Source: an uncultured Actinomycetota bacterium
GTDB lineage: Bacteria > Actinomycetota > Humimicrobiia > Humimicrobiales > Humimicrobiaceae
Length of the DNA stretch: 37,305 bases
Direction of reading: 5' to 3'
Assembly: GCA_964424685.1 (NCBI GenBank)
Contig: CAYRJH010000002.1
Coordinates: 32,263 to 69,567 of the forward strand
The notes under the pieces were generated by a model. The model was not told the origin of the DNA. It saw only the letters and a program-made list of their open reading frames with translations, and made no database searches. Below, piece after piece: positions 1-37,305 of the stretch (positions are counted from its first letter, which is position 1; each line of letters opens with the position of its first letter). The translations under genes and the position numbers were made by a program.

Positions 1-694
1 CGCATGGGTTGGGAGTCCGTCCTTTTTTATATTCAAAACAGAAAGGATTTATTATCCTTTCTTCAAAGGGTTTAGTTAAATCCACTGTAATATGTGGGAT
101 ATTCAATTTTAGAGATACCTTTCTTGCATTTCTTATATCATTTTCGGAACAGCAGGTCTTAAAACTATCTTTCCGGTCAAAATCATCAGGGAGCAGCTTT
201 GCCGTAACGCCTACTACTTCCCAGCCGCTGTCTTTTAAAATTTTGGCGGCCATTGAACTGTCAATTCCTCCGCTCATAGCTGCGGCGACTCTTTTATTAT
301 TTTTTTTGTAAATGTTTGCAGAATGAGGTTTTGAGATATAATCTGTAATTAGATTCTGGAAGGCATCTAAAACTATTACGGGGACATACTTTTTTTCTTC
401 AGGAAATTTACCCAGGCAGTCTTCTATATTTTTTTCTGTTATGAGAGTGGATTCAAGAATATCCTTATTTTTAATAAGAGTGGTAAGAAGACTTGCTGCG
501 GCGATGGTATAACTGCAGCCTGCAGCTTTAAATTTAATATCACTTATTATATTTCCGGTTATTTTTGCAGTGAATTTTATATTAACGGAACAGGAAAATC
601 CCATGGCTGTCCCCACAGCATGAGGCCGGGATACTTCTCCGGCATTTTGAGGTTTCTTAAAATGTTGTATTAATTTTGTATCCAAGTTTCTCAT
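1..694 (-). CDS. mnmA: tRNA 2-thiouridine(34) synthase MnmA carrying an N-terminal IscU/NifU-like domain. The 5' end is complete and the 3' end runs off the left window edge.
   Basis: I translated the minus strand manually from the ATG at 694-692. The frame is open down to base 2, and an in-frame stop lies upstream at 704-706. The gene is absent from the ORF track because it has no stop in the window. The N-terminal ~110 aa are IscU-like (MRNLDTKLIQHFKKPQNAGEV...GFSCSVNIKF...FKAAGCSYTIAAASLL). The MnmA PP-loop region follows (KRVAAAMSGGIDSSMAAKILKDSGWEVVGVTAKL...TCCSENDIRNARKVSLKLNIPHITVDL...YKKGRTPNPC). Confidence 0.8.
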   Translation of the reverse strand, partial: MRNLDTKLIQHFKKPQNAGEVSRPHAVGTAMGFSCSVNIKFTAKITGNIISDIKFKAAGCSYTIAAASLLTTLIKNKDILESTLITEKNIEDCLGKFPEEKKYVPVIVLDAFQNLITDYISKPHSANIYKKNNKRVAAAMSGGIDSSMAAKILKDSGWEVVGVTAKLLPDDFDRKDSFKTCCSENDIRNARKVSLKLNIPHITVDLTKPFEERIINPFCFEYKKGRTPNPC

Positions 695-786
695 AAAAGC
701 TATTTATTAACCTGATAATTATACGATATAATATAAAACATTATATACATTAGTTTTTATTTCATAAATTTTATATCTTATTACAT

Positions 787-2472
787 ATGATTAAGTCAAA
801 AGGGATAAATAACGGAAAATTTTATTACAGTAATCTCTATAAAGATTATATTATTGATTTTGAAAATTTAAATGAATTTTACCAGTATGATTACAGAAAA
901 ATAGACAGCTACAGGAAAAGAATTCTTGATATAAATTACGACTATGATAAGAAAAAAAGATTAAAGATATATGATATTTTAAAAAAATATAATGAAAGCA
1001 TCGGATGCGGTATTAAGACTATAGAGAATATCGAAAAGCTTAAAAGGGCGGATTCAGCAGTCATTATAGGGGGCCAGCAGCCCGGGTTTTTAAGCGGGCC
1101 AATATTTATAATTTTTAAAATACTTACGGTACTTAAGTTAAGCAGTTTTTTTGAGAAAGAATTTAAAATACCTTTGATCCCATGTTTCTGGAATGCATCT
1201 GATGACAGCAATTTGAGCCAGGCTGATAACCTGAATATAATCAGTGATAATAAAATCGTTAACATAAAACTTGACCTTTCTGATATAAACAAAAAAACAA
1301 GATATTCAGATATTTATCTCTCGCAAAGCAGGTTAGACGCAGCTATAGCGGAATTGGAAAAAATCCTCCATCCGACGGATTTTAAATCAGGTATTATTGA
1401 TTTTTATAAAAGGATCATTGTTGATACTTTTAAAAAAGCTTCTTATACCGGCTCACATCCAGAAGGAAAAATAAATATTTCTACTTTTTTTTCAAGTTTG
1501 ATTGCAGGGATGTTTTCCGGTTCCGGTATTGTAATTATAGATCCTTCTGATGTTGAACTAAAAAAAATAAGTCTTAATTTACTGGAATTTGATGTGGATA
1601 ACCACTGTAAAATAAATAATTTAATAAACTCCGCCGGCAAGAAACTAAAGAAGAATGGTTATCAGAATCAATTAAATCCTGTACCTGGAACACTTAATTC
1701 TTTCTACTGCAGTGAAGGTAAAAGGTATAAAATATATTCAAATATGGATAATAAAAATTTATTTGAAATTGGAGATAAAAAATATAACAGGGTGCAGTTA
1801 AGGAATCTTTTTATAAAATATCCTTCAAACATCAGCCTTAATGTAGTATTAAGACCGTTATTTCAGGATAGCCAGCTGCCAGTTTTATGTTCAGTTTGCG
1901 GTCCGGGAGAAGCCGGCTATTTAGCCCAGCTAAAAACCGTATACGAATTATACAATTTAAAAATGCCTGTTATATATCCAAGATTTTCTGCAACAATAAT
2001 TGAAAAAAAGATAAAAAAAATACTTGTAAAATTAGAGATTACAGAAAGAGAGCTGGGATTGGCCAGGGAAGAAATGATAAAAAAGAAAATCGATAAGAGG
2101 TTAAAAGTAAATATTCCGGAATTAATGCAAAAGATGGAAAATGATATTCAGGAAAGGTTTGAAAAGCTGGAGAAAACTTTAATAGATTTTGATATGAATA
2201 TATCAAGTTCTTTTGATAGAATTAAAAGAAATATGAAAAAAGAAATTAAAGTTCTTAATAAAAAAATATATTCTGAACTAAAAAAGCAGGATGAATTTAC
2301 ATCTGAAAATATAAATAAAGTATATACAAATATTTTCCCTAATGATAATTTACAGGAGCGTGAAATTAATATATCAGCTTACCTGAATAAATACGGATTT
2401 GAATTTATAGATGAATTATATTCCAAAGTAGAACCATTTGATTTTTTACATAAATTTTTAGAGATCAGCTGA
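787..2472 (+). CDS. bshC: Bacillithiol biosynthesis cysteine-adding enzyme BshC
   Basis: The 561-aa ORF has the BshC-type motifs IIGGQQPGFLSGPIF and LRPLFQDSQLPVLCSVCGPGEAGYLAQLK, plus a coiled-coil-like C-terminal part. It sits directly upstream of bshB and bshA. Confidence 0.85.
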   Translation: MIKSKGINNGKFYYSNLYKDYIIDFENLNEFYQYDYRKIDSYRKRILDINYDYDKKKRLKIYDILKKYNESIGCGIKTIENIEKLKRADSAVIIGGQQPGFLSGPIFIIFKILTVLKLSSFFEKEFKIPLIPCFWNASDDSNLSQADNLNIISDNKIVNIKLDLSDINKKTRYSDIYLSQSRLDAAIAELEKILHPTDFKSGIIDFYKRIIVDTFKKASYTGSHPEGKINISTFFSSLIAGMFSGSGIVIIDPSDVELKKISLNLLEFDVDNHCKINNLINSAGKKLKKNGYQNQLNPVPGTLNSFYCSEGKRYKIYSNMDNKNLFEIGDKKYNRVQLRNLFIKYPSNISLNVVLRPLFQDSQLPVLCSVCGPGEAGYLAQLKTVYELYNLKMPVIYPRFSATIIEKKIKKILVKLEITERELGLAREEMIKKKIDKRLKVNIPELMQKMENDIQERFEKLEKTLIDFDMNISSSFDRIKRNMKKEIKVLNKKIYSELKKQDEFTSENINKVYTNIFPNDNLQEREINISAYLNKYGFEFIDELYSKVEPFDFLHKFLEIS

Positions 2473-2505
2473 TTATAAAAGGAAATATAAGGGTAAATAA
2501 AGTAA

Positions 2506-3243
2506 ATGAAAAAAGGTTTTAAAAAAGAAATTAAAATAGATGCGCTTGCTTTCAGTCCCCATCCGGATGATGCAGAAATGGGCTGCGGAGGTCTGCTTCT
2601 AAAATTAAAAGATAAAGGATACAAAACAGGGATAATAGATCTTACCCTTGCCGAACTCTCCACCAATGGTGATCTGGAAACCAGGGGAAAAGAGACAAAA
2701 AAAGCGACAAAAATACTTGGGCTGGATATAAGGGAAAATCTGAAACTTGAAGATACCAATATAAAAAATGATTTTGAAAGCAGGTTAAATGTAATAAACG
2801 TTTTGAGAAAATACAGACCTGATCTGGTTCTTATACCTTTCTGGAGAGACAGGCATCCCGATCACGAAAACTCCTACAAACTGCTAAAAGATTCAATATT
2901 TATTTCCGGACTTAAAAAGTTTAAAGCTGATTTTGACGCTTTCAGTCCTTATCTGGTAATCAGTTACATGCTTCATTATGAGTTTAAACCCAGTTTTATC
3001 GTTGATATAAGCAAGTATTATAAGAGAAAATCCGGTGCAGTTGCTGCTTATAAATCCCAGTTTTACAGTAGTTTAAAGAAAGACGCAATTACCCACATAG
3101 CTTCTAAATATTTCTTTGATGTAATTAACAGCAGGCACCAGTGTTCTGGATTGAAAGTAAGGGCTGAATACGGGGAACCATACTACATAGAATCCGATAT
3201 TAAAATAGAAGACCCTCTGGAATTTTTTAAATATCTTAAATAA
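2506..3243 (+). CDS. bshB: N-acetyl-alpha-D-glucosaminyl L-malate deacetylase (PIG-L/LmbE family)
   Basis: The 245-aa ORF carries the LmbE-family metal motif AFSPHPDDAEMGCGG. It also has IIDLTLAELSTNG and the HPDH motif, closely resembling Bacillus BshB1. Confidence 0.9.
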   Translation: MKKGFKKEIKIDALAFSPHPDDAEMGCGGLLLKLKDKGYKTGIIDLTLAELSTNGDLETRGKETKKATKILGLDIRENLKLEDTNIKNDFESRLNVINVLRKYRPDLVLIPFWRDRHPDHENSYKLLKDSIFISGLKKFKADFDAFSPYLVISYMLHYEFKPSFIVDISKYYKRKSGAVAAYKSQFYSSLKKDAITHIASKYFFDVINSRHQCSGLKVRAEYGEPYYIESDIKIEDPLEFFKYLK

Positions 3244-3286
3244 TAAATGTTAAATATTAACAATAATACGGGAGCACGTTTATAAG

Positions 3287-4405
3287 ATGAATATCGGGAT
3301 AACCTGTTACCCTACCTATGGAGGGAGTGGCGCCGTCGCAACTGAACTGGGCATAGAGCTGGCAAAAAGGGGTCATAAAATTCATTTCATAAGTTATGGC
3401 TTTCCATTCAGGCTTAAAAGATTTTATAAAAATATCTTTTTTCATGAAGTTGAAATGCTGGAATATCCTCTTTTTAAGTACCCCCCCTACAGTCTGTCAC
3501 TTAGCGCAAAAATGGCTGAAGTCATAGAAACCGAGAAGCTTGACCTGCTTCATGTACATTATGCCATGCCTCATGCTGCATCAGCATATCTGGCTAAAAA
3601 GATATCAGGGGACGGGAGAATAAAGTATATAACTACCCTGCACGGCACGGATATAACACTGGTAGGCAACCACCAATCATTTTTTAGAATCACAAAATTT
3701 AGCATAGAAGAAAGTGACGGAATTACCTGTGTTTCAAATTATTTAAAAGAAACCACCTTAAAAGTTTTTAAAATAAATAAAGAAATAGAGGTGATTTATA
3801 ATTTTGTGGATACTGAAAAATATAAAAGAATTAAGGTTGATAGGGAAAATATTGGTTTTATAGATAAAGACGATAAAGTAATTATGCATATTTCTAATTT
3901 CAGACCGGTAAAAAAAATAGAAAATATAATAAAAGTATTTTGCAGGGTAGTAAGGGAGGTAAAAAGTAAATTGCTCCTTCTTGGTGACGGGCCTGATTTA
4001 TGCAGAATCAGGAATATGGTAAATAGATTAAACCTGGAAAATAAAGTATTTTTCCCCGGTATACAGGAAAACATAATACCGCTTCTAAGCCTCAGTGATT
4101 TATATATGCTCCCATCAAAAAGTGAAGGATTCGGACTTTCAGCACTCGAGGCTTTAAGCTGCGGGGTCCCTGTTATAGGTACTAATGTCGGTGGACTTAA
4201 AGAAGTGATTGAGCAGGGAAAGTCGGGTTATACTTTCAATCCTGCGGATATTGATTCTATTAGTGAAGCAGCCGTGAAGATACTTAAAAACGAAGAAATC
4301 AGATTGGAAATGAGTGTTGAAGCAAGAAAAAGAGCGAAAAATTTTGACAGCAAAATAATAGTTCCGCAGTATTTAAAATATTATGAGAAAGTTTTAAACA
4401 ATTAG
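3287..4405 (+). CDS. bshA: N-acetyl-alpha-D-glucosaminyl L-malate synthase (GT4 glycosyltransferase)
   Basis: The 372-aa ORF has an N-terminus MNIGITCYPTYGGSGAVATELGIELAKRGHKIHFIS, typical of BshA. The C-terminal GT4 motif is PSKSEGFGLSALEALSCGVPVIGT. Confidence 0.9.
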   Translation: MNIGITCYPTYGGSGAVATELGIELAKRGHKIHFISYGFPFRLKRFYKNIFFHEVEMLEYPLFKYPPYSLSLSAKMAEVIETEKLDLLHVHYAMPHAASAYLAKKISGDGRIKYITTLHGTDITLVGNHQSFFRITKFSIEESDGITCVSNYLKETTLKVFKINKEIEVIYNFVDTEKYKRIKVDRENIGFIDKDDKVIMHISNFRPVKKIENIIKVFCRVVREVKSKLLLLGDGPDLCRIRNMVNRLNLENKVFFPGIQENIIPLLSLSDLYMLPSKSEGFGLSALEALSCGVPVIGTNVGGLKEVIEQGKSGYTFNPADIDSISEAAVKILKNEEIRLEMSVEARKRAKNFDSKIIVPQYLKYYEKVLNN

Positions 4406-4520
4406 GAAGCTTATTATTTTAAAGATTTACAGGTGTAATTTAAAAAAGTAATAACCGGTCCATTGCACAGTTCTGATGAAAAATACAGGTTAAAATATTA
4501 CCCTGAAGCCAGAGACGAAT

Positions 4521-4540
4521 TTTCATTTTTTTTCATTTTT
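4521..4540. repeat. Perfect 10-bp tandem direct repeat (tttcattttt x2), giving T-tracts phased at one helical turn immediately upstream of a -35-like hexamer
   Basis: Read directly: 4521-4530 and 4531-4540 are identical. Confidence 0.9.
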
Positions 4541-4543
4541 TAA

Positions 4544-4572
4544 TTGTCTTAGTTATTTATCTATGTTAATAT
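4544..4572 (+). promoter_or_regulatory. Sigma-70-like promoter candidate for the ilv leader (TTGTCT, 17-nt spacer, TAATAT)
   Basis: TTGTCT lies at 4544-4549, followed by a 17-nt spacer and TAATAT at 4567-4572. The element is about 30 nt upstream of the small ORF at 4603 and is preceded by the phased T-tract repeat. This is a motif match only. Confidence 0.4.
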
Positions 4573-4602
4573 ATTTTCTCAAATAAATTTTTGATGGTTA
4601 TC

Positions 4603-4752
4603 ATGAATACAAACAAAGAAAGATTTTTAAATAGAATAAAAAACAGTTCTTCAAGTACCTGTTTTAGCGGCATAAATAATACTGCTGGTCTTTCACTATG
4701 TATTCTTTTAATTTTAGTCTGTCTATTACTTCTGGTCGGTATTCTATCCTAA
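4603..4752 (+). CDS. 49-codon small ORF. It is either a candidate Leu/Ile/Val-rich leader peptide for the downstream ilv genes or a small hydrophobic peptide.
   Basis: Manual translation gives MNTNKERFLNRIKNSSSSTCFSGINNTAGLSLCILLILVCLLLLVGILS*. Of the last 20 codons, 15 are Leu (10), Ile (3) or Val (2). The ORF ends 160 nt before ilvD and has only a weak SD-like GATGG. It is below the ORF-track size cut-off. Confidence 0.4.
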   Translation: MNTNKERFLNRIKNSSSSTCFSGINNTAGLSLCILLILVCLLLLVGILS

Positions 4753-4809
4753 TTTCAGGATAAGTATATTTTTATAAGTTTAAAATAAAAAATCCTGAAA
4801 ATTCTTTTA
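4745..4809 (+). promoter_or_regulatory. Candidate attenuator with mutually exclusive hairpins overlapping the leader ORF stop
   Basis: TATCCT (4745-4750, the last leader codons) can pair with AGGATA (4757-4762). TTTCAGGAT (4753-4761) can pair with ATCCTGAAA (4792-4800), which is followed by attctttta. The two structures share the AGGAT segment. The 9-bp stem has a 30-nt AT-rich loop, so it would be weak as a terminator. Confidence 0.3.
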
Positions 4810-4911
4810 TAAGTAGTCCTTATGGTAGTTATGTCTTATAATTGAAATATTATAAAAAGTAAATTATAAAAAATTAAAGAATTAAAGGATAATTTTTAAA
4901 AAGGAGGAAAA

Positions 4912-6570
4912 TTGAGAAGCGATATTATGAAAAAAGGAGTTGAGAGGCTTCCTCACAGGTCTATTTTTAAATCACTCGGGCTTACCGACGAGGAAATAAA
5001 AAGGCCGTTTATTGGAGTGGTAAATTCGGCAAATGAATTAATACCCGGCCATATGCATCTTGATAAAATTGCTGAAGCGGTTAAAGCGGGAATCAGGATA
5101 AGTGGCGGTACGCCCCAGGAATTTTCGACTATCGGTGTGTGTGACGGCGTGGCCATGAATCATATCGGGATGAAATATTCTCTTGCAACAAGGGAAATAA
5201 TAGCCGACAGTATAGAAGCAGTGGCTATGGCTCACCCTTTTGATGGCCTGGTATTAGTACCATGCTGCGATAAGATTGTCCCGGGAATGATTATGGCGGC
5301 GCTCAGATTGAATATTCCTTCTATCATAGTAAGCGGAGGGCCGATGATGGCCGGAAGATTTAAAGAACAGAGCATCGACTATAGCAGCTGTTACGAAGCT
5401 ATCGCTAAATACAAAAAAGGTAAATACACTGATAAAGACCTAAAAGAAATAGAAGATGAGGCCTGTCCCACATGCGGGAGCTGCTCGGGAATGTTTACGG
5501 CTAATTCAATGAACTGCCTCTCGGAGGCTATTGGAATTGCTTTAACCGGAAACGGCACGATACCTGCAGTTTATTCTAAAAGATTAAGGCTGGCAAAAAA
5601 CGCGGGAATGAAAATCATGGATCTGGTGGCTAATAATATAAAGCCAAGGGATATCATAACACTGGAAGCGGTTAAAAACGCAATTGCGGTTGATATGGCG
5701 CTTGGCTGTTCGACCAATACTATCCTTCACCTTACAGCAATTGCTTATGAAGCAGGCATAGACTTTAACCTGAGACTTGTAAACGAAATAAGCAGTAAAA
5801 CACCCAATCTATGCAGATTAAGCCCTGCCGGCAGTCATCATCTTGAAGACTTATATTATGCTGGCGGAGTAGAGGCGGTAATGAATGAGCTCTTAAAAAA
5901 TGGGCTTATTAACGGAGAAATAAAAACTGTAAGCGGGAAAAAAGTAAGTGATAATATATCAGGCGCAGAAATTTTAAACAGGGAAGTCATAAAAGAGGTT
6001 AAAGATCCTTATATTAAGGATGGAGGTCTTACCATTTTATGGGGTAATCTGGCCCCTGGAGGATGTGTGGTTAAAAGATCTGCAGTGGACCCATCGATGT
6101 ACCATTATAAAGGAAAAGCAAGAGTATTTGACAGTGAAGAGCAGTCTCTGGAAGCTATAATGAATGGAAAGGTAAACCCGGGAGATGTGGTGGTAATAAG
6201 ATACGAAGGTCCGAAGGGAGGTCCCGGAATGCGTGAAATGCTTGCACCCACATCGGCAATTGCAGGAATTGGTCTTGACAAGGAAGTTGCATTAGTTACA
6301 GACGGCAGATTTTCAGGAGCGACAAGAGGTGCCTCTATCGGTCATGTGTCACCAGAAGCGCAGGCAGGTGGGCCTATTTGTATTGTAGAGGAGGGGGACC
6401 TAATCGAAATAAATATAACAGAAAACACGATAAGTCTCCTTTTAAGCGATGAAGAAATAAAAAGAAGAATGAAAACATGGCAGCCTCCTGAATCAAAGAT
6501 AAAGGGAGGTTATCTTGCAAGATATTCCAGGATGGTAACCTCGGCATCGGAAGGAGCCGTGCTTAAGTAA
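4912..6570 (+). CDS. ilvD: Dihydroxy-acid dehydratase
   Basis: The 552-aa ORF has a TTG start 4 nt after AGGAGG (4902-4907), which gives the canonical MRSD...RLPHRS N-terminus. Motifs present are [23 protein letters not shown] and [11 protein letters not shown]. Confidence 0.95.
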
Positions 6571-6663
6571 TTTTAATAGTAGAGTTTCCCAGGGATCATA
6601 GTTTAAAATTATTTGGATGGTTATTTAAGTTTTTTAAAAAAAATATAAAATGTAACATAAAAA

Positions 6664-6672
6664 TGATATAAT
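6664..6672 (+). promoter_or_regulatory. Extended -10-like element (TGATATAAT) in the ilvD-ilvB spacer
   Basis: This is a motif match only. No good -35 is present. It would give ilvBN an internal promoter. Confidence 0.25.
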
Positions 6673-6729
6673 TATCAAACTATTTTATTTGTTATAAAGT
6701 TGTTACAAATACTTGGAAGTGAGTTTATT

Positions 6730-8424
6730 ATGAGTAAAATAACAGGCGCACAGATGATAATAAAATGCTTAAAGGAAGAGGGAGTAGATGTGGTATTCGG
6801 CTATCCAGGCGGAAAGGTAATACCCCTGTACGATGCATTATTTGACAGTGATATAAGGCATATACTGGTAAGACATGAGCAGGGTGCGGCGCACGCAGCG
6901 GATGGTTATGCAAGGGTAACCGGTAAAACAGGCGTTTGTATTGCTACCTCTGGTCCGGGCGCAACCAATCTTGTGACCGGTCTTGCCAACGCACACATGG
7001 ATTCAATACCGATAGTAGCCATAACCGGACAGGTCGGTACAGCCCAGATAGGTACGGATGCATTTCAGGAAGCTGATATAACGGGTATAGCCGCACCTAT
7101 AACCAAACATACTTATCTAATAAAAGATGTTAAAGATCTGCCCATAGTAATAAAAGAAGCTTTTTTAATAGCATCTACGGGCAGGCCGGGTCCTGTTTTA
7201 ATTGATATACCTGTTGATATACAAACAGGGCTGATAGATGAAAATTCTAAGGCAGATGTAAATCTGCCCGGATATAAACCCACGCTCAAAGGAAATCTAA
7301 AACAGGTTAAAGATGCTGCAAAAAAAATAGCCGAAAGTAAGAAACCGGTAATTTTTTCAGGAGGAGGGGTAATTATCTCGGGTGCAAGTGAAATTTTACA
7401 GGAATTTGTAAAAGTTGCCAGGATCCCGGTAATAACTTCACTTTTAGGAATGGGCTCATTTCCTGAAACCGATCCTTTATCCTTGAGTATGGCCGGAATG
7501 CACGGGACAAAGTATGCAAATCTTTCTTTTACAGAATGTGATTTGATTATTGCGGTAGGCGTTAGATTCGATGACAGGGTTACCGGTAAATTATCAGAAT
7601 TCGCGCCCCGGGCAGATGTAATTCATATTGATATCGATCCTGCAGAAATCGGGAAAAATATTAAGGTACTTATTCCTGTTGTTGGAGATGCAAAAACTGT
7701 TCTTGCGGACTTAAAAATTGAATATGAAAAATATATTGAAAAAAAAGGGATCCCGGACAGGAAGGAATGGCTGGCAAGAGTAAAGAAATTAAAGAAGGAT
7801 TTCCCTCTAAAATATGATAGGGAATCTAATACGGTAAAACCTGCTTATGTTGTTGAAAAAATTTATGAGCTGACCGCAGGTGACGCCATAATCTGTACCG
7901 AAGTCGGTCAGAACCAGATGTGGGCGGCACAGTTCTACAAATACACTAAACCGAGAACACTTGTTTCTTCAGGAGGTCTTGGAACCATGGGTTTTGGGCT
8001 GCCGGCATCGATAGGTGCAAAAGCAGGAAAACCGGATAAAACAGTAATAGATATAGCAGGAGACGGAAGCATACAGATGGTATCCCAGGAACTCTCAACT
8101 GCGGTTGCAAATAAAATTAATATAAAGATCATGCTTCTAAACAACGGCTACCTTGGCATGGTAAGGCAGTGGCAGGAATTTTTCTGGAATAAAAGGTATT
8201 CTCATACCTGTATTGATAACTGTGTTGATTTTGTAAAGCTGATTGAGGCATATGGCGGTGTTGGCTTAAGGGTAACCAAAAAGGAAGAAGTTGAAGGTGC
8301 CATAAAAAAGGCTCTTGAAATAGATAATGTAGTACTTGTAGATTTCAGGATAGATAGAGAAGAGAATGTATATCCCATGGTGGCACCTGGCTCTTCAATA
8401 AGCGAGATGTTAGACAGTGTTTAA
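6730..8424 (+). CDS. ilvB: Acetolactate synthase (acetohydroxy-acid synthase) large subunit
   Basis: ThDP-enzyme motifs are present: RHEQGAAHAADGYAR, GPGATNLVTG, GLGTMGFGLPASIGA and GDGSIQM. I chose the ATG at 6730 (MSKITGAQMII) rather than the track's TTG at 6700. It follows GGAAGTGAG and matches usual IlvB N-termini. The gene is followed by ilvN. Confidence 0.92.
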   Translation: MSKITGAQMIIKCLKEEGVDVVFGYPGGKVIPLYDALFDSDIRHILVRHEQGAAHAADGYARVTGKTGVCIATSGPGATNLVTGLANAHMDSIPIVAITGQVGTAQIGTDAFQEADITGIAAPITKHTYLIKDVKDLPIVIKEAFLIASTGRPGPVLIDIPVDIQTGLIDENSKADVNLPGYKPTLKGNLKQVKDAAKKIAESKKPVIFSGGGVIISGASEILQEFVKVARIPVITSLLGMGSFPETDPLSLSMAGMHGTKYANLSFTECDLIIAVGVRFDDRVTGKLSEFAPRADVIHIDIDPAEIGKNIKVLIPVVGDAKTVLADLKIEYEKYIEKKGIPDRKEWLARVKKLKKDFPLKYDRESNTVKPAYVVEKIYELTAGDAIICTEVGQNQMWAAQFYKYTKPRTLVSSGGLGTMGFGLPASIGAKAGKPDKTVIDIAGDGSIQMVSQELSTAVANKINIKIMLLNNGYLGMVRQWQEFFWNKRYSHTCIDNCVDFVKLIEAYGGVGLRVTKKEEVEGAIKKALEIDNVVLVDFRIDREENVYPMVAPGSSISEMLDSV

Positions 8425-8456
8425 AAAAAAGTACATATAGGATAACAGGTGACAAC

Positions 8457-8939
8457 ATGAATCATATTATATCGGTTTTAGTCGAAAATAAAGCAGGAGT
8501 ACTGGCAAAAATATCCGGGCTTTTCAGCAGAAGGGGCTTTAATATCGAGAGTCTTGCAGTGGGTCCTACCGAAGATGATAAAATATCCAGGGTTACAATG
8601 GAGGTTGAAGCAGAGGAGCACAGCATCGAACAGATTATAAAACAGCTCTATAAACTTATAAATGTAATAAAGATCCAGGAGCTGGACCCTTCAAATATTG
8701 TTGAAAGGCAACTTGTCCTAATAAAAGTGAATGCTGATTCTAAAACAAGACCTGAAGTGCTGGAAATAGTAAATGTTTTCCGTGCAAATATAGTCGATGT
8801 GGCCAAAAAAACATTAATGATTGAAATTACCGGAAAAAGCCGGAAAGTAAAAGCGCTGGAAGACCTCTTAAGGCCTTTTGGAATAGTTGAACTGGTAAGA
8901 ACGGGTAAGATTGCCTGTACAAGGGGCAGTAAGTATTAA
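8457..8939 (+). CDS. ilvN: Acetolactate synthase small (regulatory, ACT-domain) subunit
   Basis: The 160-aa ORF has the typical IlvN/IlvH N-terminus ISVLVENKAGVLAKISGLFSRRGFNIESLAVG. An AGGTGA RBS is present. Confidence 0.9.
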   Translation: MNHIISVLVENKAGVLAKISGLFSRRGFNIESLAVGPTEDDKISRVTMEVEAEEHSIEQIIKQLYKLINVIKIQELDPSNIVERQLVLIKVNADSKTRPEVLEIVNVFRANIVDVAKKTLMIEITGKSRKVKALEDLLRPFGIVELVRTGKIACTRGSKY

Positions 8940-9094
8940 GGACTGAAACCGGAAGCCAGTAGATTTATATAGTTTGTTTGTTTGAATTTAGAGAAGTTAA
9001 GTTATAAAAACCTGTTTTATTATTTATTGTATTTATAATGGATTTGTTATTTATGAGTAATATATTATAAAATTATTAGAAAGGGATTAGTAAG

Positions 9095-10261
9095 ATGATA
9101 AAAAAATACATAATGACTCCCGGTCCTACGCCTATTTCAGAGGAAGTGCTGCTGGAGCATGCAAGACCCCTTATGCACCATAGATCTCCAGAGTTCTCAA
9201 AGATATTTATAGAAGTAACTGAAAAATTAAAAAAATTATTTAAAACTGAAAATGATGTGTTTATACTGACCTCATCGGGAACGGGTGCAATGGAAGCGAG
9301 TGTCGTTAATTTCTTTTCCGTAGGGGATAAGGTGCTGATAGCGAATATCGGAAACTTTGGGGAAAGATTCAAGAAAATCAGCACAAAGTTTGGATTGGAG
9401 GTTATCTCCCTTGATTATGAGTGGGGAGACTCTGCTGATCCCGATGATATTAAAAAAGCCCTGGATGACAATGCAGATATCAAGGGAGTCATGGTTCAGT
9501 TCAGTGAAACATCAACAGGTGCAATAAATGACATTAAAGAAATAGGAAGTATTGTAAAAAATTATCCTGCTATTTTGATAGTGGATGCTATAAGCGGTCT
9601 TGGAGCATCGGATCTTGAGACTGATGAATGGGGGCTTGATGTTGTAATAGGTGGTTCACAGAAAGCATTGAGCGCTCCTACAGGCGCTGCGTTTATAAGT
9701 GTCAGTGAAAAAGCCTGGAAACTTAATGAAAAGTCGAATGTCCCAAGGTTTTATTTTGATCTGGCAGCTGCAAGAAGTTATTCACAGAAAACACCGCCGC
9801 AGACACCCTGGACACCGGGGATATCAATAATAGTAGCCATGAATAAAGCTCTGGATATATTATTTGAGGAGGGACTGGAAAAAGTATTTGACAGGCACAG
9901 GATAATGGCGCTGTCCGCGCAAAAAGCAATAGAAAAATTGGGTCTTGAGCCCCTGGTTAAGGATAAAAACAAAAGAGGATTTTCTGTAACTTCCATTGTA
10001 GTTCCTGACGGAATGGATGCCAAAGAGATTACAAAAACAATGAGGGTAAAATACGGGGTGACTATTGCCGGAGGGCAGGGTAAGCTTGCCGGTAAGATCA
10101 TAAGGATAGGACATCTGGGGTATTTTGGAATATTTGATATTATTATTGCAATATCTGCACTGGAGATAACACTCAAGGAACTTGGATATGAATTTGAGAT
10201 AGGTTCCGGTATTGCGGAAGCAGAAAAGATTTTTATAGAAAATAATTATTTAAATCCCTGA
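9095..10261 (+). CDS. Class-V PLP aminotransferase (serine-pyruvate / phosphoserine aminotransferase type)
   Basis: The 388-aa ORF has the MTPGPTP N-terminus, SGTGAMEA, and the PLP-lysine context GGSQKALSAPTG. Its position directly upstream of serA suggests a phosphoserine aminotransferase role. That role is an inference. Confidence 0.75.
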   Translation: MIKKYIMTPGPTPISEEVLLEHARPLMHHRSPEFSKIFIEVTEKLKKLFKTENDVFILTSSGTGAMEASVVNFFSVGDKVLIANIGNFGERFKKISTKFGLEVISLDYEWGDSADPDDIKKALDDNADIKGVMVQFSETSTGAINDIKEIGSIVKNYPAILIVDAISGLGASDLETDEWGLDVVIGGSQKALSAPTGAAFISVSEKAWKLNEKSNVPRFYFDLAAARSYSQKTPPQTPWTPGISIIVAMNKALDILFEEGLEKVFDRHRIMALSAQKAIEKLGLEPLVKDKNKRGFSVTSIVVPDGMDAKEITKTMRVKYGVTIAGGQGKLAGKIIRIGHLGYFGIFDIIIAISALEITLKELGYEFEIGSGIAEAEKIFIENNYLNP

Positions 10262-10409
10262 CGTACTGTTAGAAAGAGAGTGTCTGGATTTTGGAAAATA
10301 TTGATAAGAAATTAGCAGGTACCGATGGGAAATAAAATATATAATTGATATAGTTTTATTATTTAATAATTATGAATAAGATATATATGGAATTAACAGG
10401 TGGTAAAAT

Positions 10410-11999
10410 ATGAATAAAAAAGTAATAATAACTGATGGTATTTCGGCTGAAGCAAAGAAAAAACTTGAAGAGCATTTTATTGTAGAGGAGAAGAAAGGAC
10501 TGACACCGGAAAAGCTTAAAGAAGAGATTAAAGGTTTTAATGCTATAATTATCAGAAGCGCCACAAAACTTACCGCTGATATTATTGAGGCTTCGAATAA
10601 GCTGGAAATTATCGGAAGAGCAGGTATAGGAGTTGACAATATCGATATTCCAGCGGCAACTAAAAAGGGCATTATTGTTGTTAATGCACCAACCAGTAAT
10701 GCCGTTACTGTTGCTGAGCATACCATTGCTTTGATGCTTTCACTTGCAAGAAAAATTCCAGAAGCAAATTTCACTCTAAAAAGCGGGAAGTGGGAGAAAT
10801 CAAAATTTAAAGGCATTGAGCTTGAGGGCAAAACGCTTGGAATAGTCGGGTTTGGACAAATAGGGGGCCTGGTTGCAAAAAAAGCTATAGGGCTGGGCAT
10901 GAAAGTAATTGCTTATGACCCGTTTGTATCAGAAGATAGATTCAGACAGCTTGAGATAAAAAAAGCCGGCAAGTTGGAAGATATTTATAGTGAAGCTGAT
11001 TTTATTAGTATTCATCTTCCAAAAAACAAAGATACTCTTGGAATGTTTAATAAGGCTGAGTTCTACAAGATGAAAAAAGGAACAATAATATTAAATGTTG
11101 CAAGGGGAGGAATTATTATTGAGAAAGATCTTGCTGAAGCTATAGAGGGGGGGCAGATAGGCGGAGCGGCGCTTGATGTCTATGAAACGGAACCATGCAT
11201 AGATTCCCCTGTTTTTAAATTGAACGAAGTGATTTGTACGCCTCATCTGGGCGCATCGACCACAGAAGCACAGGATAGAGCAGGAATTATAATTGCGGAC
11301 CAGGTTATAGACGTTCTTAACGGGAAAACTGCGGCTTTTCCGGTTAATGCGCCTGCTGTAAGGCCTGAACTTATGAGTATACTTTCGCCTTTCTTTGAAT
11401 TGTGTGAAAATCTCGGAAGCCTTTTTATAAATTTATTTGAGGGTAACCTCGATAGCTTAAAAGTAGGCTATTACGGTAAGATATCGGATTATGATGTTAG
11501 AATTCTAACATCAATGATACTGGTAAAAATACTGGAAAAATACTCGGCAGAAACTGTTAACCTGGTAAATGTAGACCTTTTGACCAGAGAAATGGGTCTT
11601 AAGGTAAAGGAAGTAAAAAGCAGCCAGTCAAAGGATTTTATAAATTTAATTACACTGGAGGGAAAAGGTAAAGATGGGGAATTTTCTATTTCAGGGACTA
11701 CTACAGGTAAAAAAGACACACCCCGGTTTATAGCCATTGATAAATTTGAAATAGATATGGTTCCTTCTAAATATATGGCGTTTATAAGATATGAGGATAT
11801 TCCCGGGCAGATTGGAAAGATAGGAACTGCTTTTGGCAAACTGAATGTAAATATTGCCTCAATGCATGTAGGCAGGAAGAAACTGAGCGGGGACGCAGTA
11901 ATGGGATTAAACCTGGATAACGAAGTAACTCCCGAAATGCTTGAGGAATTCAAGAAGTCATCAGGTTTTAAAAATATAAAGATAGTCAATCTTTATTAA
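10410..11999 (+). CDS. serA: D-3-phosphoglycerate dehydrogenase (long form with C-terminal ACT domain)
   Basis: The 529-aa ORF has GRAGIGVDNIDI, an NAD-binding GIVGFGQIGG and TPHLGAST. The C-terminal regulatory domain includes IPGQIGKIGTAFG. An AGGTGG RBS is present. Confidence 0.9.
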   Translation: MNKKVIITDGISAEAKKKLEEHFIVEEKKGLTPEKLKEEIKGFNAIIIRSATKLTADIIEASNKLEIIGRAGIGVDNIDIPAATKKGIIVVNAPTSNAVTVAEHTIALMLSLARKIPEANFTLKSGKWEKSKFKGIELEGKTLGIVGFGQIGGLVAKKAIGLGMKVIAYDPFVSEDRFRQLEIKKAGKLEDIYSEADFISIHLPKNKDTLGMFNKAEFYKMKKGTIILNVARGGIIIEKDLAEAIEGGQIGGAALDVYETEPCIDSPVFKLNEVICTPHLGASTTEAQDRAGIIIADQVIDVLNGKTAAFPVNAPAVRPELMSILSPFFELCENLGSLFINLFEGNLDSLKVGYYGKISDYDVRILTSMILVKILEKYSAETVNLVNVDLLTREMGLKVKEVKSSQSKDFINLITLEGKGKDGEFSISGTTTGKKDTPRFIAIDKFEIDMVPSKYMAFIRYEDIPGQIGKIGTAFGKLNVNIASMHVGRKKLSGDAVMGLNLDNEVTPEMLEEFKKSSGFKNIKIVNLY

Positions 12000-12127
12000 T
12001 TAGAAAAAGTAAAAGTTTTTAAAAATGCATTTTAATAAGGTATTATAAAAAGTTTTTTAATATTAAAAAAGATAACAGGGTAATTTAGTAATTTAAATAA
12101 AATAGAGCAAGAAGGTAAGTTAGCACT

Positions 12128-13648
12128 ATGGAGGATAAGAAAGAAAAAATTTATATATTTGATACAACACTGCGTGATGGTGAGCAGGCTCCCGGTATTC
12201 ACCTGAATACAAAGGAAAAATTGGAAATTGCCCGGCAGCTTGCAAAGTTAAATGTTGATATAATAGAAGCTGGCTTCCCAATATCATCCAAAAGTGACTT
12301 TAATTCTGTAAAGGAATTATCAAAAAAAATTAAAAACAGGAAAATAGCAGCTCTGGCAAGAGCAAATTTTAAGGATATAGAAATAGCCGGGGAAGCTCTT
12401 AAAGAAGCAGAACAGCCGGTAATTCATACTTTTATCTCTTCATCGGATATTCATCTTAAATATCAGTTAAAAAAAAGCAGGGAAGAAGTAATGGAGCTGG
12501 CAGGAGAAGCGGTAAAAAGAAGCCTTAAATATACTGATACGGTTGAATTTTCGGCTATGGATGCAACTAGAAGCGACCCTGTATTTCTGTGCAGGTTATT
12601 TGAGGTCGCCATTAAAAACGGAGCTAAAATTATAAATGTTCCGGATACGGTAGGATATACCATTCCGGATGAGTTCGGTAGAATGATTGAGTATATTTTT
12701 GAAAATACAGCAGGAATCGGAAATGTAATAGTAAGCGTTCACTGTCATAACGATCTCGGCCTGGCCGTTGCAAATTCACTCATGGCTGTAAAGTATGGTG
12801 CAAGACAGGTAGAATGTGCGGTAAATGGTCTTGGCGAGAGAGCCGGCAATGCATCGCTTGAAGAGATTGTAATGATTATAGATACCCGTAAAAAAGACCT
12901 TGGAGTATATACCGATATTAATATAAGTGAAATTACAAGGACAAGCAGTATCGTGAAATCATTAACGGGCTATGTTGTTGCGCCCAATAAAGCGATAGTG
13001 GGTAAAAATGCATTCAGTCATGAAGCCGGGATACATCAGGACGGGATGCTGAAAGACAGGTCAACCTATGAAATAATCAAGCCCGAAGATATTGGACTCA
13101 AATCATCAAAACTGGTAATGGGCAAACATTCGGGGAGGCATGCATTTGCAGAGAGGCTAACAGAGCTTGGCATACATCTGGCAGAAGATGATATGGAAAA
13201 GGCTTTCGAAAGATTTAAAGACCTTGCCGAAAAAAAAGGAGCTATAAATGATGAAGACATCAGGGCAATAGCGGAAAATGAAATGCGTGAAGTCACGGAA
13301 CATTTTTCACTTAAATATTACAGGGTCCAGAGCGGTTCGGATATAAGTGCGACTTCTACAATAGGGATAGAAATAAATGGGAAGGTGCATGAAGATTCTT
13401 CAGAAGGGGATGGTCCCGTAGACGCTTCATTTAAAGCAATTGATAAGATAGTAAAAATAAATGCAAAGTTAATTGAATATAACATAGAGGCCGTGTCCGG
13501 CGGTAAAGATGCGCTGGGGTCGGTTAAAGTGGTGGTGAGCACCAATGGCATAGAAGTAATGGGCAGCGGCATAAGTACGGATATAGTCGAAGCAAGCATA
13601 AAGGCATATATTGATGCAATGAATAGAATTATAGAAAATGAAGGATAA
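12128..13648 (+). CDS. leuA: 2-isopropylmalate synthase
   Basis: The 506-aa ORF has [28 protein letters not shown] and HEAGIHQDG, plus a C-terminal LeuA dimer/regulatory domain. Confidence 0.9.
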
Positions 13649-13677
13649 TTTTTAACCGGAGAGGAAATTTTAAAAAA

Positions 13678-14955
13678 GTGGACAGTAAAAACAAACCACA
13701 AACTATTGCACAGAAAATACTTGCATACCACTGCAGCAGAGACCATGTTTCAGAGGGTGAAATAATAAATGCAAATGTTGATATTGTGCTTGGGAATGAT
13801 ATTACACTTCCTTTAGCTATTGGAGAGTTTGATAAAATCAGTACGGGTAAAGTTTTTGACAGGGAAAAAGTTGTTGTAGTACCTGACCATTTTGCTCCAA
13901 ATAAGGACATAAAATCTGCCTGGCAGTGCAAGTTTATCAGGGAATTTGCACGGGAGCAGAATATTAAAAATTATTTTGAAGTAGGGAAAATGGGTATTGA
14001 ACATGCACTGCTTCCTGAGCTGGGGCTTGTACTGCCCGGAAACCTTGTGGCTGGAGCAGATTCCCATACCTGTACTTACGGTGCCCTAAACGCTGCATCA
14101 ACAGGAGTCGGAAGTACGGATGTGGCTGTTGCAATGGCTACAGGAAAATTATGGTTTATGGTTCCGCGAACTATTAAGTTTGTTTACAGCGGAGATTTGA
14201 AACAGTGGATAACAGGCAAGGACCTGATATTGTATACCATTGGCCTGATAGGTGTGGATGGCGCACTTTACAAATCCATGGAATTCAGCGGTCCTGCCGT
14301 AAGCAAACTATCTATGGATTCAAGATTTACAATGTCCAATATGGCTATAGAGGCGGGTGGAAAGTTTGGAATATTTGAGTTTGATGATAAAACAGAAGAA
14401 TTTTTAAAATCAAGATCTGACGGTAATTATAAAATATTCAAAAGTGATTATGATGCAGAATATGAAAAAATATACAATATAGACTGCTCGGATATAGAAC
14501 TCCAGGTAGCAGCTCCGCATCTTCCTTCAAACGCCAGAAACGCGAGGGATTTAGCTGATATAAAAATTGACCAGGTAGTAATAGGTTCCTGTACGAACGG
14601 AAGGATCGAAGACCTTAAGATTGCGGCAGAAATTTTAAAAAATAGGAAGGTTAATGATAATTTAAGAACTATAATAATTCCTGCTACCCAGAATATATAT
14701 CTCGAAGCATTAAAAAAAGGTTATATTGAAATATTTATAAATTCCGGTTGTGCCGTAAGTACTCCAACATGCGGGCCATGCCTGGGCGGACATATGGGCG
14801 TACTTGCAGAAGGAGAAAGGGCAGTGTCAACAACGAATAGAAATTTTGTAGGAAGGATGGGCCATCCGAAGAGCGAAGTGTATCTAAGCGGTCCTGCTGT
14901 TGCAGCCGCATCTGCCATAGTGGGAAGGATAGCAACACCCGGGGAGGTTATTTGA
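13678..14955 (+). CDS. leuC: 3-isopropylmalate dehydratase large subunit (short, aconitase-family type)
   Basis: The 425-aa ORF has a GTG start. Fe-S ligand contexts are ADSHTC, GSCTNGR and CGPCLGGH. Its stop overlaps the leuD start (TGATG). Confidence 0.9.
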
Positions 14956-15452
14956 TGATATTAAAGGAAAAAGTAATAAAGTACGGCGATAATATTAATA
15001 CAGATGTAATAATACCGGCCAGGTACCTCAATACTATAAGCGAAAATGAACTTGCCTCACATTGCTTTGAGGATATGGACAGTGGTTTTATAGAGAAAGT
15101 AAAAGAAAGAAAAATAATAGTGGCGGGCAGTAATTTCGGCTGCGGTTCTTCCAGGGAGCATGCCCCTCTTTCAATAAAAGCGAGTGGGGTTAAAGCAGTA
15201 ATAGCGGAATCATTTGCCCGTATATTCTTCAGGAATGCAATAAATATAGGGCTTCCTGTCATAGTAAGCGATAAAGCAAGCAGTCTTATAGATGACAGGG
15301 ATGAACTTGAAATAGATTTAAGCAGCGGTGAGATTAAAGATGTTACAAAAAATAAAGTTTTCAAGGTAAAACCGCTTCCTGATTTTATCCAGGGTATAAT
15401 AAAAAGCGGTGGTTATATAAATTTTACCCGGGAGAACATAAAAAAAAATTAG
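14955..15452 (+). CDS. leuD: 3-isopropylmalate dehydratase small subunit
   Basis: The motif GSNFGCGSSREHAP is present. I chose the ATG at 14955, which is 7 nt after GGGGAGG, rather than the track's TTG at 14952. Confidence 0.9.
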   Translation: MILKEKVIKYGDNINTDVIIPARYLNTISENELASHCFEDMDSGFIEKVKERKIIVAGSNFGCGSSREHAPLSIKASGVKAVIAESFARIFFRNAINIGLPVIVSDKASSLIDDRDELEIDLSSGEIKDVTKNKVFKVKPLPDFIQGIIKSGGYINFTRENIKKN

Positions 15453-15489
15453 CTTAAGGAATAATTTAATAACATATAAAAAGAAAAAA

Positions 15490-17076
15490 ATGAGTAGTGA
15501 ATTAAAAGATAAAATATACATACTGGATACGACTTTAAGAGACGGTGCCCAGAGGGCAGATATATCTTTTTCGGTCAATGACAAGCTGCAGCTTATTGAA
15601 AGATTTGATGATATCGGTATTGATTATATTGAAGCAGGGTTCCCTGCTTCAAATCCAAAGGAGATGGAACTATTTGAAAAGCTGAAGGAAAGGAAGTTCC
15701 AGTATTCTAAAATAGTTGCATTTGGGATGACAAGGTATAAAAACGTTAAGGTAGAGGATGATAGTAATATAAAACAGTTGATCCAGTCCGGAGTGGATGC
15801 CGTATGTATCGTGGGTAAAGCTTCTTCGCTCCATACCCTGAAAGTGATTGAAACAACCCTTGAGAATAATCTGGATATGATTTCAAGTTCTATAGAATAT
15901 TTAAAAAAATATTTTCCCGAAGTTATTTTTGATGCGGAGCATTTTTTTGACGGCTTCAAAGAAAATCCGGAATATGTGCTGGAGACATTAAGAGTAGCGA
16001 TGGAGGCGGGAGCAGATTATCTATGTCTCTGCGATACGAACGGGGGCATGCTTCCTGATGATGTCATAGATATAATAGATAAAGTTAAGAGGAAAATGAA
16101 GGCTACTCTTGGAGTGCATTTTCATAATGACAGCGGCTGTGCTGTTGCCAATACTGTAATAGCTGTAAAAAAAGGCATAAAGATGGTACACGGGACGATA
16201 AACGGTTATGGAGAAAGATGCGGTAACGCAGATCTGTGCCAGATAATTCCCAACCTGGAAATAAAATTAAAGAAAAGCTGCCTGAAGGAAGACAGTTTAA
16301 AACATTTGACCAATCTTTCAAGATTTGTGAGTGAGACTGCAAATCAAATTACTAATCCCGGGCAGCCCTTTGTAGGACGGAATGCATTCAGCCATAAGAG
16401 CGGTCTGCATGTAAGCGGTATAAGCAAATTGTCAACGGCATTTGAGCATGTCAGTCCCGAGACTGTCGGTAATACAAGAGAAATACTTATATCCGAGCTT
16501 TCCGGAAAGAAATCAATAATCCTGAGGGCAAAAGAATTTGGAATTAATCTTGAAAATGATTTAGAGAAGGTCAGTGAGATATTAAATAGAATTCAAAATC
16601 TGGAGCATAAGGGTTATCAGTTTGAAGCTGCTGATGGAAGTTTTGAACTGCTGGTTAAGGAAGTTGCAGGAATAAAAAAGAAATTTTTTAAACTGGAAAG
16701 CTTCAGGGTATTAAATGAGAAGAAGGAAAACGGCAGCATGATGTCCGAAGCTACGGTAAAAGTGCAGATAAACGGAAGCAGGATAATCGAAACAGCAGAA
16801 GGCAACGGTCCTGTTAATGCTCTGGATAGAGCTTTAAGAAAGGCGATTCAGAGCTGTTATCCTGCGCTGTCAAAAATAACCCTTACAGACTTTAAAGTCA
16901 GGGTACTGAATGAGAAGAGGGGTACCGAAGCGGTAGTAAGGGTTTTGATTGAATCGTCGGACGGCAAGAAGAGCTGGGGTACCATAGGAGTTTCAGAGAA
17001 TATAATCGAAGCCAGCTGGCAGGCTCTGGAAGACAGCGTTATATACGGACTCATGCATGTGGAAAATAGCGAATAA
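15490..17076 (+). CDS. cimA: (R)-citramalate synthase (LeuA-family paralogue)
   Basis: The 528-aa ORF has ILDTTLRDGAQRADISFS, HFHNDSGCAVANT and HKSGLHVSG, plus a C-terminal LeuA-type regulatory domain. The overall pattern matches the citramalate-synthase branch rather than LeuA. The substrate assignment is an inference. Confidence 0.75.
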   Translation: MSSELKDKIYILDTTLRDGAQRADISFSVNDKLQLIERFDDIGIDYIEAGFPASNPKEMELFEKLKERKFQYSKIVAFGMTRYKNVKVEDDSNIKQLIQSGVDAVCIVGKASSLHTLKVIETTLENNLDMISSSIEYLKKYFPEVIFDAEHFFDGFKENPEYVLETLRVAMEAGADYLCLCDTNGGMLPDDVIDIIDKVKRKMKATLGVHFHNDSGCAVANTVIAVKKGIKMVHGTINGYGERCGNADLCQIIPNLEIKLKKSCLKEDSLKHLTNLSRFVSETANQITNPGQPFVGRNAFSHKSGLHVSGISKLSTAFEHVSPETVGNTREILISELSGKKSIILRAKEFGINLENDLEKVSEILNRIQNLEHKGYQFEAADGSFELLVKEVAGIKKKFFKLESFRVLNEKKENGSMMSEATVKVQINGSRIIETAEGNGPVNALDRALRKAIQSCYPALSKITLTDFKVRVLNEKRGTEAVVRVLIESSDGKKSWGTIGVSENIIEASWQALEDSVIYGLMHVENSE

Positions 17077-17196
17077 GACTTTGAACGGATAAAATAACCC
17101 CTGCCAGAAAATAACCTGTTATCCGTAATAATAAATTTAAGAAGTGAAAACCATAAGGTATATCTATACAAGTTATAACAAAAAAGGAACCCTATT

Positions 17197-17613
17197 ATGG
17201 TATATGGTAAAAAGATAACTCTGTCCACAGAAGGATTTTCAGATATCAGGGATATTACAAGTGATGTGAAAAGTATTGTTTTAAAATCCGGCATAAAGGA
17301 TGGGCTTGTAAATATTTCTGTAATTGGTTCCACCGCATCAATTTCAACCATAGAATATGAGCCCGCTCTTGTTGAAGATGTACGCGACCAGCTGGAGGAG
17401 TTTGTCCCGAGCACCAGGCATACGCGGCACTCTCAGACATGGGGGGATGATAATGGATTCTCTCACATAAGGGCCACACTTATGGGTCCCGGAATTACCG
17501 TGCCGGTTTCAGCCGGTGGGTTAGTTTTAGGTACATGGCAGCAGATAGTTGTTATAGACCATGATAACAGGCCCCGCTCACGGGAAATATTTATACAGGT
17601 TATGGGAGAATAG
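17197..17613 (+). CDS. yjbQ: YjbQ/UPF0047 family protein (annotated in databases as secondary thiamine-phosphate synthase)
   Basis: The 138-aa ORF has the family signature NGFSHIRATLMGPGITVPVSAGGLVLGTWQQIVVIDHD. An AAGGA RBS is present. Confidence 0.8.
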   Translation: MVYGKKITLSTEGFSDIRDITSDVKSIVLKSGIKDGLVNISVIGSTASISTIEYEPALVEDVRDQLEEFVPSTRHTRHSQTWGDDNGFSHIRATLMGPGITVPVSAGGLVLGTWQQIVVIDHDNRPRSREIFIQVMGE

Positions 17614-17691
17614 CGGGAGTTTATATAAATATTATTATAATTTTATAATAATACGCTAAATAATAATTTAAAAAAGGCGATAGGAGTATCA

Positions 17692-18918
17692 ATGCTAACA
17701 GAAGATTTTGCCCGGAGAGTTCTAAAGGTTGAGGAAAGCCCTACGTTTGCACTGGAAAAAAAAGTGGATGAGCTTGATATTAAATTAAAACAGGAAGGCA
17801 GATCAGTAATAAGATTCGGTATCGGACAGCCTGATTTTAATACTCCTGAAAATATAAAGGATGCAGGCAAGAAAGCGATTGATGAGAATAAAACAAAATA
17901 TACTGCAAGTACCGGCATAAAGGAACTTAAAAGTGCAATCGTAGAAAAGTTTAAAAGAGACAATAATATTGATTATGAAACCTCTAATATTCTTGTCGGT
18001 AATGGTGCAAAGCATGTGCTGGATGATATTATGAGGGTTTTTGTCGGTCCCGGAGATAAAGTCATAATCCCAAAACCTTTCTGGGTAAGTTATGGCCAGC
18101 AGGTCATACTTTCCGAAGGAATTCCTGAATTTGTAGATTTTAGAGATGATTTAAAAATGGATATGGAGCATTTTGATCATGTTGTTTCAAAATCAGCCAG
18201 GGGTAAAGCTAGCGGAATCGGAAGTGGAAGAGCAAAGCTATTTATCTTAAACAGCCCCAGTAATCCAACAGGGATAGTCTATTCAAAAGCAGAACTTGAA
18301 GAGATTGGTAAAATCTGCCTTGAAAATAATATTTATATTATTGCCGATGAAGTTTATGAGAAGTTTTTGTATGGCAGTGCAGAGCACTACAGTATTGCAT
18401 CATTTAATGAAGAGTTAAAATCCATAACTATTACTGTAAATGCTGTATCAAAGACTTATTCAATGACCGGATGGAGAATAGGGTACTGCGGCGCCGGTAG
18501 TAAAATAATAGAACAGATGACCAAGGTACAGGACCAGTCAACATCTAATCCCTGTTCAATAGCGCAGTGGGCTGCCCTTGAAGCACTTAGCGGAAATCAG
18601 GATTCTGTTGAGCTGATGAGGAAAGAATATGAGAAAAGGAGAGATTATATTTACGCAAGGATTTCTTCAATAAATAGTATGAAATGCGCCCTTCCTGAAG
18701 GTGCTTTCTATATATTCCCGAAAGTATCCGGCTTTTTTAGAGGAAGGATAAAAAATTCGTTTGATTTTGCTGGTTTACTGCTGGAAGAGGCGAATGTTGC
18801 CGTAGTCCCCGGAGGAGCTTTCGGAGCAGATGAATATATAAGGATTAGCTACGCCACATCAATTCAAAATATTGAAGAAGGGTTAAACAGGATAGAGACA
18901 TTCTGCAGTAAAAATTAA
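17692..18918 (+). CDS. Class-I PLP aminotransferase (aspartate/aromatic aminotransferase type)
   Basis: The 408-aa ORF has NSPSNPTG and the PLP-lysine context SKTYSMTGWRIGY, plus VVPGGAFG. An AGGAG RBS is present. Confidence 0.85.
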   Translation: MLTEDFARRVLKVEESPTFALEKKVDELDIKLKQEGRSVIRFGIGQPDFNTPENIKDAGKKAIDENKTKYTASTGIKELKSAIVEKFKRDNNIDYETSNILVGNGAKHVLDDIMRVFVGPGDKVIIPKPFWVSYGQQVILSEGIPEFVDFRDDLKMDMEHFDHVVSKSARGKASGIGSGRAKLFILNSPSNPTGIVYSKAELEEIGKICLENNIYIIADEVYEKFLYGSAEHYSIASFNEELKSITITVNAVSKTYSMTGWRIGYCGAGSKIIEQMTKVQDQSTSNPCSIAQWAALEALSGNQDSVELMRKEYEKRRDYIYARISSINSMKCALPEGAFYIFPKVSGFFRGRIKNSFDFAGLLLEEANVAVVPGGAFGADEYIRISYATSIQNIEEGLNRIETFCSKN

Positions 18919-19085
18919 AGCCCATGATACTTTTGAATTAATGAAATGAAAATAAAAAAAATAATCCCCTGAATCTGGATTTAAAACTAAATACGGAAAA
19001 TATAAAGGATTTCATCATTTTTATTTTTAAAAATTACTTTTTTTAATTGCTTATTATATATATTTTTAATAGAATATTTTGAAGT

Positions 19086-19109
19086 GTCCTGAGGCTGTAG
19101 GACCTTTTT
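19086..19109 (+). terminator. Weak hairpin plus T-run downstream of the aminotransferase gene
   Basis: GTCCT (19086-19090) pairs with AGGAC (19099-19103), followed by CTTTTT. The stem is only 5 bp. Confidence 0.3.
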
Positions 19110-19114
19110 AAAGC

Positions 19115-19138
19115 ATATGTAATTTAAGTATATGTAAT
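19115..19138. repeat. Two copies of ATATGTAAT spaced 15 bp apart, upstream of hppA
   Basis: Read directly: 19115-19123 and 19130-19138 are identical. A related TAATTTA(A/C)(G/A)TA pair sits at 19120-19130 and 19149-19159. A TTAAGT, 17-nt spacer, TATAAT promoter-like arrangement (19124-19152) overlaps them. Confidence 0.6.
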
Positions 19139-19201
19139 GTACATAATATAATTTACATAAAAATATAAATTTATTTATTTTTTTAAAAGAGGAGGTATTT
19201 T

Positions 19202-21331
19202 GTGTCGGAACAAATGTTGATAAGAATTATCCCCTTTATTGGTTCCGGGGTATCGCTGATTGTGGCCATGATTTTTTCTGCGTTTATCAGAAAGAAGAGC
19301 AGGGGATCAAAGAGAATGGAAGAAATTTCTCGAACTATTTTTACAGGAAGCAGGGCATATCTCAATCAACAGACGAAAATAATGCTTATTTTTATGATTG
19401 TCCTGGTTGCCCTTTTAGGCGTTATGGTTAGGTTTGAATATCTATCCATCGCTTCAATTCCGGCTTTTATAAGCGGTATGGGACTTAGCATTATAATTGG
19501 TTATATAGGAATGTGGATATCTACTACATCAAATGCAAGGGTAACCAATGCAGCAAAAGAAAAGGGCCTGGGAGAAGCAATGAATGTGGCGCTAACGGCG
19601 GCTTCCTCATCAGGGCTGATTCTTGCAACAGGGGTATTATTTTATACAGCTTTCTGGTTCAATATTCTTTTCTGGTGGTACGGAAGGTATTCTGTTGACA
19701 TGGCGGATAACCTTTTTAAAGTTGTAAGTATATCGGTTACCTTTACCATAGGCGCCAGCTTTGCAGCATTTTTTATGAGAACGGGGGGCGGAATATTTAC
19801 TAAAGCTGCAGACATGGGAGCGGATTATGTCGGCAAGGTTGAATCGGGCTTAAAAGAAGATGATTACAGGAATCCCGCTACTATAGCAGATAATGTAGGC
19901 GATAATGTCGGGGATGTCGGAGGAATGATGGCGGATAGTCTGGAATCATGGCTCGGTGCAATAGTTGCCGCCCAATTCTTAGGGTTCCTTGCATTTAAAA
20001 ATTTAGCGCCAATGTTAAACAGTGTGCTTCTACCCACGCTTATTGCAACAGCGGGAGTATTTGCTTCTATTATCGCCATCTTTATTATTAAACTTATTAT
20101 AAGAAAGTATAAGGAAAATGCTACTGTAAGTCTTCTTACCGGTACAACGTTATCAGGACTTCTGATTACAGTAATAGGGATTATAGCTATATCCTACTTC
20201 ATAATAAGATATACCATGGGTGCAGAATACAATTTCCTGTTTTATGCTTCAACCGGCGGAATAGCTGCCGGGTTTCTAATCGGACTCTTTACACTTCTTT
20301 ATACAGATTCAAGATACAGGCCCACAAGAAGCATAATGGAGAGCGCAAAAAGCGGTCCTGCAACTTATGTTGTAAGTGGTCTTGCCTATGGTATGGAATC
20401 TACTATACTTCCTGCGTTAACGGTAATAGGCACCATGATTTTTAGCTTTTACATCTCTCAGGGACTGGCTAATTTTAAAATGGGACTATATGGCGTAGCA
20501 ATAGCGGCTGTTGGCATGCTGGCAACCGCACCTTTTGTTGTGACAATTGATGTATATGGACCGATATCAGATAATGCGGGAGGTATAGCAGAAATGGCCG
20601 AGCTTCCACCCGAGGTAAGGAAGACCACAGATAAACTTGATTCTGTTGGGAATACTACAGCAGCAATCGGTAAGGGAATTTTAATCGGCAGTGCAGCAGT
20701 AACGGCACTGGCGCTGGGCCAGGCTTATTTTTCACAGGTAGAACTACTGAAACCGGGAATGATTCTGGATTTTATAAAGGACCCGAGAATACTGGCAGGA
20801 TTGTTTATAGGAGTTATCATGCCGTTCTTTTTCTCATCTCTATTGCTTGAAGCGGTAGGTAAGGCAGCCAATAAAGTGGTTCAGGTTGCAAGGAAACAGA
20901 TAAAGGGAATACTGTCCGGAAAAGAAAAAGGTGACCCCAAAGAATTTATTACCATAGTTACAAGGTCTGCCCAGAGAGGAATCCTGATACCTGGAATCGC
21001 AATTTTTGTGGTCCCGACCCTCGTGGGCATATTTTTAGGTCCGGGCGGAGTAATAGCATTGATTATCGGAACACTTCTATCGGGATTTGCCCAGGCTATT
21101 TTTATGGCCAATTCAGGTGGAGCCATGGATAATGCAAAGAAGAAAATTGAAGAGGAAGGCAGAAGCGGAACTGATGAGCACTCAGCCTCAGTAGTCGGAG
21201 ATACCGTAGGTGATCCGTTAAAGGATACGGTGGGACCGTCTATGAATATATTGATAAAGCTGATAAGTGTTGTGGCCATTCAGACTGCAGTGTTAATTGT
21301 TGACCTGTCAGGAAAGTTATTCCACTTTTAA
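19202..21331 (+). CDS. hppA: Membrane-integral pyrophosphate-energised cation pump (M-PPase)
   Basis: The 709-aa polytopic ORF has a GTG start after AGAGGAGG. Signatures present are GGGIFTKAADMGADYVGKVE, DNVGDNVGDVGG, GNTTAAIGKG and GDTVGDPLKDT. Confidence 0.93.
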   Translation: MSEQMLIRIIPFIGSGVSLIVAMIFSAFIRKKSRGSKRMEEISRTIFTGSRAYLNQQTKIMLIFMIVLVALLGVMVRFEYLSIASIPAFISGMGLSIIIGYIGMWISTTSNARVTNAAKEKGLGEAMNVALTAASSSGLILATGVLFYTAFWFNILFWWYGRYSVDMADNLFKVVSISVTFTIGASFAAFFMRTGGGIFTKAADMGADYVGKVESGLKEDDYRNPATIADNVGDNVGDVGGMMADSLESWLGAIVAAQFLGFLAFKNLAPMLNSVLLPTLIATAGVFASIIAIFIIKLIIRKYKENATVSLLTGTTLSGLLITVIGIIAISYFIIRYTMGAEYNFLFYASTGGIAAGFLIGLFTLLYTDSRYRPTRSIMESAKSGPATYVVSGLAYGMESTILPALTVIGTMIFSFYISQGLANFKMGLYGVAIAAVGMLATAPFVVTIDVYGPISDNAGGIAEMAELPPEVRKTTDKLDSVGNTTAAIGKGILIGSAAVTALALGQAYFSQVELLKPGMILDFIKDPRILAGLFIGVIMPFFFSSLLLEAVGKAANKVVQVARKQIKGILSGKEKGDPKEFITIVTRSAQRGILIPGIAIFVVPTLVGIFLGPGGVIALIIGTLLSGFAQAIFMANSGGAMDNAKKKIEEEGRSGTDEHSASVVGDTVGDPLKDTVGPSMNILIKLISVVAIQTAVLIVDLSGKLFHF

Positions 21332-21352
21332 TATAGTTTTTTTAAATAAATT

Positions 21353-21392
21353 AAAAATGCACACATGTAATAAATTGCATGTGTGCATTTTT
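21353..21392 (+). terminator. Rho-independent (potentially bidirectional) terminator after hppA
   Basis: AAAAATGCACACATG (21353-21367) is perfectly complementary to CATGTGTGCATTTTT (21378-21392), with a 10-nt loop. The hairpin has an A-run on its 5' side and a T-run on its 3' side. Confidence 0.85.
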
Positions 21393-21467
21393 ATTGACAG
21401 GTACAGGCAAAAAAAAGTAAATAATTTGGTAATTTGAAAATTTCTATATTTATGGTATTTTATTGTA

Positions 21468-22247
21468 ATGAATAATTATATAAATAAAATAATAAATACA
21501 TTACTTAATAATTTTAAAGATGGAACTATAAATAAAGAAGAAGTAATATCAAAAATTAAAGAAATATATTTTGAAGATATCGGCTTTGCAAAAATAGACC
21601 ACCACCGTGGATTAAGAAGAGGTTTTCCGGAAGTAATATACGGAGCGGGGAAAACTCCTGAACAAATTTTAGGTATTGCAAAGAAAATATTAAATTATTC
21701 AAATATACTGTTAATAACAAGAACCACGGCTGAAGTATATAATTTATTAAAAAAAGAGATTAAAAACATTAAGTTTAATTTGGAATCAAATATTATATAT
21801 ACACTGCCTCATGTTCCCGATATTAAATTGAGTAAAGGGATAACTGTAATATGTGCGGGGACTTCAGATATAAGCGTAGCGGAAGAAGCAGCGCTGACGG
21901 CTTATTTGATGGGGAATAGGGTTGAAAGGATTTACGACGTAGGTGTAGCGGGCATACACAGGTTAATAAGTTTCAAAGATGAATTAAGTAAATCAAATGT
22001 AATTGTAGCAGTTGCCGGCATGGAAGGGGCTCTGCCCGGAGTCGTAAGTTCAATGGTAGACTGTCCGGTGATAGGCGTTCCGACCAGTGCCGGGTATGGT
22101 GCAAGTTTTGGCGGGATATCTGCCATGCTGACCATGCTAAACTCCTGCAGTCCGGGAATCCTTGTGGTAAACATTGATAATGGGTTCGGGGCAGGTTATT
22201 CAGCAGGAATTATTAATAAGTTAACCAGGCAAAAAAGACCTGATTAA
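21468..22247 (+). CDS. larB: Nickel-pincer cofactor biosynthesis protein LarB (PurE-like carboxylase/hydrolase)
   Basis: The 259-aa ORF has GFAKIDHHRGLRRGFPEVIYGAGKT followed by a PurE-like domain (VICAGTSDISVAEEA...AGMEGALPGVV...VIGVPTS). Confidence 0.85.
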   Translation: MNNYINKIINTLLNNFKDGTINKEEVISKIKEIYFEDIGFAKIDHHRGLRRGFPEVIYGAGKTPEQILGIAKKILNYSNILLITRTTAEVYNLLKKEIKNIKFNLESNIIYTLPHVPDIKLSKGITVICAGTSDISVAEEAALTAYLMGNRVERIYDVGVAGIHRLISFKDELSKSNVIVAVAGMEGALPGVVSSMVDCPVIGVPTSAGYGASFGGISAMLTMLNSCSPGILVVNIDNGFGAGYSAGIINKLTRQKRPD

Positions 22248-22348
22248 ATAAAATTTTATTTAAATAAAATATTTTGATTCCATATATGTGTAATATGATT
22301 TGAGATATAATATAATTATAAGTATGAATAAAAGTTTTTAGGATTATT

Positions 22349-24031
22349 ATGGTAGATATAGATTTTAAGAAAGAAAAAATAGGGCAAATACTTTTAAACA
22401 GGAATATTATCTCCAGAGAGCAGTTGGAAGATGCGTTAAACACTCAGAAAAATACGGGAGAAAAATTAGGAGAGATATTAATAAAAAAGGGATTTATTTC
22501 TGATGAGACTTTAATGGAACTTGTTTCGTTCCAGAGAGGCTTTGAAGTTGTAGATCTGGAAAAGATTAAGGATCAGATCGATCCTTCGATTGCAAATATA
22601 GTTTCAAAGGATTTTGCCTTTAAAAGAAAAGTTTTTCCATTTAATCTTGTTGATAGCACACTGCATGTAGCAATGATTGATCCTAGAGATATTAATGCTA
22701 TTGATGAGATAAAACTTCTCACGGGTTATAATGTACAACCATTCATCAGTACAAAGAAAAATATAGAAAGTATTATCAGGTTATATACTTCTGATGATTA
22801 TAGTCTTAAAGAAGTCCAGGAAATAATAAAGGATGAAGATTTTACTGTAGGTAAAAAAATCGATGAAGAACAGGCAGAAAAAAATCCACTTGTAAGACTT
22901 GCGAACCAGATTGTGTTAAAAGCAGTATCGTTAAGAGCCAGTGATATCCACGTTGAACCACAGGAAAAGAATTGTGCTATAAGATTTAGAATAGACGGTG
23001 TGCTTCAAAAGATAAAAGATGTTCCAAAAACAGTTCAAAGACTATTAATCTCAAGATATAAAATAATGGCTGGAATGGATATAACCGAAAACAGGCTGCC
23101 TCAGGATGGCAGAAGCTCTGTGAGTTTTAGCAATAGAATGATTGACCTGAGGCTTGCTTCGATTCCAACTGTCTTTGGTGAAAATGTAACTATAAGAATA
23201 CTTGATAGAGATGAATCTGTTTTTGATTTAAAAAAATCGGGAATGTCTGAAGATGATGTTAAAAAATTTATGGGTATGATAACACTGCCCCATGGAGCTA
23301 TTGTTATTACAGGGCCTACCGGTTCCGGTAAAACTACTACCCTGTATGCGAGCCTTAATAGGATTTCGGATATTGCGAAAAAAATCTATACAATAGAGGA
23401 TCCTGTTGAATATAGATTTCCCGGAATAATGCAGGTTCAGGTAAATCCTAAAATTGATATGACTTTTGCAAGAGGCTTGAGAGCAATGCTCCGAAGCGAT
23501 CCTGATATAATTTTAATTGGTGAAGTAAGAGATCTGGAAACAGCAAAAATAGCTGTCGAAGCAGCTATTACCGGACATCTGGTTTTGACTACTTTGCATA
23601 CCAATGATGCGCCTTCCAGCCTTACAAGGCTTCTTGAAATGGGCATAGAATCTTATATGATATCATCTGCAGTGAGAGGAATAGTTGCTCAAAGGCTGGT
23701 AAGACTATTATGTGATAATTGTAAGGAAAAAGTCGAAGTACCGGAATCGTCTTTAAACGAAGAAATAAGGCCTATACTCAAGGGTAAAACGATTTATAAA
23801 AGCGTAGGGTGCAAGAGATGCAATTCTACCGGATATATGGGGAGAGTTGGGATATATTCACTGCTGGTCGTGTCTAAAAAGATGCGGGAGATGCTCCTGA
23901 TGCGGAAAAGTACAGACGAAATTTCTGATGCTGCAAGAGAAGAAGGCATGAGAACCCTTCTGGAGAGCGGAGCTTGTAAAGTCGCAGAAGGAAAAACCTC
24001 GCTTGAAGAATTATACAGAGTTGTTTATTAG
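22349..24031 (+). CDS. GspE/PilB-family type II secretion / type IV pilus assembly ATPase
   Basis: The 560-aa ORF has an N-terminal T2SSE_N/MshEN-like domain. It also has Walker A GPTGSGKTTT, an Asp box/Walker B DPDIILIGEVRD, a His box GHLVLTTLHTND, and the tetracysteine cluster CDNC...CKRC. Confidence 0.85.
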   Translation: MVDIDFKKEKIGQILLNRNIISREQLEDALNTQKNTGEKLGEILIKKGFISDETLMELVSFQRGFEVVDLEKIKDQIDPSIANIVSKDFAFKRKVFPFNLVDSTLHVAMIDPRDINAIDEIKLLTGYNVQPFISTKKNIESIIRLYTSDDYSLKEVQEIIKDEDFTVGKKIDEEQAEKNPLVRLANQIVLKAVSLRASDIHVEPQEKNCAIRFRIDGVLQKIKDVPKTVQRLLISRYKIMAGMDITENRLPQDGRSSVSFSNRMIDLRLASIPTVFGENVTIRILDRDESVFDLKKSGMSEDDVKKFMGMITLPHGAIVITGPTGSGKTTTLYASLNRISDIAKKIYTIEDPVEYRFPGIMQVQVNPKIDMTFARGLRAMLRSDPDIILIGEVRDLETAKIAVEAAITGHLVLTTLHTNDAPSSLTRLLEMGIESYMISSAVRGIVAQRLVRLLCDNCKEKVEVPESSLNEEIRPILKGKTIYKSVGCKRCNSTGYMGRVGIYSLLVVSKKMREMLLMRKSTDEISDAAREEGMRTLLESGACKVAEGKTSLEELYRVVY

Positions 24032-24126
24032 GCTTATTTATATTAAGTCTTAATTTGTTTATTTTGGCTTAGTTTAATTTATTTTAAAAATCTTAATCAA
24101 GAGTAAATAATTTAACTTCTTTTAGG

Positions 24127-27100
24127 ATGGAAAAAGGAAAATTTGTTCATCTGCATGTCCACAGCGAGTACTCTTTATTGGATGGTGCTTCAAGGATAGC
24201 AAAATTAATAGAGAGAGCCTGCGAGTTTAATATGCCAGCTTTAGCATTAACAGATCATGGAGTTATGTATGGATCTATTGAATTCTATAGCCAGGCTAAG
24301 AAATCAGGGATAAAACCAATAATAGGATGTGAAGTTTACCTGGCGCCAAAAAGCAGGCGGGATAAGCAGATAGAAAGAGATAAAAAGGAAGAAACTTCCT
24401 ATCATCTGACTTTGCTGGCTGAAAGTAACCGGGGTTATAAAAATCTTATTAGGCTGGTAAGCCTCGGATTTTTAGAGGGTTTCTATTATAAACCGAGAGT
24501 TGATAAAGAATTATTAAGGGAATACAGTGAAGGTATAATCGCTTTGAGCGGCTGTATCTCGGGTGAAATTCCAAAATATATAATTTCAGGACGGATTCAA
24601 GAAGCAAAGAGAATTTTAGAGGAATATGTGGAAATTTTTGATAAAGGCAGCTTCTTTTTGGAATTACAGGATTCCGGTATTCCCCAACAAAAAATAGTAA
24701 ATAAGACCCTGGCAGAATTATCTTTAGAATATAAAATTCCGCTCGTAGCCACAAATGATGTTCATTATGTAGATAAGAAAGATAGTAAAGCTCATGATGT
24801 CCTGCTCTGCATTCAAACTGGTTCCACAATTAATGAAGCCGGAAGATTGAAATTCCCTACAGAAGAATATTATTTCAAAGACTACCGCCAGATGAAAGAG
24901 CTTTTTAAAGAGTTTCCAGGAGCAATCGAAAATACACTGGAAATTGCCGGGAGGTGTAATTTAAATTTGAAATTTGATATGAATTTAATACCTTCCTTTC
25001 ATGTTTCCGATAATACTACACCGGATGAGTATTTAAAAAAGTTGTGTTATGAAGGTGTAAAAAATAAATATGGTGAAATTACTGAAGTTGTCAATGTGAG
25101 AATAAACAGGGAACTGGAAGTTATAAAGAAAATGGGATTTTCAGATTACTTTTTAATTGTATGGGATCTTATTAATTTTGCTAAAAATAATAACATAAGG
25201 GTAGGGCCTGGGAGAGGTTCAGCTGCGGGGAGCATAGTTTCTTATCTTTTAGGAATAACAGACATAGAACCTTTAAAATACGGCCTGTTATTTGAGAGAT
25301 TCTTGAACGAAGAGCGCAATAGTATGCCTGACATAGATATAGATTTTTGTTATGAAAAAAGAGATGATGTCATCAAGTATGTTACAAAAAAATACGGCGA
25401 CAGGAGAGTTGCCCAGCTAATTACTTTCGGGACAATGGCGGCAAGACAGGCTATAAGAGATGCGGGAAGAGTAATGGAAATGCCGTATGCGGATGTGGAC
25501 CGTATAGCAAAAATGGTTCCGATGGAATTGAATGTAACTATCAAAAATTCGTTAGAGATAGTCCCGGAGTTAAATGAAATCTATGAGAATAATGAAAAGG
25601 TAAAAGAGATAATTGATACCGCGATTTCACTCGAGGGTATATCAAGGCAGGATTCAATTCATGCTGCCGGAGTTGTCATATCTTCGGAAGACCTTTACAA
25701 CTACACACCGCTGCAGAAAGAAAATGAAGGTGATATTGTAACCCAGTATAAAATGGAGGATATCCAGAAAATAGGGCTTTTAAAAATGGATTTTCTGGGG
25801 TTAAAAACACTTTCATTAATAGATAAAAGTCTTTTCTTAATAAAGAAAACCAAAAATCTGGAAATAGATATCAATAATATAAACCCCGATGATAAAAAGA
25901 CTTTTAACATGCTAAGCGAGGGGGAATGTCTGGGAGTATTTCAGCTTGAAAGTTCAGGAATGCGGGAACTGGTAATAAACCTCAAGCCGACAAGATTTGA
26001 AGATTTAATAGCTCTCCTGGCCTTATACAGGCCCGGTCCTCTTCAAAGCGGAATGGTGCGGGATTTTGTAGAAAATAAGAATGGAAGAAAACAAATAAAT
26101 TATCTTCATCCTTCTCTTGAGAAAATTCTTGAAAGTACCTATGGAATTATCCTATACCAGGAACAGGTTATGGGAATAGCGTCTGAGCTTGCAGGTTTCA
26201 GTATGTCAGAAGCGGATATTTTAAGAAGTGCCATAAGTAAGAAAAAAAGAGGCCTACTTTCCAGGCAAAAAAGCAAATTTATAGAAGGTGCCAGAAGAAG
26301 AGGGATAGATGAGAAAATCTCAATAAAAATTTTTGAACTTGTAAATAATTTTGCTGAATACGGATTTAATAAATCCCATAGTGCAGCATATGCAATGATT
26401 TCATATCAGACCGCTTATCTTAAAGCTAATTATCCGGTGGAGTTTATGGCGGCGCTGCTCAGTATACGAATGGGTAGCCAGGAAAAAGTAGCCCAGTATG
26501 TCAATGAGACCAGAAGAATGGGTATCAGAGTTTTGCCTCCAGACATTAATGAAAGTTTTACCGACTTTACCGTGGTGGAAGAGTCGATCAGATTCGGATT
26601 ATCGGCCGTCAAGAATGTGGGAACCAATGTTATTGAATGTATAGAAAAAGTAAGGAAAAAAGGCGGTAAATTTAAAAATTTTATTGATTTTTGTGAAAGG
26701 GTTGACAGCAGCGTATTAAATAAAAAAACTCTTGAAAGTTTAATAAAAAGCGGAACTTTCGATTCTATGGGTTTAAGCAGGAAATACTTGCTGGAGAATT
26801 ATGAGAGAATAGTAGAAGAAGTTTTAAAGATTAGGAAAGACAGGGATATCGGCCAGTATTCACTATTTGAAGTAAATGGAAGTCAAAAAAAAGAGGTATT
26901 GCCGGATGGCTCATACCAGACAGAAGATAAGTTCAGGGAATTTTCAAAAAAAGAATTATTAAATTTCGAAAAAGAGATGCTGGGCCTTTATATTTCCGGG
27001 CACCCCCTGTTTGAATATGAAGATTCACTCTCACGGTTGACTCCTGTTGAGGTGCTGGGAAGTCTTGAGGACGCTGCAAATGTTGCGATTGGCGGGGTAA

Positions 27101-27612
27101 TAAGCAGGATTAAAACCGTATATACAAAAAAAGACCAGCAGATGTGCTTTATAGAGTTAGAAGATGTTTCCGATAGTGTGGAAGTAATCGTATTTCCTTC
27201 AATATTTATAAAATTCAGAGAAATTATTGCCGAAGATAAAATTGTAAAAATTAAAGGTAAACTTGACAAAAAAGAAGACCAGTTAAAAATTATAGCTAAT
27301 GAATTTGAGGAAATGGAAAAAGATAAAAAAGTTGATAAAAGCCAGAAAGAGCTGATAAGCGAAACAAATAAAAAAGTAGTTTTTAAAATGAAGAGAGACG
27401 ATATGGATAAAGATTTTATAAACCGGTTTTATGATTTATTAAAAAAATTCCCGGGATTTAATGAAGTTGAATTCAGAATAACAGATAAAGATGGTGAAGA
27501 TATAGAAAGGACCTATAAGCTTCCATCAGGGTATAGAATAGATTTAAATGAGTCACTTGAGAAAAGTTTGAGGGAAATGTTTTCAGATAAGATCAATTGG
27601 GATATAGTTTAA
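24127..27612 (+). CDS. dnaE: DNA polymerase III alpha subunit
   Basis: The 1161-aa ORF has the PHP domain motif HLHVHSEYSLLDG, then GPGRGSAAGS and the catalytic PDIDIDF. An OB-fold and a C-terminal region are present. No intein-sized insertion is seen. Confidence 0.95.
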   Translation: MEKGKFVHLHVHSEYSLLDGASRIAKLIERACEFNMPALALTDHGVMYGSIEFYSQAKKSGIKPIIGCEVYLAPKSRRDKQIERDKKEETSYHLTLLAESNRGYKNLIRLVSLGFLEGFYYKPRVDKELLREYSEGIIALSGCISGEIPKYIISGRIQEAKRILEEYVEIFDKGSFFLELQDSGIPQQKIVNKTLAELSLEYKIPLVATNDVHYVDKKDSKAHDVLLCIQTGSTINEAGRLKFPTEEYYFKDYRQMKELFKEFPGAIENTLEIAGRCNLNLKFDMNLIPSFHVSDNTTPDEYLKKLCYEGVKNKYGEITEVVNVRINRELEVIKKMGFSDYFLIVWDLINFAKNNNIRVGPGRGSAAGSIVSYLLGITDIEPLKYGLLFERFLNEERNSMPDIDIDFCYEKRDDVIKYVTKKYGDRRVAQLITFGTMAARQAIRDAGRVMEMPYADVDRIAKMVPMELNVTIKNSLEIVPELNEIYENNEKVKEIIDTAISLEGISRQDSIHAAGVVISSEDLYNYTPLQKENEGDIVTQYKMEDIQKIGLLKMDFLGLKTLSLIDKSLFLIKKTKNLEIDINNINPDDKKTFNMLSEGECLGVFQLESSGMRELVINLKPTRFEDLIALLALYRPGPLQSGMVRDFVENKNGRKQINYLHPSLEKILESTYGIILYQEQVMGIASELAGFSMSEADILRSAISKKKRGLLSRQKSKFIEGARRRGIDEKISIKIFELVNNFAEYGFNKSHSAAYAMISYQTAYLKANYPVEFMAALLSIRMGSQEKVAQYVNETRRMGIRVLPPDINESFTDFTVVEESIRFGLSAVKNVGTNVIECIEKVRKKGGKFKNFIDFCERVDSSVLNKKTLESLIKSGTFDSMGLSRKYLLENYERIVEEVLKIRKDRDIGQYSLFEVNGSQKKEVLPDGSYQTEDKFREFSKKELLNFEKEMLGLYISGHPLFEYEDSLSRLTPVEVLGSLEDAANVAIGGVISRIKTVYTKKDQQMCFIELEDVSDSVEVIVFPSIFIKFREIIAEDKIVKIKGKLDKKEDQLKIIANEFEEMEKDKKVDKSQKELISETNKKVVFKMKRDDMDKDFINRFYDLLKKFPGFNEVEFRITDKDGEDIERTYKLPSGYRIDLNESLEKSLREMFSDKINWDIV

Positions 27613-27641
27613 ATATTTAAAGGTATGCCGGGAGGGATCAT

Positions 27642-28736
27642 ATGCATGATTTAAAATTTGCAGTGCTGGGTGCGGGTCACGGAGGGAAAGCAATAGCTGC
27701 GCATCTTGCAATAAAGGGATATACGGTTAATCTGTATAACAGAACATTTTTACGGATTCAACCAATAAAAAAGATGAAGGGGATAGAGCTTGAAGGTGAG
27801 ATTAAAGGTTTTGGCAAGCTTAATCTGGTGACCAGTGATATAGAGAAAGCAGTTAAGGGTATGGATATAATCATGGTCGTGGTACCGGCAGACGGCCATT
27901 ATTCGATTGCTAAAACATGCGCGTCTTTTTTAAATGAAAAGCAGATTGTAGTTTTAAATCCCGGAAGGACATGCGGCGCACTTGAATTTTTAAATGTATT
28001 GCGGAACGAGGGCAATAATAAAGATGTCACCGTAGCAGAAGCCCAGACTTTTATTTATGCAAGCAGGGGTATGGGCCCGGCCACAGCAAGAATATTCAGG
28101 ATAAAACAGGCAATACCGGTAGCGGCTATACCATCCAGGAAGACTGAAATGGTCGTAAAAAAGTTAAATGATGCATTTCCTGAATTTATCCCGGCTGCAA
28201 GCTCTATTGAAACAAGTTTTAACAATATGGGCGCAGTGTTCCACCCTTCAATTACAATACTTAATTTAAGCAGGATCGAGTCTACTATGGGAAATTTCCA
28301 GTTCTATATAGAGGGTGTCACACAATCTGTGGCAAAAATCCTTGAATCGGTTGATGAGGAAAGAGTAATTGTTGCTAGAAAGTTAAAGTGTGCCAGGATA
28401 TACTCCGCCATTGAATGGTTATCAATGGCTTATAATGTAGTGGAAGATAATTTATTTGATGCCATACACAGCAACCCCGGTTACGTAGGTATCATGGCCC
28501 CGATAACCATAAATGTCCGGTATATAACCGAAGATGTTCCCATGAGTTTAGTCCCGATTTCTGAATTTGGCAAAGCGCTCGGGGTAGAAACAAGAGTAAT
28601 TGATTCCCTTATCAATATAGCTAATTCCATATTTAAAAGAGATTTCAGGAGCACCGGCCGCAATCTTAAAAGGCTGGGATTAGAAGGATTAAACTTGGAA
28701 CAGATGAGGAGTATATTTATCAAAGGAAGGAAGTAG
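27642..28736 (+). CDS. NAD(P)-dependent opine dehydrogenase family protein (octopine/nopaline DH superfamily), substrate unknown
   Basis: The 364-aa ORF has the dinucleotide fold FAVLGAGHGGKAIAAHLAIKGY. VVPADGHYSIA, VLNPGRTCGALEF and FQFYIEGVT line up by eye with the Arthrobacter opine dehydrogenase. A GGAGGG RBS is present. The gene starts 29 nt after the dnaE stop. Confidence 0.8.
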   Translation: MHDLKFAVLGAGHGGKAIAAHLAIKGYTVNLYNRTFLRIQPIKKMKGIELEGEIKGFGKLNLVTSDIEKAVKGMDIIMVVVPADGHYSIAKTCASFLNEKQIVVLNPGRTCGALEFLNVLRNEGNNKDVTVAEAQTFIYASRGMGPATARIFRIKQAIPVAAIPSRKTEMVVKKLNDAFPEFIPAASSIETSFNNMGAVFHPSITILNLSRIESTMGNFQFYIEGVTQSVAKILESVDEERVIVARKLKCARIYSAIEWLSMAYNVVEDNLFDAIHSNPGYVGIMAPITINVRYITEDVPMSLVPISEFGKALGVETRVIDSLINIANSIFKRDFRSTGRNLKRLGLEGLNLEQMRSIFIKGRK

Positions 28737-28746
28737 TTTTCAAGAC

Positions 28747-30378
28747 ATGAAGAAAATACTCGGCGCTTCTATAGGGAGCTGCATACATATTGCAGGTATC
28801 TTGAATTTTTTAAACCTGGCCGGCAAATATGGCTATAGAACTAGATTTGTGGGCTCTGCCTGCACTGTAGATAAATTAAAAGAAAATATAGACAGCTTTA
28901 AACCTGATATAGTGGCGGTGAGTTACAGGCTATCACCGGAAAGCGTTCTTCCCGTGTTTAAGGAACTAAAAGAGAAAATAGCCAAAAAATTAAAAAATGA
29001 AAAAATAGAGCTTATACTTGGGAGCACAAAACCGGTAGCTGAAATAGGTAAAAAACTGGATTTATTTGATGTTATTTTTACCGGTGAAGAAAGTATTGAA
29101 GAAATTGAAAGTTATTTAAGTAAAAAGAAAATAAAAATCAAAGACAGTATTCCTCCCCAGGATATTCTGGAAAGAGTCAGATATAAAAAACCTTTTCCTG
29201 TAATAAGGCATCATTTTGGAAGGCCGACTTTAAGCGAAACAATAAAAGGGGTAAAAGAGATTTCATCAAGCGGACTTCTTGATGTGATATCTATTGGACC
29301 TGACCAGAATACCCAGGAATTCTTTTTTTACCCTGAAAAAATGAACGAGAATCAGGACGGAGCGGGAGGGGTCCCATTAAGAAGTATTGATGATTTTAAG
29401 AGCCTTTATGAAGCATCAAGAACCGGTAATTATCCGATGCTGCGGTGCTACAGTGGAACAAATGATATTATAATGATGGCAGAAGTTCTTCTGGATAATA
29501 TCAAAAATGCGTGGTGTGCCGTGCCGCTCTGCTGGTACAATGAACTGGATAATAGAAGCGGAAGAAAATTGGAAGAATCGATAGCTGAAAATCAATCAGT
29601 AATGAAATGGCATGCTGAAAGAAATATACCGGTGGAAGTTAACGAATCACATCACTGGAGCCTGCGGTATTCTCCAGATTCTATTGCAGTAGCTGCCGCA
29701 TATATTGCTGCTTATAATGCTAAAATGATGGGAGTTAAAACGTATATATCACAATATATGTTTAATACTCCTCCGGAAACTTCTTTTACAATGGATCTGG
29801 CGAAGATGCTTGCGAAAATAGAATTAATAGAATCTCTACATGATGGCAATTTTATGACACTCAGACAGACAAGGTCGGGATTATACAGTTACCCGCCTGA
29901 TTTTGATGAGAGTAAGGGCCAGCTTGCTTCTTCTACGCTGCTCCAGATGCAGCTGAACCCGGATATCTTGCATGTTGTTGCATATTGTGAGGCAGATCAT
30001 GCCGCAAAACCCGGGGATATTATAGAGAGTGTTAAAATAGTAAATAAAGTAATGGATAATTATGTTTATGGTTGTCCTGATATGAAATTGGATGAAAAAG
30101 TAAGATTAAGAAAAGAGGAGCTGATTTTAGATGCGACCATGATTATAGAAAAGTTAAAAATGCTCGACAGGGAAAAGGAATTTGAGGATCCTCTTATATC
30201 TCCATCAATAATATCAAAGGCAATAAAGAAAGGCATACTTGATGCGCCGCACTTATGCGGTGTAAAGGCTGCAAGCGGGACTATAAGAACAATGTTTATT
30301 GACGGTAAAATCATGGCTGTTAATGAAAATGGCAGACCTATTACGGAAAAAGAAAGGCTTGATAAAATTTCAATATAA
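28747..30378 (+). CDS. Uncharacterised fusion protein: an N-terminal B12-binding-like domain (CxHxxG variant) followed by a glutamate-mutase-E-like barrel
   Basis: The 543-aa ORF starts 10 nt after the preceding gene. The N-terminal ~130 aa resemble GlmS/MutS (ILGASIGSCIHIAGILNFL...VGS...DIVAVSYRL). The rest resembles GlmE/MutE by eye (LRCYSGTNDIIMMAEVL, ERNIPVEVNESHHW, VAYCEADHAAKP, KKGILDAPHLCG). The homology is recalled from memory and was not searched. Confidence 0.5.
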   Translation: MKKILGASIGSCIHIAGILNFLNLAGKYGYRTRFVGSACTVDKLKENIDSFKPDIVAVSYRLSPESVLPVFKELKEKIAKKLKNEKIELILGSTKPVAEIGKKLDLFDVIFTGEESIEEIESYLSKKKIKIKDSIPPQDILERVRYKKPFPVIRHHFGRPTLSETIKGVKEISSSGLLDVISIGPDQNTQEFFFYPEKMNENQDGAGGVPLRSIDDFKSLYEASRTGNYPMLRCYSGTNDIIMMAEVLLDNIKNAWCAVPLCWYNELDNRSGRKLEESIAENQSVMKWHAERNIPVEVNESHHWSLRYSPDSIAVAAAYIAAYNAKMMGVKTYISQYMFNTPPETSFTMDLAKMLAKIELIESLHDGNFMTLRQTRSGLYSYPPDFDESKGQLASSTLLQMQLNPDILHVVAYCEADHAAKPGDIIESVKIVNKVMDNYVYGCPDMKLDEKVRLRKEELILDATMIIEKLKMLDREKEFEDPLISPSIISKAIKKGILDAPHLCGVKAASGTIRTMFIDGKIMAVNENGRPITEKERLDKISI

Positions 30379-30398
30379 AATATAAACTATCCGCCAGC

Positions 30399-30430
30399 AA
30401 TTAATGTAAAATAAAAACATTAATTATTTT
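30399..30430 (+). terminator. Hairpin plus T-run after the mutase-like gene
   Basis: AATTAATGT (30399-30407) pairs with ACATTAATT (30417-30425) around a 9-nt loop, followed by ATTTT. The stem is AT-rich, so its stability is moderate. Confidence 0.5.
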
Positions 30431-30471
30431 GAAATTATAAAATTTAATACTTTTTTAAAACTGATGCAGTA

Positions 30472-30480
30472 TGATAAAAT
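30472..30480 (+). promoter_or_regulatory. Extended -10-like element (TGATAAAAT) upstream of hisZ
   Basis: This is a motif match only. It lies about 35 nt upstream of the hisZ start and downstream of the hairpin at 30399-30430. Confidence 0.25.
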
Positions 30481-30513
30481 ACTTTTCTTATATTTAATAA
30501 ATTAAAAAAGAAT

Positions 30514-31803
30514 ATGTTTGAGAATAAAAAAGATAGTCAGACTGATAAGCTGCCTTTTGGATTAAGGGATATACTTCCTCTTGAGACAGGAGAGAGAAAC
30601 AGCATAAAAGAAATAATAAGAAAAGAGTTTAAGTTATGGGGTTATCGCGAGGTCAATACGCCCGTAATGGAATATACGAAAAATATTTCAATAGGGGTTG
30701 GTAAAAATTGGAAGGACAAACTGATTAATTTTTTTGATGTTGATGGAAGCCCTGTGTCTCTCAGAAGTGATATGACCATACCAATAGCAAGGCTTACCGG
30801 GATGAGAATAAAGAAAAGACAACTGCCTGTAAGGTTTTGCTATTTTGCCGATTCCTACAGGCAATCAGGCGCCCAGAAAGGTGCGAGGAGGGTCTATAAT
30901 CAGTCAGGCCTGGAGCTTATCGGCTCTTCAAAAGACATACTGGCAGATATTGAAATCCTGGTTGTATTAGTAAGCGTTTTAAACAAATTAAAATTAAATG
31001 ATTATAAGATAGGACTGGGGAATGTAGAATTTATTGAAGGATTATGTGACTGGCTTAGACTGGATACAAATGACAGGGAATATGTCAAAAAAAAGATTAT
31101 AGCGAAAGATCTTGTGACGCTGGAAAACTTTTTAAGCAAAAAAAATGAACAAAAAGCAGAAATTTTTATGAAATTAATACAACCGGAAAGCAGTATCGAG
31201 AAAGTAGCCGGGCTGATTTCGGGGATAGAAGAACAAAAGGTTATAAAAAGTTATAATTACCTTAAAGATATATATGATATTTTAGGAAAATTTAATTATA
31301 GAGAATACCTTGTAACTGATTTCAGTATTATTAGAGATTTTGATTATTATACCGGTCTTTTATTTGAAGTATATTGTTCGAGTGTATCAGGCATAATAGG
31401 AAGCGGCGGTAGATATGATGGGCTGATAAAGAAATTCGGAATGGATATCCCGGCTACCGGATTTGCACTTGATATTGATTTAACTCATAAAGCTGTCGGA
31501 AAAATAGACGGGAAGGAAAATTTAAAGATCTTATTAAAAAGTGAAGTTACTAAGAGTATTGCCGGGATTGCCAGATTGATAGAAATAGCGCAGAAGTTAC
31601 GGAAAAGTGATATTATGGTTGAGTTATGTTTTGAAGATAAAATCAATATAGAAAATTTTGCAGGAGAAAAAAAATGTGACTTGCTTGTTGAAGTCAAACC
31701 GGACTTTAAGGATGCAGTGGTAAAGGATCTTAGTAAAAATACAAAAAAGGTAAAAAGTATTAACGACTTTATAAAAGAGATAAATAATGGAAAAAGAAAT
31801 TAA
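30514..31803 (+). CDS. hisZ: ATP phosphoribosyltransferase regulatory subunit (HisRS paralogue)
   Basis: The 429-aa ORF has a class-II aaRS-like core (LPFGLRDILP, LRSDMTIPIARL, GGRYDGLIKKFG, PATGFALDID). It overlaps a short-form hisG by 17 nt. The C-terminal ~100 aa look like an anticodon-binding-like domain. Confidence 0.85.
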   Translation: MFENKKDSQTDKLPFGLRDILPLETGERNSIKEIIRKEFKLWGYREVNTPVMEYTKNISIGVGKNWKDKLINFFDVDGSPVSLRSDMTIPIARLTGMRIKKRQLPVRFCYFADSYRQSGAQKGARRVYNQSGLELIGSSKDILADIEILVVLVSVLNKLKLNDYKIGLGNVEFIEGLCDWLRLDTNDREYVKKKIIAKDLVTLENFLSKKNEQKAEIFMKLIQPESSIEKVAGLISGIEEQKVIKSYNYLKDIYDILGKFNYREYLVTDFSIIRDFDYYTGLLFEVYCSSVSGIIGSGGRYDGLIKKFGMDIPATGFALDIDLTHKAVGKIDGKENLKILLKSEVTKSIAGIARLIEIAQKLRKSDIMVELCFEDKINIENFAGEKKCDLLVEVKPDFKDAVVKDLSKNTKKVKSINDFIKEINNGKRN

Positions 31804-32434
31804 AATTGCAGTACCTAAAGGATATTTATTTGAACCCTGTATAGATGTATTAAAAAAAGCAGGCTATAATGTGAAATCTCTGATAGAAAAGAACAGGAAG
31901 CTTTGCGTATGCTCCGGAGAGGATTCAATACAATACGTAATATCACGACCCATGGATGTTCCGGTATATGTTGAACATGGCGCCTGCGATATAGGTTTTT
32001 CGGGCAAAGATGCATTAATGGAAAAAGAAAGTAATGTTTATGAGCTGCTGGACTTAAAAATTGGAGAGTGCAGGTTAGTTATTGCGACATTAAAAGATTG
32101 TGTGGAAAAAGTAAAAGAACATTATATGCATTTCGGCCTGGTAAAAGTTGCTACCAGCTATCCTAATATCGCAAAAAAGTATTTTGACCGTAAAGGAATA
32201 CAGGCAGAAATCATAAAATTGCACGGCTCTGTAGAGCTTGCGCCGTTGCTGGGAATTGCCGATGAGATACTGGATATAACTTCGACAGGCAAAACACTTG
32301 AAGAAAATAATCTTGTTGAAATGGAAGAAATTGCCGTTTCAACTACACGTTTAATCGCTAATATTACCAGTTACAGGGTTAAATATGATCTAATAAGTAA
32401 TTTTATAAATAAAATTAAAAATGTAATAAATTAA
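31787..32434 (+). CDS. hisG: ATP phosphoribosyltransferase, short (HisZ-dependent) form
   Basis: The 215-aa ORF has IAVPKGYL, DVPVYVEHGACDIGFSGKD and DITSTGKTLEEN. It lacks the C-terminal regulatory domain. Confidence 0.92.
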   Translation: MEKEIKIAVPKGYLFEPCIDVLKKAGYNVKSLIEKNRKLCVCSGEDSIQYVISRPMDVPVYVEHGACDIGFSGKDALMEKESNVYELLDLKIGECRLVIATLKDCVEKVKEHYMHFGLVKVATSYPNIAKKYFDRKGIQAEIIKLHGSVELAPLLGIADEILDITSTGKTLEENNLVEMEEIAVSTTRLIANITSYRVKYDLISNFINKIKNVIN

Positions 32435-33033
32435 TGGATAAAGATAAAATGAAAAGGAAAACAAAAATAATAAGAAAAACTAAAGAGACCGACATTAAAC
32501 TTGAATTTGATCTTGACGGTAACGGAAAAGCAAATATAAAAACACCTGTTCCTTTTTTGAATCATGTACTGGAAAGTTTTACAAGGCACGGTAACTTTGA
32601 CATGAATATCAAAGCTTCGGGTGACTTGAAAGTGGATAGCCACCATCTGGTGGAGGATGTGGGCATTTGCCTGGGTAAGGCTGTTTTTGAGTGCCTGAAA
32701 GATAAAAAAGGCATAAAAAGATTTGGGTATATTTTATTGCCCATGGATGATACTGAGGTATCGGTTTCTATTGATATAGGCGGAAGAGCCTATCTTAGAT
32801 ATAATGTTGAAATTGAATATGAGAAGATTAACGGAATGGAAACTGCGGTAATTGAAGATTTTTTCAGAGCCCTGGTCAGTAACAGTTTTATAAATCTTCA
32901 TATAAATAAAAATACCGGATTAAATTCCCACCATATTATAGAGGCAATTTTTAAAGCATTTGGTATAGCGCTCTATGATGCCAGCAGGAGAAGAGAAACA
33001 GATTCATTACCTTCAACTAAAGGTTTAATATAA
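32434..33033 (+). CDS. hisB: Imidazoleglycerol-phosphate dehydratase (monofunctional)
   Basis: The 199-aa ORF has RKTKETDI, DSHHLVEDVGI and NSHHIIEAIFKAFG. Its start overlaps the hisG stop (TAATG). Confidence 0.93.
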   Translation: MDKDKMKRKTKIIRKTKETDIKLEFDLDGNGKANIKTPVPFLNHVLESFTRHGNFDMNIKASGDLKVDSHHLVEDVGICLGKAVFECLKDKKGIKRFGYILLPMDDTEVSVSIDIGGRAYLRYNVEIEYEKINGMETAVIEDFFRALVSNSFINLHINKNTGLNSHHIIEAIFKAFGIALYDASRRRETDSLPSTKGLI

Positions 33034-33115
33034 ATCTTAAGCATTAATTTTTATTAAATAGTGCTGATTGGAAATCAATAAATCAGATATTAAAATAAGC
33101 TTAAAGGTACAGGCT

Positions 33116-33742
33116 ATGTATATTGCGATTATAGATTATGGAATAGGTAATATAAAAAGTGTGGAAAATGCTTTTAAAAAAATAAGTGCCGATGTGAGGG
33201 TCACAGATAATATCAGGATTATAAATAATGCCCATGCACTGGTACTGCCCGGCGTAGGTGCAATCAGAGATGCCCGGAGGAATCTTGAGGAAATAAAAAT
33301 AATTGATTCCGTTAAAGAAAATATAAAAAAGAAGTTATTTTTAGGGATATGTCTGGGAATGCAGTTACTTTTTGAATATAGCTATGAAGACGGAAAAAAT
33401 ATGGGTCTGGGTCTTTTAAAAGGCTATGTGGATAAAATACCCCCCTTACCCGTGAAAGTGCCGCACATTGGATGGAATCAATTAAAAATATTAAAAAAGG
33501 ACAGTAAATTGTTTTCCGGCATAAAAGAGGGTGAGTATTTTTATTTTGATCATTCATACCATGTAGTACCTGATGATAAAGGAATTATAAGCTGTACCAC
33601 TGATTACGGTATTCAATTAACTGCAGGAATAGAATATGATAATATTTATGGGGTGCAGTTTCATCCTGAAAAAAGCAGTAATTATGGATTAAAACTTCTG
33701 GAGAATTTCCGGGATATGGTTAGAGAAGAAGGCCAAAGGTAA
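33116..33742 (+). CDS. hisH: Imidazole glycerol phosphate synthase, glutaminase subunit
   Basis: The motifs are MYIAIIDYGIGN, the catalytic GICLGMQLL and FHPEKS. I chose the ATG at 33116 rather than the track's TTG at 33068 because it gives the canonical HisH N-terminus. Confidence 0.92.
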   Translation: MYIAIIDYGIGNIKSVENAFKKISADVRVTDNIRIINNAHALVLPGVGAIRDARRNLEEIKIIDSVKENIKKKLFLGICLGMQLLFEYSYEDGKNMGLGLLKGYVDKIPPLPVKVPHIGWNQLKILKKDSKLFSGIKEGEYFYFDHSYHVVPDDKGIISCTTDYGIQLTAGIEYDNIYGVQFHPEKSSNYGLKLLENFRDMVREEGQR

Positions 33743-33807
33743 AAATATGGGGTATCTGATTGAGTTAAAAAAAATAACAGCTTAAAAATTTTAAAGGATA
33801 GAATCTA

Positions 33808-34551
33808 ATGATAGTAATTCCGGCAATAGATATAATCAACGGTGCCTGTGTAAGACTGACAAAAGGTAAATTTAATACCCGGAAAAAATACTTCGACAAT
33901 CCGGTCGAAGTAGCCGCTAAATGGAAAAAAGAAGGAGCAGAGTGGCTGCACATAATTGATCTTGACGGCGCAAGGACCGGAAAGCCGGAAAATCTGGGAA
34001 TTGTGTCCGAAATAAAAAAGATAATAGATGTAAAAGTACAATATGGCGGAGGCATAAGAAGCGCCGGCGCAATCAATAAAGTTTTGAAAGAAGGCGCGGA
34101 TAGAGTTATATTGGGAACAAGAGCAGTGGAGAATATGGATTTCTTAAAGAGCAGCATCGTAAATTATAAAGAAATGGTTGTCTTGAGTCTTGATTATGGG
34201 AAAAATGGGATTATTTTTAAAAATGGCTGGCAAAAGGAAACGCAGCTAACGATATTTAAAATGTTAAAGAGACTCGAAAGCCTCGGAGCCGGAGAGGTGA
34301 TTATTACGGATATATCAAGGGACGGCACACTTGAAGGTGTTGATTTTGATTTTCTTAAAAAGATTTTAAAAAATTCTAAATTAAAATTCATAATTGCAGG
34401 AGGAATAGCGGGCCTCGATGATATTATTAATCTTAAAAAAATTGAAAATTTAGGAATTAAAGGCATAATAATCGGTAAAGCTTTATATGAAGGTAAAAAT
34501 AAAATTAATTTAAAGGAAGCAATAAGGGTTGGTATAAAAGATGATAACTAA
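33808..34551 (+). CDS. hisA: ProFAR isomerase
   Basis: The 247-aa ORF has [28 protein letters not shown] and IAGGIAG. It overlaps hisF by 11 nt. Confidence 0.92.
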
Positions 34552-35299
34552 AAGAATTATTCCCTGTCTGGATGTAGATAGGGGGAGAGTGGTAAAAGGT
34601 GTGCATTTCATAGATATAAAGGATGCAGGGGATCCGGTTGAACTGGCTGCTTTTTATGACAGGGAAGGAGCTGATGAAATAGTGTTCCTGGATATAACGG
34701 CATCACATGAAAAAAGAAAAACAGTAATAGAGCTGGCAAGCAAAACTGCTGAAAAAGTTTTTATACCATATACTATAGGTGGCGGTATAAGTAGCGTGGA
34801 GCATATCCGGGAAATATTGAAACGAGGTGCAGATAAAATTTCCATCAATACATCCGCTTTTAAGAACCCGTCTCTTGTGAGTGAAGCTTCAAAGGTATTT
34901 GGAAGCCAGTGTATAGTGATCGCAATTGATGCAAAGTATAAAAGTAAGGGCTTCTGGGAAGTATATTTAAATGGAGGAAGAACCCCCACGGGCATGAATG
35001 CGGTGGACTGGGCTAAAAAAGTTGAGAAGCTGGGAGCAGGTGAAATATTGCTTACAAGTATGGATAAGGACGGGACAAAAGAAGGTTATGATATAGAACT
35101 TACCGGGGCTGTGACTTCTGTGGTAAACATACCGGTTATAGCATCCGGCGGGGCAGGGAAACTGGAACATTTAAGGGATGTTATTAAATATGCTGATGCC
35201 GACGCAGTTCTGGTAGCATCCATATTTCATTACGGCCAGTACACTATTAAAGAGGCAAAACAATATCTGGAATCCGAAGGAATAAATGTAAGGATATAA
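34541..35299 (+). CDS. hisF: Imidazole glycerol phosphate synthase, cyclase subunit
   Basis: The 252-aa ORF has [30 protein letters not shown] and ASGGAG. Confidence 0.95.
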
Positions 35300-35504
35300 A
35301 ATTTATTTATTAATATAATGATCTACATCAGTAATCCTGGCATTTATATGTTTAAAAAATAGAAGTTTTAAATGTCAGTGTGGTATTATTGAAAAAATAA
35401 ATGATATTCCGGTAATGATATGAAAAGGTTTTTTAAAATATTATAGTCCGGGTGTCTTTAATAATTTAATATACTGAAAGCAAAAAATATCAGGAAGTTA
35501 AAAA

Positions 35505-36155
35505 ATGATTAATAAGGCAAAAAAAGAAAAAAACAAAAAAATCGGTTTGATCCCTGCTGTTATCCAGGATCATAAATCGGGTGATGTTCTTATGCTGGCG
35601 TATATGAGTAAAGAATCCCTGGAAAAAAGTCTGGAGACGGGTACAACCTGGTTCTGGAGCAGAGCCAGGAAAAAGTTATGGAACAAGGGAGAGACATCAG
35701 GGAATATACAGAAAATAAAAAACATTAAGTATGATTGTTATGGGAATGCTTTGCTGATTGGCGTGGAGCAGGTGGGGAATGCCTGCCATACCGGAAGAAG
35801 AAGCTGCTTTTACAGATCTCTTGGAGAAATTGATAAGGACCTGGATTTTGGAAGATATTTTAAAGAAGAAGGAAAGAAAAATATACTTGAGGAATTGTAT
35901 GGAGTAATTGAAAGCAGGATAAAAAACAAAGTCTCTGATTCTTATACCTACTCCCTTCATAAAAAGGGCCTGGACGAGATAATAAAAAAATTTGGCGAAG
36001 AAAGCATGGAAGTTGTTCTTTCTGCAAAACACCAGAAAAAACGGGATATGATAAATGAGATAGCCGATATGATCTATCATCTTATAGTCCTTATGGTTGA
36101 GAAAAAAGTTACTCTGGAACAGGTATATGAAGAATTAGAAAATAGAAGAAAGTAA
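35505..36155 (+). CDS. hisI: Bifunctional phosphoribosyl-AMP cyclohydrolase / phosphoribosyl-ATP pyrophosphatase
   Basis: The 216-aa ORF has [27 protein letters not shown] and [10 protein letters not shown] (HisI part). The HisE part has [11 protein letters not shown] and [13 protein letters not shown]. The usual D-C-D-x-D motif reads D-C-Y-G-N (see findings). Confidence 0.88.
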
Positions 36156-36174
36156 AGAAACTAGGAGAATAATT

Positions 36175-37143
36175 ATGAAAAAAGAAAAAAGAAGAATCGC
36201 AGTACTCACAAGCGGTGGAGATGCAAGCGGCATGAATGCGGTTATTAGAGCGGTTACAAGATACGGAATATATTGCAATCTGGAAGTATATGGATTTTAT
36301 GAAGGATATAAAGGGCTCATAGGCAATGATTGCAAGGTGCTGGATTTAAATTCAGTAGGTGGAATTATTGATAGGGGCGGAACCTTTCTTTACTCTGCAA
36401 GGTCGGAAGAATTTAAGTGCAGGAGCGGACAAAAAAAGGCGATAGACAATTTAAGAAAGAATAAAATAGAAGGCCTGGTCGTAATCGGAGGAGACGGCTC
36501 ATTCAGAGGCGCCCATGAGCTTCATAAACAGGGGATACAGGTTGTTGGAATACCTGGAACGATAGATAATGATATTTCAGGCACTGACTACAGCATCGGA
36601 TTTGATACAGCTCTCAATGTGATAATAGATCTTATATCAAAGATAAGAGATACAGCATCTTCACATGAAAGAATATTCGTAATAGAGGTAATGGGGAGAG
36701 ATTCTGGATTGATAGCGGTAAATACGGGAGTTGCCTGCGGAGCGGATTATATATTAATTCCCGAAATAAAAGTCGATCTTGCTAAAATTGCCAGACGGAT
36801 ACAGAGACACAGAGCAGGCAAGAGACATACTTTAATAATAGTGGCAGAAGGCGCGGCAAGCGCAGCCGATGTTGCTTCTTCAATTAAATTACTGGCAGGC
36901 CATGAAGTAAGGGTGTCAGTACTCGGTCATATTCAAAGAGGAGGTTCTCCTTCGGCTATGGACAGGGTGCTGGCTGCCGAATTTAGTAAAAAAGCCATAG
37001 ATTTGCTGCTTGAAGGTGAAAGTGACTGCATGGTGGGAATAAAAAGCATGAAAATAGTGACCAATAAATTTGAGGATATTTTAGAAATAAAAAAAGGCAT
37101 TGATAAAGATTTATATAAGTTAGCACATATACTCTCCCTCTAA
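36175..37143 (+). CDS. pfkA: ATP-dependent 6-phosphofructokinase
   Basis: The 322-aa ORF has TSGGDASGMNA, IGGDGSFRGA, GIPGTIDNDISGTDYSIGFDTA and LGHIQRGG. An AGGAG RBS is present. Confidence 0.93.
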   Translation: MKKEKRRIAVLTSGGDASGMNAVIRAVTRYGIYCNLEVYGFYEGYKGLIGNDCKVLDLNSVGGIIDRGGTFLYSARSEEFKCRSGQKKAIDNLRKNKIEGLVVIGGDGSFRGAHELHKQGIQVVGIPGTIDNDISGTDYSIGFDTALNVIIDLISKIRDTASSHERIFVIEVMGRDSGLIAVNTGVACGADYILIPEIKVDLAKIARRIQRHRAGKRHTLIIVAEGAASAADVASSIKLLAGHEVRVSVLGHIQRGGSPSAMDRVLAAEFSKKAIDLLLEGESDCMVGIKSMKIVTNKFEDILEIKKGIDKDLYKLAHILSL

Positions 37144-37251
37144 AGCTATTTTTTTATAATTATTTGCATGCTTGATTATATTATTTCTTATAATTATTAA
37201 ATGGAATAATATTTTTTATTTGGGTTGTACCGGAAAGTGACGGGTATTTAA

Positions 37252-37305
37252 TGGTGCCGAAGGTCGGGGTCGAACCGACACGAACCTCGCGGTTCACTGG
37301 ATTTT
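37252..37305 (-). tRNA. 3' portion of a class-II (long variable arm) tRNA, most likely tRNA-Leu. The 5' part lies beyond the right window edge.
   Basis: The reverse complement reads AAAATCCAGTGAACCGCGAGGTTCGTGTCGGTTCGACCCCGACCTTCGGCACCA. The T-arm is GTCGG-TTCGACC-CCGAC. The variable arm is a 5-bp stem, GAACC-GCGA-GGTTC. The acceptor 3' strand is CTTCGGC, with discriminator A and an encoded CCA. A long variable arm with A73 fits Leu, and the AAAA run preceding the anticodon-stem 3' strand is compatible with an NAA anticodon. The anticodon itself is not fully in the window. Confidence 0.7.

Follow-up and report, generated by a model that had tools for sequence, protein, structure and literature searches.

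A putative single-chain B12-dependent mutase encoded beside an opine dehydrogenase in anaerobic bacteria

What do two closely spaced genes behind dnaE, one for an opine dehydrogenase and one for a protein resembling both subunits of glutamate mutase joined in a single chain, accomplish together? The two genes, here ORF1 and ORF2, lie in a stretch of 37,305 nucleotides (the window) from an uncultured Actinomycetota bacterium, and many genes of that stretch serve amino-acid biosynthesis (ilv, leu, ser, his). A first-pass annotation, made from the letters alone, had proposed that they form a unit that may couple a carbon-skeleton rearrangement to an NAD(P)H-dependent step. Only in one actinobacterial clade is the pair syntenic with dnaE and the his genes.

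The coordinates of both reading frames and the two short gaps described earlier were confirmed from the sequence (Table 1). The dnaE stop codon (27610-27612) is followed after 29 nt by the ATG of ORF1, the gap holding the motif GGGAGGG, and the TAG of ORF1 (28734-28736) is followed after 10 nt by the ATG of ORF2. The purine-rich tract at the end of ORF1 is a possible ribosome-binding site for coupled translation of ORF2, since elsewhere the two genes typically overlap or lie no more than 10 nt apart. The hairpin terminator that had been claimed downstream of ORF2 did not hold up as well. Its stem-loop (30399-30425) folds at -5.1 kcal/mol (z = -1.15), which does not set it apart from shuffled sequence, and a terminator scan of the + strand picked up no terminator, this inverted repeat included. 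The repeat is at most a weak terminator.

Table 1. Features of the ORF1-ORF2 locus (positions in the window)
Feature	Position	Strand	Description	Evidence
Shine-Dalgarno-like GGGAGGG	27630..27636	+	5 nt 5' of ORF1 start	read from sequence
ORF1	27642..28736	+	364 aa, predicted NAD(P)H-dependent opine dehydrogenase, CENDH type	
Purine-rich AAGGAAGGAAG tract	28723..28733	+	within ORF1 end, 13 nt 5' of ORF2 start	
ORF2	28747..30378	+	543 aa, single-chain GlmS+GlmE-like protein, putative adenosylcobalamin-dependent mutase	
ORF2 residues 1-128	28747..29130	+	five-stranded Rossmann domain, B12-binding type	Pfam, structure model
Codons C12-I-H14-I-A-G17	28780..28797	+	variant of DxHxxG cobalt-ligand motif	conservation, GlmS alignment
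ORF2 residues ~140-543	29164..30375	+	GlmE-like TIM barrel + C-terminal helical and beta segment	Foldseek, hhalign
A/U-rich inverted repeat	30399..30432	+	9-bp stem + 9-nt loop, then UAUUUUG; in 135-nt spacer before hisZ	

Judged from its sequence, ORF1 is an opine dehydrogenase with an intact catalytic His/Arg/Asp set, in line with its earlier description as a clear member of that family. It matched Pfam Octopine_DH (PF02317) with an E-value of 1.8e-44 (151.8 bits, cut-off 30), with further matches to NAD_Gly3P_dh_N and NAD_binding_2, and it matched the Arthrobacter enzyme CENDH (PDB 1bg6) with an E-value of 4.8e-79 and 39.7% identity over 350 columns. The GxGxxG Rossmann motif (G10, G12, G15) is invariant among the opine dehydrogenases that partner relatives of ORF2, and residues H201, R293, and D298, which align to the catalytic His202, Arg292, and Asp297 of CENDH, are invariant in all 131 of them. 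Arg109 is also invariant in these 131 proteins, whereas CENDH has Ala there, which hints that the substrate of the partner dehydrogenase is acidic.

The N-terminal domain of ORF2 is of the B12-binding type, with strands and helices alternating through residue 125 in the structure model. Residues 3-119 gave a full-length match to Pfam B12-binding with an E-value of 9.4e-7 and 29.1 bits, just below the 32.1-bit cut-off; the close relatives P0027 (35.2 bits) and P0030 (32.9 bits) lie above it, and 25 of 32 diverse relatives matched the family at E-values up to 0.01. The domain also weakly matched its B12-binding counterparts in OraE, KamE, and corrinoid proteins. A MAFFT alignment with GlmS placed C12 on Asp14, H14 on His16, G17 on Gly19, S59 on Ser61, and G92-S93 on the GG pair, thus bearing out the CxHxxG motif and the change from GG to GS that had been read by eye. 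The cobalt-ligand signature DxHxxG...SxL...GG is therefore only partly present in ORF2, where the motif reads G-S-C12-I-H14-I-A-G17: His14, Gly17, and Ser59 are retained, with Cys12 for Asp, S-Y-R-L for SxL, and G-S for GG.

The variant motif is not peculiar to this genome. C12, H14, and G17 are invariant across 30 relatives, and the trio His14, Gly17, and Ser59 shows no exception between the window's clade and relatives as distant as about 41% identity. In a survey of 159 loci the ligand-motif position was occupied by Cys in 146 copies and by Asp in nine. The GG pair is kept in the wider family, with GS in the window's clade, and sister clades carrying the canonical DxHxxG are also linked to an opine dehydrogenase. 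To our knowledge, no characterised B12 enzyme has Cys replacing the Asp of the His-Asp pair.

The remainder of ORF2, from residue ~140 onwards, had been proposed to correspond to the barrel subunit of glutamate mutase, and a mutase barrel was indeed the best structural match, at a Foldseek E-value of about 5e-16. With the AlphaFold model (pLDDT 84.5) the top matches were 6h9e_B (5.5e-16) and 1cb7_B (6.1e-16), both of them glutamate mutase E chains, with TM-scores of 0.56-0.64 and a barrel identity of 15-16%. The runners-up, 1xrs_A and 3kow_A (lysine and ornithine aminomutases), had E-values of about 1e-10. Pfam gave no match, Met_asp_mut_E included, over residues 140-543 of the window protein, and sequence searches of PDB with ORF2 did not reach GlmE. 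Met_asp_mut_E (PF06368) was detected in the relatives P0027, P0030, and P0131 at about 1e-5 to 1e-6; among proteins scanned individually P0131 alone passed the cut-off (27.5 against 26.6 bits), and just 4 of 32 relatives matched the family at E-values up to 0.01, all weakly. The hhalign alignment of ORF2 with GlmE, to which a probability of only 2% was assigned, is colinear over 347 columns (GlmE residues 66-441), and all four segment pairs previously matched by eye were recovered in it. Pfam, the model with Foldseek, and the profile alignment support the view of ORF2 as a fused S+E homologue with the B12 domain first.

Conserved positions are spread along the barrel: R154-H-H156, D186-Q-N188, Y235, D268, R270, E297, N299-E300, H302-H303-W304, Q336, R376, H409, and E415. 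In the same low-probability alignment (2%), Arg66, Arg100, Arg149, and Glu171 of GlmE, its glutamate-binding residues (1CB7), fall on His156, Gln190, Tyr235, and Glu266 of ORF2. Two invariant arginines, Arg154 and Arg233, lie two residues upstream of the aligned His156 and Tyr235 in the same strands. As the glutamate-binding arginines of GlmE have no arginines opposite them in this low-probability alignment, the substrate need not be glutamate. E415, at least 90% conserved, aligns with GlmE Glu330, which contacts the adenosyl ribose in GlmE.

Searches returned more than 6,000 hits to the ORF2 family, in Actinomycetota, Bacillota, Fusobacteriota, and several other bacterial phyla, and some family loci carry archaeal marker genes. 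The gene pair is kept together in hundreds of anaerobic bacteria and in some archaea. An opine dehydrogenase gene was adjacent in 136 of the 159 loci surveyed, which represent several phyla and either gene order, and overlaps of 1 or 4 nt between the paired genes were frequent. Remote relatives with 29-33% identity to the window protein are likewise linked to an opine dehydrogenase (loci L168, L169, and L166). The view of ORF1 and ORF2 as a unit is thus strongly supported by their neighbourhoods.

No GlmL/MutL reactivase or methylaspartate ammonia-lyase gene was found within the window, as noted before, and neither recurs beside the pair among 165 loci. Adenosyltransferase or cobalamin genes were also absent from the window and did not recur beside the pair. 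MutL was seen as a fusion in remote relatives only: P0157 and P0159, both with CxHxxG, are fused to a MutL/GlmL reactivase domain (E-values of 7e-76 and 2e-82). We know of this domain solely as a helper of B12 mutases, and its fusion to relatives of ORF2 argues for adenosylcobalamin chemistry.

Accessory genes accompany the pair in a minority of loci. A Ddl-like ATP-grasp ligase lies beside it in 16 loci and an Asn_synthase (AsnB-like amidotransferase) in 14, and one ATP-grasp fusion is followed by a Peptidase_C26 gene. At L166 a remote relative and its opine dehydrogenase occur with two ATP-grasp ligases within a sugar-modification cluster. An alanine-racemase-like gene belongs to the cluster at four loci, and LeuCD-like or isopropylmalate-dehydrogenase-like genes adjoin relatives at three (L085, L097, and L098, the last two being near-identical). 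Other neighbours are miscellaneous, Lgt, Lnt, and PBP5 among them.

What the data show are folds, motifs, conservation, and gene linkage; the use of B12, a radical mechanism, the class of substrate, and the direction of the reaction are what we infer. The explanation that we favour, with somewhat better than even confidence, is that ORF1 and ORF2 are a co-translated functional pair in which a new subfamily of B12-dependent carbon-skeleton mutases works with an opine dehydrogenase acting on an amino-dicarboxylate. Among the adenosylcobalamin-dependent carbon-skeleton isomerases, ORF2 would belong to the glutamate-mutase branch as a single-chain enzyme. In its N-terminal Rossmann domain His14 would bind the corrinoid in the "base-off/His-on" mode, with Cys12 in the place of the Asp partner, and the adenosyl group and the substrate would sit in its GlmE-like barrel. 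The Co-C bond would be cleaved homolytically, setting off a 1,2-shift between linear and branched forms of an amino- or hydroxy-dicarboxylate, as when glutamate is converted to 3-methylaspartate. ORF1 would catalyse the adjoining step, in which an amino acid and a 2-oxo acid (e.g. pyruvate) are reductively condensed at the expense of NAD(P)H, or the reverse cleavage.

The data are compatible with either order and direction of the mutase and dehydrogenase steps. The preferred order is biosynthetic: the ORF2 mutase would act first, yielding a thermodynamically disfavoured branched amino acid, and the ORF1 dehydrogenase would draw the equilibrium onwards by trapping this amino acid in the form of an N-(1-carboxyalkyl) product. 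The adjacent Ddl-like ATP-grasp ligase or AsnB-like amidotransferase seen in many lineages would then join or amidate a carboxylate of that product. A bolder version, which we hold tentatively and with less than even confidence, is that the pair marks a large unrecognised adenosylcobalamin mutase family, with thousands of bacterial members, a Cys-x-His ligand motif, and an obligatory opine dehydrogenase partnership, whose new rearrangement supplies a building block for attachment by ATP-grasp or AsnB enzymes. The substrate could then be, for example, an N-(carboxyalkyl) amino acid (opine) or an amino- or hydroxy-dicarboxylate other than glutamate, and the building block might be attached to the cell envelope, a glycan, or a solute.

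Among competing explanations, loss of the cofactor survives best, although we consider it unlikely. ORF2 would then be a former B12 mutase with a structural or regulatory Rossmann domain, and the His, Glu, and Arg residues of the barrel would carry out non-radical chemistry, as a lyase, hydratase, or epimerase acting on the substrate or product of the dehydrogenase, possibly with a bound metal. Such a loss is consistent with Cys for Asp in the ligand motif, GS for GG in the window's clade, a score under the Pfam B12-binding cut-off for the window protein, the absence of reactivase and cobalamin genes nearby, and a barrel with many invariant His residues (H155, H156, H302, H303, H409, and H502). 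However, the invariance of His14, Gly17, and Ser59 down to ~41% identity makes an absent cofactor hard to account for, relatives of the CxHxxG type carry MutL fusions, and the sister clades with canonical DxHxxG share the link to opine dehydrogenase. A metal cluster in the barrel is unlikely, since its conserved Cys residues are lost in the wider family.

That ORF2 is an ordinary fused glutamate mutase, converting L-glutamate to (2S,3S)-3-methylaspartate, with the dehydrogenase replacing methylaspartase in a catabolic or isoleucine-precursor step, appears quite improbable. GlmE is the closest solved structure, E266 is aligned with GlmE Glu171 by hhalign, amino-acid biosynthesis genes are abundant in the window, and LeuCD-like or isopropylmalate-dehydrogenase-like neighbours occur at three loci. 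Against this, identity to GlmE is low, the family stands apart from PF06368, three substrate arginines are unaligned in the low-probability hhalign alignment, and the synteny with dnaE and his genes is confined to a single clade; methylaspartase, mesaconase, and citramalate lyase do not recur beside the pair.

ORF2 is very unlikely to be a corrinoid methyltransferase, an enzyme whose B12 domain would carry methyl groups between cofactor and barrel-bound substrate, in either direction. Some database records bear "methionine synthase" names, the B12 domain gave profile matches to 4jgi, 1y80, and 7xcn (E-values of 0.035-0.29), and pterin-binding-type barrels (dihydropteroate synthase) appeared in Foldseek at about 3e-6, but GlmE ranked some ten orders of magnitude above those barrels. 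Homocysteine-binding, pterin-binding, B12 cap, and activation domains were undetected by Pfam and NCBIfam, the MutL fusions indicate adenosylcobalamin chemistry, and the partner is an opine dehydrogenase rather than a methyl donor or acceptor enzyme. Least credible of all is a PLP/B12 aminomutase like ornithine 4,5- or lysine 5,6-aminomutase, with the dehydrogenase oxidising the amine after its migration, an order of steps seen in the Orr-OraSE-Ord ornithine pathway: the Foldseek runners-up, KamE and OraE as best NCBIfam/PDB sequence matches of the N-terminal domain, and the alanine-racemase-like gene of four loci speak for it, but the PLP-binding Lys of OraE, 11 residues past the ligand His, is Ala25 in ORF2, Lys is conserved in the family neither at that position nor at the nearby Lys27, GlmE matches the structure better, and the partner is of the opine type, not a diamino-acid dehydrogenase.

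The pairing itself is not new, having been noticed in 2009 (PMC2626281). An operon of Halothermothrix orenii, Hore_09740/Hore_09750, was described there as encoding an octopine dehydrogenase and a cobalamin-binding protein distantly resembling methionine synthase, with a role stated to be unknown. The operon was also reported for Petrotoga and Thermosipho among the Thermotogales (PMC2626281). Both genera fall in clades that have several B12-binding proteins, whereas the Thermotoga clade does not, and this distribution favours the mutase-dehydrogenase explanation. No functional study of the gene pair was found in the literature searched, and nothing after the 2009 genome paper, which is consistent with the earlier placement of the unit outside known pathways. 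Among the refuting outcomes listed in the first-pass annotation, none of those that were checked turned up.

The proposed mutase reading gives the operon that was left without explanation in 2009 a hypothesis open to testing, and the finding corrects the widespread labels "methionine synthase" and generic "B12-binding domain protein". Since the known reactions of adenosylcobalamin-dependent isomerases number only about a dozen, another family, thousands of members strong, would enlarge B12 enzymology appreciably, the more so given its occurrence across many anaerobic phyla and the unexpected partner enzyme. The Cys-for-Asp swap would test ideas on how the His-Asp pair tunes the reactivity of the Co-C bond. 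If, on the other hand, the ORF2 protein binds no B12, it would be a clear case of a cofactor domain retained after loss of the cofactor.

Among known systems, the Halothermothrix genes are, as matched by description, the same pair as ORF1/ORF2; the GlmE-like barrel, the CxHxxG motif, the MutL and ATP-grasp fusions, and the archaeal and actinobacterial members went unrecognised in that paper (PMC2626281). Cobalamin-dependent methionine synthase (MetH) shares with ORF2 the B12-binding Rossmann domain as its sole likeness. A MetH identity was rejected, homocysteine, folate/pterin, cap, and activation domains being undetected by Pfam and NCBIfam at E-values up to 1, and the "methionine synthase" label given by some pipelines is a mis-annotation. 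N-(1-D-carboxyethyl)-L-norvaline dehydrogenase (CENDH, EC 1.5.1.28, Arthrobacter sp. 1C, PDB 1BG6) aligns end to end with ORF1, but ORF1-type partners carry Arg109 in place of Ala and are always encoded beside a mutase-like gene.

D-ornithine 4,5-aminomutase OraSE and lysine 5,6-aminomutase KamDE (PDB 3KOW and 1XRS), the second-best structural matches, combine a B12 Rossmann domain with a TIM barrel as ORF2 does, and a dehydrogenase follows the mutase in their pathways, but they depend on PLP bound to a Lys that is Ala25 in ORF2 and have the reversed domain order. The best structural match is glutamate mutase GlmS/GlmE (MutS/MutE; Clostridium cochlearium, C. tetanomorphum; EC 5.4.99.1; PDB 1CB7, 1I9C, 6H9E). 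ORF2 has in common with it the B12 Rossmann domain, the GlmE-type barrel, the ligand His, the next Gly, the Ser motif, and the Glu330/E415 position. It differs in being one chain that begins with the B12 domain, where glutamate mutase has two subunits, in the Cys beside the ligand His, in the unaligned substrate arginines and the 15-16% barrel identity, and in a locus where, in place of GlmL and methylaspartase, the neighbour is an opine dehydrogenase.

Between dnaE and hisZ lie two genes encoding an opine dehydrogenase (ORF1) and a single-chain protein (ORF2) that resembles the B12-binding (GlmS) and barrel (GlmE) subunits of clostridial glutamate mutase joined in one chain. The pair constitutes a real, conserved and uncharacterised module. 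Direct reading of the ORFs and gaps bore out the coordinates and spacing of both genes, and the motif reading, in the first-pass annotation. The hairpin terminator that it placed after ORF2 proved weak: the inverted repeat there, a 9-bp A/U stem with UAUUUUG after it (-5.1 kcal/mol, z = -1.15), could not be told from shuffled sequence, and a terminator scan of the + strand found none.

Features of the window, in window positions
Feature	Position	Strand	Details
bsh-like genes	787-4405		Three successive genes: BshC (Rossmann-like_BshC + CC_BshC), PIG-L deacetylase, GT4 glycosyltransferase
Long amino-acid biosynthesis run	4912-18918		ilvD, ilvB, ilvN, class-V aminotransferase, serA, leuA, leuC, leuD, then a second HMGL/LeuA_dimer synthase (possibly citramalate synthase), UPF0047, class I/II aminotransferase
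AIR-carboxylase (AIRC) domain gene	21468-22247		259 aa; domain confined to C-terminal half (residues 125-252); sits between H+-pyrophosphatase gene and PilB-type ATPase gene
dnaE	24127-27612	+	Pfam domains confirmed
ORF1	27642-28736	+	364 aa; 29-nt gap after dnaE, containing GGGAGGG
ORF2	28747-30378	+	543 aa; begins 10 nt past ORF1
Spacer, ORF2 to hisZ		+	135 nt, A/T-rich; holds inverted repeat
hisZ	30514	+	

The + strand carries all ORFs above about 200 aa in the 37-kb window, and all 1-kb bins (1-37305) show positive GC skew, as expected of a long stretch of leading strand; G+C rises from 30-34% over the first 5 kb to 36-43% at 5 to 21 kb. The genes at the head of the window resemble a set for bacillithiol biosynthesis (bshC-bshB-bshA); the closest relatives of this genome carry the label Actinomycetota, a phylum usually associated with mycothiol. 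The run of amino-acid genes is accompanied by neither ilvC nor leuB within the window. An AIRC domain in the C-terminal half only is the layout of LarB-type enzymes, involved in synthesis of the nickel-pincer cofactor. Rfam and tRNA scans of the whole window were empty, so it holds no tRNA and no Rfam family: a cobalamin riboswitch is absent, as are T-boxes and riboswitches upstream of the ilv, leu and his genes.

ORF1 matches Pfam Octopine_DH (E 1.8e-44) and aligns over its full length with Arthrobacter N-(1-D-carboxyethyl)-L-norvaline dehydrogenase (CENDH, PDB 1bg6; 39.7% identity, E 4.8e-79). CENDH His202, Arg292 and Asp297 correspond to H201, R293 and D298 of ORF1, and these residues, like the GxGxxG motif, are kept without exception in 131/131 full-length partner dehydrogenases collected, partners being the opine dehydrogenases encoded beside mutase-like genes. 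Arg109 is likewise invariant among them and is Ala in CENDH, a hint, not proof, of an extra negative charge on the amino-acid substrate of the dehydrogenase.

Residues 3-119 of ORF2 match the Pfam B12-binding domain end to end (E 9.4e-7; 29.1 bits, slightly under the 32.1-bit cut-off); close relatives pass the cut-off and 25 of 32 diverse relatives match the domain. In the AlphaFold model of ORF2 (mean pLDDT 84.5, pTM 0.73), five strands and five helices alternate up to residue 125. MAFFT alignment with a GlmS sequence identical to PDB 1i9c_A places C12 at Asp14, H14 at the cobalt ligand His16, G17 at Gly19 and S59 at Ser61, with G92-S93 aligned to the GG pair, which is kept in the wider family (consensus FGGTxP). 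None of 30 relatives, with identity down to 61%, departs from C12, H14 or G17. The Asp position of the ligand motif is occupied by Cys in 146 of the 159 locus copies, and also in 25 long representatives with identity down to about 36%; in remoter clades the motif reads NDPHTxG or DAHTLG, that is, the canonical DxHxxG.

Past residue 120, ORF2 has no Pfam match. A Foldseek search of the PDB with the ORF2 model ranked glutamate mutase E chains first (6h9e_B and 1cb7_B; E 5.5e-16 and 6.1e-16, TM 0.56-0.64), followed by lysine 5,6- and ornithine 4,5-aminomutase (E about 1e-10) and then by CoA-dependent mutases and dihydropteroate synthase barrels (E about 1e-6). Searches of PDB sequences by phmmer and profiles, using ORF2 or its family, gave weak B12-domain matches only and did not reach GlmE, and a narrow GlmE HMM of clostridial sequences gave no useful match among family members. 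Pfam Met_asp_mut_E was matched at 1e-5 to 1e-6 by three relatives (P0027, P0030, P0131). The hhalign profile alignment of 32 family members with GlmE (a sequence one residue different from 1cb7_B) is colinear across 347 columns at a probability of 2%, and is suited to residue correspondence only, with caution; all four segment pairs matched by eye in the first-pass annotation recur in it. There, the nearly invariant E415 of ORF2 stands opposite GlmE Glu330, a residue that touches the ribose of the adenosyl moiety, and the three glutamate-binding arginines of GlmE correspond to His156, Gln190 and Tyr235. The invariant Arg154 and Arg233 lie two residues upstream of aligned arginine sites, on the same strands. 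An Fe-S or metal cluster built from conserved cysteines was ruled out, since C234, C257 and C414 are not constant across more distant members.

A word-indexed search with ORF2 returned 6,255 proteins; the best 120 of these are all at least 62% identical to it, the named ones coming from Actinomycetota MAGs, for example Candidatus Hydromicrobium and Humimicrobiaceae. Exhaustive search of 50%-identity representatives gave 661 clusters, 146 of them below 1e-30. Genome and metagenome scans added 160 further loci, from Actinomycetota, several Bacillota (Paramaledivibacter, Wukongibacter, Thermosediminibacter, Fervidicola, Symbiobacterium), Fusobacteriaceae, Aminicenantales, Armatimonadota and Firestonebacteria. 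The module occurs in Archaea too, since some pair-bearing contigs encode a TATA-binding protein or zinc ribbons of the TFIIS/RPB9 type (L096, L113, L120, L155; L169). At archaeal loci the mutase-like protein has about 580 aa and its gene precedes that of the dehydrogenase; in L096, L113 and L120 the opposite strand bears an AsnB-like gene close by, which directly adjoins the mutase gene in the last two. No copy was found in a plasmid collection.

Two remote relatives of the CxHxxG type, P0157 and P0159 (1226 and 1266 aa), are fused to a complete MutL/GlmL domain, the glutamate mutase reactivase (E 7e-76 and 2e-82, respectively); P0153 (826 aa), also a MutL fusion, has no N-terminal domain. In L082 and L083 the MutL-fusion gene comes after genes for oligopeptide ABC ATPases and an AAT (C45 acyltransferase), and these contigs carry no gene for an opine dehydrogenase. 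MutL is known only for assisting B12 mutases, and among the indirect evidence these fusions therefore argue best for continued use of adenosylcobalamin by the Cys variant.

Judged from its sequence and modelled fold, ORF2 probably binds adenosylcobalamin in the His-on mode and would catalyse a glutamate-mutase-like 1,2-shift on a putative amino- or hydroxy-dicarboxylate, or an opine. Of the competing explanations, loss of the cofactor by ORF2 is the strongest: the Cys in the ligand motif could be read in that way, and it is nonetheless unlikely when weighed against the invariant H14 and the MutL fusions. An ordinary glutamate mutase would share the top structural matches, and is a poor candidate at a barrel identity to GlmE of only 15-16%. 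Even less can be said for a corrinoid methyltransferase, for which one might cite the dihydropteroate synthase barrels, ranked well below the E chains. The aminomutase matches could recommend a PLP aminomutase, the least credible reading, since in ornithine aminomutase the lysine that binds PLP follows the ligand His by 11 residues, and ORF2 has Ala25 there.

ORFs were called and clustered in 165 loci, and linkage was counted over the 159 with a mutase-like ORF. Only two general clusters were obtained, the mutase-like gene and the opine dehydrogenase, with no third universally conserved gene. The dehydrogenase is immediately upstream in 98/159 loci, immediately downstream in 34 and one gene away in 4; it was not found in 23, 16 of these at contig ends. 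Many mutase/dehydrogenase junctions overlap by 1 or 4 nt. Linkage of the mutase-like gene with a catalytically intact opine dehydrogenase is near-obligatory. It extends to remote clades: an Octopine_DH gene ends 12 nt ahead of the P0195 gene (DAHTLG type), P0176 is flanked by Octopine_DH and Ddl-like genes on a contig with TFIIS/RPB9-type zinc-ribbon genes, and remote-clade partners diverge in step with their mutases (35%, 30% and 26% identity to ORF1). P0170 (NDPHTEG type, canonical DxHxxG; L166 3063-11706) lies within a sugar/glycan-modification cluster together with glycosyltransferases, Bac_transf, L-amino-acid-ligase-type and sugar-transfer ATP-grasp proteins, SDR, aldo-keto reductase, Octopine_DH, DegT aminotransferase and an FdtA-like gene, suggesting that an unusual amino-acid-derived acyl group is put on an amino sugar. 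The partner dehydrogenase appears split or truncated in L013 (4636-5203; two tblastn pieces) and in L144 and L162 (two adjacent ORFs each), which may reflect pseudogenes or assembly/frameshift errors. Synteny with dnaE and the his operon was rejected as a functional clue, being limited to one actinobacterial clade.

Accessory genes recur beside the pair in a minority of loci only. They encode a distant D-Ala-D-Ala-ligase-family ATP-grasp protein (16 loci; Dala_Dala_lig_C 1e-30 to 1e-41, best PDB matches Ddl at about 1e-25), an AsnB-type amidotransferase (14 loci, including archaeal ones, sometimes between the pair's two genes), an alanine-racemase-like protein (4 loci) and Peptidase_C26 (3 loci); Lgt, Lnt, a PBP5-type carboxypeptidase, an isopropylmalate-dehydrogenase-like gene and MFS transporters are scattered among the other neighbours. 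P0131 carries a fused ATP-grasp domain of the glutathione-synthetase/RimK type and is flanked by Octopine_DH and Peptidase_C26 genes, and P0140 is fused to a Peptidase_M15_3 domain, with LeuCD-like genes next. The common thread is enzymes making or cleaving amide bonds on carboxylates, which favours a biosynthetic reading, with the pair making a multi-carboxylate building block.

The dehydrogenase would then perform the step adjacent to that of the mutase. In the favoured order the mutase would act first, and the dehydrogenase would trap the disfavoured branched product by condensing it with a 2-oxo acid at the expense of NAD(P)H; this order is preferred because the equilibrium of glutamate mutase lies towards glutamate and because the pair often has ligases or amidotransferases after it. 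The steps may also run in the opposite order, with opine formation first and rearrangement after, or in the catabolic direction. A hydroxy-acid substrate is also worth considering, since a Peptidase_M15_3-fused relative precedes overlapping LeuCD-type aconitase large- and small-subunit genes (L085 163-4105), an isocitrate/isopropylmalate dehydrogenase-family gene lies directly upstream of the dehydrogenase in two near-identical loci (L097 4395-5600 and L098), and glutamate mutase slowly converts 2-hydroxyglutarate to 3-methylmalate. The latter route was set aside as a minor variant only, since the partner keeps the full opine-dehydrogenase catalytic set.

No functional characterisation of the pair was found in the literature searched, which covered few subscription journals, so that absence is not proof. 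What appears by its description to be the pair is noted only in the 2009 genome paper of Halothermothrix orenii, as an operon (Hore_09740/Hore_09750) of role called unknown (PMC2626281), and there is one transcriptome mention, in a Thermoanaerobacter X514 study that reported the dehydrogenase Teth514_2108 as up-regulated in an ethanol-adapted strain (PMC3751872). A study of Thermotogales names MetH and ribonucleotide reductase as the only B12 enzymes of the Thermotoga clade, with several B12-binding proteins in other clades (PMC3509894), a distribution that agrees with the operon having been reported from Petrotoga and Thermosipho. The significance of the module would be much greater if corrinoid binding and a new rearrangement proved true; as it stands, it is classified as a variant among B12-dependent carbon-skeleton mutases, not as categorically new, in an operon whose existence had been noticed earlier.
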